DNA of 64,000 nt from Ostreococcus lucimarinus (lineage: Eukaryota), in the NCBI GenBank assembly GCA_000092065.1, contig CP000581.1, one strand, 5' to 3'. How positions within the stretch are numbered: position 1 is the stretch's first letter; every line of letters starts with the position of its first letter. Shown here piece after piece: positions 1 to 64,000 of the stretch. The notes under the pieces are model-generated. The model was not told the DNA's origin. It ran no database searches and saw only the letters and a list, made by a program, of their open reading frames with translations. A program made the position numbers and the translations under genes.

Positions 1-8845: not shown

Positions 8846-9757
8846 CTAATCAAACGACGGCGCGAAGCTCGGCATGGACGCCAATTTCTCCGCGCGCTTT
8901 GGCGCCGCCTGCGTCTTCGATTGGGTCTTCTTCTTTTTCGCCTTCGGCAGGTTCACGGGAATGCCCGGCAACATTAAAGGTTCGCCGGCCTCGATCGGGG
9001 GTTTCAACGCGCGCTCAACCTTGGTCTTCGTCTTGGTCAACAGCGTCTGCACCGTGGAGCAAATCGTCACCGGCGCCGCCAACGTGGACTCCTCCAACCT
9101 CGTCGCCCCCGCTAAACTCCTCGTGTACTCGCTCGCGCTCGCGCTCATCTCATCTAACTCATCATCGAGCCTCTCTTGCAACAAATGCGCCAGGGCCTCG
9201 TGAATCGCCTCCTTCTCGTCGAAATTTTTAAACACCTCTGGCGCCCCCGCGCCCATTCGCGACATCGGCGCGTTCGTCGTGTCCCTCGCCCCCACCACGA
9301 AGCTCTCCGCGTCCATCATTTTCTTCACGATCCGTCCCACCGCGTGCGCTCCGATCGCATCGCACGCCTCGATCGTCTCCGCCAGCGCCTCCAGCGCCCT
9401 CGGGCACGCGTACGCTCGCACCGGCTCTCCCTCCAATTGCGTCTCGTGCAGCGCGTACACGCAGTACACCCCCGTCGCTCGCGTCGCCAGCGTCTTCCCC
9501 GTCCGCGCGTACTTCATCGCGCAATCGTACGCGCACTGCACGTACCCGTTGTACGTCTGCTGCGCCGGCTTTCCCAGGTGCACGTTCGAGAACCGTCGCT
9601 CGCACCAGCGCGCTTTGAAATTCGCAAACGACATCGCCGCCGCGTACGCGTCGTCGCCGTCGTCGCGCGCGCGGTCGACGTCGCGCGCGTGGCGCTCGAT
9701 GAGATCCATGACGTCGATCTCCACGCCGCGGAGCTCGCGCTCGTCGCACGCGGGCAT
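8846..9757 (-). CDS. Conserved hypothetical protein (303 aa), Cys-containing globular N-terminal domain + K-rich tail
   Basis: ORF 8846..10780 is antisense to JmjC gene above 9848; in-frame ATG at 9755-9757 gives MPACDERELRGVEIDVMDLIERHARDVD...SFANFKARWCERRFSNVHLGKPAQQTYNGYVQCAYDCAMKYARTGKTLATRATGVYCVYALHETQLEGEPVRAYACPRALE...KAKKKKTQSKTQAAPKRAEK; no family recognised. Confidence 0.4.
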   Translation of the reverse strand: MPACDERELRGVEIDVMDLIERHARDVDRARDDGDDAYAAAMSFANFKARWCERRFSNVHLGKPAQQTYNGYVQCAYDCAMKYARTGKTLATRATGVYCVYALHETQLEGEPVRAYACPRALEALAETIEACDAIGAHAVGRIVKKMMDAESFVVGARDTTNAPMSRMGAGAPEVFKNFDEKEAIHEALAHLLQERLDDELDEMSASASEYTRSLAGATRLEESTLAAPVTICSTVQTLLTKTKTKVERALKPPIEAGEPLMLPGIPVNLPKAKKKKTQSKTQAAPKRAEKLASMPSFAPSFD

Positions 9758-9847
9758 GGCGACGACGACGCGCGGGCGAATGGCGACGACGCGCCATCGC
9801 GCGACGCCGACGCCGACGCGACGCGGCGCGGCGCGGCGCGGCGCGCG

Positions 9848-11050
9848 ATGGACGCGCGGGCGAAGGCGCTCGCGGCGCTCGAGCGCGCGGCGCGCGGCGC
9901 GGGCGCGTCGACGGCGGTGCGCGTCGCGGCGAACGCGGACGCGAGCGAGGCGGCGCTCGCGAGCGCGCGCGCGCTGGCGCACGACGCGCTGCACCGCGGA
10001 TCGTGGGCGGACGCGGACGAGTGCTGGCGGGGGGTGTACGCGGCGGCGACCGTGGCGTGGGCGCGACGCGCGGTGGCGAACGGGCGGGACGAGGGAGGCG
10101 AGCGCGCGCGCGACGCGCTGCGCGCGCTCGATTTGGCCGCCATGCTCGGAGGCGCGTGGTTTCGGGACGACGTGCGCGACGCGATAGCGGACGTGCGCGC
10201 GATGCGTGGGAAGAGGGAAAGACCGCGAGCGAGGCGCTGGAGCGCGTCGATCGATGAGGGAGAATCGACGGCGGGACGCGACGGCGACGAGACGGCGACG
10301 AGGCGCGCCGACGTGTCCATGGAGGCGTTTTATAGGGATTTCATGGCGAAGCGAGGCGAGGACGGCGAGTCGAGCGATTGCGGTACCCCGATCGTGCTCG
10401 ATGCGCTCGTCAAGCACTGGCCCGCGGTGACGAAGTGGAGAGACGGGGCGTACCTGGACGAAATCGTCGGCGATCGCACGGTGCCCGTCGAACTGGGGAA
10501 GACGTACGTCGACGACGCGTGGTCGCAGAAACTCATGACGATGCGTGAGTTCATGGACGCGTACGTCGACGGCGACGACGACGAGTCGACTCGACGCGCG
10601 AGCGGTGGTGCGGACGTGGGTTACCTCGCCCAGCACGAACTCTTCGAGCAGTGCCCAGAATTGAAGCGCGACATCGAGGAACCGCTGTATTGCGCGCTCG
10701 GCACCGGCACCGTGTGCGCGGTCAACGCCTGGTTCGGACCCGCGCACACGGAGTCTCCGGCGCACACTGACCCGCATCACAACCTACTGTGCCAAGTCAT
10801 CGGCGTCAAGCGCGTGCGTCTCTTCGCGCCGAGCGAGACGCCGAAGATGTACCCGCGCGACGCCCCGATGAGCAACACCTCCCGCGTCGACGTCATGCAC
10901 CCGAACTTGGACGAGTTCCCTCTCTTCGTCGACGTCGAGTTCATCGACGCGACGCTGTACCCCGGCGACGCCTTGTACATTCCACCCGGTTGGTGGCACC
11001 GCGTCAAAGCCGCCACCGTCTCGTTCAGCGTTTCGTATTGGTGGGACTGA
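9848..11050 (+). CDS. JmjC-domain protein, JMJD5/KDM8 (JMJ30)-like 2-oxoglutarate/Fe(II) oxygenase
   Basis: ATG 9848 (90 bp from divergent neighbour's ATG). C-terminal cupin: LYCALGTGTVCAVNAWFGPAHTESPAHTDPHHNLLCQVIGVKRVRLFAPSETPKMYP...LYPGDALYIPPGWWHRVKAATVSFSVSYWWD aligns with JMJD5 [30 protein letters not shown]; HxD...H iron triad present. Confidence 0.7.
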   Translation: MDARAKALAALERAARGAGASTAVRVAANADASEAALASARALAHDALHRGSWADADECWRGVYAAATVAWARRAVANGRDEGGERARDALRALDLAAMLGGAWFRDDVRDAIADVRAMRGKRERPRARRWSASIDEGESTAGRDGDETATRRADVSMEAFYRDFMAKRGEDGESSDCGTPIVLDALVKHWPAVTKWRDGAYLDEIVGDRTVPVELGKTYVDDAWSQKLMTMREFMDAYVDGDDDESTRRASGGADVGYLAQHELFEQCPELKRDIEEPLYCALGTGTVCAVNAWFGPAHTESPAHTDPHHNLLCQVIGVKRVRLFAPSETPKMYPRDAPMSNTSRVDVMHPNLDEFPLFVDVEFIDATLYPGDALYIPPGWWHRVKAATVSFSVSYWWD

Positions 11051-11288
11051 CGCTCCATCGTTCGACCGCGTAAGCCTAGCCCTAGCGTAGATGAATCAAC
11101 GCGCGAGCCATCGCGTTGCCGTCGTTCGTCGCGCCCTTCGCTGCATGCGCCGTCGACAGTCCGACTCGACTCTTCGCGGCGTCGGCGGCGACCTCCGTTT
11201 GAAATTTCTCCAAACCGTCGCCAACGTCGGCACTCGGCGGCGCGCGAATCGCCCGTCGCGACGCGCGTATTCAGGCGAACCGCGCGAC

Positions 11289-12404
11289 ATGCGTCTCTCG
11301 CGCGCTTTCCTCGCCTTCCTCGTCGCTCTCGCGGCGGCGTCGGCGCCGCGCGTCCGCGCGCGCGCGCTCGGTGTCGACGCGCTCGGCACCTCCACGCTCG
11401 AGCTCGCGGCGCCGACGAGCGCGAAACCGGCGCGGTTTAACGAGTACAAGATCATGCCCGGTCACACGAAGCGGTCGCACGTGCTGAGCGCGCGCGCGCA
11501 CGAGTACGTCGACGCGGCGACGCTGCCGAAGACGTTCGTGTGGAACGACGTCAAGGGACACAACTTTTTGACGAAGTCGCTGAATCAGCACATCCCTCAG
11601 TATTGCGGTTCGTGCTGGGCGCACGGTGCGATGAGCGCGCTGGCGGATCGAATTCAAATTGCGAGCGGGAAGAAACGAGCGCAAGACGTGAACTTGGCGA
11701 TTCAGCACATTCTAAACTGCGGGACGGAAATCGCGGGGTCCTGTCACGGGGGATCGCACACCGGAGCTTATCAATTCGTTCACGACACTGGATTCGTGCC
11801 GTACGACACGTGTTTGCCCTACGAAGCGTGCAGTGCGGAATCTACCGAAGGTAACTGCGCGCGAGGTGGTGATTACACGTGCACGGCGATGAACACCTGC
11901 CGAACGTGCAGCACGTTTGCGGAATTCGGCGGCTTTTGCAGCGCGCTGTCAACGTTCCCGAACGCCACCGTCGCGGAGTACGGGATGATCTCGGGTGAAA
12001 AGGAAATCATGGCTGAAATTTTCGCTCGCGGTCCCGTGTCTGCGGGGATCGATGCCGATGGATTGCGAGGTTACGTCGGCGGCATCTACAAAGACACGCC
12101 GGATTTCGAAATCAATCACATCGTCTCCATCGTCGGCTGGGGTACCGCGGATGATGGAACCAAATACTGGGTCGTGCGTAACTCGTGGGGTCAATACTGG
12201 GGAGAGATGGGTTTTTTTCGCATCATTCGAGGCGTGAACTCTCTCGGAATCGAAGACGAAGTCGCGTGGGCGACGCCCGGCTCTTGGACCCACATGAACT
12301 TCGCGTGCTACGAAGACGGGAGCAACTGTATTCGCAAGAAGGACTACGTCGACCCATCCACGCCCGGACGCAAGCCGTACGGCGAGTATCATCTGGAAAA
12401 CTAG
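11289..12404 (+). CDS. Papain-family cysteine protease, cathepsin X/Z-like, with signal peptide
   Basis: ATG 11289: MRLSRAFLAFLVALAAASAPRVRARA (signal); NQHIPQYCGSCWAHGAMSALADRIQIA (cathepsin X active-site Cys context), HGGSHTGAYQFV, ...HIVSIVGWGTADDGTKYWVVRNSWGQYWGEMGFFRI (His and Asn of triad). Confidence 0.8.
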   Translation: MRLSRAFLAFLVALAAASAPRVRARALGVDALGTSTLELAAPTSAKPARFNEYKIMPGHTKRSHVLSARAHEYVDAATLPKTFVWNDVKGHNFLTKSLNQHIPQYCGSCWAHGAMSALADRIQIASGKKRAQDVNLAIQHILNCGTEIAGSCHGGSHTGAYQFVHDTGFVPYDTCLPYEACSAESTEGNCARGGDYTCTAMNTCRTCSTFAEFGGFCSALSTFPNATVAEYGMISGEKEIMAEIFARGPVSAGIDADGLRGYVGGIYKDTPDFEINHIVSIVGWGTADDGTKYWVVRNSWGQYWGEMGFFRIIRGVNSLGIEDEVAWATPGSWTHMNFACYEDGSNCIRKKDYVDPSTPGRKPYGEYHLEN

Positions 12405-12533
12405 GCCGTCTGCCGCTCACTCATCATGTATCGACTCTTCGCGCGTTGTAAATCACGTCAAACATTTCTTGTTCACATCGTCGCCTCGGACGCGGCGTTC
12501 AGGACACAGAGCGCGACGCGCATCGTCGCGTCG

Positions 12534-14180
12534 ATGACTATAAGACATCGGCATCGCAGACGTCGTTCACTCTGTCAGCGATATCTGTTCGCGAACATCG
12601 TCGTGCTGAGTTTCGCGCTGAGTTTCTGGGCCAGTCGGAAAATTGCGAGGTGGCTCGTCCCAGCCACTGCGGTGTGGGTCGAAACACACGGTTGCCACGC
12701 GTACGGCAAACCCATCTCGATTCGAGGTAAACACCGTCATTTACCTCGGCGTTCGTTCGATCCGAAGAGTGGGTTTTGTTTGTGTCGCCGAAGTCACGAC
12801 GGATTCGCGTGGTCGACGGCGCATCGCGGGTGCCCGAAATTTCCCGTAGACTGCGCAAACGAGTGCGCGACGTCCGATGTGCCGCCACCGCCGCATGATG
12901 GCGTGAAGAGATCGAGACGGTGGCTCCATCGGTTCGACGCTACACGACGACGTGCAAAATGCGTTGAAACGTCGATTCAGCCCGAAATTCGACGATTATT
13001 CGAGAAGATTGAGACCGCAACGATGACGCCGAAGATGCCAGTCGGATCGTTGCCCAATTTGCGCAAAATAATTACGACGGACTTCGTGGCATCGGGTGTG
13101 CGCATTCCAATCATCCATCGCTTACGCCTCCGAGAACGAGTAGACACATTTCTTCGGGATGCGCCGAGCGCGAACGGTGCATTTCGAGGGCGCGGGATCG
13201 TCATCGTCGGCAGCGCGAGCAACGCGAAATACTCGACAGCGTATTGGATCGCTCTCCATTCGCTTCGGCGAACGGGTGCATGCGCGCTCCCCGTCGAAAT
13301 TTGGTTTCCAAAAGGCGAACTTCCAACGTGCGAACAAGCAAAGTCGATGCGCGCTCTCGGTGCGACGCCGCGCTCATTTGAGCGCTCGTTTGAGCGCCTC
13401 GCGAAGAATCGTTTCGCATACAAGCTTCTCGCGGTCGCGATTAGCGAATTCGATCAAGTCTTGTACATGGATGCCGATAATATCGCGCTTACAGCGAACT
13501 TGTGTCGACTTTTTGACACGAGCGAAGATTACGCGCGCACCGGGGCTTTATTATGGCAAGACTTTTGGTCGTCGAGCGCGGCTCCCGATTTGTTCGACGT
13601 CCTGCCGTCGTCGCCTGCGCTCGATTTCAACGGCACGCACGAGAGCGGGCAGTTTCTCGTCCACAAGTCTCGTGTGTGGCGCGCACTTGCGCTCGCACTC
13701 TTCATGAATGCGTACCCGGAGATATTTTCTCCATTAAGCGGCAACTACATGGGATGGGGAGATAAAGAGTTTCTCGCCTCAGCCTTAGCCGCGACGAAGA
13801 CGCCCTTCGCGCGCGTTTCGCGCTTACCCCAACACGTCGGCGTCGCCGTGCACGACCGCATTTCAATCTGGGGCAATGCCATGCTCCAGTTCGATGACGC
13901 CGACGTCCCACTGTTCCTGCACGCCAACGTCGGCAAAATCGTCGCTCGCGACTTTCCGTGCGCGAACGTCTCCGCGTACGTACACCGATGGACATCGCAC
14001 GCCGATGTCCTCGCACGAGCAACTAACACGCGCGACTTCGAGCTCGACTGGCTCGTTGATACCGCGTGTTCCGTCGTTCGCACCGTTTCGGACGACGATC
14101 ACACCGACGTCGCCTTCGCTCGCGCTCCTTTGCTTGATGGCATGCACCTCGCCGACCACCCGGGTGCACTAGGTAAATAG
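12534..14180 (+). CDS. Type-II membrane glycosyltransferase, GT-A fold with DXD motif (MNN/GT71-like mannosyltransferase family)
   Basis: ORF 12426.. begins 22 bp after cathepsin stop; in-frame ATG 12534 gives MTIRHRHRRRRSLCQRYLFANIVVLSFALSFWAS (signal anchor). Catalytic region GIVIVGSASNAKYSTAYWIALHSLRRTG...LPVEIWF...VLYMDADN (DXD)...SGQFLVHKSRVW; family assignment tentative. Confidence 0.45.
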   Translation: MTIRHRHRRRRSLCQRYLFANIVVLSFALSFWASRKIARWLVPATAVWVETHGCHAYGKPISIRGKHRHLPRRSFDPKSGFCLCRRSHDGFAWSTAHRGCPKFPVDCANECATSDVPPPPHDGVKRSRRWLHRFDATRRRAKCVETSIQPEIRRLFEKIETATMTPKMPVGSLPNLRKIITTDFVASGVRIPIIHRLRLRERVDTFLRDAPSANGAFRGRGIVIVGSASNAKYSTAYWIALHSLRRTGACALPVEIWFPKGELPTCEQAKSMRALGATPRSFERSFERLAKNRFAYKLLAVAISEFDQVLYMDADNIALTANLCRLFDTSEDYARTGALLWQDFWSSSAAPDLFDVLPSSPALDFNGTHESGQFLVHKSRVWRALALALFMNAYPEIFSPLSGNYMGWGDKEFLASALAATKTPFARVSRLPQHVGVAVHDRISIWGNAMLQFDDADVPLFLHANVGKIVARDFPCANVSAYVHRWTSHADVLARATNTRDFELDWLVDTACSVVRTVSDDDHTDVAFARAPLLDGMHLADHPGALGK

Positions 14181-14340
14181 TGAGCCTTCACATTTCAATC
14201 CCAACTCCCCAAACTGATGCATGACTCACGTAAACACACACACAAATAAACCATCAAAAACACATAAACGACGAGTCGCATCGACGTCGACGTCGACGAC
14301 ACGCGCGCGACCCTCACACTACGACGCGAACACCGTCGAC

Positions 14341-16722
14341 ATGAGCGCTCCGCTCGCCCAGCGCGCGACCGCGTCGCTCGCGCGCACGAACGCGAAGAAT
14401 GCTTCCCTCAAGACCCGCGCTCGCCGCGCGCGCGCGACGCCGCGCGCGGCCGCGACCGAGGGTGGTGATGCCGAAAAGGTGCGCGCGGGGCGACGACGCG
14501 ATGCGACGTGAACGCGCGCGCGGGGACGCGCGCGGCGGGGAGCGAGAGACGCGCGCGCGAACGCGCGTCGGAATGATTTTCGTTCGCGCGCGCGCGGGGC
14601 GCAGGCGCGCGGATAACGTCCGCGTGGGCGTGCGGGCGCGGATAGACGCGGACGGCGCGTGACGTCCGCGATAAGGCGCGCGTGGATTACCGGCGACGAG
14701 AACGCGCGATGTCGTGGCGACGACGCGGTGCGCGCGCGATCGGGCGCACGGTGTGAAACGAAAGATACTGACGGATGCGCGTACGAAACGTAGGTGGACC
14801 AAACGCGTCGCGATGCGTTGAAGATGGCGGCGGGTTTCGCGGCGACGTTTGGCTTGGCGCAAAGCGCGAGCGCGGCGGACGACGTCGCGTCTTCTCGCAT
14901 GTCTTACTCTCGATTCCTCGAGTACCTCGACATGGGACGGGTGAAGAAGGTTGATTTGTACGAGCAAGGCACGATCGCTATCGTGGAGGCGGTTTCGCCG
15001 GAGCTTGGTAACCGCGTGCAGCGCGTGCGCGTGCAGCTTCCGGGAACGTCTTCCGAGTTGCTCAAGAAGTTCCGTGAAAAGAATGTTGATTTCGCGGCGC
15101 ACACGAACACGGAGGACAACGGACAAGTGTTCTTGAACTTGCTCGGCAACTTGGCATTCCCGCTCTTGCTCGTCGGGGGGTTATTCTTGCTCACTCGCCG
15201 CCAGCAAGGCGGCGGCGGCGGCGGCATGCCGGGCGGCATGGGCGGCCCGAACAACCCCATGGCGTTCGGCAAGTCCAAGGCCAAGTTCCAAATGGAACCG
15301 AACACTGGCGTCACTTTCGATGACGTTGCCGGTGTGAAGGAAGCTAAGAACGATTTCATGGAGATTGTCGAGTTCTTGAAGCGTCCGGAGCGATTCACCG
15401 CCGTTGGTGCCAAGATCCCGAAGGGGTGCCTTCTGGTCGGTCCGCCGGGTACGGGTAAGACCTTGCTCGCCAAGGCGATCGCCGGTGAAGCTGGTGTCCC
15501 GTTCTTCTCCATCTCTGGTTCTGAATTCGTTGAAATGTTCGTCGGTGTCGGTGCGTCCCGCGTCCGCGATCTCTTCAAGAAGGCGAAGGAAAACGCCCCG
15601 TGCATCATCTTCGTTGACGAAATCGACGCCGTCGGTCGCTCCCGTGGTACCGGCGTCGGCGGTGGTAACGACGAGCGCGAACAAACGTTGAACCAGCTTC
15701 TTACCGAAATGGATGGTTTCGAAGGCAACACCGGTATTATCGTCATTGCGGCGACGAACCGTGCCGACATCCTCGACCCGGCGCTCCTCCGTCCGGGTCG
15801 CTTTGACCGCCAAGTGGCCGTCGACGTCCCGGATCTCGCCGGTCGCGTCGAAATCTTGGGTGTTCACGCCAAGAACAAGCGTTTCGAAGACGAAGTCGAT
15901 CTTGAAATGATTGCCAAGCGCACCCCGGGATTCTCCGGTGCCGACCTGTCCAACCTTCTCAACGAGGCCGCCATTCTTTGCGGTCGACGCGGCAAAACCG
16001 CCATCAGCCTCTCTGAAGTCGACGACTCCGTTGATCGCATTGTCGCCGGTATGGAAGGTACGCGCTTGAACGATGGTAAGGCCAAGAGCCTCGTAGCGTA
16101 TCACGAAGTCGGTCACGCCATTTGCGGCACGCTCACTCCGGGTCACGACCCGGTGCAAAAGGTGACTTTGATCCCGCGTGGTCAAGCCAAGGGTTTGACG
16201 TGGTTCATCCCGGGTGAGGACGCGTCTCTCATCTCCAAGCAACAGATTTTCGCTCGCGTCGTCGGTGCTCTCGGTGGGCGTGCGGCGGAAGAAGTTATCT
16301 TCGGTGAGGCTGAAGTGACCACGGGTGCGAGCAGCGACCTCAACCAAGTCGCGTCCATGGCGAAGCAAATGGTCACCACGTTCGGTATGTCTGACATTGG
16401 TCCGTGGTCGCTCCAAGATCCGAGCGCTCAAGGTGGTGACATGATCATGCGCATGATGGCGCGCAACTCCATGTCTGAGAAGCTCGCCAACGACATCGAC
16501 GTTGCCACCAAGCGCATCGCCGACGAAGCGTACGAGGTTGCCGTCAAGCAAATCAGAGACAACCGCGAGGCTATCGACGTCATCACGGAGGAACTCATGG
16601 AAGTCGAAACCATGACTGGCGAACGTTTCCGCGAGATCCTCTCGCAGTTCGTCGAGATCCCGGCGGTGAACATCCCGGGTGAAGTGAAGATGGCTACTGT
16701 GAACGCGGGTGGTAAGCTTTAA
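14341..16722 (+). CDS. FTSH: Thylakoid FtsH ATP-dependent zinc metalloprotease; exon1 14341..14478 (stromal transit peptide), 315-nt intron GTGCGC...TAG, exon2 14794..16722
   Basis: Exon2 ORF (track start is GTG at 14794): [30 protein letters not shown] (twin-Arg lumenal-type signal) then AAA module [61 protein letters not shown], and HEVGHAI zinc site. Upstream ORF 14221..14511 supplies ATG(14341) [46 protein letters not shown] followed by gtgcgc donor; acceptor ...cgtag|GTGGACC keeps phase 0. Confidence 0.75.
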
Positions 16723-17024
16723 GTGCTGTACTCATCGGAGAGCATCAAGGATAGAGATGTGATGCCGTCGGCTTCGAAACAGCGCCGCAGAACTTTAGTT
16801 GCAAACTTCTAGAGAGTGGGTGATTCCCAGAAAAGCGAATCGTCGCGGGCTTAGGCGCGATGAGCTTGTAATATGGAACAATTGAACAACACGCAAACGT
16901 CACGATGAGCGCTCTCACACGCCTGAAATGAATTAAAAAAGACGCCGCCTCCTTCGACGCGTCCGTCGTCGCCCGCCTCGCTAAACTACACAATGCGCGA
17001 ACACGCTCTATCTAGACCGAACCC

Positions 17025-17282
17025 CTACTTTTTCGTCATCCTCGCCAACCTATTTAGATGATGATTGATCGTGTTCATCTTCTTCGGCGCCTTGGCGCGC
17101 AATTCCAAACACGAGTCCAGCGCCTTTCTCGCGCTCGCGCACTTGCCCTCCTCAAAGCTATTCGTCTTGTAACACGTCAACAGCGCAAACATCTCCGTCA
17201 TGCACGCCACGTCCCTGCGCTTGCCCTTACCCGCGCTCTTGGTGTTGATGCGCAGCCGCGGCTCGCTGGGCGTCTTCGCCAT
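17025..17282 (-). CDS. Twin Cx9C (CHCH) protein, mitochondrial ribosomal protein Mrp10/mS37-like
   Basis: 85 aa: ...CMTEMFALLTC (Cx9C) ... CASARKALDSC (Cx9C) ...KKMNTINHHLNRLARM, parallels yeast Mrp10 C..LMSNLLQC / C..LVTELKSC / INYHAARL. Confidence 0.55.
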   Translation of the reverse strand: MAKTPSEPRLRINTKSAGKGKRRDVACMTEMFALLTCYKTNSFEEGKCASARKALDSCLELRAKAPKKMNTINHHLNRLARMTKK

Positions 17283-17663
17283 CGCGCTTCGCGCGCGCGC
17301 GGCGTCGAAGTCGGTCGCGAGAAAAGATCGGCGGCGAGCTCGCGGACGTTCGCGCGTCGTCAGCCGCGAACGCTAGCGTTGCGGTTCGTGCGTGACGATA
17401 TTTAAGATCACGTTGGATCCGCCGAGGCGTGGACGGCTTCGCGCGCTCGATATGCGGCGAAAAGTACGGAGCGAAAGGTGCAAGGCGCGGGACGCGAGCA
17501 CCGCGCGCGCGTCGCCGCACGGCGCGGCGCGGCCAACACAGCGGCGAGGACGACGACGGTGGGACGCAGACGAAAGACGATTGAGGAATAGGAATGTAAT
17601 GTTAAGTGGAAAGTCACCCTTGGTCTACGGCCACTCGGTGTACGGCAAGAGACGACCCGACGC

Positions 17664-18583
17664 TTAGTAGAAGGAGAAGCCCTTGGCCGCGTTGGTGAGG
17701 ACGTTCGAGTGGATCGGATCCGCGACGTGGGATTGCCAGTTGGCGATCGGGCCTTCTTGGGTGGCGAGCGCTTGGAAGATGCAGCCCAACCACGCGAACA
17801 TGGACAAGCGGGAGTGCTTGAGTTCCTTGATCTTGAGCTCCTCGAGGTCGCCCGCTTCGGCGAAGCCGAGCGGATCGAAGCGGCCGCCCGGGGTGACGTC
17901 GCCTTGGGTGAGCTCCGGGAACGGGTTCTCGAAGATGCCCGTGCGGTAGGATTCCGCGGAGCCAACGAGGAAGATCTCGATCGCGAGCACGGCCCAGAAG
18001 TTCGGGTAGCCAGAGCCCGCCGGCGCGAGCGGCGCGACGGCGCCCGGGAACTTGTCCGCCACCGCGGTGCAGTCATCCGGCGTGCACAACGTGCCCGCGG
18101 TGAACCACGGGATTCCCGTGCCGTTCTCCGCCGCCCACGCACCGGTCACGCCGAGCATGGCCCATCGGCCGTGAATGATCTCGCGTTCCGCATTCTTTTC
18201 ATCGCCGAACGGAATGATCGGCGACTCGCCGCCGCCCGGGTACGTGCCGAACTCCGGGTACAAGTCCGGCGGCGCGAGCGACCCGAACTGTCCCGCCTGT
18301 TCGCATCGTTCGATCGCGTTCGTCCATCGTCAGTCTTCCGCTCTCGTTCCATCGCGGCTTCGCTCGCGTCCGCGTTCGTTTCGCGCGCGTCGCGCTGTTT
18401 TCGCGAGCGTTCGGCAAAGATACGATCTCGCGACGTCGCGCGCGATCGCACCTTGAAGGCGGACTTTTTCGCCGGCGCGCTCGCCTTGGTGCGGCGCGCG
18501 ACGACGGCGGTGTCGATCTTGCGCGACGTCGCGCGCTTCGGCGCCGCGGCGACGCGAACGCCGGTGAACGTGGACGTGAGCAT
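17664..18583 (-). CDS. Light-harvesting chlorophyll a/b-binding protein (LHC superfamily); exon1 18583..18452, 155-nt intron GTGCGA...AG (18451..18297), exon2 18296..17664
   Basis: Exon2 has both LHC helices: DEKNAEREIIHGRWAMLGVTGAWAAE and EELKIKELKHSRLSMFAWLGCIFQALAT, ends ...NAAKGFSFY*. In-frame TGA lies upstream of exon2. Exon1 (ORF 18146..18583) MLTSTFTGVRVAAAPKRATSRKIDTAVVARRTKASAPAKKSAFK is a transit peptide ending at ttcaag|gtgcga; acceptor aacag|GCG restores phase 0. Confidence 0.8.
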
Positions 18584-18763
18584 GGCGTCTGTCGGCGGGT
18601 GCTGATATGACGCGCGGCGATTCGGCGATCCGGATCGACGGATCGAGCGAGTCGGATTCGCGACGATTCGTGATTGGAGAGGGGTGACTATTGAAAATTG
18701 ACGCGGCGCGACGCGCGGCGCGCGCGGCGCGCGCGGCGCGCGCCGGCGCGCGAGATCGAGCGG

Positions 18764-20053
18764 CTAGTTGTACTGCATGTACTTCGCGGTGGAGGAGAAC
18801 TTTTGATAGCCCTTGATGACTTTGTTGATGGCGTCCAAGAAATCCTTTTCGCCGACGGTTTTCCGGCGCTGGCGAATGGCGAACATGCCGGCTTCGGTGC
18901 ACACGGAGTGGATCTCCGCCCCGGTGGCGTTGGGACACAGGCGCGCTAAAAGTTCGTAGCGAATGTCGCGCTCGACAGCCATGGAGCGGGTGTGAATCTT
19001 GAAAATTTGCGTTCGGGACTCCAAGTCGGGCAAGCCGAATTCAACCTTGCGGTCGAGACGCCCGGGACGCAACAGCGCCGGATCCAGAGTGTCGGGTCTA
19101 TTCGTGGCCATCAATACCTTGATGTTGCCTCTGGCGTCGAACCCATCGAGCTGGTTCACAATCTCAAGCATCGTACGCTGCACTTCGTTGTCTCCGCCTT
19201 GACCGTCGTCGAAGCGAGCGCCGCCGATGGCGTCGACTTCGTCGAAAAAAATCAAACACGCCTTTTTGCTCCTCGCCATCTGGAACAGCTCTCGAACTAA
19301 CCTCGCACCTTCCCCGACGTACTTTTGCACCAACTCGCTCCCGATGACGCGAATAAAACACGCATCCGTGCGATTCGCCACCGCGCGCGCCAGGAGCGTC
19401 TTACCCGTCCCCGGCGGCCCGTAACACAATACCCCTTTCGGCGGATCGATCCCAAGCTTCGCGAACTTCTCGGGGTGCAACAACGGTAACTCCACGACTT
19501 CGCGAAGCTTCTCAATCTGTTCTTTCGACCCCCCGACGTCGCCGTACGTCACGTCGGGCTTTTCCTCAACCGTCATCATCGTCACGCTCGGATCGATCTT
19601 CGGTGGCAACGGCAACTGTATGAAATACTTATTCCGGTCCACCCCCACCCGCATCCCCTCCTCAATGTCCGTCGGCGCCACCTCGTTCCCCAAACCCACG
19701 ACGAACTTTGCGATTTGTTTCACGTTTATCACGTACTGCGCGTCCTCCGTCCCCGGGTTGATGATCTTCGTGCATCTCGCCACTTGCAACGGTTGCTGCT
19801 CCTGGAACGCCTGTTTATCCGCCGTCAAATCCCACTGCGACGGCGGCGCCAGCCCGGTGTCGCTCTCCTTGATCCCGCACAAGTCGTTCACGCGCTTACT
19901 GATCGTCTTCAGGTCGTTTTCGAGATCTTTAATCGCGTCGTTATACGCCCCCAACCCGTACGTCTTCAGCAGCGCGATGTCGTCCTCGTCCAGGGGGATG
20001 ATCTTTTTATCCGCGTCGCCGAACTCGACGTCCTCCGCGCTCGGGACGCCCAT
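18764..20053 (-). CDS. RPT1: 26S proteasome regulatory subunit 7 (Rpt1 / PSMC2), AAA ATPase
   Basis: From ATG 20053: [38 protein letters not shown]...[39 protein letters not shown]...[40 protein letters not shown]...ends [12 protein letters not shown]; near-colinear with human PSMC2. Upstream 49 codons of the ORF (MDDRVASS...) are poorly conserved. Confidence 0.9.
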
Positions 20054-20147
20054 GACGCGCGTCGTCCGCGTCGATCTCTGCCGTTCCGTTCGTTGCGCGT
20101 TTGACCGCGACCGCACACCGCCGCGCGCGCGCGATCGATCGCTCGAT

Positions 20148-21017
20148 ATGGACGAGAAAGCGGTAGATTTATTCGTCGAGCTCGCGACGCGATCGTCCAC
20201 GTTCGCCGGCGTCGTGCAGACGCGATACGCGGAGTGGAGAAACTTGTTTCGAGTGCTGAAAGATTTGAAAAACGACGAGACGTCGGCGCTCTCGAGCGTC
20301 GCGCGGGACGCGAGCAGCCCGACGGACTTCGAACAGTGGGGACGGGAGCGATCGCCGATGTTTGCGGACGAATTTGAGAAGTTTTTGAGCGATGCGCGGT
20401 GCGTGGAGGCGGTGTGCGAGGATTTGGGAGCGAGCGAGCGCGTGCGAGGACGCGCGACGGGAGAGACGTCGACGCCGGTGCGGGAAACGCCGGAAGCGGT
20501 AAAGGACGCGGAGAAATCGTTTCGAAAGATGAAGACGCCGTCGAGAGCGGTGGAGGTGGAGATGGAGGCGGAGAAGATGGAGAATTTCGTGGCGGAGAAG
20601 CCGCGCGGCGGCGGTTTGGGCGCGGCGGCGCGCGTGGAGACGAGAGAGCCGATGCGGGCGAACGTGACCCCGCCGCCGCGTGCGGCGCAAGTCGTGCAGA
20701 AGTCGCCGCCGCCAACGCCGATGCCTTCGCAGTTGTCTCCACCGCAGAGCGAATACGCGACGCCGGCGTCTGGGAGGAAACCAAAGAACGGCGCTGCTTC
20801 GGCGTCTGAAGCCGCGCACGTCGAACATTTGATGTCCTACTTGACTGGCTTTCACGGATTGCTTTTTGGTCTTAAAGATCACGTTGAGCGCATTCGAGGG
20901 GCGACGATTGAAAACGTTTCGCATGAACTCGCGCGAACGGATGCGAGATTGGACACCGCCATCGCCAGGCTCGAAGCGGCGATGGGAGTCGAGTCGGGCG
21001 AAAACAAAACACATTAA
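20148..21017 (+). CDS. Hypothetical protein (289 aa), acidic N-terminal half, Pro-rich middle, conserved-looking C-terminal helix
   Basis: ORF 19620.. is antisense to Rpt1 until 20053; first ATG after that is 20148 ([43 protein letters not shown]...[58 protein letters not shown]). No family recognised. Confidence 0.35.
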
Positions 21018-21081
21018 AATCGAGTTGAAAAAGTACATAAAAGCGCTGTGAATTGCAACGTTCGTGCCTAAAACCCCTAAA

Positions 21082-22662
21082 TTATTTGCGCGAACGCCGC
21101 GCGCGCGTCGCCGTAGGCTGTTCTGCGGACAGCGCCGCTGCCTCCTTCGTCGCGCCGCGCTGACCACCAGTCTTCGGAGACGATTCATCGGTCGCTTGCG
21201 CGTCTTCGACAGCAGGTGGCGTCGCTTCCTCCGCCGTATCCGCATCAAGAACCACGCGCGCATCGATGCTCGAGCGCGCGAGATCCGCCTCGGCGGCTTG
21301 CGCCTGAAGCACCTCGATGAGTCTCTTGTACATGGCTGGGTCTTGGTCTCGGTGCTTGATCGCGGCCTCGACCCGTCGCGGATCCGCTCTGTCTTCGATC
21401 AAGTACTTTCGCTTCACTTGACGACGAGTGCGTCCGGGGAACAGACGCGCGATGAGGGAGAAATCGGTACCGAACTGCGTCATCGCGCGATAAAACAACT
21501 CGGTGTCGTCCTTGCTCCACTTCTCCGCCTTTGCCCTGTTGGAATACGTGGCTGAGTTCAAGCGCGTGCCGCTCTCTTCGACGCGTTTGAAGTCCGACAT
21601 CCCGACATCTTTCTCCGCCGCCGCGTTTACCGTGAGTGACTGAGGATTGATGACGATGTTCCCGTCGATGACTTGCACCTGCGGCGCCATTACGGCGAGT
21701 TTGGGCGCCATCGACGCGCGTCCCGGCAGCTCCAAGGGCCCCACCGGCTCGGACGCCGTCTTCTTTTTACCAAAGTCCGGCATCGGTTTGGAACTTGATT
21801 TCGCCTTTTTCAAAATCCGACTCTTGGCCTCGTTCGCGCGCTCTTCCGCAGACTTTTGACGGATGATGTCTCGAATCGTCATCGCCGGGTCGTCGGCGTA
21901 CGACGTCGACGCTTCGAGCGCGTCTCGTCTGCTTCCTTCGCCCACGCGTCCGCCTCGAGTCGATCCGGCAGATCTCACCCACCTGTGCGCCGGAATCACC
22001 ATCGGCGGCGGCACCGCCACGAGCGGCAGCGCCCCCGGCGACGAAATCGGTTCAGCCAGCGCCCCCGGCGGCAACGCCAACGGTCCCGTCGGCGTCGGCG
22101 TCGGCGAGGGCGAGGGCTTGGCCTCCATCCTCGCCACCGCGGGCACCATTTGCTTCGACGCCCGACTCGGTGCGGGCGATCTAAACCCCAACGGCGGCGC
22201 CACGCGCGCCGGACTCGCGGCGTGCGGCGTCGTCGCGTTCGCGCTCGCCGGCTTCTTCCCCGCCGGCGTCCCGCTCTCCCGCGCCGTCCTCAACCTGCTC
22301 GGCGCTTTCCCTCCCCCAGCCGCCACCCCCGACAGCCTCGACTTCTTCGTCGCCTCCCCTCCGTTCTCCCCCGCGCTCTTTCCGAGCCTCGACCCCGTCC
22401 TCGTCCCTCCCTCGCCGTCCTCGCTCGCGCGCTTCGCCGTCCCCCTCGCGTCGCGCGCGTCCCCCTCCCCCTCGCCCGCGCCGCGCTCGCCCTCCTCTCG
22501 CCCCAGCCTCGTCCTCGACGCCGATCGTTTCACGTTCGGCGCGAACGCGCTCGCGCGTCGCGCCTGCGTCGCCGTCGGTCGCGCGTCGCGCGCGTCGTCC
22601 CGCGCCGGCGATTCCTCGCCATCGTTTCGTCGCGTCGTCGTCGTCGTCGCGTCCGTCGTCAT
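21082..22662 (-). CDS. BDP1: TFIIIB subunit B'' (Bdp1)-like protein with Myb/SANT domain
   Basis: ATG 22662; extended SANT segment KAEKWSKDDTELFYRAMTQFGTDFSLIARLFPGRTRRQVKRKYLIEDRADPRRVEAAIKHRD closely follows the Bdp1 SANT signature (W..EE..LF..AL..FGTDF..I..LFP.R.R.QIK.KF..EE...P..V..AL); rest is low-complexity. Confidence 0.6.
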   Translation of the reverse strand: MTTDATTTTTRRNDGEESPARDDARDARPTATQARRASAFAPNVKRSASRTRLGREEGERGAGEGEGDARDARGTAKRASEDGEGGTRTGSRLGKSAGENGGEATKKSRLSGVAAGGGKAPSRLRTARESGTPAGKKPASANATTPHAASPARVAPPLGFRSPAPSRASKQMVPAVARMEAKPSPSPTPTPTGPLALPPGALAEPISSPGALPLVAVPPPMVIPAHRWVRSAGSTRGGRVGEGSRRDALEASTSYADDPAMTIRDIIRQKSAEERANEAKSRILKKAKSSSKPMPDFGKKKTASEPVGPLELPGRASMAPKLAVMAPQVQVIDGNIVINPQSLTVNAAAEKDVGMSDFKRVEESGTRLNSATYSNRAKAEKWSKDDTELFYRAMTQFGTDFSLIARLFPGRTRRQVKRKYLIEDRADPRRVEAAIKHRDQDPAMYKRLIEVLQAQAAEADLARSSIDARVVLDADTAEEATPPAVEDAQATDESSPKTGGQRGATKEAAALSAEQPTATRARRSRK

Positions 22663-22724
22663 CGTCGCGCGTCGTTCGCGCGTTCGTTCGCGTCGTCTCT
22701 CGCGATCCGAGATCGCCGCGGTGT

Positions 22725-22756
<32 letters not shown>

Positions 22757-22915
22757 CGCGATTCGAATCCCGTCGCGTCCCGCCCGTGAGACTGCGTCGA
22801 TCGAGCGTTCGTGACTCGTAAAGTTGGGACTCGTAGACTCGTGGACTCAACACGGACCGCACCACCATCGCGCGCGCGGCGGCGGCGGCGGCGCCATCTC
22901 GGCGCGCGGCGCGCG

Positions 22916-24769
22916 ATGCGCGACGACGACGACGACGACGCGGGACGACGCGGCGCGGATAAAGACGCCCTCGCGCCGTGGCGCGCGCTCGGCGTGCGGG
23001 ACGCCGTCGCGCGCGCGATGGTGGCGCGAAGATTGGACGCGCCGACGGCGACGCAGCGCGCGGTCGTCCCGGTGGCGCTGCGAGGGCGCGACGTGTGCGC
23101 GCGCGCGCCGACGGGGAGCGGGAAGACGATGGCGTACTTGGTGCCGATGCTGGATAAGATGTGCGCGCGCGCGAGCGCGACGGCGAGCGGGCCGAGGGGG
23201 ATCGTGCTGACGCCGACGCGGGAGCTGGCGCATCAGACGCGACGCGCGTGCGCGGCGGCGATGCGGACGTGCGCGCCGGGAATGCGCGCGGGAGAGCTGC
23301 CGGTGGCGAGCGCGGGGACGAATGTGCTGAGAGAAACCGCGGGATCGCCGCCGGACGTGCTGGTGGCGACGCCGACGAGGGTGGCGGAGTGCGCGCGAGG
23401 CGGGTACTTTCCGCCGGGCGCGCTCGGCGACGGGTTGGAGATGGTGGTGCTGGACGAGGCGGATTTGTTGCTGTCGTTCGGGTACGTGGACGACATTAAG
23501 TGCGTGATGAAAGCGGTGAAGCGCGGGACGCAGGTGATGATGCTGAGCGCGACGATGAGTAAGGAGATTGAAGAGTTGCGAGACGTCATCGCGCACAAGC
23601 CGACGACGATCGACGTCGACGACGAAGAGGACGTCGACGCCGAGAAGGGCGAGGCGAAAGCGGGCGAGGGCGCAAAACCGGGGCCGGATATCAAGCACTA
23701 CTCCCTGCACATTCCCAAGGCGCACGATCGTCTGCTGTACGTCATGGCGTTGCTTCGATTGGGTTTGTGCAAGAAGAAGGCGCTCGTCTTCGTGTCGAGC
23801 GCAGACGCCGCCGTTAGATTGCGACTCTTCTTGCACAAGTTCGGTGTTCCCACGTGCGCACTTCACGGTGAGCTTCCCGCGAACTCGAGAACGCACATAT
23901 TGCAGGAGTTTAATCGCGGGGTGTACGATTTCATGGTCGCCGCCGCCGACGACGCGAACATGGCCGAGCCGACGGAGGAGGCGGACGCAGTAGAAGAACA
24001 GGAAGACAAGGCGCCCACGCGCGAGAGCAAGAAGAAGAAACGGGACAGGCGCGATAAGGAGTTCGGCGTCGTGCGCGGTATCGACTTCCAAGCCGTGAAC
24101 ACGGTGATAAACTTTGAAGTGCCGACGACGGCGGCGGCGTACGTGCACAGAGTAGGACGTACCGGACGCGCTGGGAACTCTGGAACAGCTATCACGCTCG
24201 TGGCGCCGTCGGAAGAGCAGTCTTTTGCGGCGATTCAAAGCAAGCTCGCGAGCGCGGTCGGTGATGCGGTCGCGGCGACACAAGTCATGCAGCCTTTCGA
24301 TCGTCTTCCCAAGGAAGCCGTCGACGCGCTGCGATACCGCGCAGAGGACGCCGCGCGCGCCGTTGGCAAGACTGCGGTGAAAGAAGCGCGGGTTCGAGAG
24401 TTGAGGCAAGAACTATTGAACTCGGAGCGCTTGGCGGCGCACTTTGAGGATAACGCGGAAGATTTAGCTTTGCTGAAGCACGACACGAGTTTAGCGAAAC
24501 ACCCAGACGCGAAGCACTTGAGCCATTTACCCGGGTACTTGCGTGGCGGTAAATCGAGGCGTGGTGCGGCCAGAGTCGTCGAACCGGACTCCGAGCACGC
24601 GAGGAATGCTTTGAATTATCACTTGGACGTGGAAGTTGCCGAGTTCGGTTCGAAGAAGAAGCGTAAGCGCAACGATAAACGCGAAACCGGTCCGGATTTG
24701 CGCGTGAACAATAAATTCAAGAAGGGCAACTTCAAAAAGAAGTCTGGCGGGCGAAAGCGCTCGCGCTGA
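22916..24769 (+). CDS. DEAD-box ATP-dependent RNA helicase (DDX56/Dbp9-like, nucleolar)
   Basis: ORF 22811 starts with GTG; first ATG 22916 (MRDDDDDDAGRR...). Motifs: Q-motif ...TATQRAVVPVALRGRDV, I APTGSGKT, II DEADLLL, III SAT, VI HRVGRTGRAGNSGTAITL; basic C-terminal tail KKRKRNDKRETGPDLRVNNKFKKGNFKKKSGGRKRSR. Confidence 0.8.
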   Translation: MRDDDDDDAGRRGADKDALAPWRALGVRDAVARAMVARRLDAPTATQRAVVPVALRGRDVCARAPTGSGKTMAYLVPMLDKMCARASATASGPRGIVLTPTRELAHQTRRACAAAMRTCAPGMRAGELPVASAGTNVLRETAGSPPDVLVATPTRVAECARGGYFPPGALGDGLEMVVLDEADLLLSFGYVDDIKCVMKAVKRGTQVMMLSATMSKEIEELRDVIAHKPTTIDVDDEEDVDAEKGEAKAGEGAKPGPDIKHYSLHIPKAHDRLLYVMALLRLGLCKKKALVFVSSADAAVRLRLFLHKFGVPTCALHGELPANSRTHILQEFNRGVYDFMVAAADDANMAEPTEEADAVEEQEDKAPTRESKKKKRDRRDKEFGVVRGIDFQAVNTVINFEVPTTAAAYVHRVGRTGRAGNSGTAITLVAPSEEQSFAAIQSKLASAVGDAVAATQVMQPFDRLPKEAVDALRYRAEDAARAVGKTAVKEARVRELRQELLNSERLAAHFEDNAEDLALLKHDTSLAKHPDAKHLSHLPGYLRGGKSRRGAARVVEPDSEHARNALNYHLDVEVAEFGSKKKRKRNDKRETGPDLRVNNKFKKGNFKKKSGGRKRSR

Positions 24770-24803
24770 TTGCGCAGTAGCGCTGATTGCGCAGTAGAAT
24801 TTA
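24770..24803. repeat. 17-bp tandem duplication (gcgctgattgcgcagta x2) in the 55-bp gap between convergent stop codons
   Basis: cgctgattgcgcagtagcgctgattgcgcagtagaatttaaatagc immediately after DEAD-box stop (24769) and before the opposite-strand stop (24825). Confidence 0.6.
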
Positions 24804-24824
24804 AATAGCTAACTACATCTAGTG

Positions 24825-25754
24825 CTACAACTCGTCATGCGCCGCCGCGCATTCGACGTCGTCGGTAATTTTATCGCACACGCGTCGAGCTTGCGCATCC
24901 GTCATCGGCCTCACGTCGTCGATCGCCGCGAGCGCGCTCGTCAACCAATCGTTCGCTTGCGCGTCTTCTCTCAACAGCGTGCATATGTTCGACAAGACAC
25001 GTATTGCGAATGCGTCTACATTGTCTTCGGGTTTCAATCTCGCCTCTCCCGGATTTGTAATTTCCGAATCGCGCGTATCGGCGCGAACGTCGACCAATCT
25101 ATGACTCGTTTTTTCGCGCCTTAGCGCCGTCACGTTCAAAAAGCGCGCGCACGTCGTCTCACGCCACACCAACCGCACGATATCCTCCCTTAAACTCTCG
25201 TCCAACGCCTTCCAGGATGACTGCGGCGTCGTCCTAGCCGACGTCATCGCATCCGCGTGCACGCCGCGAACCGTCAACTTACACCCATCGCACACCGCGC
25301 TCGCCGGCGCGCTCTCTAACGACGTCCAAACCTCAAACGTCGAATTCTCTCCTTCGCTCGCGTCGTCATCGCCTACTTCGACGTACGCCGACTCGCTCGC
25401 CGTCTGCGTCAACCGTCTCGAGCGTCGTCTCGCCGTCCCGCCCTCGCCCTCGCCCTCGCCCTCGCTCTCGCGATCCATCTCGAGCCGTCGCGCGCGCAGC
25501 GCCTCCGCGCGCGCGGCGTCCGCCGCCGCGTTCGCTCGCTCTCGCATCAGCGTCCGCGCGCGTTCGTCGTTCGTCGTCGCGCCGTGTCCCGCGCGCGCGC
25601 CCCAACCGTCGTGCTTCGGCGCGAGCCGCGCCGCGCGCCCGCGCCGCGCGCCCATCGCGCTCGACGGACGCACGCGCACGCCCGCGACGCCCGCGACGCG
25701 CATCGCGAGCGCGAGCGCGGCGAGCGCGAGAAGGCGCGCGCGACGTCGCGGCAT
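24825..25754 (-). CDS. ER-lumenal hypothetical protein: signal peptide + C-terminal HDEL retrieval motif
   Basis: ORF start 25760 is GTG; ATG at 25752-25754 (MPRRRARLLALAALALAMRVAGVAGV). Protein ends ...DDVECAAAHDEL*. Acidic (EGEGEGEG) stretch; no family recognised. Confidence 0.45.
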   Translation of the reverse strand: MPRRRARLLALAALALAMRVAGVAGVRVRPSSAMGARRGRAARLAPKHDGWGARAGHGATTNDERARTLMRERANAAADAARAEALRARRLEMDRESEGEGEGEGGTARRRSRRLTQTASESAYVEVGDDDASEGENSTFEVWTSLESAPASAVCDGCKLTVRGVHADAMTSARTTPQSSWKALDESLREDIVRLVWRETTCARFLNVTALRREKTSHRLVDVRADTRDSEITNPGEARLKPEDNVDAFAIRVLSNICTLLREDAQANDWLTSALAAIDDVRPMTDAQARRVCDKITDDVECAAAHDEL

Positions 25755-25780
25755 CGTCACTAATTCGCGCGCGTCGACGA

Positions 25781-27244
25781 ATGTCGTCGTCGCTCGCGGT
25801 CGCGCGCGCGCCGTGCGCGCGCGTCGACGCGCGTCGACGCGAACCGCGCGCGCGCGCGTCGAGGCCGCGCGCGGCGGCGCGCGCGGCGCGCGGCGAGGCG
25901 GAAGACTCGCGAACGTCGTCGACGCGTCGAGCGAATGCGGACGACGCGTCGACGACGACGCGCGCGACGCGCGCGCGCGCGGTGGCGCTCGCGGTCGCGG
26001 CCGCGATCGTCGGCGTCGGCGCGCACGCGCCGGCGCGCGCGCACGCGCGTAAGCACCATCCCGCGAGCGCGAGCGCGTCGTTCGAGCGATTCGTCGTCGG
26101 CGAGCGCGGCGGACGCGGCGGACGACGACCGGCGAAGCGGAATTCGTTCGTGCGGGATGCGGCGGACACCATCGGACCCGCGGTCGTGCGCATAGACAGC
26201 GATCAAGCGTCGCTGAGGAAGGCGATGACGGTGAGTGGATCGGTGAGCGAAGGACGGGTGGGCGGGAAGCCGACGAGCGGGCGAAGCGGCGTGATTCGCG
26301 GCACCGGCTGCGGATTGGTGATCGATGCCGAGGAAGGGTACGTGGTGACGAACAGTCACGTGGTGAAGCGGGAGGAAAAGGTTAAGGTGACGTTCATCGA
26401 TGGGAACGTGTACGACGGGGAAGTGAAAGGGGTGGATTCGTTGACGGATATCGCGCTGATTAAGCTCAAGCCGCGAGCGGGGCACGCGCTGCCGGTGGCG
26501 ACTTTAGGGAATAGCGACAGCGTCGAGGTTGGGGATTACGCCATCGCGCTCGGGAACCCTTTGGGTTTGGATAACAGCGTGACTTTGGGGATCATCAGTA
26601 ACGTGCACAGGACTTCGGCGGAGCTCGGGATTACGGACAGGCGGGTCGATTTCGTGCAGACGGATTGCGCCATCAATCCGGGGAATTCCGGCGGGCCACT
26701 GGTGAATGAATTCAGTGAGGTCGTCGCGTTGAACACTGCCATCCGCGCCGACGCGGAAGGCATCGGATTCGCGATCCCGATCAACACCGTGAAGCGCGTT
26801 GCGAGTCTACTCGCCAACGGCGAAAAGGTGCCGCATCCGTTCATTGGTATACGCATGGTAGATAACTTCACAGCGAACTCAGCGTTTGGTGACCGCGCGC
26901 TGGAACTTCCGGTGGGAACTGTGATAGTAGACGTGATCGAAAAGTCACCCGCTGCTCTCGCGGGACTGGCTGTCGGCGATGTCATCACCGCCGTCAACGG
27001 CGTCGTGATGAACGGCGCGCAAATTCTCGATCGCGTAAAAGTCACTCCCCCGGGTGACTCGTACGAGTTTACCGTCTTCCGACCATCCGCACAAGACTCG
27101 CACATGCACAGACGCGTCATCATCCGCGTTGGTGACTTAGCCGAGCACAACAATCGCTCCAAGAGCGTCAACGCTGAGGAACGCAACGTCAGCCCGCCCG
27201 GCGTCGGCGTGCGACCGCCGATTCCTCGAACCTTCGGCGCGTGA
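25781..27244 (+). CDS. Deg/HtrA serine protease (trypsin-like domain + PDZ), chloroplast Deg1-like with bipartite presequence
   Basis: ATG 25781, only 26 bp from divergent neighbour's ATG. GTGCGLVIDAEEGYVVTNSHVV (His), DIALIKL (Asp), DCAINPGNSGGPLVN (Ser GNSGGP); PDZ ...GTVIVDVIEKSPAALAGLAVGDVITAVNG. N-terminus R/A-rich plus hydrophobic AVALAVAAAIVGVGAHA. Confidence 0.85.
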   Translation: MSSSLAVARAPCARVDARRREPRARASRPRAAARAARGEAEDSRTSSTRRANADDASTTTRATRARAVALAVAAAIVGVGAHAPARAHARKHHPASASASFERFVVGERGGRGGRRPAKRNSFVRDAADTIGPAVVRIDSDQASLRKAMTVSGSVSEGRVGGKPTSGRSGVIRGTGCGLVIDAEEGYVVTNSHVVKREEKVKVTFIDGNVYDGEVKGVDSLTDIALIKLKPRAGHALPVATLGNSDSVEVGDYAIALGNPLGLDNSVTLGIISNVHRTSAELGITDRRVDFVQTDCAINPGNSGGPLVNEFSEVVALNTAIRADAEGIGFAIPINTVKRVASLLANGEKVPHPFIGIRMVDNFTANSAFGDRALELPVGTVIVDVIEKSPAALAGLAVGDVITAVNGVVMNGAQILDRVKVTPPGDSYEFTVFRPSAQDSHMHRRVIIRVGDLAEHNNRSKSVNAEERNVSPPGVGVRPPIPRTFGA

Positions 27245-27414
27245 TTCCCTCATCGCCAGTATTGCTGCGTTTGTTTGTATTTGTGTTGTAATCCACGTGT
27301 CGCCTTCGACGCCGCTTGCTCCCAGCGTCCCGTCTCCTCGCGCCGTCTCTCTCTGGCTCGCCGCGGTCAACGACACCGCAGACTTCGTCGCGCGTGCCGT
27401 CTCCTCTCGACGCC

Positions 27415-28280
27415 ATGCCGTACGACAGCGCCATCACGGTCTTCTCCCCCGACGGGCACTTGTTCCAGGTGCGCCGTTCGCCCTCTCCTCGCGCGTAACG
27501 GCGCGAAACCGCGCGCGAATCGACGACTAATAACGACATGGATCTCGAACGTTTCAGGTTGAATACGCCATGGAAGCCGTGCGAAAGGGCACGCTGACCG
27601 TCGGCGTGCGCGGGAGCGATATCGTCGTCCTTGGCGTCGAACGCAAGGCGGTGCCGAAACTGCAAGACGCGCGAACGATTCGAAAGATTCAATTGCTGGA
27701 CGATCACATCGCGGTGGCGTTCGCGGGGCTCACGGCGGACGCGCGGATATTGATCAATCGGGCGCGGACGGAGTGCCAGAGTCACCGTTTAACGCTAGAA
27801 GATGAAGCGTCGGTGGAATACATCACGCGATACATAGGCGGGGTGCAGCAGAAGTACACGCAGAGCGGAGGGGTGCGCCCGTTTGGGCTGAGCACGCTCA
27901 TCGCCGGGTTCTCGCCCGAGGGGAAGCCGCAGTTGTTTCACACCGATCCAAGCGGCACGTACAGTCAGTGGAAGGCAAACGCGACTGGACGTAACTCAAA
28001 GTCGGTTCGAGAGTGGTTAGAGAAACATTATGAAGATTTTAGTGGGGAAGAAGCGATCAAGTTTACGCTCAAGGCGCTCCTGGAAGTCGTCGAGCCCGGG
28101 TCGAAGAACATAGAAATCGGCGTGATTCGCTCGCCGACCAGTGGGTTAGAGATGCTCTCCGCGGAGACAATCGATGCGCTCGTGAAGAACATCGAAGACG
28201 AAAAAGCAGAGCTCGACAAGGCGAAGAAGGAGAAGGCCAGGGCTGCTGCGGAAGCCGCCGCCGCCGCCGCGACTCTATAA
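27415..28280 (+). CDS. PSMA7: 20S proteasome alpha subunit type-7 (alpha4 / PSMA7 / PAD1); exon1 27415..27468, 89-nt intron GTGCGC...CAG, exon2 27558..28280
   Basis: Exon1 (ORF 27316..27498 fragment) [18 protein letters not shown] then gtgcgc; exon2 after tttcag: [44 protein letters not shown]...[29 protein letters not shown]...[19 protein letters not shown], near-identical order to human PSMA7. Confidence 0.9.
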
Positions 28281-28334
28281 ATTTTCGCAAGTTGTTATCC
28301 CACGCACCAGTAGTCGACTAAGCCCGACCCCGCG

Positions 28335-29591
28335 ATGCGGCGCCTGCCCCCGCGCGGGGTCTCCAGAGGCATCCCGCCGCGATGCGGCGTCATTTCGCGC
28401 TCATTCGCCTCCGTACCGAACCGTCCCGGCGCGTCAGGCGCGTCAGGCGCGTCCCGCCTCGGCATCGGCTTTTTCCTTGGCGTCACCGCCGGCGCTTCCG
28501 CGGCGTATACCTACGCCCGCCGCACGCTCGTCAAGGAAGATGACGCGCAAAGCGACGTCGTCGCCGAGCGCGCGACCGTCGTCGAGGACGACAGCGTCGA
28601 GCACGCCGCACTGAAACACGGTTGGCCGTTGGACTCGAGCGCGACGGTGCACTCTAAAAAATCATACGCCCACGCCTTCGACGGGCGCACGCGCAATCCG
28701 CGGTGGGTGATGGAGAAGATAACCCCCGACACGCTCGCCGGACCGGGAACGCGGAAGAAATCGGACTTTTACGAGGACGAGGAGGTGTCCTGGAAGCATC
28801 GCTCTAGACTCGACGCGTTTCGCGGAAGCGGATACGATAGGGGACATTTGGTCGCGGCGGCGGATCAAAAGGGAAGTCAGGAAGAAATGGACGCGACGTT
28901 TGCGCTATCAAACATTTCGCCGCAAATCGGTCCAGGATTCAATAGGGATTTTTGGGCAAAGTTCGAGCAATTTGTGCGAGACGCGGCGAGCGAATCGTCG
29001 TCGAAAGCCGCTTACGTAGCCACGGGGCCGCTCTTCTTGCCGAGCCGTCGCGATCGAGGCGCCACAGACGACGGTGCGATAGAGAGAGTAGAGGGTGGGA
29101 GTCTACCTAGGCCCACGGAGTGGGAGATGCGATATCCAATGCTTGGCGAGCCGCCAGCGATGATGGCGGTACCGACGCACTTCTTCAAAGTCATCTTGGT
29201 GGAAGGAAAGGACGATACCGTATCATGTGCGGCGTTCGTTCTTCCGAACGCGCCGATACCAAACAACTTTCCTTTGCGACGTTTCGTCGTTCCTTTGACT
29301 GATCTCGAAGTTGTGAGTGGTCTTGAATTCTTTAAACGTGGATTAGCCGGTGAAGAACGTCAGACGTACGAACGAGTGGAGCGTTCATTTCTAACAAAAA
29401 CGGCAAAGCAGCTCCCTGGTGCTGGAAAAATTCCAAGTTTGCCTGCGACGAGTCAGAGATCGCCAGTGCAAGAGGTAGACGGCAGCGGCCCGAAGGCCCG
29501 GAAGCGATGGGTCGCAATCCGACATTTGTGTGAGACGACGGCTTGCGAGGTGAAGGCGAGTCGCTGGGATCGCGTGGAGAGGAAGTCTTAG
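28335..29591 (+). CDS. ENDOG: Mitochondrial endonuclease G / NUC1-type DNA/RNA non-specific nuclease
   Basis: ATG 28335 only 55 bp after PSMA7 stop; presequence + TM (LGIGFFLGVTAGASAAYTYA); SGYDRGHLVAAADQ (DRGH catalytic motif), FALSNISPQIGPGFN, AVPTHFFKVILVE; colinear with human ENDOG. Confidence 0.85.
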   Translation: MRRLPPRGVSRGIPPRCGVISRSFASVPNRPGASGASGASRLGIGFFLGVTAGASAAYTYARRTLVKEDDAQSDVVAERATVVEDDSVEHAALKHGWPLDSSATVHSKKSYAHAFDGRTRNPRWVMEKITPDTLAGPGTRKKSDFYEDEEVSWKHRSRLDAFRGSGYDRGHLVAAADQKGSQEEMDATFALSNISPQIGPGFNRDFWAKFEQFVRDAASESSSKAAYVATGPLFLPSRRDRGATDDGAIERVEGGSLPRPTEWEMRYPMLGEPPAMMAVPTHFFKVILVEGKDDTVSCAAFVLPNAPIPNNFPLRRFVVPLTDLEVVSGLEFFKRGLAGEERQTYERVERSFLTKTAKQLPGAGKIPSLPATSQRSPVQEVDGSGPKARKRWVAIRHLCETTACEVKASRWDRVERKS

Positions 29592-29744
29592 GATTGAATT
29601 AGCGTCCAATGTTAATATTAAAAACAAACTTGTGGTGAAAGAACTATGCATCGCAAGCCACGGCATATGCTATGGTCGAGACTTATTTAATGAGCGGCGC
29701 ACACGGTATTACCATAGTACGTTGTGCAGGACTACAGTGTAGGA

Positions 29745-31916
29745 CTACACGTAATCAGACTCCGGGTGAGTGTCGAGGAAGAGAAGCTCTTGGTACGTCG
29801 CGAGAGTCCAATCTTCCGGCGGGCATCGGCCTTCGAATTCATCGATGACATCACGGATGGAAACCATGGTTTCGAGGCGCATCTTGCGAGCGATTTGAGC
29901 AGCCTTGTGTTCGTCAGACTCCGCAGCGGCGTGGATGGACGCGATGGCGCCCTTGAGTGTCTTGACGGCGTCGTTGAGCTTGCCCGGGTTACCCAGGTCG
30001 GCACGCTTGACGGAGGGGATCACGTGTTGGTTGATCATGTCGATCATCGTCAAAGCTTCCATCTCGACGCTACCGATGTAGTGGCCGAGGAGCACGGACT
30101 TGCGAGCTTCGCATTCTCTGGCGGAGAAGATACCCATCTTCTCAAAGAGGTCGACGTTCTTGGCGCTGTCGAGCTCGTTAATGGCGTCGCAACCAGCATC
30201 GATGCGCCACACACCGCGCTTAACGGCCTCATCCGGCCATTCCGGATCGTAACCGTTACCGTTGAAAACGCACTTGTCGTGCTTGGTCAACAAGTCTTGT
30301 GCGATGGAGAGCGCCTTGTCGCCCTTTTCGAGGCGGTCAGCAACGATACCAAACGCTTCGGCGGCGATGGTGTTCAACACCGTGTTGACCATGGCAACGT
30401 TTTGGGAAGAGCCGGCGGCGCGGAACTCGAAACGGTTACCACCGTACGGGAACGGAGAGGTACGGTTACGATCTTCGGCCGGCACTTCGATCGACGGGAT
30501 GCTGTCGGTGCCGAAGTTGAGCGGCTTCTTTTGCGGCGTGTACGTACCAAGGGTACCATTCTTCACGTTGTTCATGAACTCCGTGATGGACGGGCCGAGG
30601 TACGTGGACATAACAGCCGGCGGCGCTTCCATGGCGCCGAGACGGAAGTCGTTGCCCGGGGACGCGATGGCGAGGCGCATCAAGTCACCGTGCTTGTCGA
30701 TGGCGGAAACCATAGCGGCCATGACCAACGGGAAGATCTCAGCGTTGCCAGTCTTCGCGTTAACTTGCTTCGGGTTCATCAAGTTAAGCCCATCGGAGGT
30801 ACCGATAGACCAGTTGTTGTGCTTACCGGAACCGTTGATGCCGTCGAACGGTTTTTCTTGGAGAAGCGCCGCGAGGCCGTGCTCGGAGGCGACTTCTTCG
30901 ATGATTTGCATGATCATCAAGTTTTGGTCAACTTGCGAGATCGCGTTGCCGAACATCGGGGCGAACTCGTATTGGTTCGGCGCAACTTCACGGTGTCGAG
31001 TCTTCAACGGGATACCCATCTTGAAGCACTCTTGTTGGATTTGACGCATGCACTCGAACGCGGCGGTGGCGCGGGAGATCGGAGCCATGTAGTGGTCGCT
31101 CATCTCTTGGCCACGAGCCGGGAACTTACCGGTAATGGTACGGCCAGTGAATTGAAGATCCGGGCGGCGGTAGTACGCATGGCGCGGCACCAAGAAGATT
31201 TCTTGCTCCAAACCAATGTTGGCGTAGACGGAGGCGGAGCCGACGTCGTAGCCCATCGCCTTGAGCATGCGCTTCGTTTGCTTGTCCAAAGCGGTAGTGG
31301 CGCGGTGAAGCGGCGTCTTCTCGTCGAGGGCATCGCCGTTGTAAGAAACGAAACCGGCCGGGATGAACACGGTGTCTTCGCGCAAGAAGATCGGCGAAGA
31401 CGGGTCGATGGAAAGGTAACCGCCGGCGGTGTGCGTCGCGCGCATGCCGCCGTTCGGGTAAGAGGAACCATCCGTCTCCCCTTGGAGGAGCTGTTCGCCC
31501 GTGAAGGAGTAGAACGGGGTACCATCCGCCGCGAAATCAAACATAGACTGGTGCACTTGACCAGAGTTACCGTGACGCACACCCGAGGAGCCCATCGGTT
31601 GGAACCAGTGGCAGTACACCGAGGCGCCGTTGTCCACGGCCCAGTCGAGCACCGCCTTGGCGACGATATCCGCCTTCGCCATATCCTTGGTCCAGTTCCC
31701 GTTCGCGAGCAACGTCGCAGATTCGCCGTATTTACTCAAGTACTTGTCCGCGACCGCACCCTTGAAGCATCCAGACCCGAAACCTTCCGTCGTCGCCGGC
31801 CCCGAGCTCATGGACAACATCGCATTCACCCGCGATCCTCGCACGACGCGCGCCTTCTTCGCCTCACCGCGCAGCGCGCGCGCCTTCGGCGCCAGGTTCA
31901 CTTTTTGGCTCAACAT
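29745..31916 (-). CDS. glnN: Glutamine synthetase type III (GlnN-type, ~720 aa)
   Basis: 723-aa ORF, ATG 31916; length and blocks (MSDHYMAPISRATAAFECMRQIQQECFKMGIPLKTRHREVAPNQYEFAPMFG; NGSGKHNNWS; GPSITEFMNNVKNG; RTSPFPYGGNRFEFRAAGSSQN) match bacterial/diatom GSIII rather than the 350-aa GSII or 450-aa GSI. Confidence 0.85.
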   Translation of the reverse strand: MLSQKVNLAPKARALRGEAKKARVVRGSRVNAMLSMSSGPATTEGFGSGCFKGAVADKYLSKYGESATLLANGNWTKDMAKADIVAKAVLDWAVDNGASVYCHWFQPMGSSGVRHGNSGQVHQSMFDFAADGTPFYSFTGEQLLQGETDGSSYPNGGMRATHTAGGYLSIDPSSPIFLREDTVFIPAGFVSYNGDALDEKTPLHRATTALDKQTKRMLKAMGYDVGSASVYANIGLEQEIFLVPRHAYYRRPDLQFTGRTITGKFPARGQEMSDHYMAPISRATAAFECMRQIQQECFKMGIPLKTRHREVAPNQYEFAPMFGNAISQVDQNLMIMQIIEEVASEHGLAALLQEKPFDGINGSGKHNNWSIGTSDGLNLMNPKQVNAKTGNAEIFPLVMAAMVSAIDKHGDLMRLAIASPGNDFRLGAMEAPPAVMSTYLGPSITEFMNNVKNGTLGTYTPQKKPLNFGTDSIPSIEVPAEDRNRTSPFPYGGNRFEFRAAGSSQNVAMVNTVLNTIAAEAFGIVADRLEKGDKALSIAQDLLTKHDKCVFNGNGYDPEWPDEAVKRGVWRIDAGCDAINELDSAKNVDLFEKMGIFSARECEARKSVLLGHYIGSVEMEALTMIDMINQHVIPSVKRADLGNPGKLNDAVKTLKGAIASIHAAAESDEHKAAQIARKMRLETMVSIRDVIDEFEGRCPPEDWTLATYQELLFLDTHPESDYV

Positions 31917-32255
31917 CGACTATTTTCGCGCGCACCAGCGTCCGTCAGTCATCGCGCACGCCTCCGATGGGTTCGCCAACAATTACCCTCCCTCATCGAC
32001 CGGCGAGCAGTCGCATCGCGTTCGCGTCGTCATCGCGCGTTCGCGTCGTCGTCGACCGCGCGTCGCGTCGAGTCTCGCGTCGTCGCTCTCGCACCTGCTG
32101 CATGTTTCGTCGACGAACGCTCGGACGACGGGCGTCGAAATGCCGACACGCGCGCGCGATCGGACGCGATCGGACCTTTCGGGGTCGACACGACACGAGG
32201 GACTGTATGTTGAGTCACGATTCGTGGATATTTGCGTATAAAAATTCGAAATTGG

Positions 32256-35200
32256 CTAAGAAGGAAAAGAATTTTGCGTTTTGGACGCGGCCTGATTCGG
32301 ACGCGAGGGCGACGACGGGTGCGCGACGGCGGCGGCGCACTCGTGCACGGCGAGGGGAAGGCCGGGGAAGGTGAGCGTGACGTACGCGGCAAAAATCGCG
32401 CGACGTTGATCGCGAGTGTAGGAACGCGCGGAGGCGTCGAGATCGACGCCGAAAGGCAGGGCGTCGGCGTCGGCGAGCTTGCGAAGAAGCGGGGCGAGCT
32501 CCTTGTTGGTCTCGGGCGGGTGCTCGTGGACGTTTCGGCAGAATCTTAAGAGATCAGCGAAGCCAGCGCGGTAGGGCTTGGTGCTTTGCTCCGAAGATTG
32601 ACCTCGCGGCGGTTTTTGCTTGTGGTTGTTGGCGTCCGACGAGTGCGGGACGCCGTCGCCGTTTCGCTGCGCAAAGTTTACCACGCGCGACAAGAGGGCT
32701 GGTTCGATTTGACGTTGCCAATCTTGGAGGTCCATGGATACCGCGGCGAGAAGTGCGCCTCGTTCGCTGTCACCGCCCAAGAGCGCTTTTGTGTTGACAC
32801 TCTGAAGCACGCTCGTCAGGCTGGTTTGTAGCTTGGCGGATCCCGCGTGCAGGTCGCTCAAGTTTTCAAGGACGGTGTCGTCGTCCCACAGCAGTGGATG
32901 ATTCAGTACTCCTTCTGCCGTCGGCCGCATCGCCGGGTTGGGCGATAACATCGCCGAAAGCAAATGGCGCGCCTCAATCGCGCGTCTGGGCGGCATGTCG
33001 TTTGCATTCATGAGTCGTTGTAAGTTGTAACGACCGTTGAGAATCTCGTCGTCGCTCGGCTTCACATTCGGGTCTTCACCAAATGGAGAGTTGAACCCGG
33101 TGAGGACGTAAAAGAACACGACACCCATCGCCCAAATATCCGCCGCGGGTGTCAAGGGCTTTCGAGCCAAGATTTCGGGCGCACGCCCGGCCAAGACGAT
33201 GGAGATGCCGTACTTGCTGAACGTACCCAACGAGTATTGATCAGAGTCGCCCTCTTCTTTGCGAAGTCGCACGCCGAGACCGACGTCGGCGATTTTTACC
33301 TTGCCATTTGAAGTCACAAGCAAGTTTTCTGGCTTCAAATCGTTATGTGTGATGCACCCTTGCGTCTTGCCGTCGTCGTGAAGCCATGCGATGCCTTCGG
33401 CGACGCCTTTCAGCAACTTGATTCGTTTCGCCGCCAAGAGATTCGGCTGGCGCGCGATGTGCTCGCGAAGCGACTCTGGACAGAGCTCTTGTGCGATGAA
33501 GACGTTAGAACTCGTGATACCCCAGCAGTGGAAGAACGGAACCAATGGTGACTGATTGAGTGCCGTCATCAACTCGACTTCGCGTTCGACGAGTTGCACG
33601 AGATCACGACCCTTCTCGCCAGGCGGGCGCGCGATTCTTTTGACTGCAACGGCGTGCCTTGCACGCGAAGTGTGTCTAACGTATCCTCGAAAAACGTAAG
33701 TACCCGCGCTGCCGACACCGATGACTTCTTCCTCGTTATAAATGATGCTTTCGCCGACGCGACGCCAGCCACTCGTGCCGTCCGACGTATCATCCGTCAT
33801 TTCCCCGACACCATCTTCGTCCGGCACCGCGTTCGCCCACGCGAGTTTAACGTCTTCGAAGTCTTCACTGTCACTGCTTGCCATAAGTTCGGTTTCAGCA
33901 GATTCGAACAACGGACCACGCACGCCGTTGTCTCGGCCTGCGAACCGTACAGGCTTTTTTGAGCTCATTCCAGACATCTTTGGAGTCGAAGACTTTGATG
34001 GCTTCACCAACCCACTTGCCGCATTCGCCATGCGTTGAATCTGTTCATGTTCGGCTTGCGTAATATCCAAGCTTTCTCTCAGCGTGAGTAGCATTTGTGC
34101 GCTTTCAGGAGTGACCGTGCCGGTGGCCCACGCGACTTTGCTCGCCGCGAAATACGCGCGCAAACGCTGGTCACCACCTTCGAGCGCAGATTCGGCTTCT
34201 AACTCGCTCAGCACAGCTTTTGCTCGACGCATATCAACGTCCGTCGACTCTGGGTCGCGTTGTGACTCTTCGAGCGCTAACCGAAGTTCAGTTCGACTTC
34301 TACTCAAAATAGCCGTCTCCAAACGTTCAAGACGTCGCCACCTCACGAGGACTCGTTCAGCTTTTTCAATCAATTCATCCAATTGCCACGGCCAAGCAGA
34401 AGAACGCGCCCTAGATAGGGCTGATTCTAGCACTTTGACATCTTCGGACGTGATCCCACCGACGGCTTGATCGATTCCATTTGCCGACGGCCTCATCGCT
34501 TCGAGAAGCGCCGCGCGAGCACCCTCCATGTCTTGTAGCGCGGTTGCTCGACTCTGCACTCGACTCACGAGAGTGTTCAGCTTTGCGGCGCCTTCTTGCG
34601 TCAGTGGCGGACCGTTCGATGCAAGCTTAGCCGCCTGTAGCAATAAATTCTCCAACCTAGGCACAGATTCCACGCTCCTACTCGTCTCATCCGCTAGAGC
34701 AGCGCGTAAATCCGATTCAAGCGCGTCGGCGCGCAAAGCGCGTTCGGCTCCAATGACCGCCGCTGTCAAAGCGCTTCGCGCGCTTTTCTTCTTCTTGCTA
34801 CCGCCTTCATCAGCGATGGAGTCTATGACAGCGGCAAACGGATCGGGGTCGTAGGACATAGACGCCGCCGCTTCGTCAACGTCGTCGAACTCATCCAGGC
34901 TCGATTGCACGTCCTCTGCGACGTCTGTCGCGTTACCTAAGAACTGTTCAGCCCGTGCGTAAGTCGCTTGCAAAGCCTGAACATCCATAGGAACCTGCAA
35001 ACACGCTGCTCGTAAGGCATTCGCGAGCGCCAACTCTTCGGCCGCGCTCGCCTTACTACGAATGTCTCTCATTAACTTTTCGCCTTCATCCTGCATGGCG
35101 CCGAGCGCGCGTGCTTCTTTGAGCGCTTCCTCGAGAACGATAAGAGCACGACCTTGGGGGTCGGTTTGCGCCGCTTCAAACGCCCGGAGTACACTTTTTC

Positions 35201-36338
35201 TAGCCTGCACGCGTTTCACCGATCGACCGAGGAGAATCTTCGTGCGACCCTCCATGAGGGTCTTGAGCCGTTCCTTCTCCACATTACGCGCCTTGCCCGT
35301 CTTCACGGACACCGCAAGTGAGTTGTCCAACCACAACGTGAGCTGCACAAATGGGACTTCTTTTTCGAGCAACAGTTCAACAGTGTTGACCATGGCTTCG
35401 CCGTCGGATTCAGCCGCATCTTCGTCCCCAGGGGCGGAAATATTCAACAACATGACGAGCTTCTTGTGCCCTTTTCGCCGTTTTGCATATAGCTCGCTCG
35501 TTTCGTTTTCCCAAATCCCCTCTCGCGAGTACGTGACGAGCTCGTACGGATTATCGGGCCAGAGCCGAGCGAACACCGTTCGTAAATCTCCCATCGTCGC
35601 ACACTGTGGTAACAAGACGTAAATCTTACTCTTTAGCGCTGCTTGTTCGTCTGCCGAGCCGCTCCCCACACGCATTCCACCCGCCGCCGCCAACGCACTT
35701 GTCACCATTAGCACCGTCCGAAGCGTCAAAGCCGTCGTCGGTTGCGTCCAATGGTCCCAAGTCGGCAACATCACCGGCATCTCAGCCGTCGCGTTCCCAG
35801 GATTCTCCACGCTCCGTCCCGCCGCCAACGCCTTGGTCGAGGTTGGAAACGTCGTCGCCGCCCGCAACGACGGCACCGGCACGTGCATCGCCACGCTCGG
35901 CGTTTCGCCGACCACGAGCTTATTCGCCGGAAAGCTCGTCACCTCATTCACGATGACATCCGTCACCTCTTTTACGACCAGCGTCGTCGACGTCTCGCCG
36001 CCGAGGTGCCAACGCACGACGGCTTCGAGCGCGTCCATCTTCGACCCAGGCGCGACGCTCGGTGGCGCCGGCGCTTGGTACACCGTCACCAGCGACGACG
36101 CGCGCCGAACGAAGCCCTCGATCGGGGCCATCCAATCGTTCATCGCCTCACCGGCGCGCGCGCCGTCGTCGTCGTCGTCCGTCTTGGCTGTCCGCCGCAC
36201 CGACGTCGACGTCGACCGACGCGTCGCGCCCGCGCGTCGCCGCGCGCGCGCCGTCGCGCCCGCACCGCGCGCCGTCGGCGTCGTCGACGTCGACGACGAC
36301 GCCGCGCCGTGCGACGCCGCGCGCGCGCAGGGCGTCAT
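32256..36338 (-). CDS. IRE1/RNase L-family protein: long coiled-coil-rich N-terminal region + Ser/Thr kinase-like domain + C-terminal KEN endoribonuclease domain
   Basis: ORF 32256..36905 overlaps the + strand UMP-CMP kinase gene above ~36680, so start placed at in-frame ATG 36336-36338 (alternative 36143). Kinase: GVGSAGTYVFRG, AVAVKRI, ITHNDLKPENLLV (HRD->HND), KIADVGLG (DFG->DVG). KEN: HPLLWDDDTVLENLSDL ~ IRE1 HPFFW..; DLQDWQRQIEPALLSRV; YRAGFADLLRFCRNVHEHPPETNKEL ~ human IRE1 [27 protein letters not shown]; FGVDL...TFPGLPLAVHE ~ FVCYFTSRFPHLLAHT. No signal peptide, no TM, no lumenal beta-propeller. Confidence 0.7.
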   Translation of the reverse strand: MTPCARAASHGAASSSTSTTPTARGAGATARARRRAGATRRSTSTSVRRTAKTDDDDDGARAGEAMNDWMAPIEGFVRRASSLVTVYQAPAPPSVAPGSKMDALEAVVRWHLGGETSTTLVVKEVTDVIVNEVTSFPANKLVVGETPSVAMHVPVPSLRAATTFPTSTKALAAGRSVENPGNATAEMPVMLPTWDHWTQPTTALTLRTVLMVTSALAAAGGMRVGSGSADEQAALKSKIYVLLPQCATMGDLRTVFARLWPDNPYELVTYSREGIWENETSELYAKRRKGHKKLVMLLNISAPGDEDAAESDGEAMVNTVELLLEKEVPFVQLTLWLDNSLAVSVKTGKARNVEKERLKTLMEGRTKILLGRSVKRVQARKSVLRAFEAAQTDPQGRALIVLEEALKEARALGAMQDEGEKLMRDIRSKASAAEELALANALRAACLQVPMDVQALQATYARAEQFLGNATDVAEDVQSSLDEFDDVDEAAASMSYDPDPFAAVIDSIADEGGSKKKKSARSALTAAVIGAERALRADALESDLRAALADETSRSVESVPRLENLLLQAAKLASNGPPLTQEGAAKLNTLVSRVQSRATALQDMEGARAALLEAMRPSANGIDQAVGGITSEDVKVLESALSRARSSAWPWQLDELIEKAERVLVRWRRLERLETAILSRSRTELRLALEESQRDPESTDVDMRRAKAVLSELEAESALEGGDQRLRAYFAASKVAWATGTVTPESAQMLLTLRESLDITQAEHEQIQRMANAASGLVKPSKSSTPKMSGMSSKKPVRFAGRDNGVRGPLFESAETELMASSDSEDFEDVKLAWANAVPDEDGVGEMTDDTSDGTSGWRRVGESIIYNEEEVIGVGSAGTYVFRGYVRHTSRARHAVAVKRIARPPGEKGRDLVQLVEREVELMTALNQSPLVPFFHCWGITSSNVFIAQELCPESLREHIARQPNLLAAKRIKLLKGVAEGIAWLHDDGKTQGCITHNDLKPENLLVTSNGKVKIADVGLGVRLRKEEGDSDQYSLGTFSKYGISIVLAGRAPEILARKPLTPAADIWAMGVVFFYVLTGFNSPFGEDPNVKPSDDEILNGRYNLQRLMNANDMPPRRAIEARHLLSAMLSPNPAMRPTAEGVLNHPLLWDDDTVLENLSDLHAGSAKLQTSLTSVLQSVNTKALLGGDSERGALLAAVSMDLQDWQRQIEPALLSRVVNFAQRNGDGVPHSSDANNHKQKPPRGQSSEQSTKPYRAGFADLLRFCRNVHEHPPETNKELAPLLRKLADADALPFGVDLDASARSYTRDQRRAIFAAYVTLTFPGLPLAVHECAAAVAHPSSPSRPNQAASKTQNSFPS

Positions 36339-36678
36339 CGTCGCGGTCGCGCGTCGGTGTGTACCGAACACAGCGACGCGCGAACGCGAAAGATGTTCCG
36401 ACGATGCGCAACGACCGCGGCTCGAGAGCTCGCGCGGGCGCGCCAACGCGCGAAAGCGATCGCGGTGCGCGCGTTGAAGCGTCGAACGCGCGCGAACGCG
36501 ACGCACGCGAACGCGTGAAGGGGAATGATTGAAAGACACGGGGACGCGCGGACGTTCGATCGACGACGACTGACGACGCTGACGGCGCGCGATGCGCGAT
36601 GCGTGGACGCAGGAGAGCGCGACGAGCGCGATGGTATCGATCGATGCGCCGATGGGGTCATCGGGGCGGGCGTGGGTG

Positions 36679-37398
36679 ATGATGCCGCGAACAGCGAGGC
36701 TGGCGGCGACGACGACGTTCGCGAGCGCGGCGGCGTTCGCGGCGTCGGCGACGTCTGCGGCGTGCATGGGCGCGAGTGAGACTAAAGTCGCGAGCGGTGA
36801 GGACGGTGATGCGAATGTGAAGGAAGCGAAGCCGACGGGGACGCCGACGGTGGTTTTCGTGCTCGGCGGTCCGGGCGCGGGGAAGGGAACGCAGTGCGCG
36901 AACATCGTTCGCGACTACGCCTTCGTGCACTTGTCCGCAGGAGACTTGCTCCGCGCGCACATGAAAAGCGGGAGCAAAGATGGAAATATGGTGGCAGAGA
37001 TGATAAAACAAGGTCAGATCGTGCCGAGCGAGGTGACGGTCAATTTGCTCTTGGAAGCGATGCGCGCTAGCGGAAAGGATCGATTTTTAATCGATGGGTT
37101 CCCGCGAAACAAGGAAAATCGCGATGCGTGGGAAACGACCGCGGGCTTCGATTGCGATTTTGTTCTATTTTTCGACTGCCCAGAGGAAGTCATGACAGAG
37201 CGTTTACTCGGCCGTAACGAGGGTCGAACGGACGACAACATTGATACCATCAAGAAGCGTTTCAAGACGTTTCGCGAGAGTTCCATGCCGGTGATCAACT
37301 ACTACGACAGCTTGAACAAGGTTTGCAGCGTCAACAGCGACCAATCGCCCGAAGATGTGTACGCGCAAACTAAAGAGTATTTCTCGAAGTTCGCTTGA
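36679..37398 (+). CDS. UMP-CMP kinase (adenylate kinase family) with organellar-type presequence
   Basis: ORF 36592.. overlaps kinase-KEN gene; ATG-ATG at 36679 ([29 protein letters not shown] presequence; alt ATG 36766). [37 protein letters not shown] (P-loop), [27 protein letters not shown]...[17 protein letters not shown]. Confidence 0.8.
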
Positions 37399-37512
37399 TC
37401 GTCGTTTATTTATAGCTCATCGGCAGCTACGAGTTGTAAGTGCAGAACGAAGAAATATGAAGACGTATCCGAGCTAATATTACACAGGTTGCGCCATCGT
37501 GCTTGCAGTTTG

Positions 37513-39336
37513 TCAATCAACTTTTCGCGATGCGCGAGCTGACCAACCGATCGGCCCGAAAGAGTTCTTGTTTGGCGCTACGCGTTGCTCTCGCGGGTTG
37601 CTTACTTCTAATTCAGCGACAAACTGACCATGTTCCGAAGTCTTGATGCGCGAGTCGGGCAGCTTCCAACCTCTCGCGATGAAGGCGCGCAACTCAGGCC
37701 CTGAAAACTGAGTTTTCAGACGACTATTACGGTCCCTGGGCGGTAGGGCGTCGTCGTCGCGCTCGAGACCTTTGGCGATGAACTCTGCGCGATTTTTCCA
37801 GCTCTTGGCGAGTTCAGCTTGCACGGCGACTTCCCGCGCGAATCTATCATGCTCTCGCGTATCAAAGGACGACAAATGCGCAATTTCCTTCTTGAGGGCC
37901 TCGATTTCTAAGTTTTTCGCGTTCAAGACTTTGTTCAGGTCGTCAACTTTGCTGCTCGTCTCCGCCATGACGAGCTCTATTTTCTTTTCGCCGAACGTTC
38001 GGGTTTCTTGCGCTTGGGCAATGCTTTCCTTCACCTTACGTTCAGCCATGTGTTCGGAGCTCTCTGCTTCGGCTTTGGACTTCGACGCGGATTTCACATT
38101 ATCGGATACAATCGAACGAAGTTGTTTTATCTCCTCATTCTGCGCCGTAACTTGCTCCTGAAGTGATACAATGATTTCAGTCGCTTTTGTCTTGGCGGCG
38201 GTGAGCGTAGCGTATTCCTCCAAAATTTCGTTCTGGCGGAAGAGCTGAGACTCTGCGGTCTCGGCACGAACGACAGCGGCAGAGATGAGCTGCTCACTCG
38301 TACGTTTCTGCTCTTCGGCGCGCTCTTCCGCTGCCTTTTGCGCGATTCTGGCGTTTTTGACGGCCAACTCGGACGATTCCTTCGCATTCTCGATGCGTTT
38401 GCTGATGGTTTGTTCTGTTTGCGTGATTTTGGATTCGGCTAGCGTAGCGCGCGTGATGGCTTCCGTCGCCCGAATGGTCATGTCTTCTACTGTAGCCATC
38501 AGCGCGAAGATTTCTTGCTCCTTGGCGGTGAGAGTATTCTCCAACGTGTTCTTCTCGTCGCGGGTGGTCTCAAACTGGGTCATGTAAGTTCTGAGTGCCT
38601 CATTTTGTTCCTCGAGTGCCGTGATATTGTCCGTCAGCGCCGTAATCTTCGCACTCTCCGCCTCCATGGCGCTCTCGTGCGACGCTTCCCACATCGCAAT
38701 TTGGTCCTTCGTCTCTGCTTGCACCGTCGCCTCAAGCTTCTTCATGAGCTTGGCTGCGGCTTCCGCTTGTTCCGTCGCGAGCTTTTGCGCCGAGTCGGCA
38801 TCTTGCCGAAATCTTGTGATTTTCTGCTGCTGTTCCGCGTCCAAAGCCTTGCGTACTCGACGTTCGATCTCGCCTTCAACTTGAGCGTACATCTGAGCGC
38901 GAGCGCCTTCGAGACTTTCCATCGCCTTGACTTTAACGCGTTCAATCTCAATACGGAGCGCCACATTTTCATCACGCACGCCGTCGATTGTCGCAGTCAA
39001 CGCGCTCTCCAGCTGCTTCTTATCCATCATCACCTGATCGAGCAACACCGACAGCGCCTTGTTCCTTCGTTCAAGCGTCTGCGACTCGTCGCTTGCCACC
39101 TCCAACTTTCTCATCGCGTCAATCTCGCTCATCGTGCTCTGCTCCCACGCCTCGTCCATCGCGTTGGAATCCATGGGCACCCTGGACGTCGTCTCCGCCG
39201 ATTCCTCGCGCGAACGTCGCGCGGCGCTCCAACCTCGCCGGCGTCCCACAGTCCCCGGCGCCATCTTTCCGGTTGCTTTCGTCCTATTGCGCGATCCGAC
39301 CGCGCGCGCGCCGTGCAATTCCATTTTGCGCATCAT
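37513..39336 (-). CDS. Long coiled-coil protein (607 aa), possibly cytoskeletal/flagellar-associated; lower GC than flanks
   Basis: ATG-ATG at 39336; almost entirely E/K/A/Q/L-rich heptad-like sequence (LEEQNEALRTYMTQFETTRDEKNTLENTLTAKEQEIFALMATVEDMTIRATEA...); globular C-terminal ~70 aa (FSGPELRAFIARGWKLPDSRIKTSEHGQFVAELEVSNPREQ). No family recognised. Confidence 0.5.
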   Translation of the reverse strand: MMRKMELHGARAVGSRNRTKATGKMAPGTVGRRRGWSAARRSREESAETTSRVPMDSNAMDEAWEQSTMSEIDAMRKLEVASDESQTLERRNKALSVLLDQVMMDKKQLESALTATIDGVRDENVALRIEIERVKVKAMESLEGARAQMYAQVEGEIERRVRKALDAEQQQKITRFRQDADSAQKLATEQAEAAAKLMKKLEATVQAETKDQIAMWEASHESAMEAESAKITALTDNITALEEQNEALRTYMTQFETTRDEKNTLENTLTAKEQEIFALMATVEDMTIRATEAITRATLAESKITQTEQTISKRIENAKESSELAVKNARIAQKAAEERAEEQKRTSEQLISAAVVRAETAESQLFRQNEILEEYATLTAAKTKATEIIVSLQEQVTAQNEEIKQLRSIVSDNVKSASKSKAEAESSEHMAERKVKESIAQAQETRTFGEKKIELVMAETSSKVDDLNKVLNAKNLEIEALKKEIAHLSSFDTREHDRFAREVAVQAELAKSWKNRAEFIAKGLERDDDALPPRDRNSRLKTQFSGPELRAFIARGWKLPDSRIKTSEHGQFVAELEVSNPREQRVAPNKNSFGPIGWSARASRKVD

Positions 39337-39882
39337 GTTTCCCCCTCGCGCGCGTGCTCACGTCGCGAGCACGCCTCGCTCGCGCGCACGGCGTCAAAGA
39401 AAGCGCACAACACCCGATTTGGATGAATCCGCTTTTCGTCGACGACGGGTCGCGCGCTCCGAACGGGTCGCGCGCGCGTCGACAACGCGACGAGCGATTC
39501 GCGGGTTATTCGACCGCGCGCGTTCGCGCCGTTCGCGACGACGCGAGGGCGATGCGCGGCGCGTTGTGTCGCGCGCCGGCGTGCCAGCGTTGGCAGCCAC
39601 CGGTCGGTCGGTCGGTCGGTTACTAGATATTTTAGGTGTGAGGTGTGATCTCTGAGTTGGCGCGCTTCTTCTTCTTTGGTACGACGAGTGTTGGCTGCGC
39701 TGTATGAGTGATATTAAATACGAAGAATCTAAGCGCGCGCGCGACGACGCGCGCGCGAGGGTGGCGATGGGGAAGTCGCGCGGTGATCAAACGACCTGCG
39801 CGGCGAGGACGGCGAGGCGTCAGTGTCCGAGTCGAACGCCGACGGCGATTTCACTACGGGCGCTCGGCGAGAGCGCGTGCGT

Positions 39883-40542
39883 CTATCCTTGTCTGGAGGC
39901 GAAGAAATTCATCACGCGTCCGAGCAAGTCTGATAACACGTAAATCCCGAGCAACGCGAGGATCGGCGATCGCGCGAACCCGAGCGCGCCCGACGCGACG
40001 CTCTCGTCCACTACCTTGGCTTCCTCGGCGTCCAAATTCGCCGGAACGTATTTGACCGAAACCGAGTTCACGCAGTGTCGCTCCATCGTCGCCGAGAATC
40101 CCTCGTTTTCAAACACATGCCCGAGATGGCCATCACACGCCGCGCACATGATCTCCACCCGTCGCATCCCGAACGCGTTATCGATCTCCGTCTTCAACGC
40201 GCCCGCGTAGCACTTGTCAAACGCCGGCCAGCCGCACCCGCTGTCAAACTTCGATTTGGCGCTGTACAGCGGCGTACCGCAACCGCGGCACACGAAGTGT
40301 CCTTCGCTCGGGTAGAACTTATCGTACTCTCCAGTGCGCGCGGGTTCGGTGCCTTTTTGTCGCAGCACTTGGAACGCTTGCGCGTCGAGCTCTTGCTTCC
40401 ACTCGCTCTCGGGTTTTTCGACGCGAGTCACGTCGACGCGCTTGGACATGGCGCGCGCGACGCGCGCGCGCGCGCGCGTGGGCTTGATGAGAACGCGAGT
40501 GAAGTCAGCGCGCGCGCGCGAGACGTGCGACGCGAAGGACAT
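39883..40542 (-). CDS. MSRB: Peptide methionine-R-sulfoxide reductase MsrB (SelR domain) with presequence and C-terminal hydrophobic tail
   Basis: ATG 40542. SelR core: CRGCGTPLYSAKSKFDSGCGWPAF ... IMCAACDGHLGHVFENEGF ... RHCVNSVSV (two CxxC zinc motifs, catalytic Cys in RxCxN; Cys codon, not TGA). C-terminus SPILALLGIYVLSDLLGRVMNFF is a predicted TM helix. Confidence 0.85.
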   Translation of the reverse strand: MSFASHVSRARADFTRVLIKPTRARARVARAMSKRVDVTRVEKPESEWKQELDAQAFQVLRQKGTEPARTGEYDKFYPSEGHFVCRGCGTPLYSAKSKFDSGCGWPAFDKCYAGALKTEIDNAFGMRRVEIMCAACDGHLGHVFENEGFSATMERHCVNSVSVKYVPANLDAEEAKVVDESVASGALGFARSPILALLGIYVLSDLLGRVMNFFASRQG

Positions 40543-40639
40543 GGAACGCGCGGCGGCGTGTGGAGCGCGAGTTGCGATCTCCCGATGGGTGACGTGGGTG
40601 GAACTGGAGATTTGGATAGCACGTCGGGCGAAGGCGGCG

Positions 40640-43600
40640 CTACAAGTCTAAAGCTAAGGCAGCGAACGCGGCGTAGACGAGGAAAAATATGAGAAATGTG
40701 CCTGTGCGAGCGGCGGAGTGATAGTACACGCAAGCTTCGACGGAAGTCGAACCGGCGGAGCTGTTGAAATGGTACAGCGGACATCGCTCGCACAGAGTTA
40801 CGACGGTCGCGCCCGAGGTGACGCCGTAGGTACCCTCCGGACACAGCGTGCAGTTCGCGAGACCGAGGGTGGAGGCGTATGTGCCGGGCGTACACGCATC
40901 ACATGCAGCTTTGCCGCCGGCCGAGGCGCGTCCAAGCGGGCACGGACGACAGACGGTGTCGTCGCCCGTCGTCGCCCCTTGAATCGCGCCGTATGTGCCC
41001 GGGCGGCACGGCTTGCACGTGGACAAACCTGTGACGTCGGAATACGTGCCCGCGGGACATGGGTCGCACAGCTGCGATGCTTCCGTGTCGGAATACGTGC
41101 CAGCGGCGCATTCGATGCACGTCGCAACGCTCGTGCCGCCTTGCTCAGTGCCGTACGTGCCGGCTGGACAACCATCGCAGATCGCCATGCCAGTTTGGCC
41201 CGCGTAAGTTCCAGGTTCACAGTCGCTACAAGATACGGATGCGTCGAGCGAGTACTGACCGATCGCACACTCCAAACAATTTTCGACCGTCGGACTCGCT
41301 TCGACGATGGAATATGTTCCCGCGACGCAATCGATACATCCTGTGGCGGCTGTTGTGTTTGAATACGTGCCCGCGACGCAGTTGAGACATTCAGCCAAAC
41401 CTTCAATGTCTGAGTACGTACCCGTCGGACACGGTTGTAGATTCACCGCCGAAGTGGCACCTTCATCCGGAAGGAAATAGCCAGCGGGCGCAGCTTTGCA
41501 CTCGAGTAAGCCCTCCTCATCCCCGTACGTACCCGCAGGGCACCGAAGACAGTCGACTTGACCATCCGCGGGGTTGTACGTACCGACGGCGCACAATGTG
41601 CACGCCGATACGCTCGTCGCCCCTTCAGCGGCGGAATACGATCCCGCTGGGCAAAGTTTACAGCTCTCCGCGGGAATACCGCTCCCCGGCGCTATGTCAG
41701 AGTAACTCCCTGGCCCACACAACGTACACGCGTCACTTCCTTCATTTATCGATACAGAGCCCAGCGGGCAGTCCTCGCAATCGGTCTTGGCGACGCTTCC
41801 CGTCGTCGCAAGAGCCGTGCCTGCTGGGCACTGCTCACAAGTTTCGCGGCCCTCAGTTGAACTGTAGCTACCAGCGGCACAGGGAACACATACGGTGCTA
41901 CCGAGATCATTCGTAGCGGTCCCAAGCGGGCATGGCAGACATTGATCGACGCTGGTCGCGCCAGTGTCCGCGAGATATGTACCTTTCGGGCACAAGTCAC
42001 ACGTGGGTTCGCCGGCATCGGCTTGATACTGCCCCGCGGGACATTCCTTGCACGGTTCACCATCTGCTGCATAAAAGCCGGCTGGACACACATCACAATC
42101 ATCCTCGCTCACGCTGGCGTAATTTATTGAATACTTTCCAGGCGGACATGTCGTACACTCTGACGTGTCTGTGCGATCGGCTGGACCGTATCGGCCAGGC
42201 GGGCAATCGAGGCACGCACCCATACCCGCATGCGGTGCATATTTACCCGTACCGCAATTTACGCAATCACCTTCCGCAACCGCACCGTCGGTCGCCGTGA
42301 CTTTACCCGCAGGACATGATTTACATAAAGTTTGTCCTTCTTGGTCCTGATACGTACCCGCTTCGCACTTCGTGCAGAACTGATTCAGACCGAGAACTAA
42401 TGTTGACGTCGAGCCAGCGACGGCGGTGTATGTGCCAACTGCGCATTGCTGACATGCATTTTGTAAACTATCTCGTACGATTACGTTTGCCGTTCCAACG
42501 CCGGAATACCCTGCAGGACACTTTGTGCACTCGGTCGCCCCTGCAGTTGCGCTGTACGTACCGTCTGGACACGACAGGCATACACTTTGGCCCATATCCG
42601 ATGTATAAGTTCCCACTGCGCATGGTACGCAGTCATCGACGGATGACATTGTAGCCGTAGCGTCGCCAGTTGTCCCCGCTGGACACGGTGTACACTCGAC
42701 AGCGCCACCTTCTGAGTAAAATCCGATATCGCACGGGTCGCACGCCGACGCACCAGGCGCCGAAGCATCTGTGCCCGCAGGACACGGCTCACATTGCGAG
42801 GCTCCTGTACTCGCAGCAAATTTACCAGCTGGACAGCTCACGCAGTCGCTCGATCGCTGCGCCCCGACGGCCCCGTTGAACGTGCCTATTGGACACCCCG
42901 TGCATGATGCTTGTCCTGTGAGAACTTGATACGAACCCGTCCCGCACGGCGTGCATGATGAGCTTCCCTCCGCCGCGCTGTAGCTCCCTGCCGGGCAAGA
43001 TTCGCAGAATGAAGATGCGAACGCCCCTTCAAACGGAACGAAGGTCCCAGCAGGACATTTAGAGCATACTGATAGACCTGTTGTCGCCGCGTAAGCTCCG
43101 CTTTCACACAGGATACATGATGAACTCGCAGATTCGTTTTGATACTGACCCAAAGGACACGCAGAACAGACGAACGAAGTGAAGTCATTCGTGTAACCTC
43201 CAGCCGAACACGCCGAACACTGTCCCGTTTCAGTATCACGCTCGTACCCAACGTCACACGAAACGCGTAGAGCTAAAGAAAAACCACCCACAGCGACAAC
43301 CATGGTGACTTGTTGCACCTCAGCGACGATGACGGGCGCGGCGACGTACTCCACTTCGCCGTACAACCCCACGTCAGCCGTTGAAAGATATCCGCCCTTG
43401 AACGGCCGAGTGGCACCCATGACTAACGCTTCGAATTCTGCGTTCGATCCACCAACTCGACCGCTCGCATCGAGCGTATCTCGAAACGCATAGAATAATG
43501 TCGACGATGCGCCGCTCTGCAACTCTGTGCCGTAATTGGCTAACAGGCGACGTCTACTGGCACTGATCGCGGTTTGTTGCCATCCTCGCAGCGTCAAAGT

Positions 43601-45415
43601 CAAATTGTACGAGGCGTCCGACGCCGGTCGGGGCTCTAATCCAAGTTGACCAAACTCATTCGATCCCCATGTGAATACCTCACCGTAATCACTCACCGCT
43701 ACAGTGTGCGATCGTCCACATGACACCCAATGTATCTTTACGTTAGCATCAGCGAGCGCGGTCACTTTCGTCGGTATAAATCTACTGACACGGTCATTGT
43801 GACCAAGTTGCCCGAACGTATTGAGCCCCCACGTGTATACCTCGCCAGTGGATGCGACTACTGCCGCGTGGAAGTCTCCAGCTGCGATGAACACCGCTTG
43901 CACGCCCGCGTCTGCCAATGTCGCCAAAACTTTCGGCGCCGCTGAGCGAAAAGGATCCAGACCATCCGTTCCGAATCCGAGCTGGCCGCTTTCGCCGTAA
44001 CCCCACGTGTACACCAAACCACCGTTCGCCCCATTTGCGTCCGCTGCGCTAATCGCCATGGAGTACCGCGCGCTCGCTGCAATCGCTGAGAATTTCACGG
44101 CTGACGGCACCTCTTGCGGTGACTGCGTGGTGGGCATTTCTGGGGCGTCTGGGAACGCGCTGCATGCGCCGGTGCCGTCTCCATATTTACTCACTTCGCA
44201 CGGTTTGAGTCCTAACTGACCATCGATGTTACTACCCCACGCCCAAATCGAGCCGGTGGAAGTCAGCACGAGGGTGTGCGCTAGGCCAGCCGCGACCTCC
44301 ACCGCCGTGACGGAGCCAAATCCATTGTTCACGACACGCGTCGGCAACCCCTTGTTTTTCAAAAATGTTTCCGAGCCGACGTACTGCAACGTCCCTGGCA
44401 TCCAGCCGCGACCGAGTTGACCGAGATCGTCGTTACCCCACGTAAAAACATGGCCGGAAGCGCTCACCGCCACGGCGTGTCTGACCCCCACCGCGACTTT
44501 TGTCATGCCTTCGAGCGCGCCGATGCGAACGGGATTCACAGCCAAGCTCGAAGCGTCAGGCGTTTTCGTCTCCAAGTTGAGAACGCCACTGGAATCGAAA
44601 CCCCATCCCCAAACGTATCCGGTACCGTATTCAACGCCCATCACCGTTTTGTCTGAGGCCGAAATATACGTGAACTGTTTCACCAACTCAAAATTTGCGT
44701 TCGTTACGGGCTGCGATTTCGGCGCAGTGTCACCGAACGCGAGCTGCGCCATGGCGTTATCGCCCCATCCGTACACAACTGCGCTAGAATTCGCGAGTTT
44801 CTTAAACTGCCCGTTATTGGCCGCATCAGTTCCAGTCAACGGCAACGTCAGCGTCGGGTCCCACCAATCCACGGCGTCCACCGTGCTCACGTCTGTTCTC
44901 GACACCCACTTCGCCGTGCACGCCCGCACAAACCTCGACACCGAGTCCTTGTACACCTCTATCGTCACAGTGATCGTACTCTCATCACTACACGCACCAA
45001 CACTATCGATCAATCGATACGTTATCGTCGTCGTGAACTCTCGTCTCGTCTCCGTCTCGTCGCACGGTGCTACGAAGTACGCCGTCTGCGACCCCGCCAA
45101 CCGTCGCGCCGACACCGTCCCGCTCGCCAGCGCGGTGCAATAATTCGCCGCCGCGTCCAACGCGGTGTTCTGATCGTCCTTATACACCGATCCCGTCCCC
45201 GGCAACGACGTGATCAACGCCGACAGCGTGTGCGTATCGTCGCTATCCGTCCCCGCGAGCGTCAGCGTCGCTCGCGAACCCGCGACGACGCGCACGCTCG
45301 ACGCCGACGGCACCACCGGCGTCGCGCCGCGCGCGACGGACGCGACGCCCGCCACGGCGACGAGCGCGGCGACGAGCGCGCTCGACGCGACCGCGTGGCG
45401 TCGGTGTCGACCCAT
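40640..45415 (-). CDS. Giant cell-surface protein: signal peptide, 7-blade RCC1-like beta-propeller, ~30 tandem ephrin-receptor-like/TNFR-type Cys repeats, hydrophobic C-terminal tail
   Basis: ORF to 45457; signal-peptide ATG at 45413-45415 (MGRHRRHAVASSALVAALVAVAGVASVARG). RCC1 blades: VYGWGDNAMAQLAFG, YVWGWGFDSSGVLN, VFTWGNDDLGQLGRG, IWAWGSNIDGQLGLK, VYTWGYGESGQLGFG, VYTWGLNTFGQLGHN, VFTWGSNEFGQLGLE. Then ~800 aa of C-x2-C-x-x-G-[TS]-[YF] units (CTKCPAGYSG, CQQCAVGTYT, CKSCPAGKVT, CVNCGTGKYA, CLDCPPGRYG ...). Ends ...ARTGTFLIFFLVYAAFAALALDL*. Confidence 0.7.
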   Translation of the reverse strand: MGRHRRHAVASSALVAALVAVAGVASVARGATPVVPSASSVRVVAGSRATLTLAGTDSDDTHTLSALITSLPGTGSVYKDDQNTALDAAANYCTALASGTVSARRLAGSQTAYFVAPCDETETRREFTTTITYRLIDSVGACSDESTITVTIEVYKDSVSRFVRACTAKWVSRTDVSTVDAVDWWDPTLTLPLTGTDAANNGQFKKLANSSAVVYGWGDNAMAQLAFGDTAPKSQPVTNANFELVKQFTYISASDKTVMGVEYGTGYVWGWGFDSSGVLNLETKTPDASSLAVNPVRIGALEGMTKVAVGVRHAVAVSASGHVFTWGNDDLGQLGRGWMPGTLQYVGSETFLKNKGLPTRVVNNGFGSVTAVEVAAGLAHTLVLTSTGSIWAWGSNIDGQLGLKPCEVSKYGDGTGACSAFPDAPEMPTTQSPQEVPSAVKFSAIAASARYSMAISAADANGANGGLVYTWGYGESGQLGFGTDGLDPFRSAAPKVLATLADAGVQAVFIAAGDFHAAVVASTGEVYTWGLNTFGQLGHNDRVSRFIPTKVTALADANVKIHWVSCGRSHTVAVSDYGEVFTWGSNEFGQLGLEPRPASDASYNLTLTLRGWQQTAISASRRRLLANYGTELQSGASSTLFYAFRDTLDASGRVGGSNAEFEALVMGATRPFKGGYLSTADVGLYGEVEYVAAPVIVAEVQQVTMVVAVGGFSLALRVSCDVGYERDTETGQCSACSAGGYTNDFTSFVCSACPLGQYQNESASSSCILCESGAYAATTGLSVCSKCPAGTFVPFEGAFASSFCESCPAGSYSAAEGSSSCTPCGTGSYQVLTGQASCTGCPIGTFNGAVGAQRSSDCVSCPAGKFAASTGASQCEPCPAGTDASAPGASACDPCDIGFYSEGGAVECTPCPAGTTGDATATMSSVDDCVPCAVGTYTSDMGQSVCLSCPDGTYSATAGATECTKCPAGYSGVGTANVIVRDSLQNACQQCAVGTYTAVAGSTSTLVLGLNQFCTKCEAGTYQDQEGQTLCKSCPAGKVTATDGAVAEGDCVNCGTGKYAPHAGMGACLDCPPGRYGPADRTDTSECTTCPPGKYSINYASVSEDDCDVCPAGFYAADGEPCKECPAGQYQADAGEPTCDLCPKGTYLADTGATSVDQCLPCPLGTATNDLGSTVCVPCAAGSYSSTEGRETCEQCPAGTALATTGSVAKTDCEDCPLGSVSINEGSDACTLCGPGSYSDIAPGSGIPAESCKLCPAGSYSAAEGATSVSACTLCAVGTYNPADGQVDCLRCPAGTYGDEEGLLECKAAPAGYFLPDEGATSAVNLQPCPTGTYSDIEGLAECLNCVAGTYSNTTAATGCIDCVAGTYSIVEASPTVENCLECAIGQYSLDASVSCSDCEPGTYAGQTGMAICDGCPAGTYGTEQGGTSVATCIECAAGTYSDTEASQLCDPCPAGTYSDVTGLSTCKPCRPGTYGAIQGATTGDDTVCRPCPLGRASAGGKAACDACTPGTYASTLGLANCTLCPEGTYGVTSGATVVTLCERCPLYHFNSSAGSTSVEACVYYHSAARTGTFLIFFLVYAAFAALALDL

Positions 45416-45691
45416 CTCGCTCGTTCGATGTTCGTTCGAGTCGTTAGCTCCGCGCATCGTCGCCGTCTCGCGACGTCTCGCGCGCGCCGCGCGCGATGCG
45501 CGCGCGCGCGCGAGCGCCGCACGCGAGCATGTTTTCGTACGACGGCGCGCGCGGGGCGATTGGACGCGACGCGCGCGGTGATTTGACGCGCAAAGGCCCG
45601 CGGCTCGAATCTTCTCGAAGCCGCGTCAAAGTCAAAGTCAAAGTCGACGCCGCGACGCGACGCGCCGGTTATACGCTAAAACGCTAATACG

Positions 45692-46714
45692 CTAATGCTC
45701 GCACCCGGGAACGCGACACGACCACTTACACCCTTCGAGCATGAACCCCGGGTTCTTGTCGCATTCGCCCGTGTTGGCCCAGCCGCGACACTGGTCGTGC
45801 GCGTCTTCGCATCCGGGCGTCGCGCTCGCCTCGGGCGGTTTCTGCCAGCGGTACGGCTCGGCGTGCACCCACACGGTGGCGGTCCACTTCACCCCCGCAA
45901 CGACGGGACAACCGACATGCAACGCGCGGTGATCAATCTTCCCGTTCGGGTCCACGGACCAAAATATTAAGCCGTCGCCTCGGCGCGGTTTCATCGCCAC
46001 GCGATGCTCCGCGCACTTCGACCAACTCGTCCCCTCCGCCATCTTCGGATCGATCCACTCGCTATCGGGAAACGCCGTCTCTCCCCCCGCCTCGGGTTCT
46101 TCCAAGTACAACAACACCGTCGCCACGCGTTTACCGCCGTCTTTCGACAACTCTCTCCCGCTCAGCGAATCCTCCGCGCCCACGTCTTCGTGCGCGTCGT
46201 ACTTTTCCCCCACCCGGTATTCCAACACTTGCATGTCCTCGTTGTGCGTCCAGGGCAGCATCGTCACCGCGCTCAGCGCGTCGTATATCTCTCGCACCAC
46301 CTCCTCGTCGCGATTTAAAAACGTCTGCTTCGACGTGCGAATCGGATCGACTTTCGACTCGCCCGTGACGCTGTCGACGACGGTGCTTCGCCGGACCCGC
46401 GCGCGCGTCGCCCGCAGCACCGCCTCGCACTGCGCCTCCGTCAGCGCGTCTCGCAGCGCGAACGCGCGCGGGTACCACGACAGCGGTTCGACGCGCGTCC
46501 GCGCTCGCGCCCGCGCGTCCGACAGCGTCGGTCGCGCGCCGTCCGTCGTCGTCCGTCGTCGCGCGCGCGCGCCGTCGAACCCGTGCGTCGTCACGCGCGC
46601 GCCCAGCGCGCCCAGCGCGAGCGCGCACGCGAGCGCGAGCGCGCGCGCCGTCCACCGCGCGCGCGCGCGCGACCGACGTCGACGCGAGACGTCGACGGAC
46701 GCCGCGCGAAGCAT
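45692..46714 (-). CDS. Prolyl 4-hydroxylase alpha-like 2OG-Fe(II) oxygenase with signal anchor and C-terminal ShK (ShKT) domain
   Basis: ORF to 47203 but only in-frame ATG before the signal anchor is 46712-46714 ([39 protein letters not shown]). P4Hc core: YDAHEDVG...GGKRVATVLLYLEEPEAGGETAFP...HRALHVGCPVVAGVKWTATVW (HxD...H + basic residue); tail CEDAHDQCRGWANTGECDKNPGFMLEGCKWSCRVPGC = six-Cys ShK fold. Confidence 0.8.
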   Translation of the reverse strand: MLRAASVDVSRRRRSRARARWTARALALACALALGALGARVTTHGFDGARARRRTTTDGARPTLSDARARARTRVEPLSWYPRAFALRDALTEAQCEAVLRATRARVRRSTVVDSVTGESKVDPIRTSKQTFLNRDEEVVREIYDALSAVTMLPWTHNEDMQVLEYRVGEKYDAHEDVGAEDSLSGRELSKDGGKRVATVLLYLEEPEAGGETAFPDSEWIDPKMAEGTSWSKCAEHRVAMKPRRGDGLIFWSVDPNGKIDHRALHVGCPVVAGVKWTATVWVHAEPYRWQKPPEASATPGCEDAHDQCRGWANTGECDKNPGFMLEGCKWSCRVPGCEH

Positions 46715-47831
46715 GGATTGGATTGGATGCGACGCGACGCGACGTGACGCCGCGAGAGCGCGACGCGCGATGTCGCGCGCGCGCGAGGCGCCGACGACGT
46801 TCTGTGGACTGCCGACGCTGCGACCGGACGCGCAGGCGAGGACGCGCGCGGCGACGCCCGAGACGCGCGGCGACGCGCGCGACGACGCGACCCGGACGCG
46901 CGTGCGAAAACTGCTGCTCGTGCGCCACGGCGCCAAGGCGAAGACGACGCGAGGGAAACGAGACGCGGAGGAGATTCGACGCGCGTGCGAGGCCGCGAAC
47001 GTCGACGTCGAGACGGCGACGACGGAACGCGCGGGACACGGCGTCGAACTGGTGCGAGACGCGGATCTGAGCGACGTGGACGCGATCGGGGTCGTGGGAG
47101 GGGACGGGACGCTTCGCGAGGCGGTGCAGGGATGGATCGAGCGCGAGGCGAGCGGGCGGGGCGACGGGAGGCGAACGCCGATTTTCGCGTTTCCGTGCGG
47201 CACGGGGAATAATTACGCGCGAGATCTCGGGGTGTTCACCGTCGCGGACGCGATGGCGAAGTTGAAAGCCGGGAACGCGCGTCCGGTGGACGCGGTTCGA
47301 GTGTCGGACGGCGTCGGTAACGATACGATTTCGATCAACGTCGTGACGTGGGGCATGGCGCGCGACGCGGCGGAAACGGCGGAGGGCATGCGTTGGATGG
47401 GCGGTTTGCGTTACGACGTCGCCGGTTTGATTCACATCTTGAAGAATAAAAAGAATAACGGCATCATCGGCGTCAGCGATTCTCTCGAGGGCGAGATCGT
47501 GGAGGAATCGAATGATTATTTGATGATGTTCGCGCAGAACACGCGTTGCAGCGGCAGAGCTTTCGCGTTCACGCCGCTGGCGCAACTCGACGACGGATTT
47601 TTCGACGTCGTCGTGTGTAACAAAGGAGGCCCGATGCACACGAAGGCGCTCTTCGACGCCACGAAAACTGGTGGCGGTCACGTCGAAGATCGTAACGTAT
47701 CATACGTTAAAGCTAAGCGGTTGTCGCTGAAAACAGCGGCGGCCGAGAGCGTCGGCATTGACGGCGAAGTCACCGTTCCAACGCCCGTTCATCTGACGGC
47801 GCTCGAGGGAGTTTTCACTACGTTTCGCTAA
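46713..47831 (+). CDS. Lipid kinase with DAGK catalytic domain (sphingosine kinase / acylglycerol kinase-like)
   Basis: ORF 46233..; ATG 46713 (MDWIGC...; alternative ATG 46773 MSRAREAP...). KLLLVRHGAKAK..., DAIGVVGGDGTLREAVQGWIER (GGDG motif), IFAFPCGTGNNYARDLG (GTGN), accessory domain ...IDGEVTVPTPVHLTALEG. Confidence 0.65.
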   Translation: MDWIGCDATRRDAARARRAMSRAREAPTTFCGLPTLRPDAQARTRAATPETRGDARDDATRTRVRKLLLVRHGAKAKTTRGKRDAEEIRRACEAANVDVETATTERAGHGVELVRDADLSDVDAIGVVGGDGTLREAVQGWIEREASGRGDGRRTPIFAFPCGTGNNYARDLGVFTVADAMAKLKAGNARPVDAVRVSDGVGNDTISINVVTWGMARDAAETAEGMRWMGGLRYDVAGLIHILKNKKNNGIIGVSDSLEGEIVEESNDYLMMFAQNTRCSGRAFAFTPLAQLDDGFFDVVVCNKGGPMHTKALFDATKTGGGHVEDRNVSYVKAKRLSLKTAAAESVGIDGEVTVPTPVHLTALEGVFTTFR

Positions 47832-47867
47832 GTAGTACGTCTTGTATTAATCGCACGCTATGTATGT

Positions 47868-49400
47868 CTATTCGACTTTGCACGCGCACAACCAGCTCTC
47901 GTCTTCCTGAGGGAACATCCACCAAGAAGAGTCGTCGGCTTCTTGCATGCACGTCGTGAACACGGCGGGGTAATCCAACTCAACTTCGCCCGCGGTGATG
48001 GTGAAACGAACTTGATGACGTTCTTTCCATCGGTAGAAGAGCTTGGGCGATGGGAGCATTTGAAAGACGTGATCTCGGCACTCGTCGTTTGTGACGAGAA
48101 ACGCCTTGTCCCCGGCGTGCACCGCCGCGTACAACCAGTACCAGTCGTCGTTTGAGCCGTGCGCCGTCGTGAAGAGCTCGCCGGCGCCGTCCCATTTGGC
48201 AAGGAGCGCTTGATTGTGCGGCTTGCGCGCTGGGCCACCCTCAACACGACGCTGGTGTAAGAACGCGATGGGCGGAGCATCGCCTTCCTTGGCGCGTTTG
48301 CGAAGCTCGACGAGGACCTTTTCAACCTGGTTAAAGTTCATCCCGGAAGTCGAGAAATTCTGATTGTACATGCCCACGTTTGCGCCGTCAACGATGGCGT
48401 TCATACCATCTTTTTTAACGTTGAGCCAATTCATGAAATTGTCGAACTCTGACTGCGCTTCGCGTTCGCACGCCAACTTTGCGATGCCCGCGAGCAAGTC
48501 TGCGCGTTCCTCCTCCGTAAGACTAATCGCCTTGAGCTGAAGTTCCACGCGCTTTTCCTCCATCGCCAACACCGCCACGGCGGCGCCCGCGTCGTCCACG
48601 CGCACTTCGTCCGCGACGCTCCATCCGGGCACCGCACTAAACCACGCGCGTAATTCTTCGCTCATCTCGTCGCTCGGGCTACGAATCTCCGTTCGCATCC
48701 GACGCAACATCGCGAACCCGCCGTCGAACGCCTCCGCCGCGCGATACGCCCTCAACATCGCCATGAACTCCAACTCCGTCGGCAACAACCCCTCATCGCG
48801 CAGCATCGCCTCCACGGCCTCCATCTTCTCCAAATCCCCCTTTTTCGCGCTCGCGTGCAGCGCGCACGCGTACGTCCGCACCTTCGGCGTCAACTTTTCC
48901 TCCTTCAGCGCTCGCGCCGCGTCCAGCGCTCCCTCCACGTCCCCCGCCGCCGCGCGCACTCTCGCCAGCGCCGTGTAGCTCATCTCGCTCATCATCACGC
49001 GTCGCGCTTCCATGTACTTCACCACCTCGTCCGCTTCCTTCGCGCGCGCGCACTCCTCGTGCGCCAGTCCCGCCGTCCACGCCCCCGCGCCGCCCGCGCA
49101 CATGTGCAGCAGCACGTTGCACGAGTGCGGCGCCAGCGCGTACGCTTCGCTCCTTCGCGCGTCCTCGAACGCGTCCCACGCCGCGGCGAACTCGTCCCGC
49201 TGACACGCCGCGTCGATCGCGCGTCGCGCCGTCGCCGCCGGGCCGAACGCGTCCGCTTTCGCGCGTCGTCGGTCCGTCGCGCCGCCGGCGGCGCGCGCGC
49301 GATCGACGCCGCGCTTGCGCTTCGCGGCGGCGTCGCGGGACGAGCGCTCGGGCGAGGCGTCGACCGCGAGGCGGGCTCGCGTCTCGGCGTCGAGCGGCAT
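47868..49400 (-). CDS. PRORP: Proteinaceous RNase P (PRORP): PPR repeats + NYN metallonuclease domain
   Basis: ORF to 49754 overlaps the upstream same-strand nucleoporin stop (49498); in-frame ATG at ~49400 (MPLDAETRARLAVD...). PPR-like helices (YTALARVRAAAGDVEGALDAARALKEEKLTPKVRTYACALHASAKKGDLEKMEAVEAML), then EFDNFMNWLNVKKDGMNAIVDGANVGMYNQNF and ...DDWYWLYAAVHAGDKAFLVTNDECRDH, colinear with Arabidopsis PRORP1 NYN domain. Confidence 0.8.
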   Translation of the reverse strand: MPLDAETRARLAVDASPERSSRDAAAKRKRGVDRARAAGGATDRRRAKADAFGPAATARRAIDAACQRDEFAAAWDAFEDARRSEAYALAPHSCNVLLHMCAGGAGAWTAGLAHEECARAKEADEVVKYMEARRVMMSEMSYTALARVRAAAGDVEGALDAARALKEEKLTPKVRTYACALHASAKKGDLEKMEAVEAMLRDEGLLPTELEFMAMLRAYRAAEAFDGGFAMLRRMRTEIRSPSDEMSEELRAWFSAVPGWSVADEVRVDDAGAAVAVLAMEEKRVELQLKAISLTEEERADLLAGIAKLACEREAQSEFDNFMNWLNVKKDGMNAIVDGANVGMYNQNFSTSGMNFNQVEKVLVELRKRAKEGDAPPIAFLHQRRVEGGPARKPHNQALLAKWDGAGELFTTAHGSNDDWYWLYAAVHAGDKAFLVTNDECRDHVFQMLPSPKLFYRWKERHQVRFTITAGEVELDYPAVFTTCMQEADDSSWWMFPQEDESWLCACKVE

Positions 49401-49497
49401 CACCCGCGGCGTCGACGAGTGACGCGATCGGCGCGACGCGATGTGAAATGAAAGGTGCAGCTCGGCTTTGATGTGATTACGGACGCGAGACGACGCG

Positions 49498-51798
49498 TCA
49501 ACGACGCCTGAGCGAGGGCGAGGCGAAGAGCGAAGACGCCGGCGCGTGCACGCGAGAGATGGAGGAAGGCGACGCGGACGCGCGACGGTCCCGCGGACGC
49601 GCGACGTCGGCGACGTCGACGCGCGCGTCGCGAACGGCGGCGCGCGCGGAACGCTTTTCTTCGACGGCGCGGTGCAACTCGTCGAGTTGCGCGCGTTGAC
49701 GCTCGATGACGGCCATGATTCTCGCTTCTTCGTCCTCGCCGAGTTGGATCTCATCCGCGGGGGCGATGGTGTGCTGAAGGCGAGAGGCGGCGGCGAGCGC
49801 CTCGGCGCGACGCGGGAGCGACGCGGCGGAGCGGTTGACGCGGGAGCTCAACGCCTTGAAGTCGTTCAAGAGCTCGATTTCCTCGGCGGACATCGGCGGG
49901 ACGGCGCCGCCGTTGGCGTCGGCGTAATTCTTCAACTGCGCTTGGTGGAGCGTGCGGAAGATTTTGATCAACCGATGCTGCTGCTCCATGTTCTTATTTT
50001 TGACGTCCCGCATGCGCTTTTCCAACTCGGTGTCCGCCCACTGCAAGATTTGTCTCACCGACGTCGCCGCGGCTTGGATGTACTCCTCTTGCGCCTTGAT
50101 CTCCGTCTCCGCCTGCGTCTTTCGTTGGATCAATCCCTCGAATCCGTCGTACTGAACGGGCCACAGACAATCGGGGTTGTTCTCGCCACCTACGGCGTCC
50201 AAGAGCTCGCGCCACTTCCGTTCGCTCACGTTCTGCGGCTTCACGCGCATGCGCGGATCTTTGACGACGTTGTAAAAGTACGCTCGGAATCGGTAGTCAG
50301 GATGGTTCGGGTTGTACGCGTTGACGATCTCTTGCACCTCACGCGTGGGATCGAGCGACGACGGATGTTGTTGCATCTGCTGCTGCATTTGCGGGAATAA
50401 GCCGCTGGGCTGCTGCTGCTGCGTCAACGCTCCGGCGGCGCCGGGCGTCGACGGCGCGAACAATCCACCGCCCGAGGGAACGATGGCGTTCGACGGCGCG
50501 CCGAAAGGGTTCGAAGACGTCGTCGCCGCACTCGAGGCACCGAACAAGCCTCCCGGGGACGATGACGGGGCTGGTGTCGCCGATCCAAACAAACCTCCGC
50601 CCGTTGTACCGGGTGTCGCCGCGCCAAACAAACCGCCCGCGGGACTCGAGGCCGGCGCCGCACCGAACAATCCACCGCTCGTAGTCGCCGGCGTCGCGGC
50701 CGCGCTCGCGCCGAACAAACCACCGCCCGAAGTCGCGGCCGGTGCGCTACTACCAAACAATCCACCGAGCGCGGGCGTCGACGCCGCGGGCGAGGCGCCG
50801 AACAAACCACCACTCGTTGCCCCGGGCGTCGCCGCGGCGGACGACCCGAACAATCCGCCGCTCGTCGTCGTCGGCGCCGCGCCGAACAATCCACCACCCG
50901 CGCTCGACGCCGGCGTCGCCGCCGCGCCGAACAACCCACCGCCCGCGCTCGACGCCGGCGTCGGCGCCGCGCCGAACAACCCACCACCCGCGCTCGACGC
51001 CGGCGTCGCCGCCGCGCCGAACAACCCACCGCCCGCGCTCGACGCCGGCGTCGGCGCCGCGCCGAACAACCCACCGCCCGCGCTCGACGCCGGCGTCGCC
51101 GCCGCGCCGAACAACCCACCGCCCGCGCTCGACGCCGGCGTCGCCGCCGCACTCGCGCCGAACAACCCACCGCCCGAACTCGCAGGCGCCGCGCCGAACA
51201 ACCCACCGCCCGAACTCGCAGGCGCCGCGCCGAACAACCCACCGCCCGAACTCGCAGGCGCCGCGCCGAACAACCCACCACCCGCGCTCGACGCCGGCGT
51301 TGCCGCCGCGCCGAACAACCCACCGCTCGTCGCCGCCGCGCCTCCGAACAACCCGCCGCTCGCGCTCGACGCCGACGCGCCGAGCGCGAGCGTCGGCGCC
51401 GCGCCCCGCGCCCCGAACGACCCACCGCCCGCGCTCGATCCCACCGGCGCGGCGCTCCCGAACAATCCACCGCCCGCGCTCCCCGTCGCCGCGGGCGCCA
51501 ACGCCGGCGCCGCGCCGAACGCGCCCCCGCCCGCGCCCGCGCTCGCGCTCGGCGTCCCGAACACACCGCCGCTCGCGCTCGACGCCGCCGCCGCCGCGCC
51601 GTGCGACCCTCCGCTCGCGCGCGTCGCCGCGCCGCCGCCGAACGCGTGCGCCCCGCTCGCCGCCGCGCCCGTCCCGAGGCCCGTCTCGCGCGCGCTCGCG
51701 CTCGCCGTCGCCGGCGCCGACGCCGTCGTCGGCGTCGCGCCGAACGAAAACCCGCCCGTCGTCGCCGCGCCGCGCGGCGTCGCCGGCGCGCCGAACAT
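49498..51798 (-). CDS. FG-repeat nucleoporin, Nup54-like (GLFG/FG repeats + conserved C-terminal alpha-helical domain)
   Basis: ORF to 52692 but region above ~51900 is occupied by + strand gene/junk; ATG 51796-51798 (MFGAPATPRGAATTGGFSFGATP...). ~550 aa of GGLFGAAATPASSAGGGLFGAAP repeats; C-terminal domain REVQEIVNAYNPNHPDYRFRAYFYNVVKDPRM...IKAQEEYIQAAATSVRQILQW... fits Nup54 family. Confidence 0.65.
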   Translation of the reverse strand: MFGAPATPRGAATTGGFSFGATPTTASAPATASASARETGLGTGAAASGAHAFGGGAATRASGGSHGAAAAASSASGGVFGTPSASAGAGGGAFGAAPALAPAATGSAGGGLFGSAAPVGSSAGGGSFGARGAAPTLALGASASSASGGLFGGAAATSGGLFGAAATPASSAGGGLFGAAPASSGGGLFGAAPASSGGGLFGAAPASSGGGLFGASAAATPASSAGGGLFGAAATPASSAGGGLFGAAPTPASSAGGGLFGAAATPASSAGGGLFGAAPTPASSAGGGLFGAAATPASSAGGGLFGAAPTTTSGGLFGSSAAATPGATSGGLFGASPAASTPALGGLFGSSAPAATSGGGLFGASAAATPATTSGGLFGAAPASSPAGGLFGAATPGTTGGGLFGSATPAPSSSPGGLFGASSAATTSSNPFGAPSNAIVPSGGGLFAPSTPGAAGALTQQQQPSGLFPQMQQQMQQHPSSLDPTREVQEIVNAYNPNHPDYRFRAYFYNVVKDPRMRVKPQNVSERKWRELLDAVGGENNPDCLWPVQYDGFEGLIQRKTQAETEIKAQEEYIQAAATSVRQILQWADTELEKRMRDVKNKNMEQQHRLIKIFRTLHQAQLKNYADANGGAVPPMSAEEIELLNDFKALSSRVNRSAASLPRRAEALAAASRLQHTIAPADEIQLGEDEEARIMAVIERQRAQLDELHRAVEEKRSARAAVRDARVDVADVARPRDRRASASPSSISRVHAPASSLFASPSLRRR
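50460..51560. repeat. Coding tandem repeat (~45-nt period) underlying the FG/GLFG domain
   Basis: Recurring gcgccgaacaacccaccgcccgcgctcgacgccggcgtcg(c/g)cgcc units (plus strand = antisense), many near-identical copies between c.50880 and 51330; degenerate copies either side. Confidence 0.7.
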
Positions 51799-51864
51799 GC
51801 GACGCGCGCGTGTCCCCGAACGCGCGCCGCGCGCCGAGCGACGCGCGTCGACGTCTGACGCTGA

Positions 51865-51900
51865 CGCGATTGGATTCGATTCGATTCGATTCGACGATTC
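51865..51900. repeat. (GATTC)n pentanucleotide microsatellite in bidirectional promoter
   Basis: ggattcgattcgattcgattcgacgattcgatgtgattcgatcg between nucleoporin ATG (51798, -) and + strand ORF ATG (51952). Confidence 0.6.
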
Positions 51901-51951
51901 GATGTGATTCGATCGACGCGCGCGCCCTCGGACGCGACACATCGCGACGCC

Positions 51952-52311
51952 ATGGCGCACGCCCCGCGCGCGGGCCTCCCGCGCGTCGTGCACGTCAGCT
52001 GGCGCGTCGACGTCGCGCTGCGCACGTCCGAGGGCGCGAACGCGATGACGCCGAGCGTGATCCTGCGACTCGCGCTCGACGACGGGAGCGACCGGACGTT
52101 CGAGTGCGGACTGGAAAAGTTTCACGAGCTGCGAGAGGCGACGGCGACGATGGTGAACGAGATGGAGTGGGCGAGCCGGGACGCGGCGGCGGTGCGGGAG
52201 ATCGGGGCGCGCGCGCGGGCGAGGTGGGAGCGGACGAGGGCGGGGACGACTTCGGGCGAAGAAGGAATAGCGACGAAACGAAACGCGCGGTGCGGCGGCG
52301 ATGATCATTGA
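51952..52311 (+). CDS. Small COMM-domain-like protein (119 aa)
   Basis: ORF 51904 starts with GTG; ATG 51952: MAHAPRAGLPRVVHVSWRVDVALRTSEGANAMTPSVILRLALDDGSDRTFECGLEKFHELREATATMVNEMEWA fits the COMM signature (W-[RK]-VDV..SS......P.....L.L.D.....FE.S.EKF..L). Unusually short for a COMMD protein. Confidence 0.35.
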   Translation: MAHAPRAGLPRVVHVSWRVDVALRTSEGANAMTPSVILRLALDDGSDRTFECGLEKFHELREATATMVNEMEWASRDAAAVREIGARARARWERTRAGTTSGEEGIATKRNARCGGDDH

Positions 52312-52328
52312 TGCGAGGACGTCGAACG

Positions 52329-53300
52329 TCAGGCTTTGTAGCGCGCGTCGTCGGCGTAATACTCGGGGAAACCGACGGATTCTTGAAGCCTGGCGAACGT
52401 CGGGAGCGTCTCGTCGCGCGGGTAGCCCTCGAGTTTGATTTCTCTCAGCGCGCGTTCCATCGCGTTGACGCTCACGGCGAGCAGCGACAGGGGGTAGGCG
52501 ACGATGCTGAAGCCCATGTCCTCGAGCTCTTGCGGCGTGCAAATCGGCGTCGAACCGCCGCCTTCGAGCATGTTGGCCATCTTCGGCACGCCCGGGGCGA
52601 CTTTGCAAAACGCTCGCATCTCTTCCTTCGATCGCAGCGCGTCGACGAAGAGCGCGTCCGCGCCGACGTCGGCGAACGCCGCGGCGCGCCACAGCGCCTC
52701 ATCTAAATCCACCGCACTTCGCGAATCACTCCTCGCGAACACCACGATTCCCGATCCATCCTCGTCCCGCGCGTCGCACGCCGCTCGCACGCGCGTCGTC
52801 GCCTCCTCGCGCGATACCACTCGTCTATTCTTCGTGTGCCCGCACGCCTTCGGCGCCACCTGATCCTCTATCAATATACCCGCGAACCCAGCCTTGGCGT
52901 ACCCGCGCACCGTGCGCTTCGCGTTCATCGCGTTCCCGTACCCGTCGTCGCCGTCGCCGACGATTGGGAAACTCGCGCTCGTCGCGTCGTTGCACGTGCG
53001 CCCGACGTCCACCATCTCCCCGTACGAGATCAATCCGGTGTCTGGCAGCGCCAACCTCGACGCGGACACGCAGAATCCCGACATGAACGCGGCGGAGAAC
53101 CCGGCGCGTTCGATCAGGCGCGCGCTCAACGCGTCGTGCGCGCACGGCGCTTGCACGATTCGAGGCGACCGCAGGAGGTCTCGCAAGACTTTGGCGTGCG
53201 GTGCGACGACGGACGCGCCGTCGCTCGCGCGGCATCGCGCGTCGCGCCGAGCGCGATGCGCGACGCGCGACGACGCGCCGGGAGCGGCGGCGAGGGACAT
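52329..53300 (-). CDS. Isocitrate lyase / PEP mutase superfamily enzyme (carboxyvinyl-carboxyphosphonate phosphorylmutase / 2-methylisocitrate lyase-like), organellar presequence
   Basis: ATG 53300. VQAPCAHDALSARLIERAGFSAAFMSGFCVSASRLALPDTG, IVGDGDDGYGNA, ILIEDQVAPKACGHTKNRRVV (K-x-CGH catalytic loop), ...VDALRSKEEM. Stop 52329 is 18 bp from convergent neighbour's stop. Confidence 0.8.
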   Translation of the reverse strand: MSLAAAPGASSRVAHRARRDARCRASDGASVVAPHAKVLRDLLRSPRIVQAPCAHDALSARLIERAGFSAAFMSGFCVSASRLALPDTGLISYGEMVDVGRTCNDATSASFPIVGDGDDGYGNAMNAKRTVRGYAKAGFAGILIEDQVAPKACGHTKNRRVVSREEATTRVRAACDARDEDGSGIVVFARSDSRSAVDLDEALWRAAAFADVGADALFVDALRSKEEMRAFCKVAPGVPKMANMLEGGGSTPICTPQELEDMGFSIVAYPLSLLAVSVNAMERALREIKLEGYPRDETLPTFARLQESVGFPEYYADDARYKA

Positions 53301-53383
53301 CGCGCGAGGCGACGTCGAGTGCGGGCGGAGACTGGAACGACTTCGGTATTACGCGCGACGCTCGCGCGATTCGCGAGAAACGC

Positions 53384-54652
53384 CTATGATCGCGGCGTCG
53401 GCGTCGCCGAAGGCGACGACGCTAAGAACGACGCGTACTCGCGACCCACGTCGTTATCGGCGTCGGCACCGAATATTTGTTCGCCCGCCACGTGGGAATG
53501 GAGCAACGCGGTGAGCGGACCGGGCGATGGACCGTTCGCGTCTCCGCGAGGCGCGACGGTCGCCCCATCGCCCGCGACTCCTCGATCGCGCGGTTCGTCC
53601 GCGATTGGAATCTCTATCGAAAGGTTATTCTCGCGCGCGAACTCGCTCGAGCGCGTCTCGAAACTCGAGAGCGACGCGCGAGCGCCGCCGACGTCTCGAG
53701 CCGTCGGCGATCCAAGCCACTTAAAGCTGGGCGATAAAAGTTCCAAACCTTCGGGCGGTATGATGAGTGGATCGTCGTTTTCATCCACCAGTAAAGCAAC
53801 GTCTTCAAAAATATATCTATTCGCATCCGCATCCGCATCATCATCATCGTCGTCGTCGTACGGGCGTATTATCGCCCGTTGCGCTCGACTCGCCGCGCCG
53901 CCGTATTGATCGTCTATATCCATTTGACCATCGTCGACGCCGTATCCTCCATTCTCACGCCTAGCGCCCGAACGTCGACTCGCCCGACCTGGTTCGCTCG
54001 CAGACGACCCTTTACCGTGCCCTGACCGTTGCGCGCGGCTCGATTGCTTCGCCGACGCGCGCTCGCGCTTGACGCGCGCGTGCGCACGAAACATGGCTGA
54101 TTTCGACACGGGCGCTGGACTCGGCCCTAGTCGACCTTTACGCGAGAAAACGGGCTCAATGGGCTCTTTCCCTTTCGCTTTATCCGATCTCGTCGTGCCT
54201 TTCGCGTCTTCAAACTCTTCGCCTTCGCCTTCGCCTTCGTCTTCGTCATCGTCCTCAAAGTCTTCTTCGTCCTCGAATTCGTCCTCGTCTTCGAAACACG
54301 ACTCACTCTTCACCTTGCGCCACATGCTTCGACTCGTGCTCGCCTGCGCTCTTTCGCGCGCCGACGCCCCCTTTTGCGTCGAGAAGTGCTGATCGAACAA
54401 GTCCTGATTGTTCCTCGCCTCGTGCGCCTCGGCGCACTCGGTGTGAAATCGCCGCAGCACATCCTCGATGTCCCCAGACGAATACTGATACAACTTTTCG
54501 TTCGAGTTATAGATCACGAGCGCGATGTCGCAATCACACAACACGCTCAGCTCCATCGCCTTTTTCATCAACCCATTCTTCCGTTTCGTGAACGTCACCT
54601 GCCGGTTACGCTCGTCGACGATGCGCTCAATCTTAATCTTCTTCCGTCCCAT
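53384..54652 (-). CDS. MADS-box transcription factor (MEF2-like / type II MADS domain) with long acidic low-complexity C-terminus
   Basis: ATG 54652: [59 protein letters not shown] = canonical MADS domain; followed by [41 protein letters not shown] tracts. Confidence 0.85.
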
Positions 54653-55123
54653 ATCGTCCCAATCCCGTCCTCAACCCTCCCCCGCGCCACCGACGCGCGC
54701 GCGCGCGCCGTCTTTCCCGCGCCGCGTCTCCCGCGTCTCGCTCTCTCGCGCGAGCCCTCGCGTCCGCGCGTTCCCGCGCGTTCGCGCGAATCGACGCGCC
54801 GGTTGACCTCCCGCGTCCGCGCGCCTCGTCCCTCCTCTCGCGTCGCGTCGTCGCGCGCACGTCCTCGACGCCTCGCGCGCCGCGCGCGCCGCTCCCCCCG
54901 CGCGCCGTCGCCGCGCGCGCGCGTCGTCGCCTCGCGCGCGACGTCGCGCTCTGCGGTCAAAACCGCCCGCGCGTCGGTTTGACTGTTCGCGTCGCGGGGC
55001 GTCGCCCGCACACGCGGGTGTTTCGCGCGTCCCGCCCAACGGGCGATTCGCGACGCGCGCGCCACGTCGACGCGCGACGACCGGCGCGCGACGATCGAGG
55101 CGCGGGAAAACGGGCGCGGAAAG

Positions 55124-56716
55124 ATGGCGCGATCGTCCGCGCAGGCGTTCGTCGCGTACCGCGCGGCGTTCGAGCCCGGGAAGACGGGACGCGGACGATC
55201 GGTGAAGTACTTTCTCGTCGAGGCGGACGGGCGGGAGACGCTCGCGGCGTACGCGGACGAGAGCACGCCGGGAGACTCGCACTACACGTATAAGAATTGC
55301 GAGGAGTTCACGTCGTTCGGGACGCTGTGCTGTCATAATCGAAAGGCGCTGCACTCGTGGTTGGATTCGATCGTGCGGGCGTCGAGCGGGGTGGTGACGA
55401 CGGGACCGATTTCGACGGCGGCGGGGAAGAATAAGAGGGCGTCGGGGAAGAATAAGAAGAAACAAGGGAAGGCGAAACGGAGTGGAATGAGTGAGTTGGT
55501 GATGACGCACGAGGCGGCGACGTCTGGGGCGGCGGCGGCGGTGACGGTGTCGACGACGAAGCCGGACGGTTCGGCGAGATTCGTGAGTTACTCTCAGGAA
55601 AAGTTTACGTTTCCCGATGGTCGGCGAGGGGTGCGGTTTTACGTCATGGACGAGGTTGGAACGCCGACGCTTGCGGTGTTGGGAGAGGAGCGCGAGACGC
55701 GAGATGGTCACTATCAATACAAGCGGGTCGATACGTTTACGGCGGGCGCGCCGCTTCGATGCGGCAACTTGAGCGGCGTGCACAAGTGGTTGAAAGATCA
55801 CATCGCCGGTGGGCAACTGGTCGGGGTAAACTTTCCGTACTCTAGCGTGGCACATGGGCAGGATAACGGCGCGGCGGCGAGCGCGGCAGCGTTAGCGCGA
55901 AGAAAGCGCGGCGACATCGCCGACGGCGTCAGCCTCATCGACCCCGCAGTCACTTTTCAAACAAAGGTTGAAGAGCGCGAAGCGCAATGGGCGCTCGCGC
56001 GTCGAGGCGCGCTGGCATATGTGCGCGAGCCGACGCATCCCGATCATGTAGCGGAACTGAAAGAGATCGTGCCCGTGTTAAAGGCGGCGAAGGCGGAGAA
56101 CAAAGCCGCCGTGAAGGATTTGCTCTCCGTCATCGAAGCCTTTCGTGCGCTCAACTCCGTGTACGTATCTTTACACACGCTCGATAGCATGGACATCAAA
56201 GATGTCGTCGTGGGTTTGCAAAAACACCCGAATGAGACGATTTCTCAGCTCGCGACGAAGAGTGTCCGGCAGTGGCTCGGGTCGTTGTACAGTCACATCG
56301 GCACGTTGGCGAGCGTGTACGAGCGCCCCAAGCCGTTGCCTCCGAGAAATAAGGTGGGCTACGGACCCCCGAAAGATGAAGTGAACAATGAAGGGCAAGA
56401 TAAATCAAATTCGCCTCTTAGTTTGCGGCAACGCACCGGCGTGGCGACGCCGACAGTCTCAGGCGCGAAACGCGCTGCAGACGTCGTGCTCCCGACGACT
56501 TCTAGCCAGTGCAGCCCGCCGCCGAAAATGCAAAAGACGAATTCCGGTTTGCCAGGATGTACGCCTCTCGGCAAAGGTCACAAACTGTGCCCGCAGTGCG
56601 CTGGAACGTGCGGTTCGCCGACTCGCGTGTGTCCCCACTGCGGCTCGGCGCTGCCCTACAAGTCTCCACCCAAGGACAAAAAAGATGGTGAACCAGTGCC
56701 CAAGAAGAAGGTATGA
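55124..56716 (+). CDS. Transcription-elongation-factor-like protein: duplicated N-terminal ~100-aa domain + TFIIS N-terminal (LW) domain + C-terminal Cys4 zinc ribbon
   Basis: ATG 55124. Two internal repeats (RSVKYFLVEADGRETLAAYADESTPGDSHYTYKNCEEFTSFGTLCCHNRKALHSWLDSI // RGVRFYVMDEVGTPTLAVLGEERETRDGHYQYKRVDTFTAGAPLRCGNLSGVHKWLKDHI); LKEIVPVLKAAKAENKAAVKDLLSVIEAFRALNSVYVSLHTLDSMDIKDVVVGLQKHPNETISQLATKSVRQWL = TFIIS-N fold; tail CPQCAGTCGSPTRVCPHCGSALPYKSP. Confidence 0.55.
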   Translation: MARSSAQAFVAYRAAFEPGKTGRGRSVKYFLVEADGRETLAAYADESTPGDSHYTYKNCEEFTSFGTLCCHNRKALHSWLDSIVRASSGVVTTGPISTAAGKNKRASGKNKKKQGKAKRSGMSELVMTHEAATSGAAAAVTVSTTKPDGSARFVSYSQEKFTFPDGRRGVRFYVMDEVGTPTLAVLGEERETRDGHYQYKRVDTFTAGAPLRCGNLSGVHKWLKDHIAGGQLVGVNFPYSSVAHGQDNGAAASAAALARRKRGDIADGVSLIDPAVTFQTKVEEREAQWALARRGALAYVREPTHPDHVAELKEIVPVLKAAKAENKAAVKDLLSVIEAFRALNSVYVSLHTLDSMDIKDVVVGLQKHPNETISQLATKSVRQWLGSLYSHIGTLASVYERPKPLPPRNKVGYGPPKDEVNNEGQDKSNSPLSLRQRTGVATPTVSGAKRAADVVLPTTSSQCSPPPKMQKTNSGLPGCTPLGKGHKLCPQCAGTCGSPTRVCPHCGSALPYKSPPKDKKDGEPVPKKKV

Positions 56717-56776
56717 CTGCGAGATTTAGCAAATAGCACATCTGATGGTTAAAAGAATGACTAAGGTCTAGAGTAT

Positions 56777-58963
56777 TTACACAAACGTGCCGGCGTTTTT
56801 CTCGATCCACGCGCGACAGTGCTTGCCCTTCACGGCGATGAGTTCGGCGGAACCGACTTCGCCGATTTCAAACTTGACGTTAGCCGCACGAAGGACAGTT
56901 TCGATCGCCAACAATCGACGCTGGGCACCGTTTTTACCCGGCTTTACCTTACCCGCGTAGATGAACATGGCGGATGGTACTTGATCGCTCGAAAGCGTGG
57001 ACATGCGTTCGAGCAGGACGAGCGTCGCCACCGTAGCTTCGGTGCGCGACAGCTGGTTCATGTTTATCGTACAAGACTCAGACTCCGCTTCGCGCGTCGA
57101 CAGTACGACTGACAAGTCTTCGTACACACCGTGTTCAACGCCCTGAGCGTAGATTTCGCGCAACTTCGCAACCTGGGCGCTGTGCACGAAGGATGCGTCG
57201 TCGCCTGATTCGAGCGATTGTTTCGCCATGGCGAGCTCTGCGCCGCCGCCGCCGATGAACGCATCGAAAACCGTCGTGTACGTCTCCCGATTCGGAGTTA
57301 ACGAACTATTCACTTCGGATTGCTTCTGCATCACGCGAAAGTACTCCATCGCCTCTTCGCTACGGTTCGCACGCCCGAGGGCGTTGATCAAGACGTTGAA
57401 CAAGATGCGGTTTGGCTCGACGCCCGCGGCGCGCATTTCCTCATACACCTTTATCGCAGTTGCCGCATCGCGCGCCTTAGCGCATGTAGCGATCAAACTA
57501 CCATACGTGATCACGTCTGGTTCAACGCCAAGCTTTTTCATCGCGTCATAAAGCTCGAGAGTTGCTTGTACCGATGTAGAGTCCTCCTTGGCGTTCAATC
57601 CCGCAGCGTGAATCAATCGATTTAACGTGCCGACTTGGATTTCAATACCAGAATCCCGCATGTGGCTGAACGCGTCAAACGCCATCTCGGGTTTACCCGC
57701 TTTACACGCGGCGTCGATGAGTAGTGAGTACGTGCTCCTGTCCGGCGTCACGTTGCCTTTCGTTTGCATTTCTTCAAAAATTTCAAACGCCGCCTCCACG
57801 CGCGGTTGCGGTGCGTTCACGCAAGCACTCAAAAGTGTGTTGTACGTCACCTTTCGTGGCATGAGTCCGTTCGACTTCATCTGCACAAAAACTTCCAAAG
57901 CTTGCGCGAGAAGTCCGCTTCGTGCCATGGAATCGAGGGCAGTCTCGTACGTTTGTCTCGCCGGCGTGATCCCCTCTTCGATGAGTTCATCGAAAGTGCG
58001 CACCGCCAGGTCGTGCTGATTCGCGCGATGTGCGGCAACGATGAGAGTGTGATACGCCGCCGGCGCTGGGTCGACATCTTCGTTGAGCATCTCTTCAAAA
58101 AGACGACACGTGCGAATGAGTCGCTCCTGTGGCCCCTTTCGCTTTCCCATGTCGTTGTCCGCCAACGCGCGCAGAAGCGTCACGTAAAGCTTCGAGCTCA
58201 CCGGCAACCCGACATAGCGCATATCATCTTTGATACGAAGCGCGTCCTTGAACATCTCAGCCTTGAGCGCCAACTCGATGGCCAGATGAAACGTACGTCC
58301 CGTCATGCGCACTTGCGCCTCCGTCATCGCGTCGTACACCTGCACCGCACGTTCGGGCGAGCCAACGTTTTGACACACGAGCATCACCGCTACGTACGTG
58401 CTCTCCACGGGCTCCAACCCCGCGTCTCGCATTTCCTTCACCAAACCGAGCACTTCCTCCATGCTCGCGCATCGCCGCAACACGTCGTTGCACTTCGTCA
58501 CCGCCCCCGCGTCGTTCGCGTTCACCCCCTCTTCGTACAAAAACGACAACCGCGCGTCCGTCCCGCCTCTCGCACCACCACTCGCGGCCTCCTCGCGCAC
58601 CGCCCGCACCGCCGTGCGCTTCTCCCGTCGACTCGCCTTTTGCTTATCCAACCTCTCGAACGCGTCGTCGTCCATCGTCCCTCGAAACACGTCGTCCCTC
58701 CGCGCCCGCCCGCCCGTCTTCGGCGTCGCGCGCGTCGACTCTTCCTCCTCGCAAAAGCTCTCCATCGCGTTCAGCACGTCCTCCGCGCCGAGATCGTCCG
58801 CGAGCGCGCCGCGCGCTTCCGCGCGCCGCGCCGCGCGTCCCGCTCGACGCGCATCGCCCGCCCTCCCCGCGCGCGCCGTCGACGTCGCGCGCGCGCGCCC
58901 GCGCGCCGTCGACGTCGCGCGCGCGCGCATCGTCACCTTCGCCGTCGCTCGCGCGGTCGCCAT
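56777..58963 (-). CDS. Pentatricopeptide repeat (PPR) protein, organelle-targeted
   Basis: ORF to 59119; ATG 58961-58963 (MATARATAKVTMRARATSTARGRARATSTARAGRAGD presequence). >12 tandem 35-aa helical pairs (e.g. TYVAVMLVCQNVGSPERAVQVYDAMTEAQVRMTGRTFHLAIELALKAEMFKDALRIKDDMRYVGLPVSSKLYVTLLRALA; VTYNTLLSACVNAPQPRVEAAFEIFEEMQTKGNVTPDRSTYSLLIDAACKAGKPEMAFDAFSHMRDSGIE). Confidence 0.7.
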   Translation of the reverse strand: MATARATAKVTMRARATSTARGRARATSTARAGRAGDARRAGRAARRAEARGALADDLGAEDVLNAMESFCEEEESTRATPKTGGRARRDDVFRGTMDDDAFERLDKQKASRREKRTAVRAVREEAASGGARGGTDARLSFLYEEGVNANDAGAVTKCNDVLRRCASMEEVLGLVKEMRDAGLEPVESTYVAVMLVCQNVGSPERAVQVYDAMTEAQVRMTGRTFHLAIELALKAEMFKDALRIKDDMRYVGLPVSSKLYVTLLRALADNDMGKRKGPQERLIRTCRLFEEMLNEDVDPAPAAYHTLIVAAHRANQHDLAVRTFDELIEEGITPARQTYETALDSMARSGLLAQALEVFVQMKSNGLMPRKVTYNTLLSACVNAPQPRVEAAFEIFEEMQTKGNVTPDRSTYSLLIDAACKAGKPEMAFDAFSHMRDSGIEIQVGTLNRLIHAAGLNAKEDSTSVQATLELYDAMKKLGVEPDVITYGSLIATCAKARDAATAIKVYEEMRAAGVEPNRILFNVLINALGRANRSEEAMEYFRVMQKQSEVNSSLTPNRETYTTVFDAFIGGGGAELAMAKQSLESGDDASFVHSAQVAKLREIYAQGVEHGVYEDLSVVLSTREAESESCTINMNQLSRTEATVATLVLLERMSTLSSDQVPSAMFIYAGKVKPGKNGAQRRLLAIETVLRAANVKFEIGEVGSAELIAVKGKHCRAWIEKNAGTFV

Positions 58964-59156
58964 CGCGCGCGCGTCGCGGCGTCGCGCGATGGCGACGCGC
59001 GCGCGTCGGCCGCGGCTGACGTCACCGCGCGCGGCGACCGACCGACCGTTTTCGCGATCCGAACGAGCGATGTCAAAGTAGCTATAACCGCGACAGCGTT
59101 GGTTCTCGCGCTGACACAAACGATGTAGTCATTGTAAAACAATCTAAGCGCCTAAT

Positions 59157-60620
59157 CTAGTCCTCCCTCGAAGGTTTCTTCTTATCCGCGGCGACGTAGC
59201 CGCTTCGCGTGCTCATGAGGGAGGTGTCCTTTCGCACGACTTCATCCTTGGCGGTGGTGATTTTAGCGGCGCGGCCCTTCTCGCCGTATGCATGCGTGAG
59301 CATGGATTTCCACGTGCGCGTGTCGGTATCTTGCGAACGCCATCCATCTTTGGATTGCGCGGAGCTTCCCGGATCGTTGCCGTCGCCGAGCATGAGCGCG
59401 GGGACGGCTTTGTCGATGGTGCCGAGCCGAGCCTCAGCTTTGAGCAATTCTGCCTTGTCGCTACCGTTCACGCCAGAGTTGAAATCTAAAGAAAGCGATG
59501 GCGTCGTCGGGTACGCGCGTTGCGCGTACGTCATCAAACGCTTGACGCTTTGCAGGTATTTCCGTGTCTCTTCGTCGTGCATGGCGTGCGCTTGCGACGA
59601 CGCGCCAATCTTCTCTCGGGCGCTACGGGCGTGGATACCGACCATTGTAACCCCGATAGGCCACGCAGCGTTGCCGATCGCAATTCCGACGTACGCGTCG
59701 GCGGCTTTCTTGTAATTTCTTTGCTTCATCGCTTGCATGATGAGGTAAAGAGCGCGCTCAACGTCGCCGGGAAGCAAACGACGCTTGATGCGCTTAAACA
59801 GTGGCTTCAAATGCTGCTTCAACGTGCGAAACGTCGAAATCGATTGACGACCTTCGTGAGTGTAGCACCACTCCTCAGACTTCGCGTCGAGCTCGGCTTC
59901 CCACTCCGCGACGAGAGATTTGAAGTACGCAGCCACTTGGTCTATGGGTTCCTTGTCCTCGGCCTCGCGTTGCTTCTTCAGCTTTTGCGCCGCTTTCGCG
60001 AACGCGTCCATGAGTGCTTTCTCCTCGACTACCTCAGGCTCATCATCATCGACGACTTCCGCGCCTCCATCGCCCGCGACGCCCTTTAGCGACCTTTCTT
60101 TCGCCTTTAAGCTCTGTTCCTTCTTCTTTCGCGCGAACGCCTCGACGTGCTCGGCGTCCAACAACTTTTCATTCACCTGCGTCGCCGTCGTCGTCGTCTC
60201 GTCCACGATCGCGAAATTTTTCGTCGCCACTTTCAATCGAAAAATCCTATCCTCCCTCGTCTCCCCGAACATCGTCGCCGGTTGCCCGAGCGTGCGCAAC
60301 CGCGCCACGGCTTCGTCGTTCGTCAACGCGTCCAGCGCCGCGTCCGCCTCTTCGTCCTCCAGCACGCGCGTCACCACCGCCGCCGTCGCCGCGATCGCTT
60401 TTCCATCATCCTCGCGCGCGCGTTTCGCCCCCGTCACCCTCCCCGCGCCGTCCGCGTCCGCGTCGGCGCCGTCGTTTTCCCCATCCACCGGCGCCGCCGA
60501 CGCCTCGCGCTGAAGATCGCCGCGTCGGGCGTACTTCTTCCCGCCGCTCGACGACGCCGCCGCCGCGCGCGCCGCGCGTTCGGCTCTCAACCGCGCGATC
60601 TCCGCGCTCGCGATGTCCAT
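59157..60620 (-). CDS. PRP18: Pre-mRNA splicing factor Prp18 (PRP4/SFM motif + Prp18 domain)
   Basis: ATG 60620. SFM-type motif EAVARLRTLGQPATMFGETREDRIFRL; Prp18 core ...EWCYTHEGRQSISTFRTLKQHLKPLFKRIKRRLLPGDVERALYLIMQAMKQRNYKKAADAYVGIAIGNAAWPIGVTMVGIHARSAREKIGASSQAHAMHDEETRKYLQSVKRLMTYAQRAYPTTPS. Confidence 0.75.
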   Translation of the reverse strand: MDIASAEIARLRAERAARAAAASSSGGKKYARRGDLQREASAAPVDGENDGADADADGAGRVTGAKRAREDDGKAIAATAAVVTRVLEDEEADAALDALTNDEAVARLRTLGQPATMFGETREDRIFRLKVATKNFAIVDETTTTATQVNEKLLDAEHVEAFARKKKEQSLKAKERSLKGVAGDGGAEVVDDDEPEVVEEKALMDAFAKAAQKLKKQREAEDKEPIDQVAAYFKSLVAEWEAELDAKSEEWCYTHEGRQSISTFRTLKQHLKPLFKRIKRRLLPGDVERALYLIMQAMKQRNYKKAADAYVGIAIGNAAWPIGVTMVGIHARSAREKIGASSQAHAMHDEETRKYLQSVKRLMTYAQRAYPTTPSLSLDFNSGVNGSDKAELLKAEARLGTIDKAVPALMLGDGNDPGSSAQSKDGWRSQDTDTRTWKSMLTHAYGEKGRAAKITTAKDEVVRKDTSLMSTRSGYVAADKKKPSRED

Positions 60621-60733
60621 CGCGCGCCGCGTCGTCGTGTGCGGCGTCGCGCGGATTCGTCAGACTGTTTGCCCACGGGGCTGATTTTCCCGCCAAACGC
60701 GGTGTCGAGTTTGAATCGGCGTCACTCCCGCGC

Positions 60734-61993
60734 ATGCTGTCGCGCGAAGGCCGCAAGACGATCGCCGACGTCACGCGCGCGCGAACGATCGAAAGCCTGA
60801 CGAACGGTCTGCGACGAATGCTGGGACACGCGCGAGGCGTGCACGCGACGACGACGCGATCGAGCGAAATGAGAACGATGCGACACTTGAAGAAGATTAC
60901 CGCGACGATTCGCGGCGCGACGACGCCGTTGCGCGCGACGCGCGCGCAGACGACGGGTCGGGAACACGCGAGACGGACGTTTGCGGCGCAGGCGCAGTTT
61001 GTGAATAACCGGGGGTCGTACACGCCCGCGGGACCGAGGTCGGCGCGCGCGCAATCGTACGGAGGAGATCCGCAGACGCAGACGACGGCGCCGCCGAGCG
61101 TCGTCACGTGGACGCCGGAATTGGCGAACTCGGTGACGATCATCGGTAACGTCGGCGCTGATCCGGAGATTCGGCACTTCTCCAGCGGAACGTGCGTGGC
61201 GAACGTGCGATTGGCTGTGAACGGCGGGCGTAAAGCCGAAATGACGGACGGCGCCGTGGAGGAGGACAAGACGAACTGGTTTGCGGTGGACATTTGGGGC
61301 GAGGAGGCGATGCGCATGGCCGAACACGTGAGTAAGGGCAAGACGATTTGCGTGCAAGGTCAGTTGAAGACGGACACGTGGACGGACAAAGACACAGGGG
61401 CACCGCGTTCCCGAGTGAAGATTGTGGCGAAAAACTTTTCCTTTGTGCAGAGCGCCAAGGCGCAGCAAGGTGGTGGTGGCTACGGGCAGCAACAACAATC
61501 TGGTGGCTACGGCAGCGACATGGCCCCAGCTGCGACGCGCCAACAGTCATCGCCGCCGCCGCAACAGCGCCAGCAACCGCCGCAACAGACAGGCATGCCC
61601 CCGGGCGCGTCTCCGAAGGAGGCGCTCTGGCGTTCGCTCGCCGAGGCTCCGGACACGTGGTGGGACAACCGCGATCGAAAGTCTCAACCAGGTGCAAACC
61701 CACGTTCGCCTGATTTCAAGCATAAGGAAACCGGCGAGGCGTTGTGGGTCGAAAGCCGTGATACTCCCGCGTGGGTGCTGGAAACGTTGGGCGGCGGCGC
61801 GCAACAATCGAGGCAGCAGGACTCGGACGCGTACACGGGCGCCTCCAATCCGGCGGCGTATGAACCGGACTATAACCAACCGTACGGTACGCAAGTCCCG
61901 CAAGCTCAGTATGCCGGTGGTTACCAACCGCTCGACAACGACGGTTACGAGCCTGTCGAGCAACACTTCAACCAAGACGACCCACCGTTTTAA
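60734..61993 (+). CDS. Organellar single-stranded DNA-binding protein of the plant OSB family (SSB-like OB fold + C-terminal PDF motif), Q/G-rich linker
   Basis: ORF 60014.. is antisense to Prp18 until 60620; ATG 60734 (MLSREGRKTIADVTRARTIESL... presequence). OB fold: VTWTPELANSVTIIGNVGADPEIRHFSSGTCVANVRLAVNGG...NWFAVDIWGEEAMRMAEHVSKGKTICVQGQLKTDTWTDKDTGAPRSRVKIVAKNFSFV; PDF motif: EALWRSLAEAPDTWWDNRDRKSQPGANPRSPDFKHKETGEALWVESRDTPAWV. Confidence 0.7.
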   Translation: MLSREGRKTIADVTRARTIESLTNGLRRMLGHARGVHATTTRSSEMRTMRHLKKITATIRGATTPLRATRAQTTGREHARRTFAAQAQFVNNRGSYTPAGPRSARAQSYGGDPQTQTTAPPSVVTWTPELANSVTIIGNVGADPEIRHFSSGTCVANVRLAVNGGRKAEMTDGAVEEDKTNWFAVDIWGEEAMRMAEHVSKGKTICVQGQLKTDTWTDKDTGAPRSRVKIVAKNFSFVQSAKAQQGGGGYGQQQQSGGYGSDMAPAATRQQSSPPPQQRQQPPQQTGMPPGASPKEALWRSLAEAPDTWWDNRDRKSQPGANPRSPDFKHKETGEALWVESRDTPAWVLETLGGGAQQSRQQDSDAYTGASNPAAYEPDYNQPYGTQVPQAQYAGGYQPLDNDGYEPVEQHFNQDDPPF

Positions 61994-62100
61994 GCGCCCG
62001 CCGATGACCTACAAGATTTTACCAACAAAAGCGAAAGTTTTAACGAATTGTGAATAAAAAGGAACGCTCGCTCGATTAAATATTGCAAAGTCTACGTTCT

Positions 62101-64000
62101 CTACTTGCCGCCAGCGGTCATCCGCGTGCCGTAATGCATGCTCACTGCGTTGTCAATGTCCTCTTGCGCACACCCCGCTTCGTGGAAGTTTTCGAGCGCC
62201 TCGTCGAGCATCGACTTCCATTCCTTTCCTAAGCGAGCCGCCAATTGTGATTGCTCGAAGAGCGTATTACCAAGCATGACGCGCACTTGTCCCTTCGTCG
62301 ATGGCTCCTCGTCCGTGGGTGGTTCGTCGCCCCGCGCGACGGCTTCGTCCACGAGCGCTTGGAACGCCGCCTTTTCCTCCTCAGTCTTTTCCCTCGGGAC
62401 TTCGTCCGGCAAGGTGGCAAACACAGCCTTGTAATCCGCCACGGCTCCGACGAATTCGGCCTCTGCTTCTGCAATGCGCTTTTTAGCATCGTGACCCTTG
62501 GCTACCTTACCCTCATCGCCGCTCATGCCGGCGGCGGCGCTGAGCAGACGCGAGCGCTCGTAGCGACGCTGCGCCAACGCGATGTGCGAATCGTGGTGAT
62601 CCGGCTTGATCACGATCGCTTCCTCGAATCGTTCCTTAGCAAGACCGATGAGTCGTTCGACTTCATCGAACTCATCCGCGATGGCGATGGCAGATCCCGG
62701 AGGACCGCCCTGCTCCTTCGCCGGTTCGCGACCGCCGTCCATCTTCTTGCGCGCTTCGCACATGTGCACGTTGCCCCAATTAAAGATGGTCGCCGCGGCG
62801 CAGGCTTGGAACTTCTCGATGGCAGCATCTCGAATTTCCTTTGCTTCTTCGTCCGTCAAGCTCGTACCACTTGCGAGATCGTTGGACAAGTTCGTACCCT
62901 AAGAGACGCGAAAAACGAGAAAATTGTCAGTCGAGAATTCGTCGTCGCGCCTTCGTGGTCGAGATTGAAACCATCGACCCCCAGCAAAGAAGCTCACGAT
63001 AGGAGCGAAAGACATTTGCAAAAACATTAATCACGGAAATCAGTGAAGTAGTAAGTTTTTTGTATCGTCATCGCTTCTTTGCACGATGAGAGCCGCGATT
63101 GTTTCGCACGTCGTGCGCTATTCGAAAGAAAACGTACCTCGTGGTGAAGGTCCAAGTGGCCCTCTGCGTCGATGCCGAGATGTTCGCGGAACAAGGAAGA
63201 AAAGTCCAAAATCCATTCATCGATCTCGACGACCTCGTTCGGCGCCAGGCCAACCGGGTTGCCATCTTCGTCGACGACCTCGATGTCTTCAACCTTGGGC
63301 AACTCTTGAATCATGAGCTTGACGTACGGGATGAGTGGGGGCTTTTCCATCGCCCGCAAACGCGTCGAGGTGGCGTAGATGGACTTTTGAAAGTCGTTTC
63401 GCGACTGAACATTCTTCACGTTGCCTTCTTCGTCTTCGTACTTGATCGAAAACTGCCCCGCGAACGCAAACTTGGTCGCAATGCTCGTCTGCAAGTCCTT
63501 GAAACCGATTGTAGACCACACGCTGAACATGCGCACGTCGTCCCCGAACGCCGCCTTGACCAGAATCGACGGCGGGTCCGCCACGCGCTCTTTCGCCTGC
63601 GCCGCGTATCGCGCTTCCGCTTCCGCTCTTCGCGCATCCTCTCCCGCATCACCATCGCCCTTCTTCGCGCCCTTCTTACCCTTCTTCCCGGGCGCGAGGG
63701 TCATCCCTCCCAACCCCGCCGGCGCCCCCGCCTTGCTCGTCCCGTTGAGCGCGTCCAGCGCATCCTTCGCGTCCGTGTAGCTCGGTTCGATCTCGATCAC
63801 GCTCTGCAAATCTCTTTTCGCCTTACCGACCTGTCCCAACTGCATGTACGCCTGCGCCCTGTGCCAATACGCCTTATAACTCTTCCCGTCCAGCGCCAGC
63901 GCGCGGCTCGCCTCCGCCACGACGTCCGCGTAGCACTGCATCTTCGAAAAGCACGCCGCTCGATTACTGTGAATCATCGCCCGCGTCTGATCGCGTTCGG
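62101..64000 (-). CDS. TPR + PB1 (Phox/Bem1p) domain protein, 5'-truncated by window end; exons >64000..63138 and 62898..62101, 239-nt intron GTACGT...TTAG
   Basis: Upstream ORF (63027..63977, open to window edge) has TPR helices (NRAACFSKMQCYADVVAEASRALALDGKSYKAYWHRAQAYMQLGQVGKAKRDLQSVIEIEP) and PB1 fold (VKAAFGDDVRMFSVWSTIGFKDLQTSIATKFAFAGQFSIKYEDEEGNVKNV); reading ...GHLDLHHE is followed by gtacgt at c.63137, and ORF tail after that is junk with stop. Downstream ORF 62101..62889 (track start is TTG) joins in phase 0 after cttag: GTNLSNDLASGTSLTDEEAKEIRD...IVIKPDHHDSHIALAQRRYERSRL...HYGTRMTAGGK*. Confidence 0.6.

What the first reader, a model, noticed from the sequence alone, without database searches (positions are those of the whole stretch)
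40640..45415. 1.6k-aa surface protein fusing an extracellular RCC1 propeller to ~30 ephrin-receptor-like cysteine repeats, ending in a bare hydrophobic tail
The ORF has a clear signal peptide. It carries seven consecutive RCC1 blades with the diagnostic W-G-x-[ND]-x-x-G-Q-L-G motif. It then has ~800 aa of C-x2-C-P-x-G-[TS]-[YF] units (Ephrin_rec_like / TNFR-Cys type), and terminates in ARTGTFLIFFLVYAAFAALALDL with no cytoplasmic residues. That pattern fits a GPI-anchor signal or a tail-less type-I anchor. RCC1 propellers are classically intracellular Ran-GEFs, so an extracellular one tethered to a receptor-like Cys-repeat stalk is an unusual architecture. Candidate roles are adhesion or a virus/bacteria-interaction protein. 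The gene is also markedly less GC-rich than its neighbours. An ORF this long and repetitive is an obvious candidate for copy-number or length polymorphism.
Basis: partly seen in the sequence, partly recalled or inferred. Interest (0 to 1): 0.65.

Follow-up and report, generated by a model that had tools for sequence, protein, structure and literature searches.

The report
Stalked RCC1-propeller surface protein of Ostreococcus
This is a real, intronless gene of the tiny marine green alga Ostreococcus. It encodes a large cell-surface protein: a binding "head" (an adhesin-type domain plus a seven-bladed propeller) held on a long, disulfide-rich stalk whose 43 units are the same in every relative examined.

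Summary
Window 40640-45457 (minus strand) is one 1605-aa ORF. Its parts are a signal peptide, a cadherin/Ig-like domain, a seven-bladed RCC1-like propeller, 43 CxxC half-units (21 Pfam Ephrin_rec_like matches) and a bare hydrophobic C-terminus.

The organism is an Ostreococcus lucimarinus-like alga. Syntenic orthologues exist in nine Ostreococcus clusters. One is O. tauri XP_022838323.1, auto-named "Insulin-like growth factor binding protein, N-terminal". Homologues also occur on Micromonas-type contigs.

- **Architecture:** an extracellular RCC1-like propeller followed by TNFR-like Cys repeats is the ectodomain plan of plant CRINKLY4 receptor kinases. Secreted RCC1 propellers are also common in bacteria.
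- **Length variation:** there is none. The unit count is fixed within each cluster, 95 of 97 cysteines are invariant, and the stalk is collinear unit for unit with Micromonas.
- **Selection:** dN/dS is 0.11-0.24 in propeller and stalk, so selection is purifying.
- **Anchor:** Micromonas-type homologues keep 9-11 polar residues after the hydrophobic segment. A type I anchor is therefore probably ancestral. The Ostreococcus tail fits a GPI signal or a tail-less TM anchor.

The best reading is a non-signalling, membrane-tethered adhesion or recognition protein with a fixed-length rigid spacer. No ligand or function was shown. Interest is moderate.

The parts
40640..45457 (-). Complete intronless CDS, 1605 aa plus stop codon (40640-40642)
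   Evidence: ORF list. Pfam domains cover most of its length. It differs at 6 aa from metagenomic protein P0001. Orthologues are 1556-1662 aa.
45326..45457 (-). Signal peptide, aa 1-44 (alternative start M15 at 45415). It has a basic n-region, a hydrophobic core and an A-R-G|A-T-P cleavage-type site.
   Evidence: Hydropathy peak at aa 20-46. The same layout, ending ...A-R-A|A-T-P-T-V-P, is kept in the orthologues although the sequence is only 34% identical. No SignalP-type tool was available.
44954..45325 (-). N-terminal cadherin/Ig-like beta-sandwich domain, aa 45-168. It is the fastest-evolving part.
44783..44953 (-). Linker, aa 169-225, with conserved motifs SRFVRAC.AKW and NGQF.K. It has no confident fold.
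   Evidence: Invariant columns in alignment A1. pLDDT is 26-37.
43253..44782 (-). Seven-bladed RCC1-like beta-propeller, aa 226-735. The last blade is interrupted by an insertion.
   Evidence: Pfam RCC1, RCC1_2 and WD40_RLD. PDB sequence hits are UVR8 (3e-48), HERC2, RPGR and RCC1. Foldseek gives target-normalised TM-score up to 0.82 to whole RLDs. Seven WG motifs are present.
43358..43624 (-). Family-specific insertion of about 90 aa in the last blade (aa ~612-700). It is conserved from Ostreococcus to Micromonas-type homologues and has no Pfam match.
   Evidence: Low pLDDT (22-48) with two short helices. No Pfam hit. Motifs LTLRGW, RRRLL and D.SGR are conserved in the alignment.
43547..43555 (-). 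Invariant tribasic RRR (aa 635-637), the only such site in the mature protein. It is a candidate kexin/furin-type processing site (hypothesis only).
   Evidence: Regex scan. Invariant R592-R594 in A1. Kept as KKRR, RRAR and RRRR in L019, L022 and L020. Cleavage was not tested.
40718..43252 (-). Cys-rich stalk, aa 736-1580. It holds 43 CxxC half-units (21 Pfam Ephrin_rec_like matches), two degenerate units at aa ~1320-1356 and a conserved sequon HFN[ST][ST] in the last unit.
   Evidence: The unit count and all stalk Cys are conserved. The stalk is collinear with L019 and L022. It resembles the Cys-rich repeats of Chlamydomonas Mst1 (8tx1, E=2e-26) and ELAPOR1.
40643..40717 (-). C-terminal anchoring signal, aa 1581-1605. 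It reads S-A-A (candidate omega site), R-T-G-T spacer, a hydrophobic run of about 16-19 aa, then D-L and stop.
   Evidence: All nine Ostreococcus orthologues have HS[AG][AST], then 3-6 polar residues, then a 15-19-aa hydrophobic run with 0-2 residues after it. The sequence itself is only 28% conserved.

Best explanation
The gene encodes a secreted surface glycoprotein of Ostreococcus that stays tethered to the plasma membrane.

After the signal peptide is removed, the protein is held by its C-terminal hydrophobic signal. In Ostreococcus this is either exchanged for a GPI anchor or kept as a tail-less single-pass anchor.

From the membrane outward:
1. A rigid rod of 43 disulfide-stapled TNFR/Ephrin-receptor-like half-units. 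If the ~11 Å per disulfide rung measured in the homologous repeats of Chlamydomonas Mst1 applies, the rod is roughly 45-50 nm long.
2. A seven-bladed RCC1-like propeller carrying a family-specific insertion.
3. A cadherin/Ig-like tip domain.

With no cytoplasmic residues it cannot signal by itself. I therefore read it as a stalked adhesion or recognition molecule that presents a propeller-plus-Ig 'head' at a fixed distance from a naked cell surface. The stalk length is functionally constrained, since its unit count is unchanged from Ostreococcus to Micromonas.

Shown: gene integrity, domain architecture, topology signals, orthology and synteny within Ostreococcus, fixed unit number, and purifying selection.

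Inferred: surface location, type of anchor, rod length, a binding function and the ligand (unknown).
For: Architecture.

Topology: there are only two strongly hydrophobic segments, at the two ends. Both are kept in character but not in sequence in nine orthologue clusters.

Single gene: O. tauri RefSeq XP_022838323.1 is 1569 aa, and O. mediterraneus UniRef protein A0A7S0KFK0 is 1518 aa.

Orthology: the gene order PRORP, DAG kinase, P4H(ShK), this gene, MsrB, coiled-coil, adenylate kinase, protein kinase is conserved in another Ostreococcus lineage.

Fixed stalk:
- 43-45 CxxC units in all species, 95 of 97 Cys invariant, indels of 10 aa or less.
- Constant count within each cluster in at least 70 population variants.
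- The same 43-unit run, collinear, in the Micromonas-type homologues L019 and L022.
- No DNA tandem array.

Selection: dN/dS is 0.11-0.24 for propeller and stalk.

Adhesin-like parts: the tip domain matches intimin and cadherin folds. The longer Micromonas-type N-termini carry bacterial cadherin-like and Big_9 domains.

Rigid disulfide ladder in related repeats: PMC10602792.

GPI feasibility: Ostreococcus has the PIG-A, PIG-M, PIG-V and last-mannose transferases (PMC3797821).

Cryo-tomography of O. tauri saw unidentified 'large macromolecular complexes decorating the outer surface' (PMC1939878).
Against: - No expression, localisation or binding data for this protein were found.
- No GPI or signal-peptide predictor was available.
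- Micromonas-type homologues have 9-11 polar residues after the hydrophobic segment. This favours a plain TM anchor as the ancestral state and weakens the GPI reading.
- The rod length is extrapolated from another protein.
- The AF2 head model is only moderately confident (mean pLDDT 59).
- Purifying selection on average does not exclude a few positively selected sites.
- The tip domain does evolve faster, with dN/dS up to 0.7 on small counts.
Confidence: 0.6

Rival explanations
1. Virus- or bacteria-interaction protein in an arms race. The protein would be the prasinovirus attachment receptor or a decoy, diversifying in sequence and repeat number to escape.
For: It is a large exposed protein on a naked cell that is heavily infected by prasinoviruses, whose host receptor is not identified in the papers read. 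The tip Ig-like domain is the most divergent part, with dN/dS 0.36-0.70. At 55% identity the protein is somewhat more diverged between species than most of its neighbours.
Against: - No length or copy-number variation exists.
- dN/dS is 0.11-0.24 over 90% of the protein.
- The gene sits in a conserved syntenic block. The small outlier chromosome is where nearly all consistently resistance-linked differentially expressed genes map.
- No viral homologues were found.

A conserved protein can still be exploited as a receptor, so this reading is not excluded. It overlaps the main one.
Confidence: 0.12
2. CRINKLY4-like signalling ectodomain. The propeller and TNFR-like module would bind a ligand and signal through a separate co-receptor, because the kinase is missing.
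For: It has the same order of modules as CR4/ACR4: signal peptide, seven RCC1-like repeats, TNFR-like Cys-rich region and membrane anchor (PMC4617170). The same Pfam families, RCC1_2 and TNFR_c6, hit this protein. Micromonas-type homologues keep a short cytoplasmic tail ending in Y-[RH].
Against: - The CR4 signature C(X~10)CWG is absent from all blades.
- There are 43 Cys units rather than one TNFR-like domain.
- There is no kinase, and in Ostreococcus no cytoplasmic residues at all.
- The nearby 1549-aa kinase gene has no TM segment.
- The CR4 study found no candidates in O. tauri or O. lucimarinus by BLASTP.
Confidence: 0.1
3. Structural subunit of an extracellular filament or surface coat, in the manner of the mastigoneme protein Mst1, rather than a binding receptor.
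For: The closest solved relative of the stalk is Chlamydomonas Mst1 (8tx1, E=2e-26). Mst1 is also built from Ig-like domains plus Ephrin-receptor-like Cys-rich repeats and forms a disulfide-laddered filament. The strictly fixed unit number would suit a lattice or ruler.
Against: - No proline-rich stretch was seen on reading the sequence, whereas Mst1 ends in a polyproline-II helix. This was inspection only, not a dedicated scan.
- A membrane anchor is present here.
- Ostreococcus has no flagellum, scales or wall (general knowledge).
- Mst1 has no propeller head.
Confidence: 0.1
4. Intracellular RCC1-type guanine-nucleotide exchange factor, or a UVR8-type UV-B photoreceptor, in line with the best sequence hits of the propeller.
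For: The top PDB hits are UVR8 (3e-48), HERC2, RPGR and RCC1.
Against: - A signal peptide and a C-terminal membrane anchor are present.
- The 89 stalk cysteines in a TNFR-like pattern imply an oxidising, extracellular or luminal environment.
- No UVR8 GWRHT tryptophan motif is present.
- RCC1 propellers are generic interaction scaffolds.
Confidence: 0.02

Closest known systems
CRINKLY4 / ACR4 receptor-like kinases of land plants (ectodomain)
   Same: This is a green-lineage type I surface protein. Its signal peptide is followed by seven RCC1-like propeller repeats, then a TNFR-like cysteine-rich region, then a membrane anchor (PMC4617170). It shows that an extracellular RCC1-like propeller on a Cys-rich stalk is a known plan.
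   Different: CR4 blades are ~39-aa 'crinkly' repeats with a C(X~10)CWG disulfide motif, which is absent here. CR4 has a single TNFR-like domain, not 43 units. It has a cytoplasmic kinase, and it has no N-terminal cadherin/Ig-like domain. Homology between the two was not tested directly because no CR4 sequence was available in the tools.
Chlamydomonas mastigoneme protein Mst1 (PDB 8tx1)
   Same: It is the best solved relative of the stalk (E=2e-26). It is a green-algal extracellular protein combining Ig-like domains with Ephrin-receptor-like Cys-rich repeats that form a ladder of disulfides about 11 Å apart.
   Different: Mst1 polymerises into a flagellar hair and ends in a polyproline-II helix. 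It has no RCC1 propeller. I also believe it lacks a membrane anchor of its own, but that was not checked here. Ostreococcus has no flagellum.
Bacterial multidomain RCC1-repeat proteins ('alpha-tubulin suppressor-like RCC1 family protein' with Ig-like, cadherin-like or LPXTG modules)
   Same: After the orthologues, the next-best hits are bacterial and metagenomic proteins of about 900-2700 aa that combine RCC1 propellers with Ig-like, cadherin-like and LPXTG cell-wall-anchor domains. The giants of 1552-7235 aa are a separate set with no names or context. The Micromonas-type homologues carry bacterial cadherin-like and Big_9 domains.
   Different: None of the roughly 260 top hits outside the family combines RCC1 motifs with eight or more CxxCxxG units. 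The anchoring differs, and the family studied here is eukaryotic and syntenic.
Dictyostelium SibA-type adhesion proteins
   Same: The tip domain nearly reaches the Pfam Ig_SibA threshold (26 against 27 bits, covering 111 of 135 profile positions). From my own knowledge, SibA is a type I adhesion protein with Cys-rich EGF-like repeats near the membrane.
   Different: There is no VWA domain here, SibA has no propeller, and the match is below the cutoff.
ELAPOR1 and TNFR / Ephrin-receptor cysteine-rich domains of animals; Giardia VSP
   Same: The same Cys-repeat superfamily is involved. Pfam TNFR_ELAPOR1_6th scores 5.5e-39, and ELAPOR1 structures score 3e-12.
   Different: There is no Eph ligand-binding, FN3, kinase or SAM domain. 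The VSP model scores 15.5 bits against a cutoff of 31.4.

Membership tests
RCC1-like domain (RLD) superfamily | Seven tandem repeats of about 50-70 aa that fold into a seven-bladed propeller | tested here: met
   Pfam RCC1 at 4.8e-60 and WD40_RLD at 4.8e-69. Seven WG...QL motifs. Foldseek target-normalised TM-score up to 0.82 to whole RLDs.
RCC1 proper (Ran-GEF) | Nuclear or cytosolic location and Ran binding with GEF activity | not testable with these tools
   Activity cannot be tested. The signal peptide and membrane anchor argue against access to Ran.
UVR8 photoreceptor | GWRHT motifs that carry the UV-B-sensing tryptophan triad | tested here: not met
   No GW[RK]HT motif in this protein or in any orthologue.
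Ephrin_rec_like / TNFR-Cys repeat family (PF07699) | Tandem CxxC-containing Cys-rich units that score above the Pfam gathering threshold | tested here: met
   381 bits against a cutoff of 23.1, in 21 stretches. 43 CxxC half-units.
Eph receptor tyrosine kinases | Ephrin ligand-binding domain, FN3 repeats, kinase domain and SAM domain | tested here: not met
   None of these domains appears in the Pfam scan. No residues follow the anchor.
CRINKLY4 family | C(X~10)CWG motif in the propeller repeats | tested here: not met
   Zero matches in this protein and in all homologues. The propeller contains only 3 Cys.
CRINKLY4 family | TNFR-like Cys-rich region between the propeller and the membrane anchor | tested here: met
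   Pfam TNFR_c6, TNFR_ELAPOR1_6th and Ephrin_rec_like lie directly after the last blade. The region is, however, 43 units long.
CRINKLY4 family | Cytoplasmic protein kinase domain | tested here: not met
   The ORF ends 0-2 residues after the hydrophobic segment.
GPI-anchored proteins | N-terminal signal peptide | tested here: met
   By hydropathy and conserved layout only. No SignalP was available.
GPI-anchored proteins | C-terminal hydrophobic run of about 12-20 aa with no hydrophilic tail, preceded by a short polar spacer and small omega, omega+1 and omega+2 residues | tested here: inconclusive
   Met by inspection in all nine Ostreococcus orthologues: HS[AG][AST], 3-6 polar residues, then a 15-19-aa run with 0-2 residues after it. 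The Micromonas-type homologues have 9-11 polar residues after the run. No PredGPI, NetGPI or big-PI was available.
GPI-anchored proteins | The organism has GPI synthesis and transamidase machinery | tested here: inconclusive
   The literature reports PIG-A, PIG-M, PIG-V and the last mannosyltransferase in Ostreococcus and Micromonas (PMC3797821). The transamidase subunits were not checked (one search found nothing useful).
Mastigoneme Mst1 family | C-terminal polyproline-II helix and filament assembly on flagella | tested here: not met
   On reading the sequence I saw no proline-rich tail (inspection only). A membrane anchor is present instead. Only the Cys-repeat part is similar.
Giardia VSP family | Score above the Pfam VSP threshold | tested here: not met
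   15.5 bits against a cutoff of 31.4.
SibA-like Ig domain (PF24619) | Score above the Pfam gathering threshold | tested here: inconclusive

The most novel reading that the evidence does not exclude
The protein is a Mamiellophyceae-wide surface 'spike' whose length is set by an invariant 43-unit ruler. It would mature by cleavage at the conserved RRR site inside the last propeller blade. This would give two non-covalently held chains, as in Notch S1, mucin SEA domains or the GAIN domain of adhesion GPCRs, so that the head could be shed under force. It would serve as the key recognition molecule of these naked cells, either for gamete or cell-cell recognition or as the long-sought conserved attachment site of prasinoviruses. 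It might also represent the pre-kinase ancestor of the plant CRINKLY4 ectodomain.
Probability: 0.1. Interest if true: 0.75.

Novelty: new variant of a known kind. Interest (0 to 1): 0.42.

Why it matters
Ostreococcus and Micromonas are among the most abundant marine picoeukaryotes, and their cells have no wall. Almost nothing is known about the proteins on their surface. Yet that surface is where viruses attach, grazers and bacteria make contact, and mating, if it occurs, must start.

This gene offers a concrete, conserved and genetically tractable candidate for a major surface structure. It may correspond to the unidentified complexes seen by cryo-tomography.

It is also a clear case of a repeat array whose unit number is frozen across genera. 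That points to a 'molecular ruler' role rather than the usual repeat-number plasticity.

Finally, it shows that the 'propeller on a TNFR-like stalk' ectodomain plan of plant CRINKLY4 receptors has a kinase-less counterpart in early-branching green algae.

Tried and rejected
1. Homologue searches in alignment mode, with the propeller/stalk junction (A3) and with the N-terminal region (A4). They returned 1-2 fragments and did not recover the known orthologues. I treat them as uninformative, not as evidence of absence.

2. An exhaustive profile search with the head alignment. The top 150 were swamped by giant multi-propeller proteins. Only the Ostreococcus representative P0005 matched the whole profile. 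More distant family members scoring below 617 bits could not be seen.

3. Scans of viral contigs with the junction alignment and with the stalk. No relatives were found. One call failed on a frame error.

4. A profile search of the N-terminal domain against PDB sequences found nothing. The fold comparison was needed instead.

5. Literature searches for the O. tauri accessions, for 'Insulin-like growth factor binding' with Ostreococcus, and for Ostreococcus with ephrin. None gave a functional study. 'GPI transamidase' with Ostreococcus gave nothing useful. The 'RCC1' hits in a coccolith paper were culture-collection strain numbers.

6. The afdb50 fold library was unavailable.

7. Ideas rejected:
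- UVR8-like photoreceptor: no GWRHT motif.
- Horizontally acquired island, as an explanation for the lower GC: the gene sits in a conserved syntenic block, and its GC is within the range of its neighbours.
- Link to the nearby kinase as a split receptor kinase: that kinase has no TM segment.
Full report
**1. What is in the sequence**

Window 40640-45457 on the minus strand is a single 1605-aa ORF.

Pfam finds three groups of matches:
- Ephrin_rec_like, E=7.7e-117, 21 stretches.
- RCC1, RCC1_2 and WD40_RLD, E=1e-36 to 1e-69.
- The related Cys-rich models TNFR_ELAPOR1_6th, NCD3G and TNFR_c6.

The Cys region is therefore a defined family, not low complexity.

By sequence against the PDB, the propeller part resembles UVR8, HERC2, RPGR and RCC1. 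The Cys part resembles the Chlamydomonas mastigoneme protein Mst1 and ELAPOR1.

My own parsing gives 97 cysteines. Of these, 89 lie in aa 746-1580, arranged as 43 CxxC half-units of 15-26 aa with two degenerate units around aa 1320-1356.

Seven WG...QL blade motifs lie at aa 231, 285, 340, 407, 485, 543 and 597.

Only two strongly hydrophobic segments exist: aa 20-46 and the last 24 residues. The window holds no second gene of this kind.

**2. Organism and gene integrity**

The neighbouring MsrB protein falls in a 90%-identity cluster that includes an Ostreococcus lucimarinus CCE9901 protein. The window is therefore from an O. lucimarinus-like alga.

The protein differs at 6 residues from metagenomic protein P0001. 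Eight further clusters at 51-58% identity have lengths of 1556-1662 aa. Named members of these clusters:
- O. tauri CEF96829.1 / XP_022838323.1, "Insulin-like growth factor binding protein, N-terminal", 1569 aa.
- An O. mediterraneus UniRef protein, A0A7S0KFK0, "TNFR-Cys domain-containing protein", 1518 aa.

These models support a single, intronless gene. An older O. tauri model (OUS42478.1, 1813 aa) wrongly fuses it to MsrB downstream.

In another Ostreococcus lineage the gene order is the same: PRORP, DAG kinase, prolyl-4-hydroxylase with a ShK domain, this gene, MsrB, a coiled-coil protein, adenylate kinase, protein kinase. These are positional orthologues.

No paper on the protein was found.

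**3. Anatomy**

*Head.* A model of aa 44-760 is only moderately confident (pLDDT 59). It still superposes on complete seven-bladed RCC1-like domains.

*Insertion.* The model shows that the last blade is interrupted by a low-confidence insertion of about 90 aa. The insertion has no Pfam match but is well conserved. It contains the only tribasic site of the mature protein, RRR at aa 635-637. This site is invariant in Ostreococcus and is kept as KKRR, RRAR or RRRR in distant homologues. It could be a kexin/furin-type processing site. That is a hypothesis only.

*Stalk.* The stalk follows the last propeller strand directly.

**4. The repeat array is frozen, not plastic**

- All nine orthologue clusters have 43-45 CxxC units.
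- 95 of 97 cysteines are invariant.
- No indel in the stalk exceeds 10 aa.
- At least 70 full-length population variants show a constant unit count within each cluster. Apart from alternative start-codon calls, fragments and a few 1-5-aa differences, their lengths are constant too.
- At the DNA level there is no tandem array. Units share only 62-83% identity over about 30 nt around the CxxCPxGTY motif.
- Nei-Gojobori dN/dS on unsaturated pairs is 0.11-0.15 for the propeller and 0.14-0.24 for the stalk. The tip domain is higher, at 0.36-0.70, on small counts.
- Against another Ostreococcus lineage the protein is 55% identical, while its neighbours range from 33% to 77%. It evolves somewhat fast but is not exceptional.

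The prediction of length polymorphism and of an elevated dN/dS in the Cys region is therefore not borne out.

**5. A wider family**

A metagenome scan with the propeller/stalk junction found homologues 30-35% identical over that 205-aa junction region, on contigs of 66-72% GC and one of 57.5% GC. A neighbouring gene on one of these contigs clusters with a Micromonas pusilla protein.

These proteins are at least 3043 aa and 2318 aa long. They have long N-terminal extensions with bacterial cadherin-like domains, followed by the same propeller with the same insertion.

Most strikingly, they have the same run of 43 CxxC units, collinear unit for unit. The match includes the degenerate unit and the final C.RCP..HFN[ST] unit with its conserved N-glycosylation sequon.

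Their gene neighbourhood differs: phosphoglycolate phosphatase on one side and a SET/MYND-like gene on the other. Strict orthology is therefore not shown.

Their hydrophobic segment is followed by 9-11 polar residues, DDRDYSIYR and RVSETAGGRYH. A type I anchor with a short cytoplasmic tail is probably the ancestral state, and Ostreococcus has lost the tail.

**6. Anchor**

In all nine Ostreococcus clusters the C-terminus reads HS[AG][AST], then 3-6 polar residues, then a hydrophobic run of 15-19 aa, with 0-2 residues after it. The sequence is poorly conserved (28%) but the layout is kept. That is the classical layout of a GPI attachment signal.

Ostreococcus is reported to have the full set of GPI-glycan transferases (PMC3797821). 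However, I had no GPI predictor, the transamidase was not checked, and the Micromonas-type tails argue for a TM origin. I leave GPI versus tail-less TM open, at roughly even odds.

**7. Mechanism**

The protein most likely is a non-signalling, membrane-tethered adhesion or recognition molecule. A cadherin/Ig-like domain and an RCC1-like propeller are both generic binding scaffolds. They are held on a disulfide-stapled rod.

In Mst1 the homologous repeats form a ladder of disulfides about 11 Å apart (PMC10602792). With about 44 rungs, the stalk would be 45-50 nm long. This is an inference.

The invariance of the unit number from Ostreococcus to Micromonas suggests that the distance of the head from the membrane matters.

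Cryo-tomography of O. tauri noted unidentified large complexes on the outer surface (PMC1939878). This protein is a candidate for them, but nothing links the two yet.

Rival readings are given with their evidence in the rivals section: virus receptor in an arms race, CR4-like signalling ectodomain, coat or filament subunit, and intracellular GEF or photoreceptor.

**8. Comparison with known systems**

*CRINKLY4/ACR4.* The closest known plan is the ectodomain of plant CRINKLY4/ACR4 receptor kinases. It has seven RCC1-like 'crinkly' repeats, a TNFR-like Cys-rich domain, a TM segment and a kinase (PMC4617170). This protein fails the CR4 membership tests: no C(X~10)CWG motif and no kinase. That study found no CR4 candidate in Ostreococcus. 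The protein therefore works like a kinase-less CR4-type ectodomain but is not a CR4 member.

*Bacterial RCC1 proteins.* RCC1 propellers combined with Ig-like, cadherin-like and cell-wall-anchor domains are common in bacterial and metagenomic proteins. None of the top hits outside the family, in that search or among the unannotated giant proteins, combines RCC1 motifs with this Cys stalk.

*Other candidates.* It is not a UVR8, an Eph receptor, a Giardia VSP or an Mst1 family member.

**9. GC content**

The gene is 58.6% GC against 62.2% for the window. Its GC3 is low, 60.5% overall and 55% in the stalk. It is not lower in GC than the two genes downstream.

Together with the conserved synteny, this gives no hint of foreign origin.

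**10. Verdict**

It is wrong on length polymorphism and on the arms-race signature. It overstates the uniqueness of the architecture.

The gene is already in databases, but only with automatic names, and it is uncharacterised. The new points are:
- the full architecture;
- the frozen 43-unit stalk shared with Micromonas-type homologues;
- the loss of the cytoplasmic tail in Ostreococcus;
- the conserved tribasic site in the propeller insertion.

Interest is moderate.

Noticed in passing
window 43547-43555 (minus strand), aa 635-637: The only tribasic site (RRR) of the mature protein sits in the low-confidence insertion of the last propeller blade. It is invariant in nine Ostreococcus orthologues and kept as KKRR, RRAR or RRRR in Micromonas-type homologues. 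It may be a proprotein-convertase site.
   Followed up: partly
window 45692-46765 (minus strand): The upstream neighbour is a 2OG-Fe(II) prolyl-4-hydroxylase-type protein with a C-terminal ShK domain. Its adjacency to the surface-protein gene is conserved in another Ostreococcus lineage but not on the Micromonas-type contigs. The invariant mature N-terminus A-T-P-T-V-P of the target might be a substrate. This was not examined.
   Followed up: partly
window 39883-40542 (minus strand) and O. tauri model OUS42478.1: An older O. tauri gene model (1813 aa, 'MsrB domain-containing protein') fuses this gene with the downstream methionine sulfoxide reductase B gene. This looks like an annotation artefact, because the current RefSeq model and all metagenomic calls keep the two genes apart.
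   Followed up: partly
L019:22-9153, L022:1614-8498, L020:2086-8682: The Micromonas-type homologues have about 880 to over 1600 extra N-terminal residues with bacterial cadherin-like and Big_9 domains. The Ostreococcus protein looks like a streamlined version that keeps a single Ig/cadherin-like domain.
   Followed up: partly
L025:2998-7224 and L024: A third homologue type (GC 68-69%, 1408-aa ORF) has the cadherin-like domains and the propeller, but its ORF leaves the frame where the Cys stalk should start. A Cys-repeat ORF lies further downstream (8603-9694). This may reflect an intron, a frameshift or a split gene.
   Followed up: no
window 32256-36905 (minus strand): This is a 1549-aa ORF with a C-terminal protein kinase domain and no TM segment. 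It is part of the same conserved syntenic block and is 75% identical to its counterpart in the other Ostreococcus lineage.
   Followed up: partly
window 40763-40771 (minus strand), aa 1563-1565 within HFNSS: The N-glycosylation sequon HFN[ST][ST] in the last stalk unit, next to the membrane, is conserved in all Ostreococcus and Micromonas-type homologues. The total number of sequons elsewhere varies from 4 to 24 between species.
   Followed up: partly
window 37513-39336 (minus strand): This 607-aa coiled-coil protein has no Pfam family. It is the least conserved gene of the block, at 33% identity between Ostreococcus lineages.
   Followed up: no
window-wide, e.g. 40718-41362 (+), 45692-47203 (-), 46131-47681 (-): Many long overlapping ORFs on both strands are by-products of the 62% GC content. 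ORF length alone is not evidence of a gene in this window.
   Followed up: no

What the first reader, a model, noticed from the sequence alone, without database searches (positions are those of the whole stretch)
46700..46780. Divergent genes whose start codons overlap in a single CATG; extreme head-to-head packing elsewhere
The only ATG that precedes the prolyl-4-hydroxylase signal anchor is the reverse complement of 46712–46714. The first ATG of the lipid-kinase ORF is 46713–46715. The two initiation codons therefore share the palindrome CATG, so the 5' ends of the transcripts must overlap unless the kinase starts at the next ATG (46773). The same pattern recurs elsewhere. The HDEL-protein and Deg-protease ATGs are 26 bp apart (25754/25781). 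The hypothetical/JmjC ATGs are 90 bp apart (9757/9848), Rpt1/hypothetical ~94 bp (20053/20148), and SOD-like/CBP3 93 bp (3199/3293). This implies overlapping divergent transcription units or unusually short or absent 5' UTRs.
Basis: partly seen in the sequence, partly recalled or inferred. Interest (0 to 1): 0.5.

Follow-up and report, generated by a model that had tools for sequence, protein, structure and literature searches.

The report
Tightly packed head-to-head Ostreococcus genes
Two neighbouring genes of the tiny marine alga Ostreococcus lucimarinus point away from each other with only 55 bases between their start codons; the apparent sharing of one CATG by both start codons is a coincidence, and the tight packing is an ordinary, already described property of this very compact genome.

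Summary
The window is Ostreococcus lucimarinus CCE9901 chromosome 1. The CATG at 46712-46715 is real. CAT 46712-46714 is the only usable start of the prolyl-4-hydroxylase (P4H). ATG 46713 is in frame with the DAGK-like lipid kinase.

The evidence:
- That ATG is conserved in the four related lineages whose junction was compared in detail. In two of them a TGA closes the frame just upstream and the P4H start reads CATC.
- Its context, GACGCGCG-ATG, is the local start consensus: 99.9th percentile of all ATGs, against the 51st for 46713.
- The 55-nt spacer consists of two pentanucleotide microsatellites and is polymorphic between strains whose flanking proteins are identical.
- The reference model XP_001415628.1 also starts at 46770, though that is an annotation choice, not independent evidence.

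A second in-frame CATG, at the Rpt1 start (20051-20054), is likewise coincidental. About 1.3 such cases are expected by chance and 2 are seen.

The other spacings (26, 90, 94 and 93 nt) are correct. The pairs I checked are conserved at 55-71 nt (P4H/kinase) and 16-70 nt (HDEL/Deg). So 5' UTRs must be very short, or divergent transcripts overlap. Sequence alone cannot say which. Known phenomenon, low interest.

The parts
45692..46714 (-). Prolyl-4-hydroxylase-like CDS (340 aa; N-terminal signal anchor, 2OG-FeII_Oxy_3 domain, C-terminal ShK domain). The start codon is the reverse complement of 46712-46714.
   Evidence: Pfam hits. It is the only in-frame ATG upstream of the anchor. The N-terminus is conserved and contiguous in L009, L010 and L011. 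An identical 340-aa product is called on 15 metagenome contigs.
46712..46715 (.). CATG palindrome. CAT is the P4H start. The + strand ATG (46713) is in frame with the kinase but most likely not its start.
   Evidence: CATG is kept only in the closest relative, L009; L010 and L011 read CATC. The context score of 46713 is at the 51st percentile of all ATGs.
46715..46769 (.). 55-nt divergent spacer holding the shared promoter and 5' leader region. It is built from two pentanucleotide microsatellites: (TGGAT)3 at 46714-46728 and (GCGAC)~7.6 at 46729-46767.
   Evidence: TRF. Two alleles of equal length occur in metagenome contigs that encode an identical P4H or an identical kinase. Against L006 there are 4 differences in 55 nt, compared with 6 in 4822 nt of CDS. 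Spacer length is 55/55/63/57/71 nt in the window, L009, L010, L011 and L025.
46727..46747 (+). Out-of-frame upstream ATG with a 6-codon uORF (ATG CGA CGC GAC GCG ACG TGA). It is present only in the window's spacer allele.
   Evidence: Allele B (L001-L004, L006, L007) reads GGACG here and has no ATG.
46770..47831 (+). DAGK_cat/YegS_C lipid kinase CDS, 353 aa, identical to reference protein XP_001415628.1 / A4RRU0. This is the most likely true start.
   Evidence: Exact match to the O. lucimarinus CCE9901 reference protein. The ATG is conserved in L009, L010 and L011 and in L025 as called. Length differences after it (L009, L010) are multiples of three. The context score of 7.6 bits is at the 99.9th percentile. 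Pfam hits.
24825..25754 (-). CDS of an ER-type protein with a signal peptide and C-terminal HDEL (309 aa).
   Evidence: Translation. The MPRRR... start is conserved in L017.
25755..25780 (.). 26-nt spacer between the HDEL-protein start and the Deg-protease start.
   Evidence: The homologous spacer is 16 nt in L017 (counted) and, by eye, about 50 nt in L021/L023 and about 70 nt in L019.
25781..27244 (+). Deg/HtrA-type serine protease CDS (487 aa). The first and only in-frame ATG upstream of the hydrophobic N-terminal segment.
   Evidence: Pfam Trypsin_2 and PDZ hits. ATG positions.
8846..9757 (-). Its start also sits in a CATG (9755-9758), out of frame with JmjC.
   Evidence: Pfam PF09808; exact reference match.
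9848..11050 (+). JmjC/KDM8-like CDS (400 aa), 90 nt from the SNAPC1-like start.
   Evidence: Pfam ARM_KDM8_N aligns residues 18-122 to profile positions 18-117, which fixes the N-terminus.
18764..20053 (-). Rpt1 (26S proteasome regulatory subunit 7) CDS, 429 aa, identical to XP_001415951.1. Its start sits in a CATG at 20051-20054.
20148..21017 (+). Conserved hypothetical protein CDS (289 aa). The CATG-derived ATG at 20052 is in frame, but orthologues place the start here.
   Evidence: Orthologues begin 6-25 residues before the conserved LFVELA block. Both the 289-aa and the 321-aa versions are called by different pipelines.
1859..3199 (-). Cu/Zn-SOD-like CDS with a signal peptide (446 aa).
   Evidence: Pfam Sod_Cu; first ATG of the ORF.
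3293..4087 (+). CBP3 (ubiquinol-cytochrome c chaperone) CDS (264 aa), 93 nt from the SOD-like start.
   Evidence: Pfam PF03981. The next ATG would truncate the domain.

Best explanation
This is an ordinary, evolutionarily stable head-to-head gene pair in the very compact nuclear genome of Ostreococcus lucimarinus. P4H starts at 46714 on the minus strand. The lipid kinase starts at 46770 on the plus strand. The 55 nt between them, two pentanucleotide microsatellites, are non-coding and must carry the 5' leaders of both mRNAs and at least part of both core promoters.

The CATG arises because the P4H start codon happens to have C at -1, as do about 30% of starts here. The resulting opposite-strand ATG happens to fall in the kinase frame, which stays open by chance in GC-rich DNA.

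Shown: gene identities, positions of the start codons, conservation of the pair and of its spacing, and the non-coding character of the spacer.

Inferred:
- The kinase TSS lies inside the spacer, giving a leader of 56 nt or less, probably under 43 nt. Otherwise the strong-context AUG at 46713 or the uAUG at 46727 would be met first by scanning ribosomes.
- The promoter-associated region spills into the first part of each coding sequence.
For: Organism and reference model:
- The 353-aa product starting at 46770 is identical to XP_001415628.1 of O. lucimarinus CCE9901. The 372-aa product starting at 46713 is in no collection.

Conservation:
- The synteny RCC1-like / P4H(-) / kinase(+) / PRORP(-) holds in relatives with 96, 91, 68 and 56% kinase identity.
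- The 46770-type ATG is conserved in L009, L010 and L011. L025 also has ATG-to-ATG neighbours as called there.
- In L010 and L011 a TGA lies 24 and 33 nt upstream of that ATG in frame, and the P4H start is CATC.
- Length differences downstream of that ATG are multiples of three: +42 nt in L009 and +72 nt in L010.

Start context:
- A matrix built from 38 other starts gives 7.6 bits for 46770 (99.9th percentile of 1397 ATGs) and -1.3 bits for 46713 (51st percentile).

Spacer:
- It consists of (TGGAT)3 followed by (GCGAC)7.6.
- Two alleles differ at 4 clustered positions between strains whose contigs encode an identical P4H or an identical kinase. Against L006 there are 4 differences in 55 nt versus 6 in 4822 nt of CDS.
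- If the stretch were translated, the window-versus-L009 differences and the allele differences would all change amino acids.

Orthologues:
- The conserved block FCGLPTLRPD starts about 10 residues after Met-46770, as in several orthologues.

General packing:
-.

Literature:
- Overlapping UTRs in O. tauri (PMC4378021).
- 2288 bidirectional pairs in O. tauri (PMC4035068).
- In O. tauri the 6mA peak and the 5mCG minimum sit at the ATG itself (bioRxiv 10.64898/2026.07.10.737489). This fits promoters that abut or overlap the start codons.
Against: - No transcript 5' ends, ribosome footprints or N-terminal peptides were available, so usage of either ATG is inferred.
- AUG 46713 has a classical strong Kozak context (A at -3, G at +4), is in frame and is retained in the closest relative, L009. 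Any kinase transcript that begins inside P4H would start translation there.
- The 4 clustered spacer differences may be a single repeat-conversion event, so the polymorphism argument rests on few events.
- The start-context matrix partly reflects the composition of CG-rich leaders.
- The gene callers and the reference model agree on 46770, but that is not independent evidence.
Confidence: 0.85

Rival explanations
1. True shared-CATG initiation. The kinase is translated from AUG 46713 (372 aa), so its mRNA begins inside the P4H coding region and the two transcription units overlap at their 5' ends.
For: ATG 46713 is in frame and open, with A at -3 and G at +4. It is retained in L009. The frame has no stop back to 45933.
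Against: The upstream ATG is absent, and the frame is closed by TGA, in L010 and L011. The 19 extra codons are a polymorphic microsatellite with only non-synonymous differences. The context score is at the median of random ATGs. This product is in no database. About 1.3 such coincidences are expected in the window. The parallel case at 20052 is contradicted by orthologues.
Confidence: 0.08
2. The start codons are as in the best explanation, but the divergent transcripts overlap substantially. Each gene's TSS and core promoter lie inside the partner's first 100-300 nt of coding sequence, and those coding 5' ends have been purged of antisense ATGs to keep the partner's long leader free of upstream AUGs.
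For: In the first 300 nt of CDS of genes with a divergent partner closer than 300 nt, there are 13 antisense ATGs against 41 sense ATGs. The rest of the same genes have 163 against 228 (Fisher p = 0.017), and the first 300 nt of other genes have 44 against 64 (p = 0.04). P4H, Deg, Rpt1 and CBP3 have no upstream ATG for more than 400 nt, although their spacers are only 26-94 nt. In O. tauri, RNA-seq assembly merged genes because of overlapping UTRs (PMC4378021).
Against: The sample is small (18 genes), and low-complexity Ala/Arg-rich N-termini are a confounder. Sense-like strand asymmetry (GAC:GTC = 107:40) extends only about 50 nt upstream of start codons and is gone by -50 to -100 (64:61), which suggests short leaders. 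For the kinase, a leader longer than 43-57 nt would meet the uAUGs at 46727 and 46713.
Confidence: 0.3
3. The apparent start codons are wrong because one or both genes have an upstream exon or a non-AUG start, so the real 5' ends lie elsewhere.
For: The O. lucimarinus reference set does not contain the 340-aa P4H product, so its deposited model differs. Some Ostreococcus genes have introns (my own knowledge).
Against: The P4H N-terminus, with its basic stretch and signal anchor, is contiguous with the ORF and conserved in L009, L010 and L011. Pfam domains and orthologue N-termini fit the chosen starts for JmjC, SNAPC1-like, Rpt1, CBP3 and the kinase. No upstream in-frame ATG exists for P4H or Deg.
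Confidence: 0.03

Closest known systems
Compact intergenic regions and bidirectional gene pairs of Mamiellales genomes (Ostreococcus tauri and O. lucimarinus, Micromonas)
   Same: Same organism group and the same architecture. Intergenic distances are in the tens to low hundreds of nt, a large share of genes lie head-to-head, and UTRs are reported to overlap (PMC4378021, PMC4035068, PMC4815162, bioRxiv 10.64898/2026.07.10.737489). The window shows divergent gaps of 26-471 nt and convergent gaps of 36-302 nt.
   Different: Nothing essential. This locus is at the short end of the distribution. The 26-nt HDEL/Deg spacer (16 nt in a relative) is the most extreme case seen here.
Overlapping transcription and ultra-short 5' UTRs in other compacted eukaryotic genomes (microsporidia, nucleomorphs, Giardia). 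Recalled from my own knowledge, not tested here.
   Same: Start codons of neighbouring genes are too close for conventional promoters plus leaders. Transcripts are expected either to start a few nt from the AUG or to begin inside neighbouring genes.
   Different: Ostreococcus is a free-living alga with a GC-rich genome. No TSS data were available here to show which of the two solutions it uses.
Mammalian and yeast bidirectional promoters
   Same: Divergent orientation, a short shared upstream region and conservation of the pairing across species.
   Different: In those systems the two TSSs are typically 100-200 bp or more apart inside a nucleosome-free region, and leaders do not have to fit in 16-71 nt. 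CCAAT/NF-Y-type elements are not conserved here: ATTGG occurs only in the O. lucimarinus alleles.
Truly overlapping genes that share start-codon nucleotides, as in viruses and some bacteria
   Same: Only the formal CATG palindrome.
   Different: Comparative evidence shows that the second ATG of the palindrome is not the conserved start.

Membership tests
Head-to-head (bidirectional) gene pair with a shared short upstream region | Two protein-coding genes on opposite strands, transcribed away from each other | tested here: met
   P4H on the minus strand and the kinase on the plus strand, both with Pfam domains. The same holds for the four other pairs.
Head-to-head (bidirectional) gene pair with a shared short upstream region | Distance between the 5' ends under 1 kb | tested here: met
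   ATG-to-ATG spacers are 55, 26, 90, 94 and 93 nt. TSS positions themselves are unknown.
Head-to-head (bidirectional) gene pair with a shared short upstream region | The arrangement is conserved in related genomes | tested here: met
   The P4H/kinase pair is kept in four related lineages (L009, L010, L011-L013, L025) with spacers of 55-71 nt, but not in Micromonas. The HDEL/Deg pair is kept with spacers of 16-70 nt.
Head-to-head (bidirectional) gene pair with a shared short upstream region | One promoter region drives both genes (co-regulation, bidirectional activity) | not testable with these tools
   Needs expression data or reporter assays.
Overlapping genes sharing start-codon nucleotides | Both ATGs of the CATG are used as initiation codons | tested here: not met
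   By comparative inference only. The upstream ATG is absent and the frame is closed in L010 and L011. Its context score is at the median. The intervening 19 codons are a polymorphic microsatellite. No translation data were available.
Overlapping divergent transcription units (5'-5' antisense overlap) | The TSS of each gene lies upstream of the partner's TSS, so the mRNAs are complementary at their 5' ends | tested here: inconclusive
   Antisense-ATG depletion in the partners' 5' CDS favours it (p about 0.02). Leader-like strand asymmetry limited to about 50 nt and the uAUGs at 46713 and 46727 argue against it for the kinase. No TSS data.
Ultra-short-leader mRNAs (Giardia or microsporidia type) | TSS within a few to a few tens of nt of the AUG | not testable with these tools
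   Only upper bounds follow from the sequence. If the two leaders do not overlap, their combined length is at most 55 nt here, and at most 26 nt (16 nt in L017) for HDEL/Deg.

The most novel reading that the evidence does not exclude
In Ostreococcus, closely spaced divergent genes are transcribed from promoters embedded in each other's coding regions. Their mRNAs then overlap at the 5' ends, and selection has removed antisense ATGs from the first few hundred nt of the partner's CDS to keep those long leaders free of upstream AUGs. Where removal failed, as at the CATG, the leftover ATG is tolerated because it is in frame and only adds a harmless N-terminal extension.
Probability: 0.2. Interest if true: 0.45.

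Novelty: already known. Interest (0 to 1): 0.15.

Why it matters
It matters mainly for annotation. In GC-rich compact genomes, long open frames and CATG start contexts create in-frame upstream ATGs that tempt readers and some gene callers into N-terminal extensions. Examples here are the 372-aa kinase against the 353-aa model, and the 321-aa against the 289-aa hypothetical protein. Comparison with sister species and the local start-context consensus resolve these cases.

Biologically, the conserved 16-71 nt start-to-start spacers restate an open but already recognised question: how RNA polymerase II initiation is organised when there is no room for two conventional promoters. That needs TSS mapping, not more sequence analysis.

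Tried and rejected
- Exact look-up of the 372-aa kinase found nothing on record. This is consistent with 46770 but is not independent evidence, because gene callers avoid overlaps.
- The first protein alignment misplaced the second Met against P0001/P0002 and briefly suggested that it was not conserved. The DNA alignment showed that the ATG is conserved and is followed by in-frame insertions.
- A crude SNP count against L001-L004, L007, L009 and L010 was unusable. The repetitive Nup54 FG-repeat gene and the RCC1/ephrin-repeat gene produced overlapping BLAST pieces. Only the clean L006 comparison was used.
- A CCAAT-box (ATTGG) reading of the TGGAT repeat was rejected because it is not conserved in L009, L010 or L011.
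- Rfam and tRNA scans of the whole window found nothing, so no RNA gene explains the spacers.
- Upstream-ATG counts against the overall ATG density were not a fair test, because ATG density differs between the sense and antisense strands of CDS. They were replaced by the sense-versus-antisense comparison, which is only suggestive.
- Literature searches found no TSS, CAGE or long-read transcript map for Ostreococcus. Derelle 2006 is not held.
Full report
**Identity of the sequence.** Exact look-ups show the window is nuclear DNA of Ostreococcus lucimarinus CCE9901, from a 1,152,508-bp chromosome record. Three products are identical to reference proteins:
- the 353-aa kinase, XP_001415628.1 / A4RRU0;
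- the 303-aa SNAPC1-like protein, XP_001415948.1;
- the 429-aa Rpt1, XP_001415951.1.

The window is 55-73% GC. By a self-trained gene map it is about 86% coding, with 39 genes.

**Observation.** The sequence reads ...GCGCGAAGCATGGATTGGATTGGATGCGACGCGACGCGACGTGACGCCGCGAGAGCGCGACGCGCGATGTCG....
- CAT 46712-46714 is the first and only in-frame ATG of the minus-strand ORF upstream of a basic stretch and signal anchor. The product has 2OG-Fe(II) oxygenase and ShK domains.
- ATG 46713-46715 is in frame with the DAGK_cat/YegS_C kinase.
- The next in-frame ATG is 46770-46772, not 46773.
- The kinase frame is open back to 45933 and holds an even earlier ATG at 46233. This shows how little an open frame means in this GC-rich DNA.
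The 'hypothetical' neighbour of JmjC is a SNAPC1 homologue. The HDEL protein does end in HDEL and has a signal peptide.

**Which ATG starts the kinase?** Relatives with conserved synteny (RCC1-like, P4H on minus, kinase on plus, PRORP on minus) were recovered from metagenomes. Their kinase identities are 96% (L009), 91% (L010), 68% (L011-L013) and 56% (L025).
- The ATG homologous to 46770 is present in L009, L010 and L011 with its context. GACGCGCGATGTCGCGCGCGCG is shared by the window, L009 and L010. L025 likewise has the kinase ATG as called.
- Downstream of that ATG, L009 and L010 differ from the window by insertions of 42 and 72 nt, both multiples of three.
- Upstream, L010 and L011 have a TGA in frame 24 and 33 nt before that ATG, and their P4H start reads CATC. 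The CATG exists only in O. lucimarinus and its closest relative.
- A position weight matrix built from the 38 other starts in the window has the consensus GACGCGCGCG-ATG. It scores 46770 at 7.6 bits, the 99.9th percentile of all 1397 ATGs on both strands. It scores 46713 at -1.3 bits, the 51st percentile.
- The block FCGLPTLRPD, conserved across Mamiellales, begins about 10 residues after Met-46770, as in several orthologues.

**Nature of the 55-nt spacer.** Tandem Repeats Finder resolves it into (TGGAT)3 at 46714-46728 and (GCGAC)7.6 at 46729-46767. Both upstream ATGs, 46713 and 46727, are by-products of the TGGAT repeat.

Each of the eight metagenome contigs L001-L008 was retrieved because it encodes a P4H or a kinase identical to the window's. 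Between them they carry two spacer alleles of the same length:
- ...GGATTGGATTGGATGCGACG... in the window, L005 and L008;
- ...GGATTGGACGCGACGCGACG... in L001-L004, L006 and L007.

Against L006 the spacer has 4 differences in 55 nt, while 4822 nt of CDS have 6. The four differences are clustered and may be one repeat-conversion event. If the stretch were translated, every difference among the two alleles and L009 would change an amino acid. The out-of-frame uATG at 46727, with a 6-codon uORF, exists in one allele only.

**Is a shared CATG surprising?** No.
- 12 of 39 starts have C at -1.
- The opposite ATG is in the partner's frame one time in three.
- 18-31 stop-free codons occur with probability 0.5-0.7.
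- So about 1.3 cases are expected among the 20 genes in divergent pairs.

Two are seen: this one, and Rpt1 with the hypothetical protein (CATG 20051-20054; ATG 20052 lies 32 codons upstream of 20148, in frame). For the second case, orthologues at 47-68% identity begin 6-25 residues before the conserved LFVELA block. That places the start at 20148. Longer database versions are gene-caller extensions. A third CATG, at the SNAPC1-like start (9755-9758), is out of frame with JmjC.

**Packing.**
- Divergent ATG-ATG gaps in the window are 26, 55, 90, 93, 94, 113, 162, 253, 253 and 471 nt.
- Convergent stop-stop gaps are 36-302 nt, median 64. The kinase/PRORP gap is 36 nt.
- The P4H/kinase spacer is 55, 55, 63, 57 and 71 nt across five lineages. 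The pair is not syntenic in Micromonas.
- The HDEL/Deg pair is also conserved. Its spacer is 26 nt in O. lucimarinus and 16 nt in L017, with about 50 and 70 nt in two further lineages (read by eye). The signal-peptide and transit-like N-termini are kept.

The tight packing is therefore real and stable, and it applies to the whole region rather than to this one locus.

**Mechanism.** With 16-71 nt between start codons, two conventional core promoters and leaders cannot sit side by side. Either the leaders are very short or the divergent transcripts overlap.

Evidence for short leaders:
- Coding-strand asymmetry (GAC:GTC = 107:40) extends only about 50 nt upstream of ATGs. It is lost between -50 and -100 (64:61).
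- A kinase leader longer than 43-57 nt would include the AUGs at 46727 and 46713.

Evidence for overlap:
- Antisense ATGs are depleted 3- to 4-fold in the first 150-300 nt of CDS of genes with a close divergent partner. Sense ATGs there are depleted less (13:41 against 163:228, Fisher p = 0.017).
- Several such genes have no upstream ATG for more than 400 nt.

Both signals come from a small sample and are confounded by low-complexity N-termini. I treat the question as open.

**Published work on the sister species O. tauri.**
- RNA-seq assemblies concatenate neighbouring genes because of overlapping UTRs (PMC4378021).
- 2288 bidirectional transcript pairs have been counted (PMC4035068).
- The 6mA peak and the 5mCG minimum sit at the ATG itself and relax over the first 100-200 bp of CDS (bioRxiv 10.64898/2026.07.10.737489).
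- Micromonas has mean intergenic distances of 167-211 nt (PMC4815162).

I found no TSS map for Ostreococcus.

**Verdict.** The string observation is correct but coincidental. The shared-start-codon reading is not supported. The head-to-head compaction is confirmed, conserved and already known for this lineage. The practical value is for annotation. The only mildly novel lead is the possible purge of antisense ATGs from the 5' ends of CDS of divergent partners, which needs a genome-wide test and TSS data.

Noticed in passing
window 20051-20054 and 20052-20147: A second CATG sits at the Rpt1 start. Its + strand ATG (20052) is in frame, 32 codons upstream of the divergent hypothetical gene (20148). 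Some metagenome pipelines call the 321-aa extended form. Orthologues support 20148.
   Followed up: yes
window 46714-46767; L001-L008: The P4H/kinase spacer is two pentanucleotide microsatellites, (TGGAT)3 and (GCGAC)~7.6. Two equal-length alleles occur in natural populations. One allele creates a uATG with a 6-codon uORF at 46727-46747.
   Followed up: yes
all 39 gene starts in the window: There is a strong local start-codon context, GACGCGCGCG-ATG: G at -3 in 21 of 38 starts, C at -2 in 24 of 38, G at -1 in 23 of 38. It separates true starts from random ATGs and could help re-annotation.
   Followed up: partly
first 150-300 nt of CDS of the 18 genes with a divergent partner closer than 300 nt: Antisense ATGs (CAT) are depleted 3- to 4-fold relative to the rest of the same genes, which is more than sense ATGs are (13:41 against 163:228, p = 0.017). 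This may reflect the partner's 5' leader running into the CDS, or the composition of the N-termini.
   Followed up: partly
window -50..0 relative to start codons: Coding-strand asymmetry (GAC:GTC = 107:40, A more frequent than T) extends about 50 nt upstream of ATGs and vanishes further up. It may mark the typical leader length.
   Followed up: partly
window 47832-47867 and other convergent pairs (1815-1858, 4088-4131, 24770-24824, 56717-56776): Stop-to-stop distances of convergent genes are only 36-60 nt, so 3' UTRs must overlap or be extremely short. Compaction is not specific to head-to-head pairs.
   Followed up: partly
L017 2164-2179: In a relative with 89% Deg identity, the HDEL-protein and Deg start codons are only 16 nt apart, tighter than the 26 nt in the window.
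   Followed up: yes
window 9848-11050, 20148-21017, 45692-46714: The deposited O. lucimarinus protein models appear truncated or different. JmjC is 235 aa (XP_001415618.1) against a 400-aa ORF that fits Pfam from residue 18. The hypothetical protein is 162 aa (XP_001415622.1) against 289 aa. The 340-aa P4H is absent from the NCBI/UniRef entries that were read.
   Followed up: partly
window 8846-9757 (-): The 'hypothetical' partner of JmjC matches Pfam SNAPC1 (snRNA-activating complex subunit 1; E = 4e-20).
   Followed up: partly
window 25781-27244, cluster 3: Many JGI metagenome entries name this Deg/HtrA protease 'ATP-dependent RNA helicase DDX56/DBP9', which looks like a propagated mis-annotation. 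Pfam shows Trypsin_2 and PDZ only.
   Followed up: no
window 32256-36914 (-) and 36592-37398 (+): The long minus-strand ORF has in-frame ATGs at 36905, 36767 and 36338. The first two would make it overlap the divergent + gene that starts at 36592. The codon-bias signal begins near 36350, so 36338 was used, but this start is unresolved.
   Followed up: no
window 12001-14000 and 28001-36000: GC is lower here (0.57-0.59) than in the rest of the window (0.61-0.73), and the codon-bias scores of the ORFs at 12426-14180 and 28335-29591 are weak.
   Followed up: no

What the first reader, a model, noticed from the sequence alone, without database searches (positions are those of the whole stretch)
60734..61993. 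OSB-type organellar ssDNA-binding protein with a recognisable PDF motif in a picoalga
The protein has a bacterial-type SSB OB fold followed by a Q/G-rich linker. A C-terminal block then reads WWDNRDRK...PDFKHKETGEALWVESRDTPAWV. This reproduces the 'PDF' motif that defines the land-plant OSB1–4 family of recombination surveillance proteins in mitochondria and plastids. The motif has been considered plant-specific, so a clear copy here would be informative about the origin of the family.
Basis: partly seen in the sequence, partly recalled or inferred. Interest (0 to 1): 0.5.

Follow-up and report, generated by a model that had tools for sequence, protein, structure and literature searches.

The report
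Ostreococcus OSB-type organellar ssDNA-binding protein
This Ostreococcus gene really does encode a bacterial-type single-stranded-DNA-binding protein carrying the "PDF" motif of plant organellar OSB proteins, which dates the family to the earliest green algae rather than to the ancestors of land plants, as two papers state.

Summary
Window 60734..61993 (+) is one intact 419-aa ORF. It has a basic N-terminal extension, a canonical SSB OB fold (Pfam PF00436, E 7e-25), a Q/G/P-rich linker and one PDF motif.

A profile built only from land-plant PDF copies scores the protein at 76 bits (E 1e-16 for 1.8 billion sequences), so the motif is homologous, not a chance tripeptide.

The window is Ostreococcus lucimarinus CCE9901. 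Its public gene model is a 120-aa fragment holding only the OB fold. A 2014 review listed this species as having SSB but no OSB, probably because of that fragment. A 2026 paper still dates OSB after the split from Chlamydomonas.

Orthologues with the same architecture occur in O. tauri, Micromonas and Prasinoderma (the deepest green lineage), so OSB dates to the base of Viridiplantae.

The gene is a new member of a known family, in an ancestral-looking form.

The parts
60621..60733 (.). 113-bp divergent intergenic region between the PRP18-like gene (59157..60620, minus strand) and the OSB gene. It is the presumed bidirectional promoter and 5' UTR.
   Evidence: ORF list and sequence. The neighbour has Pfam PRP4/Prp18 domains. 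No other ATG lies in this stretch, read directly. Promoter function is inferred.
60734..61993 (+). Complete intron-less coding sequence of the 419-aa OSB-type protein, stop codon included.
   Evidence: The same gene call appears on four independent contigs. It is colinear with 30 homologues. GC3 is 73% against GC2 of 54%.
60734..61084 (+). N-terminal extension (aa 1-117). It is R/T/A-rich, net charge +16, predicted disordered, and is the presumed organelle-targeting presequence. The true start could instead be M29, M46 or M49.
   Evidence: Composition. pLDDT below 50. Only 46% identity even within Ostreococcus, and variable in length; the O. tauri model is 39 aa shorter overall (380 vs 419 aa). 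Targeting is inferred, as no predictor was available.
61085..61123 (+). Lead motif TAPPSVVTWTPEL (aa 118-130) immediately upstream of the OB fold. PDF-bearing proteins share it; bacterial SSBs lack it.
   Evidence: Equivalent sequences: Macadamia YPRPTEIPWKKELCNSV, Olea WPRPTEIPYQAKVANSV, Prasinoderma TPEPELVEFAPERANSV. BLASTP alignments to OSBs start at residue 4 of the fragment, and those to bacterial SSBs at residue 15.
61124..61453 (+). Canonical bacterial-type SSB OB fold (aa 131-240). Equivalents of E. coli W54, F60 and W88 are kept (W182, W188, W216). W40 becomes R166 and H55 becomes F183.
   Evidence: Pfam PF00436, E 7e-25. PDB SSBs and the residue-by-residue alignment to 7f2n. pLDDT of 90-95. 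91% identity within Ostreococcus. The roles of the E. coli residues come from established knowledge.
61454..61609 (+). Disordered Q/G/P-rich linker 1 (aa 241-292).
   Evidence: Composition. pLDDT of 42-54. 55% identity within Ostreococcus, with length variation.
61610..61789 (+). PDF motif (aa 293-352): SPKEALWRSLAEAPDTWWDNRDRKSQPGANPRSPDFKHKETGEALWVESRDTPAWVLETL. It is a small alpha/beta domain with a 4-residue insertion (QPGA) seen in the Ostreococcus and Micromonas-like homologues.
   Evidence: Alignments. Land-plant-only HMM at 76 bits, E 1e-16. AF2 pLDDT of 86-95 in the full model and 90.2 when modelled alone. It is the most conserved region at every evolutionary distance.
61790..61963 (+). 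Disordered acidic, Q/Y-rich linker 2 (aa 353-410). It contains the block AYEPDYNQPYG (aa 375-385, nt 61856-61888), which is conserved in the Ostreococcus and Micromonas-like homologues.
61964..61990 (+). C-terminal acidic tip HFNQDDPPF (aa 411-419). It resembles the bacterial SSB tip (DDDIPF), which recruits partner proteins.
   Evidence: P418 and F419 are nearly invariant across 31 homologues: DDPPF, DEPPF, EEIPF, DDIPF, KDPPF, with land-plant TPF/TPY. Prasinoderma ends in ...GEDIPF. A bacterial SSB in the hit list ends in DMDDDIPF. Of the proteins fetched by that point that have an OB fold plus one PDF, 87 of 92 end in [PIT]P[FY]. Partner recruitment is inferred from bacterial SSB biology.
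61994..62100 (.). 107-bp AT-richer 3' intergenic region, containing an AATAAA, shared with the convergent gene 62101..62889 (minus strand).
   Evidence: Read directly from the sequence. The function is inferred.

Best explanation
This is a nuclear gene of Ostreococcus lucimarinus encoding an organelle-targeted member of the OSB (organellar single-stranded DNA-binding) family, in what looks like its ancestral form. That form is a bacterial-type SSB with one PDF mini-domain sitting inside the disordered C-terminal tail, and with the bacterial acidic tip still present at the very end.

Proposed mechanism:
1. The basic N-terminal extension directs import into the chloroplast, the mitochondrion, or both (inferred).
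2. The OB fold oligomerises, probably as a tetramer like bacterial SSB and AtOSB2. It binds ssDNA through the retained aromatic residues W182, W188 and W216 (inferred from sequence).
3. The PDF domain, tethered by a flexible linker, adds a second high-affinity ssDNA contact. PDF-dependent ssDNA binding is reported for Arabidopsis OSB1, but it was not tested here.
4. The DDPPF tip recruits organellar replication or repair partners (inferred by analogy with bacterial SSB).

The only bacterial-type SSB that a 2014 survey lists for this species is a partial model (protein 10587), which is probably this gene. If so, the protein probably serves as the general organellar SSB. By coating resected ssDNA tightly, it would also limit illegitimate and microhomology-mediated recombination, as land-plant OSBs do.
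For: Shown here:
- The ORF, its OB fold and the linkers.
- PDF homology: direct phmmer hits to named OSB2/OSB4 and E 1e-16 against a land-plant-only PDF profile.
- Two confidently folded domains separated by disorder.
- Strong constraint on the OB fold and PDF (91% identity within Ostreococcus), moderate constraint on the C-terminal segment containing the tip (78%), and little on linker 1 and the presequence (55% and 46%).
- A eukaryotic nuclear context: PPR, PRP18 and TPR/PB1 neighbours.
- The same architecture in O. tauri (XP_003074572.1), a cluster containing a Micromonas pusilla protein, and many marine metagenome relatives. Prasinoderma coloniale has the OB fold, three PDF copies and an acidic tip.
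- A Pfam SSB score gradient of 87 bits in Ostreococcus, 54-66 in single-PDF land-plant OSBs and 17 or none in OSB4-like proteins. This fits an ancestral, less-derived OB fold.

From the literature:
- PDF is reported to mediate ssDNA binding in AtOSB1 (PMC6963530).
- AtOSB2 is a tetramer with a Kd of about 10 nM and blocks MMEJ (PMC6451138).
- O. lucimarinus is listed with a single, partial SSB model and no OSB (PMC4166229).
Against: - No localisation predictor or experiment was available, and the start codon is uncertain (M1, M29, M46 or M49).
- One of the four E. coli ssDNA-stacking aromatics (W40) is replaced by R166, and the tetramer-interface residue H55 is F183. OB-mediated DNA binding and tetramerisation are therefore plausible but unproven.
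- In AtOSB1 the OB fold is reported not to bind DNA on its own.
- AtOSB2 does not bind the organellar polymerase, so a recruiting role for the tip is conjecture.
- I could not scan the whole O. lucimarinus genome, so 'sole organellar SSB' rests on a published table, and the identity of its entry 10587 with this gene is itself an inference.
Confidence: 0.75

Rival explanations
1. The protein is a specialised recombination-surveillance factor like Arabidopsis OSB1. On this view the OB fold only scaffolds oligomers, all ssDNA binding comes from PDF, and a different protein is the housekeeping organellar SSB.
For: AtOSB1's OB fold is reported not to bind ssDNA on its own, with PDF doing the binding (PMC6963530). 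W40 and H55 equivalents are substituted. PDF is more conserved than the OB fold across lineages.
Against: The algal OB fold scores 87 bits on the Pfam SSB model, far above OSB4-like land-plant proteins (17 bits or no match; the Arabidopsis OSBs themselves were not scored). It keeps three of the four stacking aromatics and the acidic tip. A published survey found no other bacterial-type SSB in this species.
Confidence: 0.15
2. The PDF domain is mainly a protein-protein or RNA-binding module rather than an ssDNA-binding one. The protein would then be an ordinary SSB carrying an adaptor domain.
For: The PDF fold has no solved relative, so nothing structural ties it to DNA. PDF repeats occur without any OB fold in dinoflagellate and volvocalean proteins, and fused to PPR (RNA-binding) repeats in plants.
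Against: Published biochemistry attributes ssDNA binding to PDF. The conserved residues are aromatic and basic (W, F, R, K, H), as is typical of ssDNA-binding surfaces. A phage protein with a PDF C-terminus lies between a nuclease gene and a helicase gene, where an SSB or annealing protein is expected.
Confidence: 0.08
3. The gene reached prasinophytes by recent horizontal transfer from a streptophyte, or it is assembly contamination. In either case it would say nothing about the age of the family.
For: None found. The only possible argument is the reported absence of OSB from Chlamydomonas reinhardtii.
Against: The gene lies between typical Ostreococcus nuclear genes on contigs of up to 1.15 Mb, and in many independent assemblies. 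Its GC3 of 73% is in line with a GC-rich host window (62% GC overall). Orthologues in O. tauri, the Micromonas-like cluster and Prasinoderma show graded divergence, and PDF-bearing proteins also occur in Chlamydomonadales. The OB fold is less derived than in any land-plant OSB tested.
Confidence: 0.02
4. The 'PDF' block is a chance resemblance in a low-complexity tail of an ordinary SSB.
For: The flanking linkers are low-complexity sequence.
Against: E 1e-16 against a land-plant-only profile at a database size of 1.84e9. The block has 10 invariant columns across 17 copies. It folds with pLDDT of 90. It is 91% conserved within Ostreococcus, while the preceding linker is only 55% conserved.
Confidence: 0.01

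Closest known systems
Land-plant single-PDF OSB proteins, named 'OSB2, chloroplastic-like' in NCBI (e.g. Macadamia integrifolia P0040, Helianthus annuus P0041). These probably belong to 'Group I' of PMC13393729; I did not check the group assignment.
   Same: They share the order of parts: transit-peptide-like N-terminus, lead motif P-x-x-[VI]-x-W, Pfam-detectable SSB OB fold (54-66 bits), linker, one PDF motif (about 50% identical to the query's) and a short tail ending in TPF or TPY. OB-only identity is 36% over 124 aa.
   Different: The land-plant tails have lost the acidic residues before the PF. They lack the equivalent of W88 (W216 in the query). Their linkers are much shorter, and they lack the 4-residue PDF insertion and the AYEPDY block seen in the Ostreococcus and Micromonas-like homologues.
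Arabidopsis OSB1-4 (AT1G47720, AT4G20010, AT5G44785, AT1G31010), the experimentally studied members
   Same: The family-defining combination of transit peptide, OB-like domain and PDF motif(s). They are organellar, bind ssDNA and suppress illegitimate recombination and MMEJ (literature).
   Different: They are described as having one to four PDF copies and a poorly conserved OB-like domain. OSB4-like proteins from other plants score 17 bits or nothing on the Pfam SSB model. No acidic tip is reported for them. The Arabidopsis sequences themselves were not available to me, so I could not align them directly.
Bacterial homotetrameric SSB (E. coli type, Pfam PF00436)
   Same: An OB fold (37-41% identity to beta- and gamma-proteobacterial SSBs), a disordered G/Q/P-rich linker and a C-terminal acidic tip ending in PF. 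Three of the four ssDNA-stacking aromatics are retained.
   Different: Bacterial SSBs have no presequence, no lead motif and no PDF domain. A pattern scan of 185,579 prokaryotic species genomes found no credible PDF motif.
Mitochondrial-type SSB (human mtSSB; plant mtSSB1/2)
   Same: Organellar OB-fold ssDNA binders that form tetramers.
   Different: The match is much weaker: human mtSSB scores 23.6 bits, E 2e-4, against about 65 bits for E. coli SSB. These proteins have no PDF motif. Plant mtSSB1/2 could not be compared directly.
O. tauri XP_003074572.1 / UniProt Q01FS1, 'Primosome PriB/single-strand DNA-binding'
   Same: It is the direct orthologue: its OB domain is 92% identical to the query's, and its 90% cluster representative is 72% identical overall. 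It has the PDF motif and a DDPPF tip.
   Different: It has a shorter N-terminal extension, and it is named after the OB fold only, not as an OSB.

Membership tests
OSB (organellar ssDNA-binding protein) family | At least one PDF motif of about 50 aa, C-terminal to the OB domain | tested here: met
   One copy at aa 293-352. It scores 76.3 bits, E 1.1e-16, against an HMM of 31 land-plant PDF copies, and has invariant W, D, R, K, PDF, K, W and P.
OSB (organellar ssDNA-binding protein) family | A central SSB-like OB fold | tested here: met
   PF00436 at E 7e-25. The AF2 OB barrel has pLDDT of 90-95. It shares the OSB-specific lead motif upstream.
OSB (organellar ssDNA-binding protein) family | An N-terminal transit peptide and localisation in the plastid and/or mitochondrion | tested here: inconclusive
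   The 117-aa extension is R/T/A-rich, has net charge +16, is disordered and is poorly conserved, which fits a presequence. No targeting predictor or experiment was available, and the start codon is uncertain.
OSB (organellar ssDNA-binding protein) family | Preferential, PDF-dependent, high-affinity ssDNA binding | not testable with these tools
   Known only from the literature on AtOSB1 and AtOSB2.
OSB (organellar ssDNA-binding protein) family | Common descent with land-plant OSBs, rather than convergent domain fusion | tested here: inconclusive
   Support comes from colinear architecture, the shared lead motif, graded similarity across Mamiellophyceae, Prasinoderma and land plants, and an OB fold as similar to Macadamia OSB2-like (36%) as to bacterial SSBs (37%).
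Bacterial-type SSB (PF00436 with disordered linker and acidic tip) | An OB fold matching PF00436 above the gathering score | tested here: met
   87.5 bits against a cut-off of 26. PHROG 44 'single strand DNA binding protein' matches at E 2e-33.
Bacterial-type SSB (PF00436 with disordered linker and acidic tip) | A C-terminal acidic tip ending in (D/E)(D/E)(I/P)PF | tested here: met
   The protein ends in ...NQDDPPF. P418 and F419 are nearly invariant in 31 homologues. Compare DMDDDIPF in a bacterial SSB.
Bacterial-type SSB (PF00436 with disordered linker and acidic tip) | The ssDNA-stacking aromatics W40, W54, F60 and W88 (E. coli numbering) | tested here: inconclusive
   Three of the four are kept (W182, W188, W216), and W40 becomes R166. 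This was read from the alignment to 7f2n. The roles of the residues come from established knowledge.
Bacterial-type SSB (PF00436 with disordered linker and acidic tip) | A prokaryotic gene with no presequence and no extra folded domain in the tail | tested here: not met
   The gene is nuclear and eukaryotic, has a 117-aa N-terminal extension, and has a folded PDF domain in the tail.
Mitochondrial-type SSB (mtSSB / plant SSB1) | An OB fold closest to mtSSBs, with no PDF motif and no bacterial acidic tip | tested here: not met
   Human mtSSB scores 23.6 bits against about 65 bits for E. coli SSB. The PDF motif and the tip are both present. Plant SSB1 was not compared directly.

The most novel reading that the evidence does not exclude
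The Ostreococcus protein preserves the founding state of the OSB family: a complete bacterial SSB (OB fold, disordered linker, acidic tip) into whose tail a PDF module was inserted before the first split of Viridiplantae. PDF itself would be an older, mobile ssDNA-binding mini-domain with a fold not yet seen in any solved structure. It is shared with OB-less multi-PDF proteins of dinoflagellates and with a phage replication-module protein, which would point to an origin outside plants, for example by capture from a phage or bacterial gene.
Probability: 0.2. Interest if true: 0.7.

Novelty: new member of a known kind. Interest (0 to 1): 0.45.

Why it matters
OSB proteins are treated as a plant-specific innovation that safeguards the recombination-prone organelle genomes of land plants. 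A 2014 review and a 2026 phylogenomic paper date their origin after the split from chlorophytes.

This gene and its orthologues in O. tauri, Micromonas and Prasinoderma show that the full architecture already existed at the base of the green lineage, including in algae with tiny, compact organelle genomes. The origin of the family therefore cannot be explained as an adaptation to land or to large, repeat-rich mitochondrial genomes.

The algal form links OSBs structurally to bacterial SSB, because it keeps both a canonical OB fold and the acidic tip. It also offers a simple single-copy system for asking what the PDF domain adds to an SSB.

On the practical side, the O. lucimarinus gene model needs correcting, and the Ostreococcus proteins should be re-annotated as OSB.

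Tried and rejected
- The 2006 discovery paper (PMC1785405) is not held in the library. What it says about Chlamydomonas is therefore second-hand, from PMC4166229.
- A profile search of the 5.8-billion-protein database with the 62-aa PDF alignment returned only proteins of 109 aa or fewer, mostly land-plant fragments. It was useless for judging taxonomic spread.
- The exhaustive HMMER search found 1449 representatives, but it lists only the best 150, which are all multi-copy proteins. The distribution of single-copy algal forms could not be enumerated.
- The OB-only word-indexed search gave just 9 hits and no plant mtSSB1. I therefore built no proper OB phylogeny. I chose not to use Arabidopsis sequences recalled from memory.
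- The afdb50 fold library was unavailable, so no taxonomy-annotated structural neighbours were obtained.
- The diverse PDF alignment A3 was too divergent for locus scans, and the A1-derived pattern is strict. 'Absent from prokaryotes' therefore means only that there was no exact [PE][KRN]xPDFKHK match confirmed by tblastn.
- The phage PDF protein has no PHROG or Pfam family and no relative in INPHARED.
- Rejected readings: a chance motif, contamination or recent HGT, and a mitochondrial-type SSB.
Full report
**1. Observation**

Window 60734..61993 (+) is a single uninterrupted ORF of 419 codons. Gene callers on four independent metagenome contigs (12.8-131 kb in length) predict exactly the same 419-aa product. 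It lies in the same neighbourhood each time: a PPR protein, a PRP18-like splicing factor, this gene, an unknown 262-aa protein and a TPR/PB1 protein. That places it in a eukaryotic nuclear context. The gene starts 113 bp from the divergently transcribed PRP18-like gene.

Pfam finds one domain, SSB (PF00436), at aa 132-237 with E 7.3e-25. The best PDB matches are E. coli-type homotetrameric SSBs at E 1e-15 to 3e-19. Human mitochondrial SSB reaches only E 2e-4.

By composition and AlphaFold2 confidence the protein divides as follows:
- a basic, disordered N-terminal extension (aa 1-117; 22 K+R against 6 D+E);
- a short lead (aa 118-130);
- the OB fold (aa 131-240; pLDDT 90-95);
- a Q/G/P-rich disordered linker (aa 241-292);
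- a second confidently folded block (aa 293-352; pLDDT 86-95);
- an acidic, Q/Y-rich disordered stretch (aa 353-410);
- the C-terminus HFNQDDPPF.

**2. Is the C-terminal block a real PDF motif?**

Yes, on four lines of evidence.
- A phmmer search with the whole protein retrieves land-plant proteins named OSB2-like and OSB4 directly: Macadamia at E 4e-26, Olea at 1.6e-19 and Euphorbia at 9e-18. In Olea only the PDF region aligns, at 54% identity.
- Aligned with 16 other PDF copies, the query block is 42-61% identical. W, D, R, K, P-D-F, K, W and P are invariant.
- To avoid circularity I built an HMM from 31 PDF copies taken only from named land-plant proteins. It scores the window protein at 76.3 bits, E 1.1e-16 for a search space of 1.84 billion sequences.
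- The block is the most conserved part of the protein at every distance. Identity is 91% within Ostreococcus, 61% to Micromonas-like proteins, 59% to other green-algal-like proteins and 53% to land plants. The OB fold gives 91, 48, 39 and 37%, and linker 1 gives 55, 23, 20 and 10%.

Modelled alone with 68 diverse copies, the block folds with pLDDT 90.2 and pTM 0.76. The predicted topology is a long helix, a short strand, a helical turn, two short strands and a C-terminal helix.

**3. Organism, and why the gene was overlooked**

A search with the OB domain alone returns a 120-aa NCBI entry, 'predicted protein, partial [Ostreococcus lucimarinus CCE9901]'. It sits on a 1,152,508-bp record and is 100% identical to the part of the OB-domain query it overlaps (114 aa in BLASTP). 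It starts at NSVTIIG, with no methionine, and ends inside linker 1. The window is therefore O. lucimarinus, or something indistinguishable from it. The public model keeps only the OB fold and omits the presequence, the PDF motif and the tip.

The 2014 review of organellar replication enzymes lists O. lucimarinus with 'SSB 10587' and 'OSB: N.D.'. The SSB entry is flagged as lacking an initiator methionine. The review concludes that OSB was gained after the divergence of Chlorophyta. That conclusion probably follows from the truncated model. The identity of 10587 with the NCBI fragment is my inference.

A 2026 phylogenomic study sampled one chlorophyte, states that Chlamydomonas reinhardtii lacks OSB, and dates the family after that split.

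The O. tauri orthologue (XP_003074572.1, Q01FS1, 380 aa) is full length, with PDF and DDPPF. It is named only 'Primosome PriB/single-strand DNA-binding'.

The same 2014 review, citing the 2006 discovery paper, says PDF motifs occur in green plants 'including Chlamydomonas'. [quoted passage not shown] The literature is therefore inconsistent rather than silent.

**4. Family-wide anatomy**

Thirty homologues align colinearly. These include Ostreococcus-like and Micromonas-like proteins, several unnamed marine green-algal-like groups, and two land plants. All but one truncated sequence end in PF or PY, preceded in the algae by acidic residues (DDPPF, DEPPF, EEIPF, DDIPF, KDPPF). This is the signature of the bacterial SSB tip; a bacterial SSB in the hit list ends in DMDDDIPF.

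Only 3 of the 75 with an OB fold and two or more PDFs do.

Prasinoderma coloniale belongs to Prasinodermophyta, the deepest green branch. It has a presequence, the lead motif, an OB fold (PF00436 at 25.9 bits), three PDFs and ...GEDIPF. Chlamydomonadales also carry PDF repeats. Sanguina aurantia has five PDFs behind a degenerate OB-like N-terminus, and Astrephomene has four PDFs with no detectable OB fold.

A lead motif just upstream of the OB fold is shared by algal and land-plant PDF-bearing proteins. Examples are APPSVVTWTPELANSV in the query, YPRPTEIPWKKELCNSV in Macadamia, WPRPTEIPYQAKVANSV in Olea and TPEPELVEFAPERANSV in Prasinoderma. Bacterial SSBs do not have it. OB-only BLASTP alignments to OSBs begin 11 residues earlier than those to bacterial SSBs. 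Overall similarity is equal: 36% to Macadamia and 37% to a beta-proteobacterial SSB.

Pfam SSB scores fall from 86-87 bits in Ostreococcus, to 54-66 in single-PDF land-plant proteins, to 17 or nothing in OSB4-like proteins. The simplest reading is one ancient origin, with the algal protein closest to the starting state and land-plant OB folds derived from it. I could not build a rooted tree including plant mtSSB1/2 and alpha-proteobacterial or cyanobacterial SSBs, so common descent of the OB folds is well supported but not proven.

**5. Mechanism**

Shown here:
- two folded modules on flexible tethers;
- conservation of the OB fold, PDF and tip;
- retention of the equivalents of E. coli W54, F60 and W88 (W182, W188, W216), with W40 replaced by R166 and H55 by F183, as read from the alignment to 7f2n.

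Taken from the literature:
- PDF is reported to mediate ssDNA binding in AtOSB1, while its OB fold alone does not bind;
- AtOSB2 is a tetramer with a Kd of about 10 nM, binds overhangs as short as 10 nt, and blocks polymerase-driven microhomology-mediated end joining;
- AtOSB2 does not bind the organellar polymerase, whereas mtSSB1 does.

Inferred: the Ostreococcus protein is imported into one or both organelles and forms an SSB-like oligomer. It binds ssDNA through both the OB fold and PDF, and uses the DDPPF tip as a docking peptide. Because a published survey found no other bacterial-type SSB in this species, it probably acts as the housekeeping organellar SSB and also as a brake on illegitimate recombination.

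The main rival is an AtOSB1-like specialist with a DNA-inert OB fold. I rate it lower because the algal OB fold is so canonical.

**6. Comparison and novelty**

The protein passes the sequence-testable criteria for OSB membership: an OB fold, a PDF motif C-terminal to it, and an N-terminal extension consistent with a transit peptide. Localisation and biochemistry are untested.

It also meets the OB, linker and tip criteria of bacterial SSB. It fails 'prokaryotic, no extra domain'. It does not fit mitochondrial-type SSB.

It is a new, mis-annotated member of a known family, in a lineage where two papers say the family is absent. It also shows an ancestral-looking architecture: a canonical OB fold plus an acidic tip.

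It is not a new kind of system. The O. tauri orthologue is public, and green-algal PDF motifs were mentioned in 2006.

**7. Beyond the finding**

An exhaustive HMMER search with the PDF profile finds 1449 representative proteins at E ≤ 1e-3. The top hits include the following.
- The angiosperm Kingdonia uniflora has a protein with 13 copies.
- Dinoflagellate proteins carry 4-9 tandem PDFs, signal-peptide-like N-termini and no OB fold: Effrenium voratum CAJ1451737.1 and Biecheleria cincta.
- Plant proteins carry PDFs fused to PPR repeats.

A strict pattern scan of 185,579 prokaryotic species genomes gave only one hit, a 536-bp MAG contig that looks like algal contamination.

The PDF motif is therefore not confined to green plants, and its origin is open.

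**8. Verdict**

I set interest at 0.45. The finding is a useful, well-founded correction to the evolutionary history of a plant organelle-maintenance family, and it supplies a clean model protein. It is not a surprise of kind.

Noticed in passing
window 61127..61486 (aa 132-251): The public O. lucimarinus CCE9901 protein for this locus ('predicted protein, partial', 120 aa, P0363) covers only the OB fold. It lacks the start codon, the PDF motif and the tip, so the gene model needs correcting. This probably explains the 'OSB not detected' entry for this species in PMC4166229.
   Followed up: yes
P0210 / P0356-P0360 (Effrenium voratum CAJ1451737.1, CAJ1390558-61); P0226 (Biecheleria cincta, EukProt EP00930): Dinoflagellates encode proteins made of 4-9 tandem PDF motifs. 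They have hydrophobic, signal-peptide-like N-termini and no OB fold. The PDF motif is therefore not restricted to Viridiplantae. Many unnamed metagenomic proteins (P0209, P0211, P0213, P0215 and others) look similar.
   Followed up: partly
[not shown]
   Followed up: partly
P0246 (Prasinoderma coloniale, EukProt EP00793_P002252): The deepest-branching green lineage has a presequence, an OB fold, three PDFs and an acidic tip (...GEDIPF). Both multi-PDF OSBs and the tip are therefore ancient.
   Followed up: partly
P0214 (Sanguina aurantia MEW5307983.1); P0231 (Astrephomene gubernaculifera GFR51244.1): Chlamydomonadales carry proteins with 4-5 PDF copies and a degenerate or undetectable OB fold. 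The published statement that Chlamydomonas reinhardtii lacks OSB may therefore reflect OB divergence or search criteria rather than true absence of the family from Chlorophyceae. C. reinhardtii itself was not checked.
   Followed up: no
P0241 (1371 aa, unnamed); P0336 (Adiantum capillus-veneris KAI5061374.1); P0208 (Kingdonia uniflora KAF6142360.1); P0234; P0236: PDF motifs occur fused to long PPR arrays, and in one angiosperm protein with 13 copies. Fusions to kinesin-like and ICR2-like proteins (Coptis, Striga) may be gene-model artefacts.
   Followed up: no
L005 (JAPOKO010000092.1, 536 bp, 'MAG: bacterium isolate bin92'): This was the only PDF hit in the prokaryotic genome collection. It is a 536-bp contig encoding a PDF 66% identical to the Ostreococcus one, and is most likely algal contamination of a bacterial bin.
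   Followed up: partly
window 60406..61341 (-) and 60722..61543 (-), 61140..61703 (-): Long antisense and alternative-frame ORFs (187-311 aa) overlap the gene. Their R/A/P-rich translations are typical of spurious ORFs in 62% GC DNA, and they are not genes.
   Followed up: no
window 62101..62889 (-): The convergent downstream gene encodes a 262-aa protein with no Pfam hit on record. It is conserved in position on all four related contigs.
   Followed up: no
window aa 375-385 and 404-412 of the ORF (nt 61856..61888, 61943..61969): Two short blocks in the otherwise disordered tail, AYEPDY(N/S)QPYG and GYEP..(Q/K).F, are conserved across Ostreococcus and the Micromonas-like homologues. They are absent from land plants and may be additional linear interaction motifs.
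   Followed up: no
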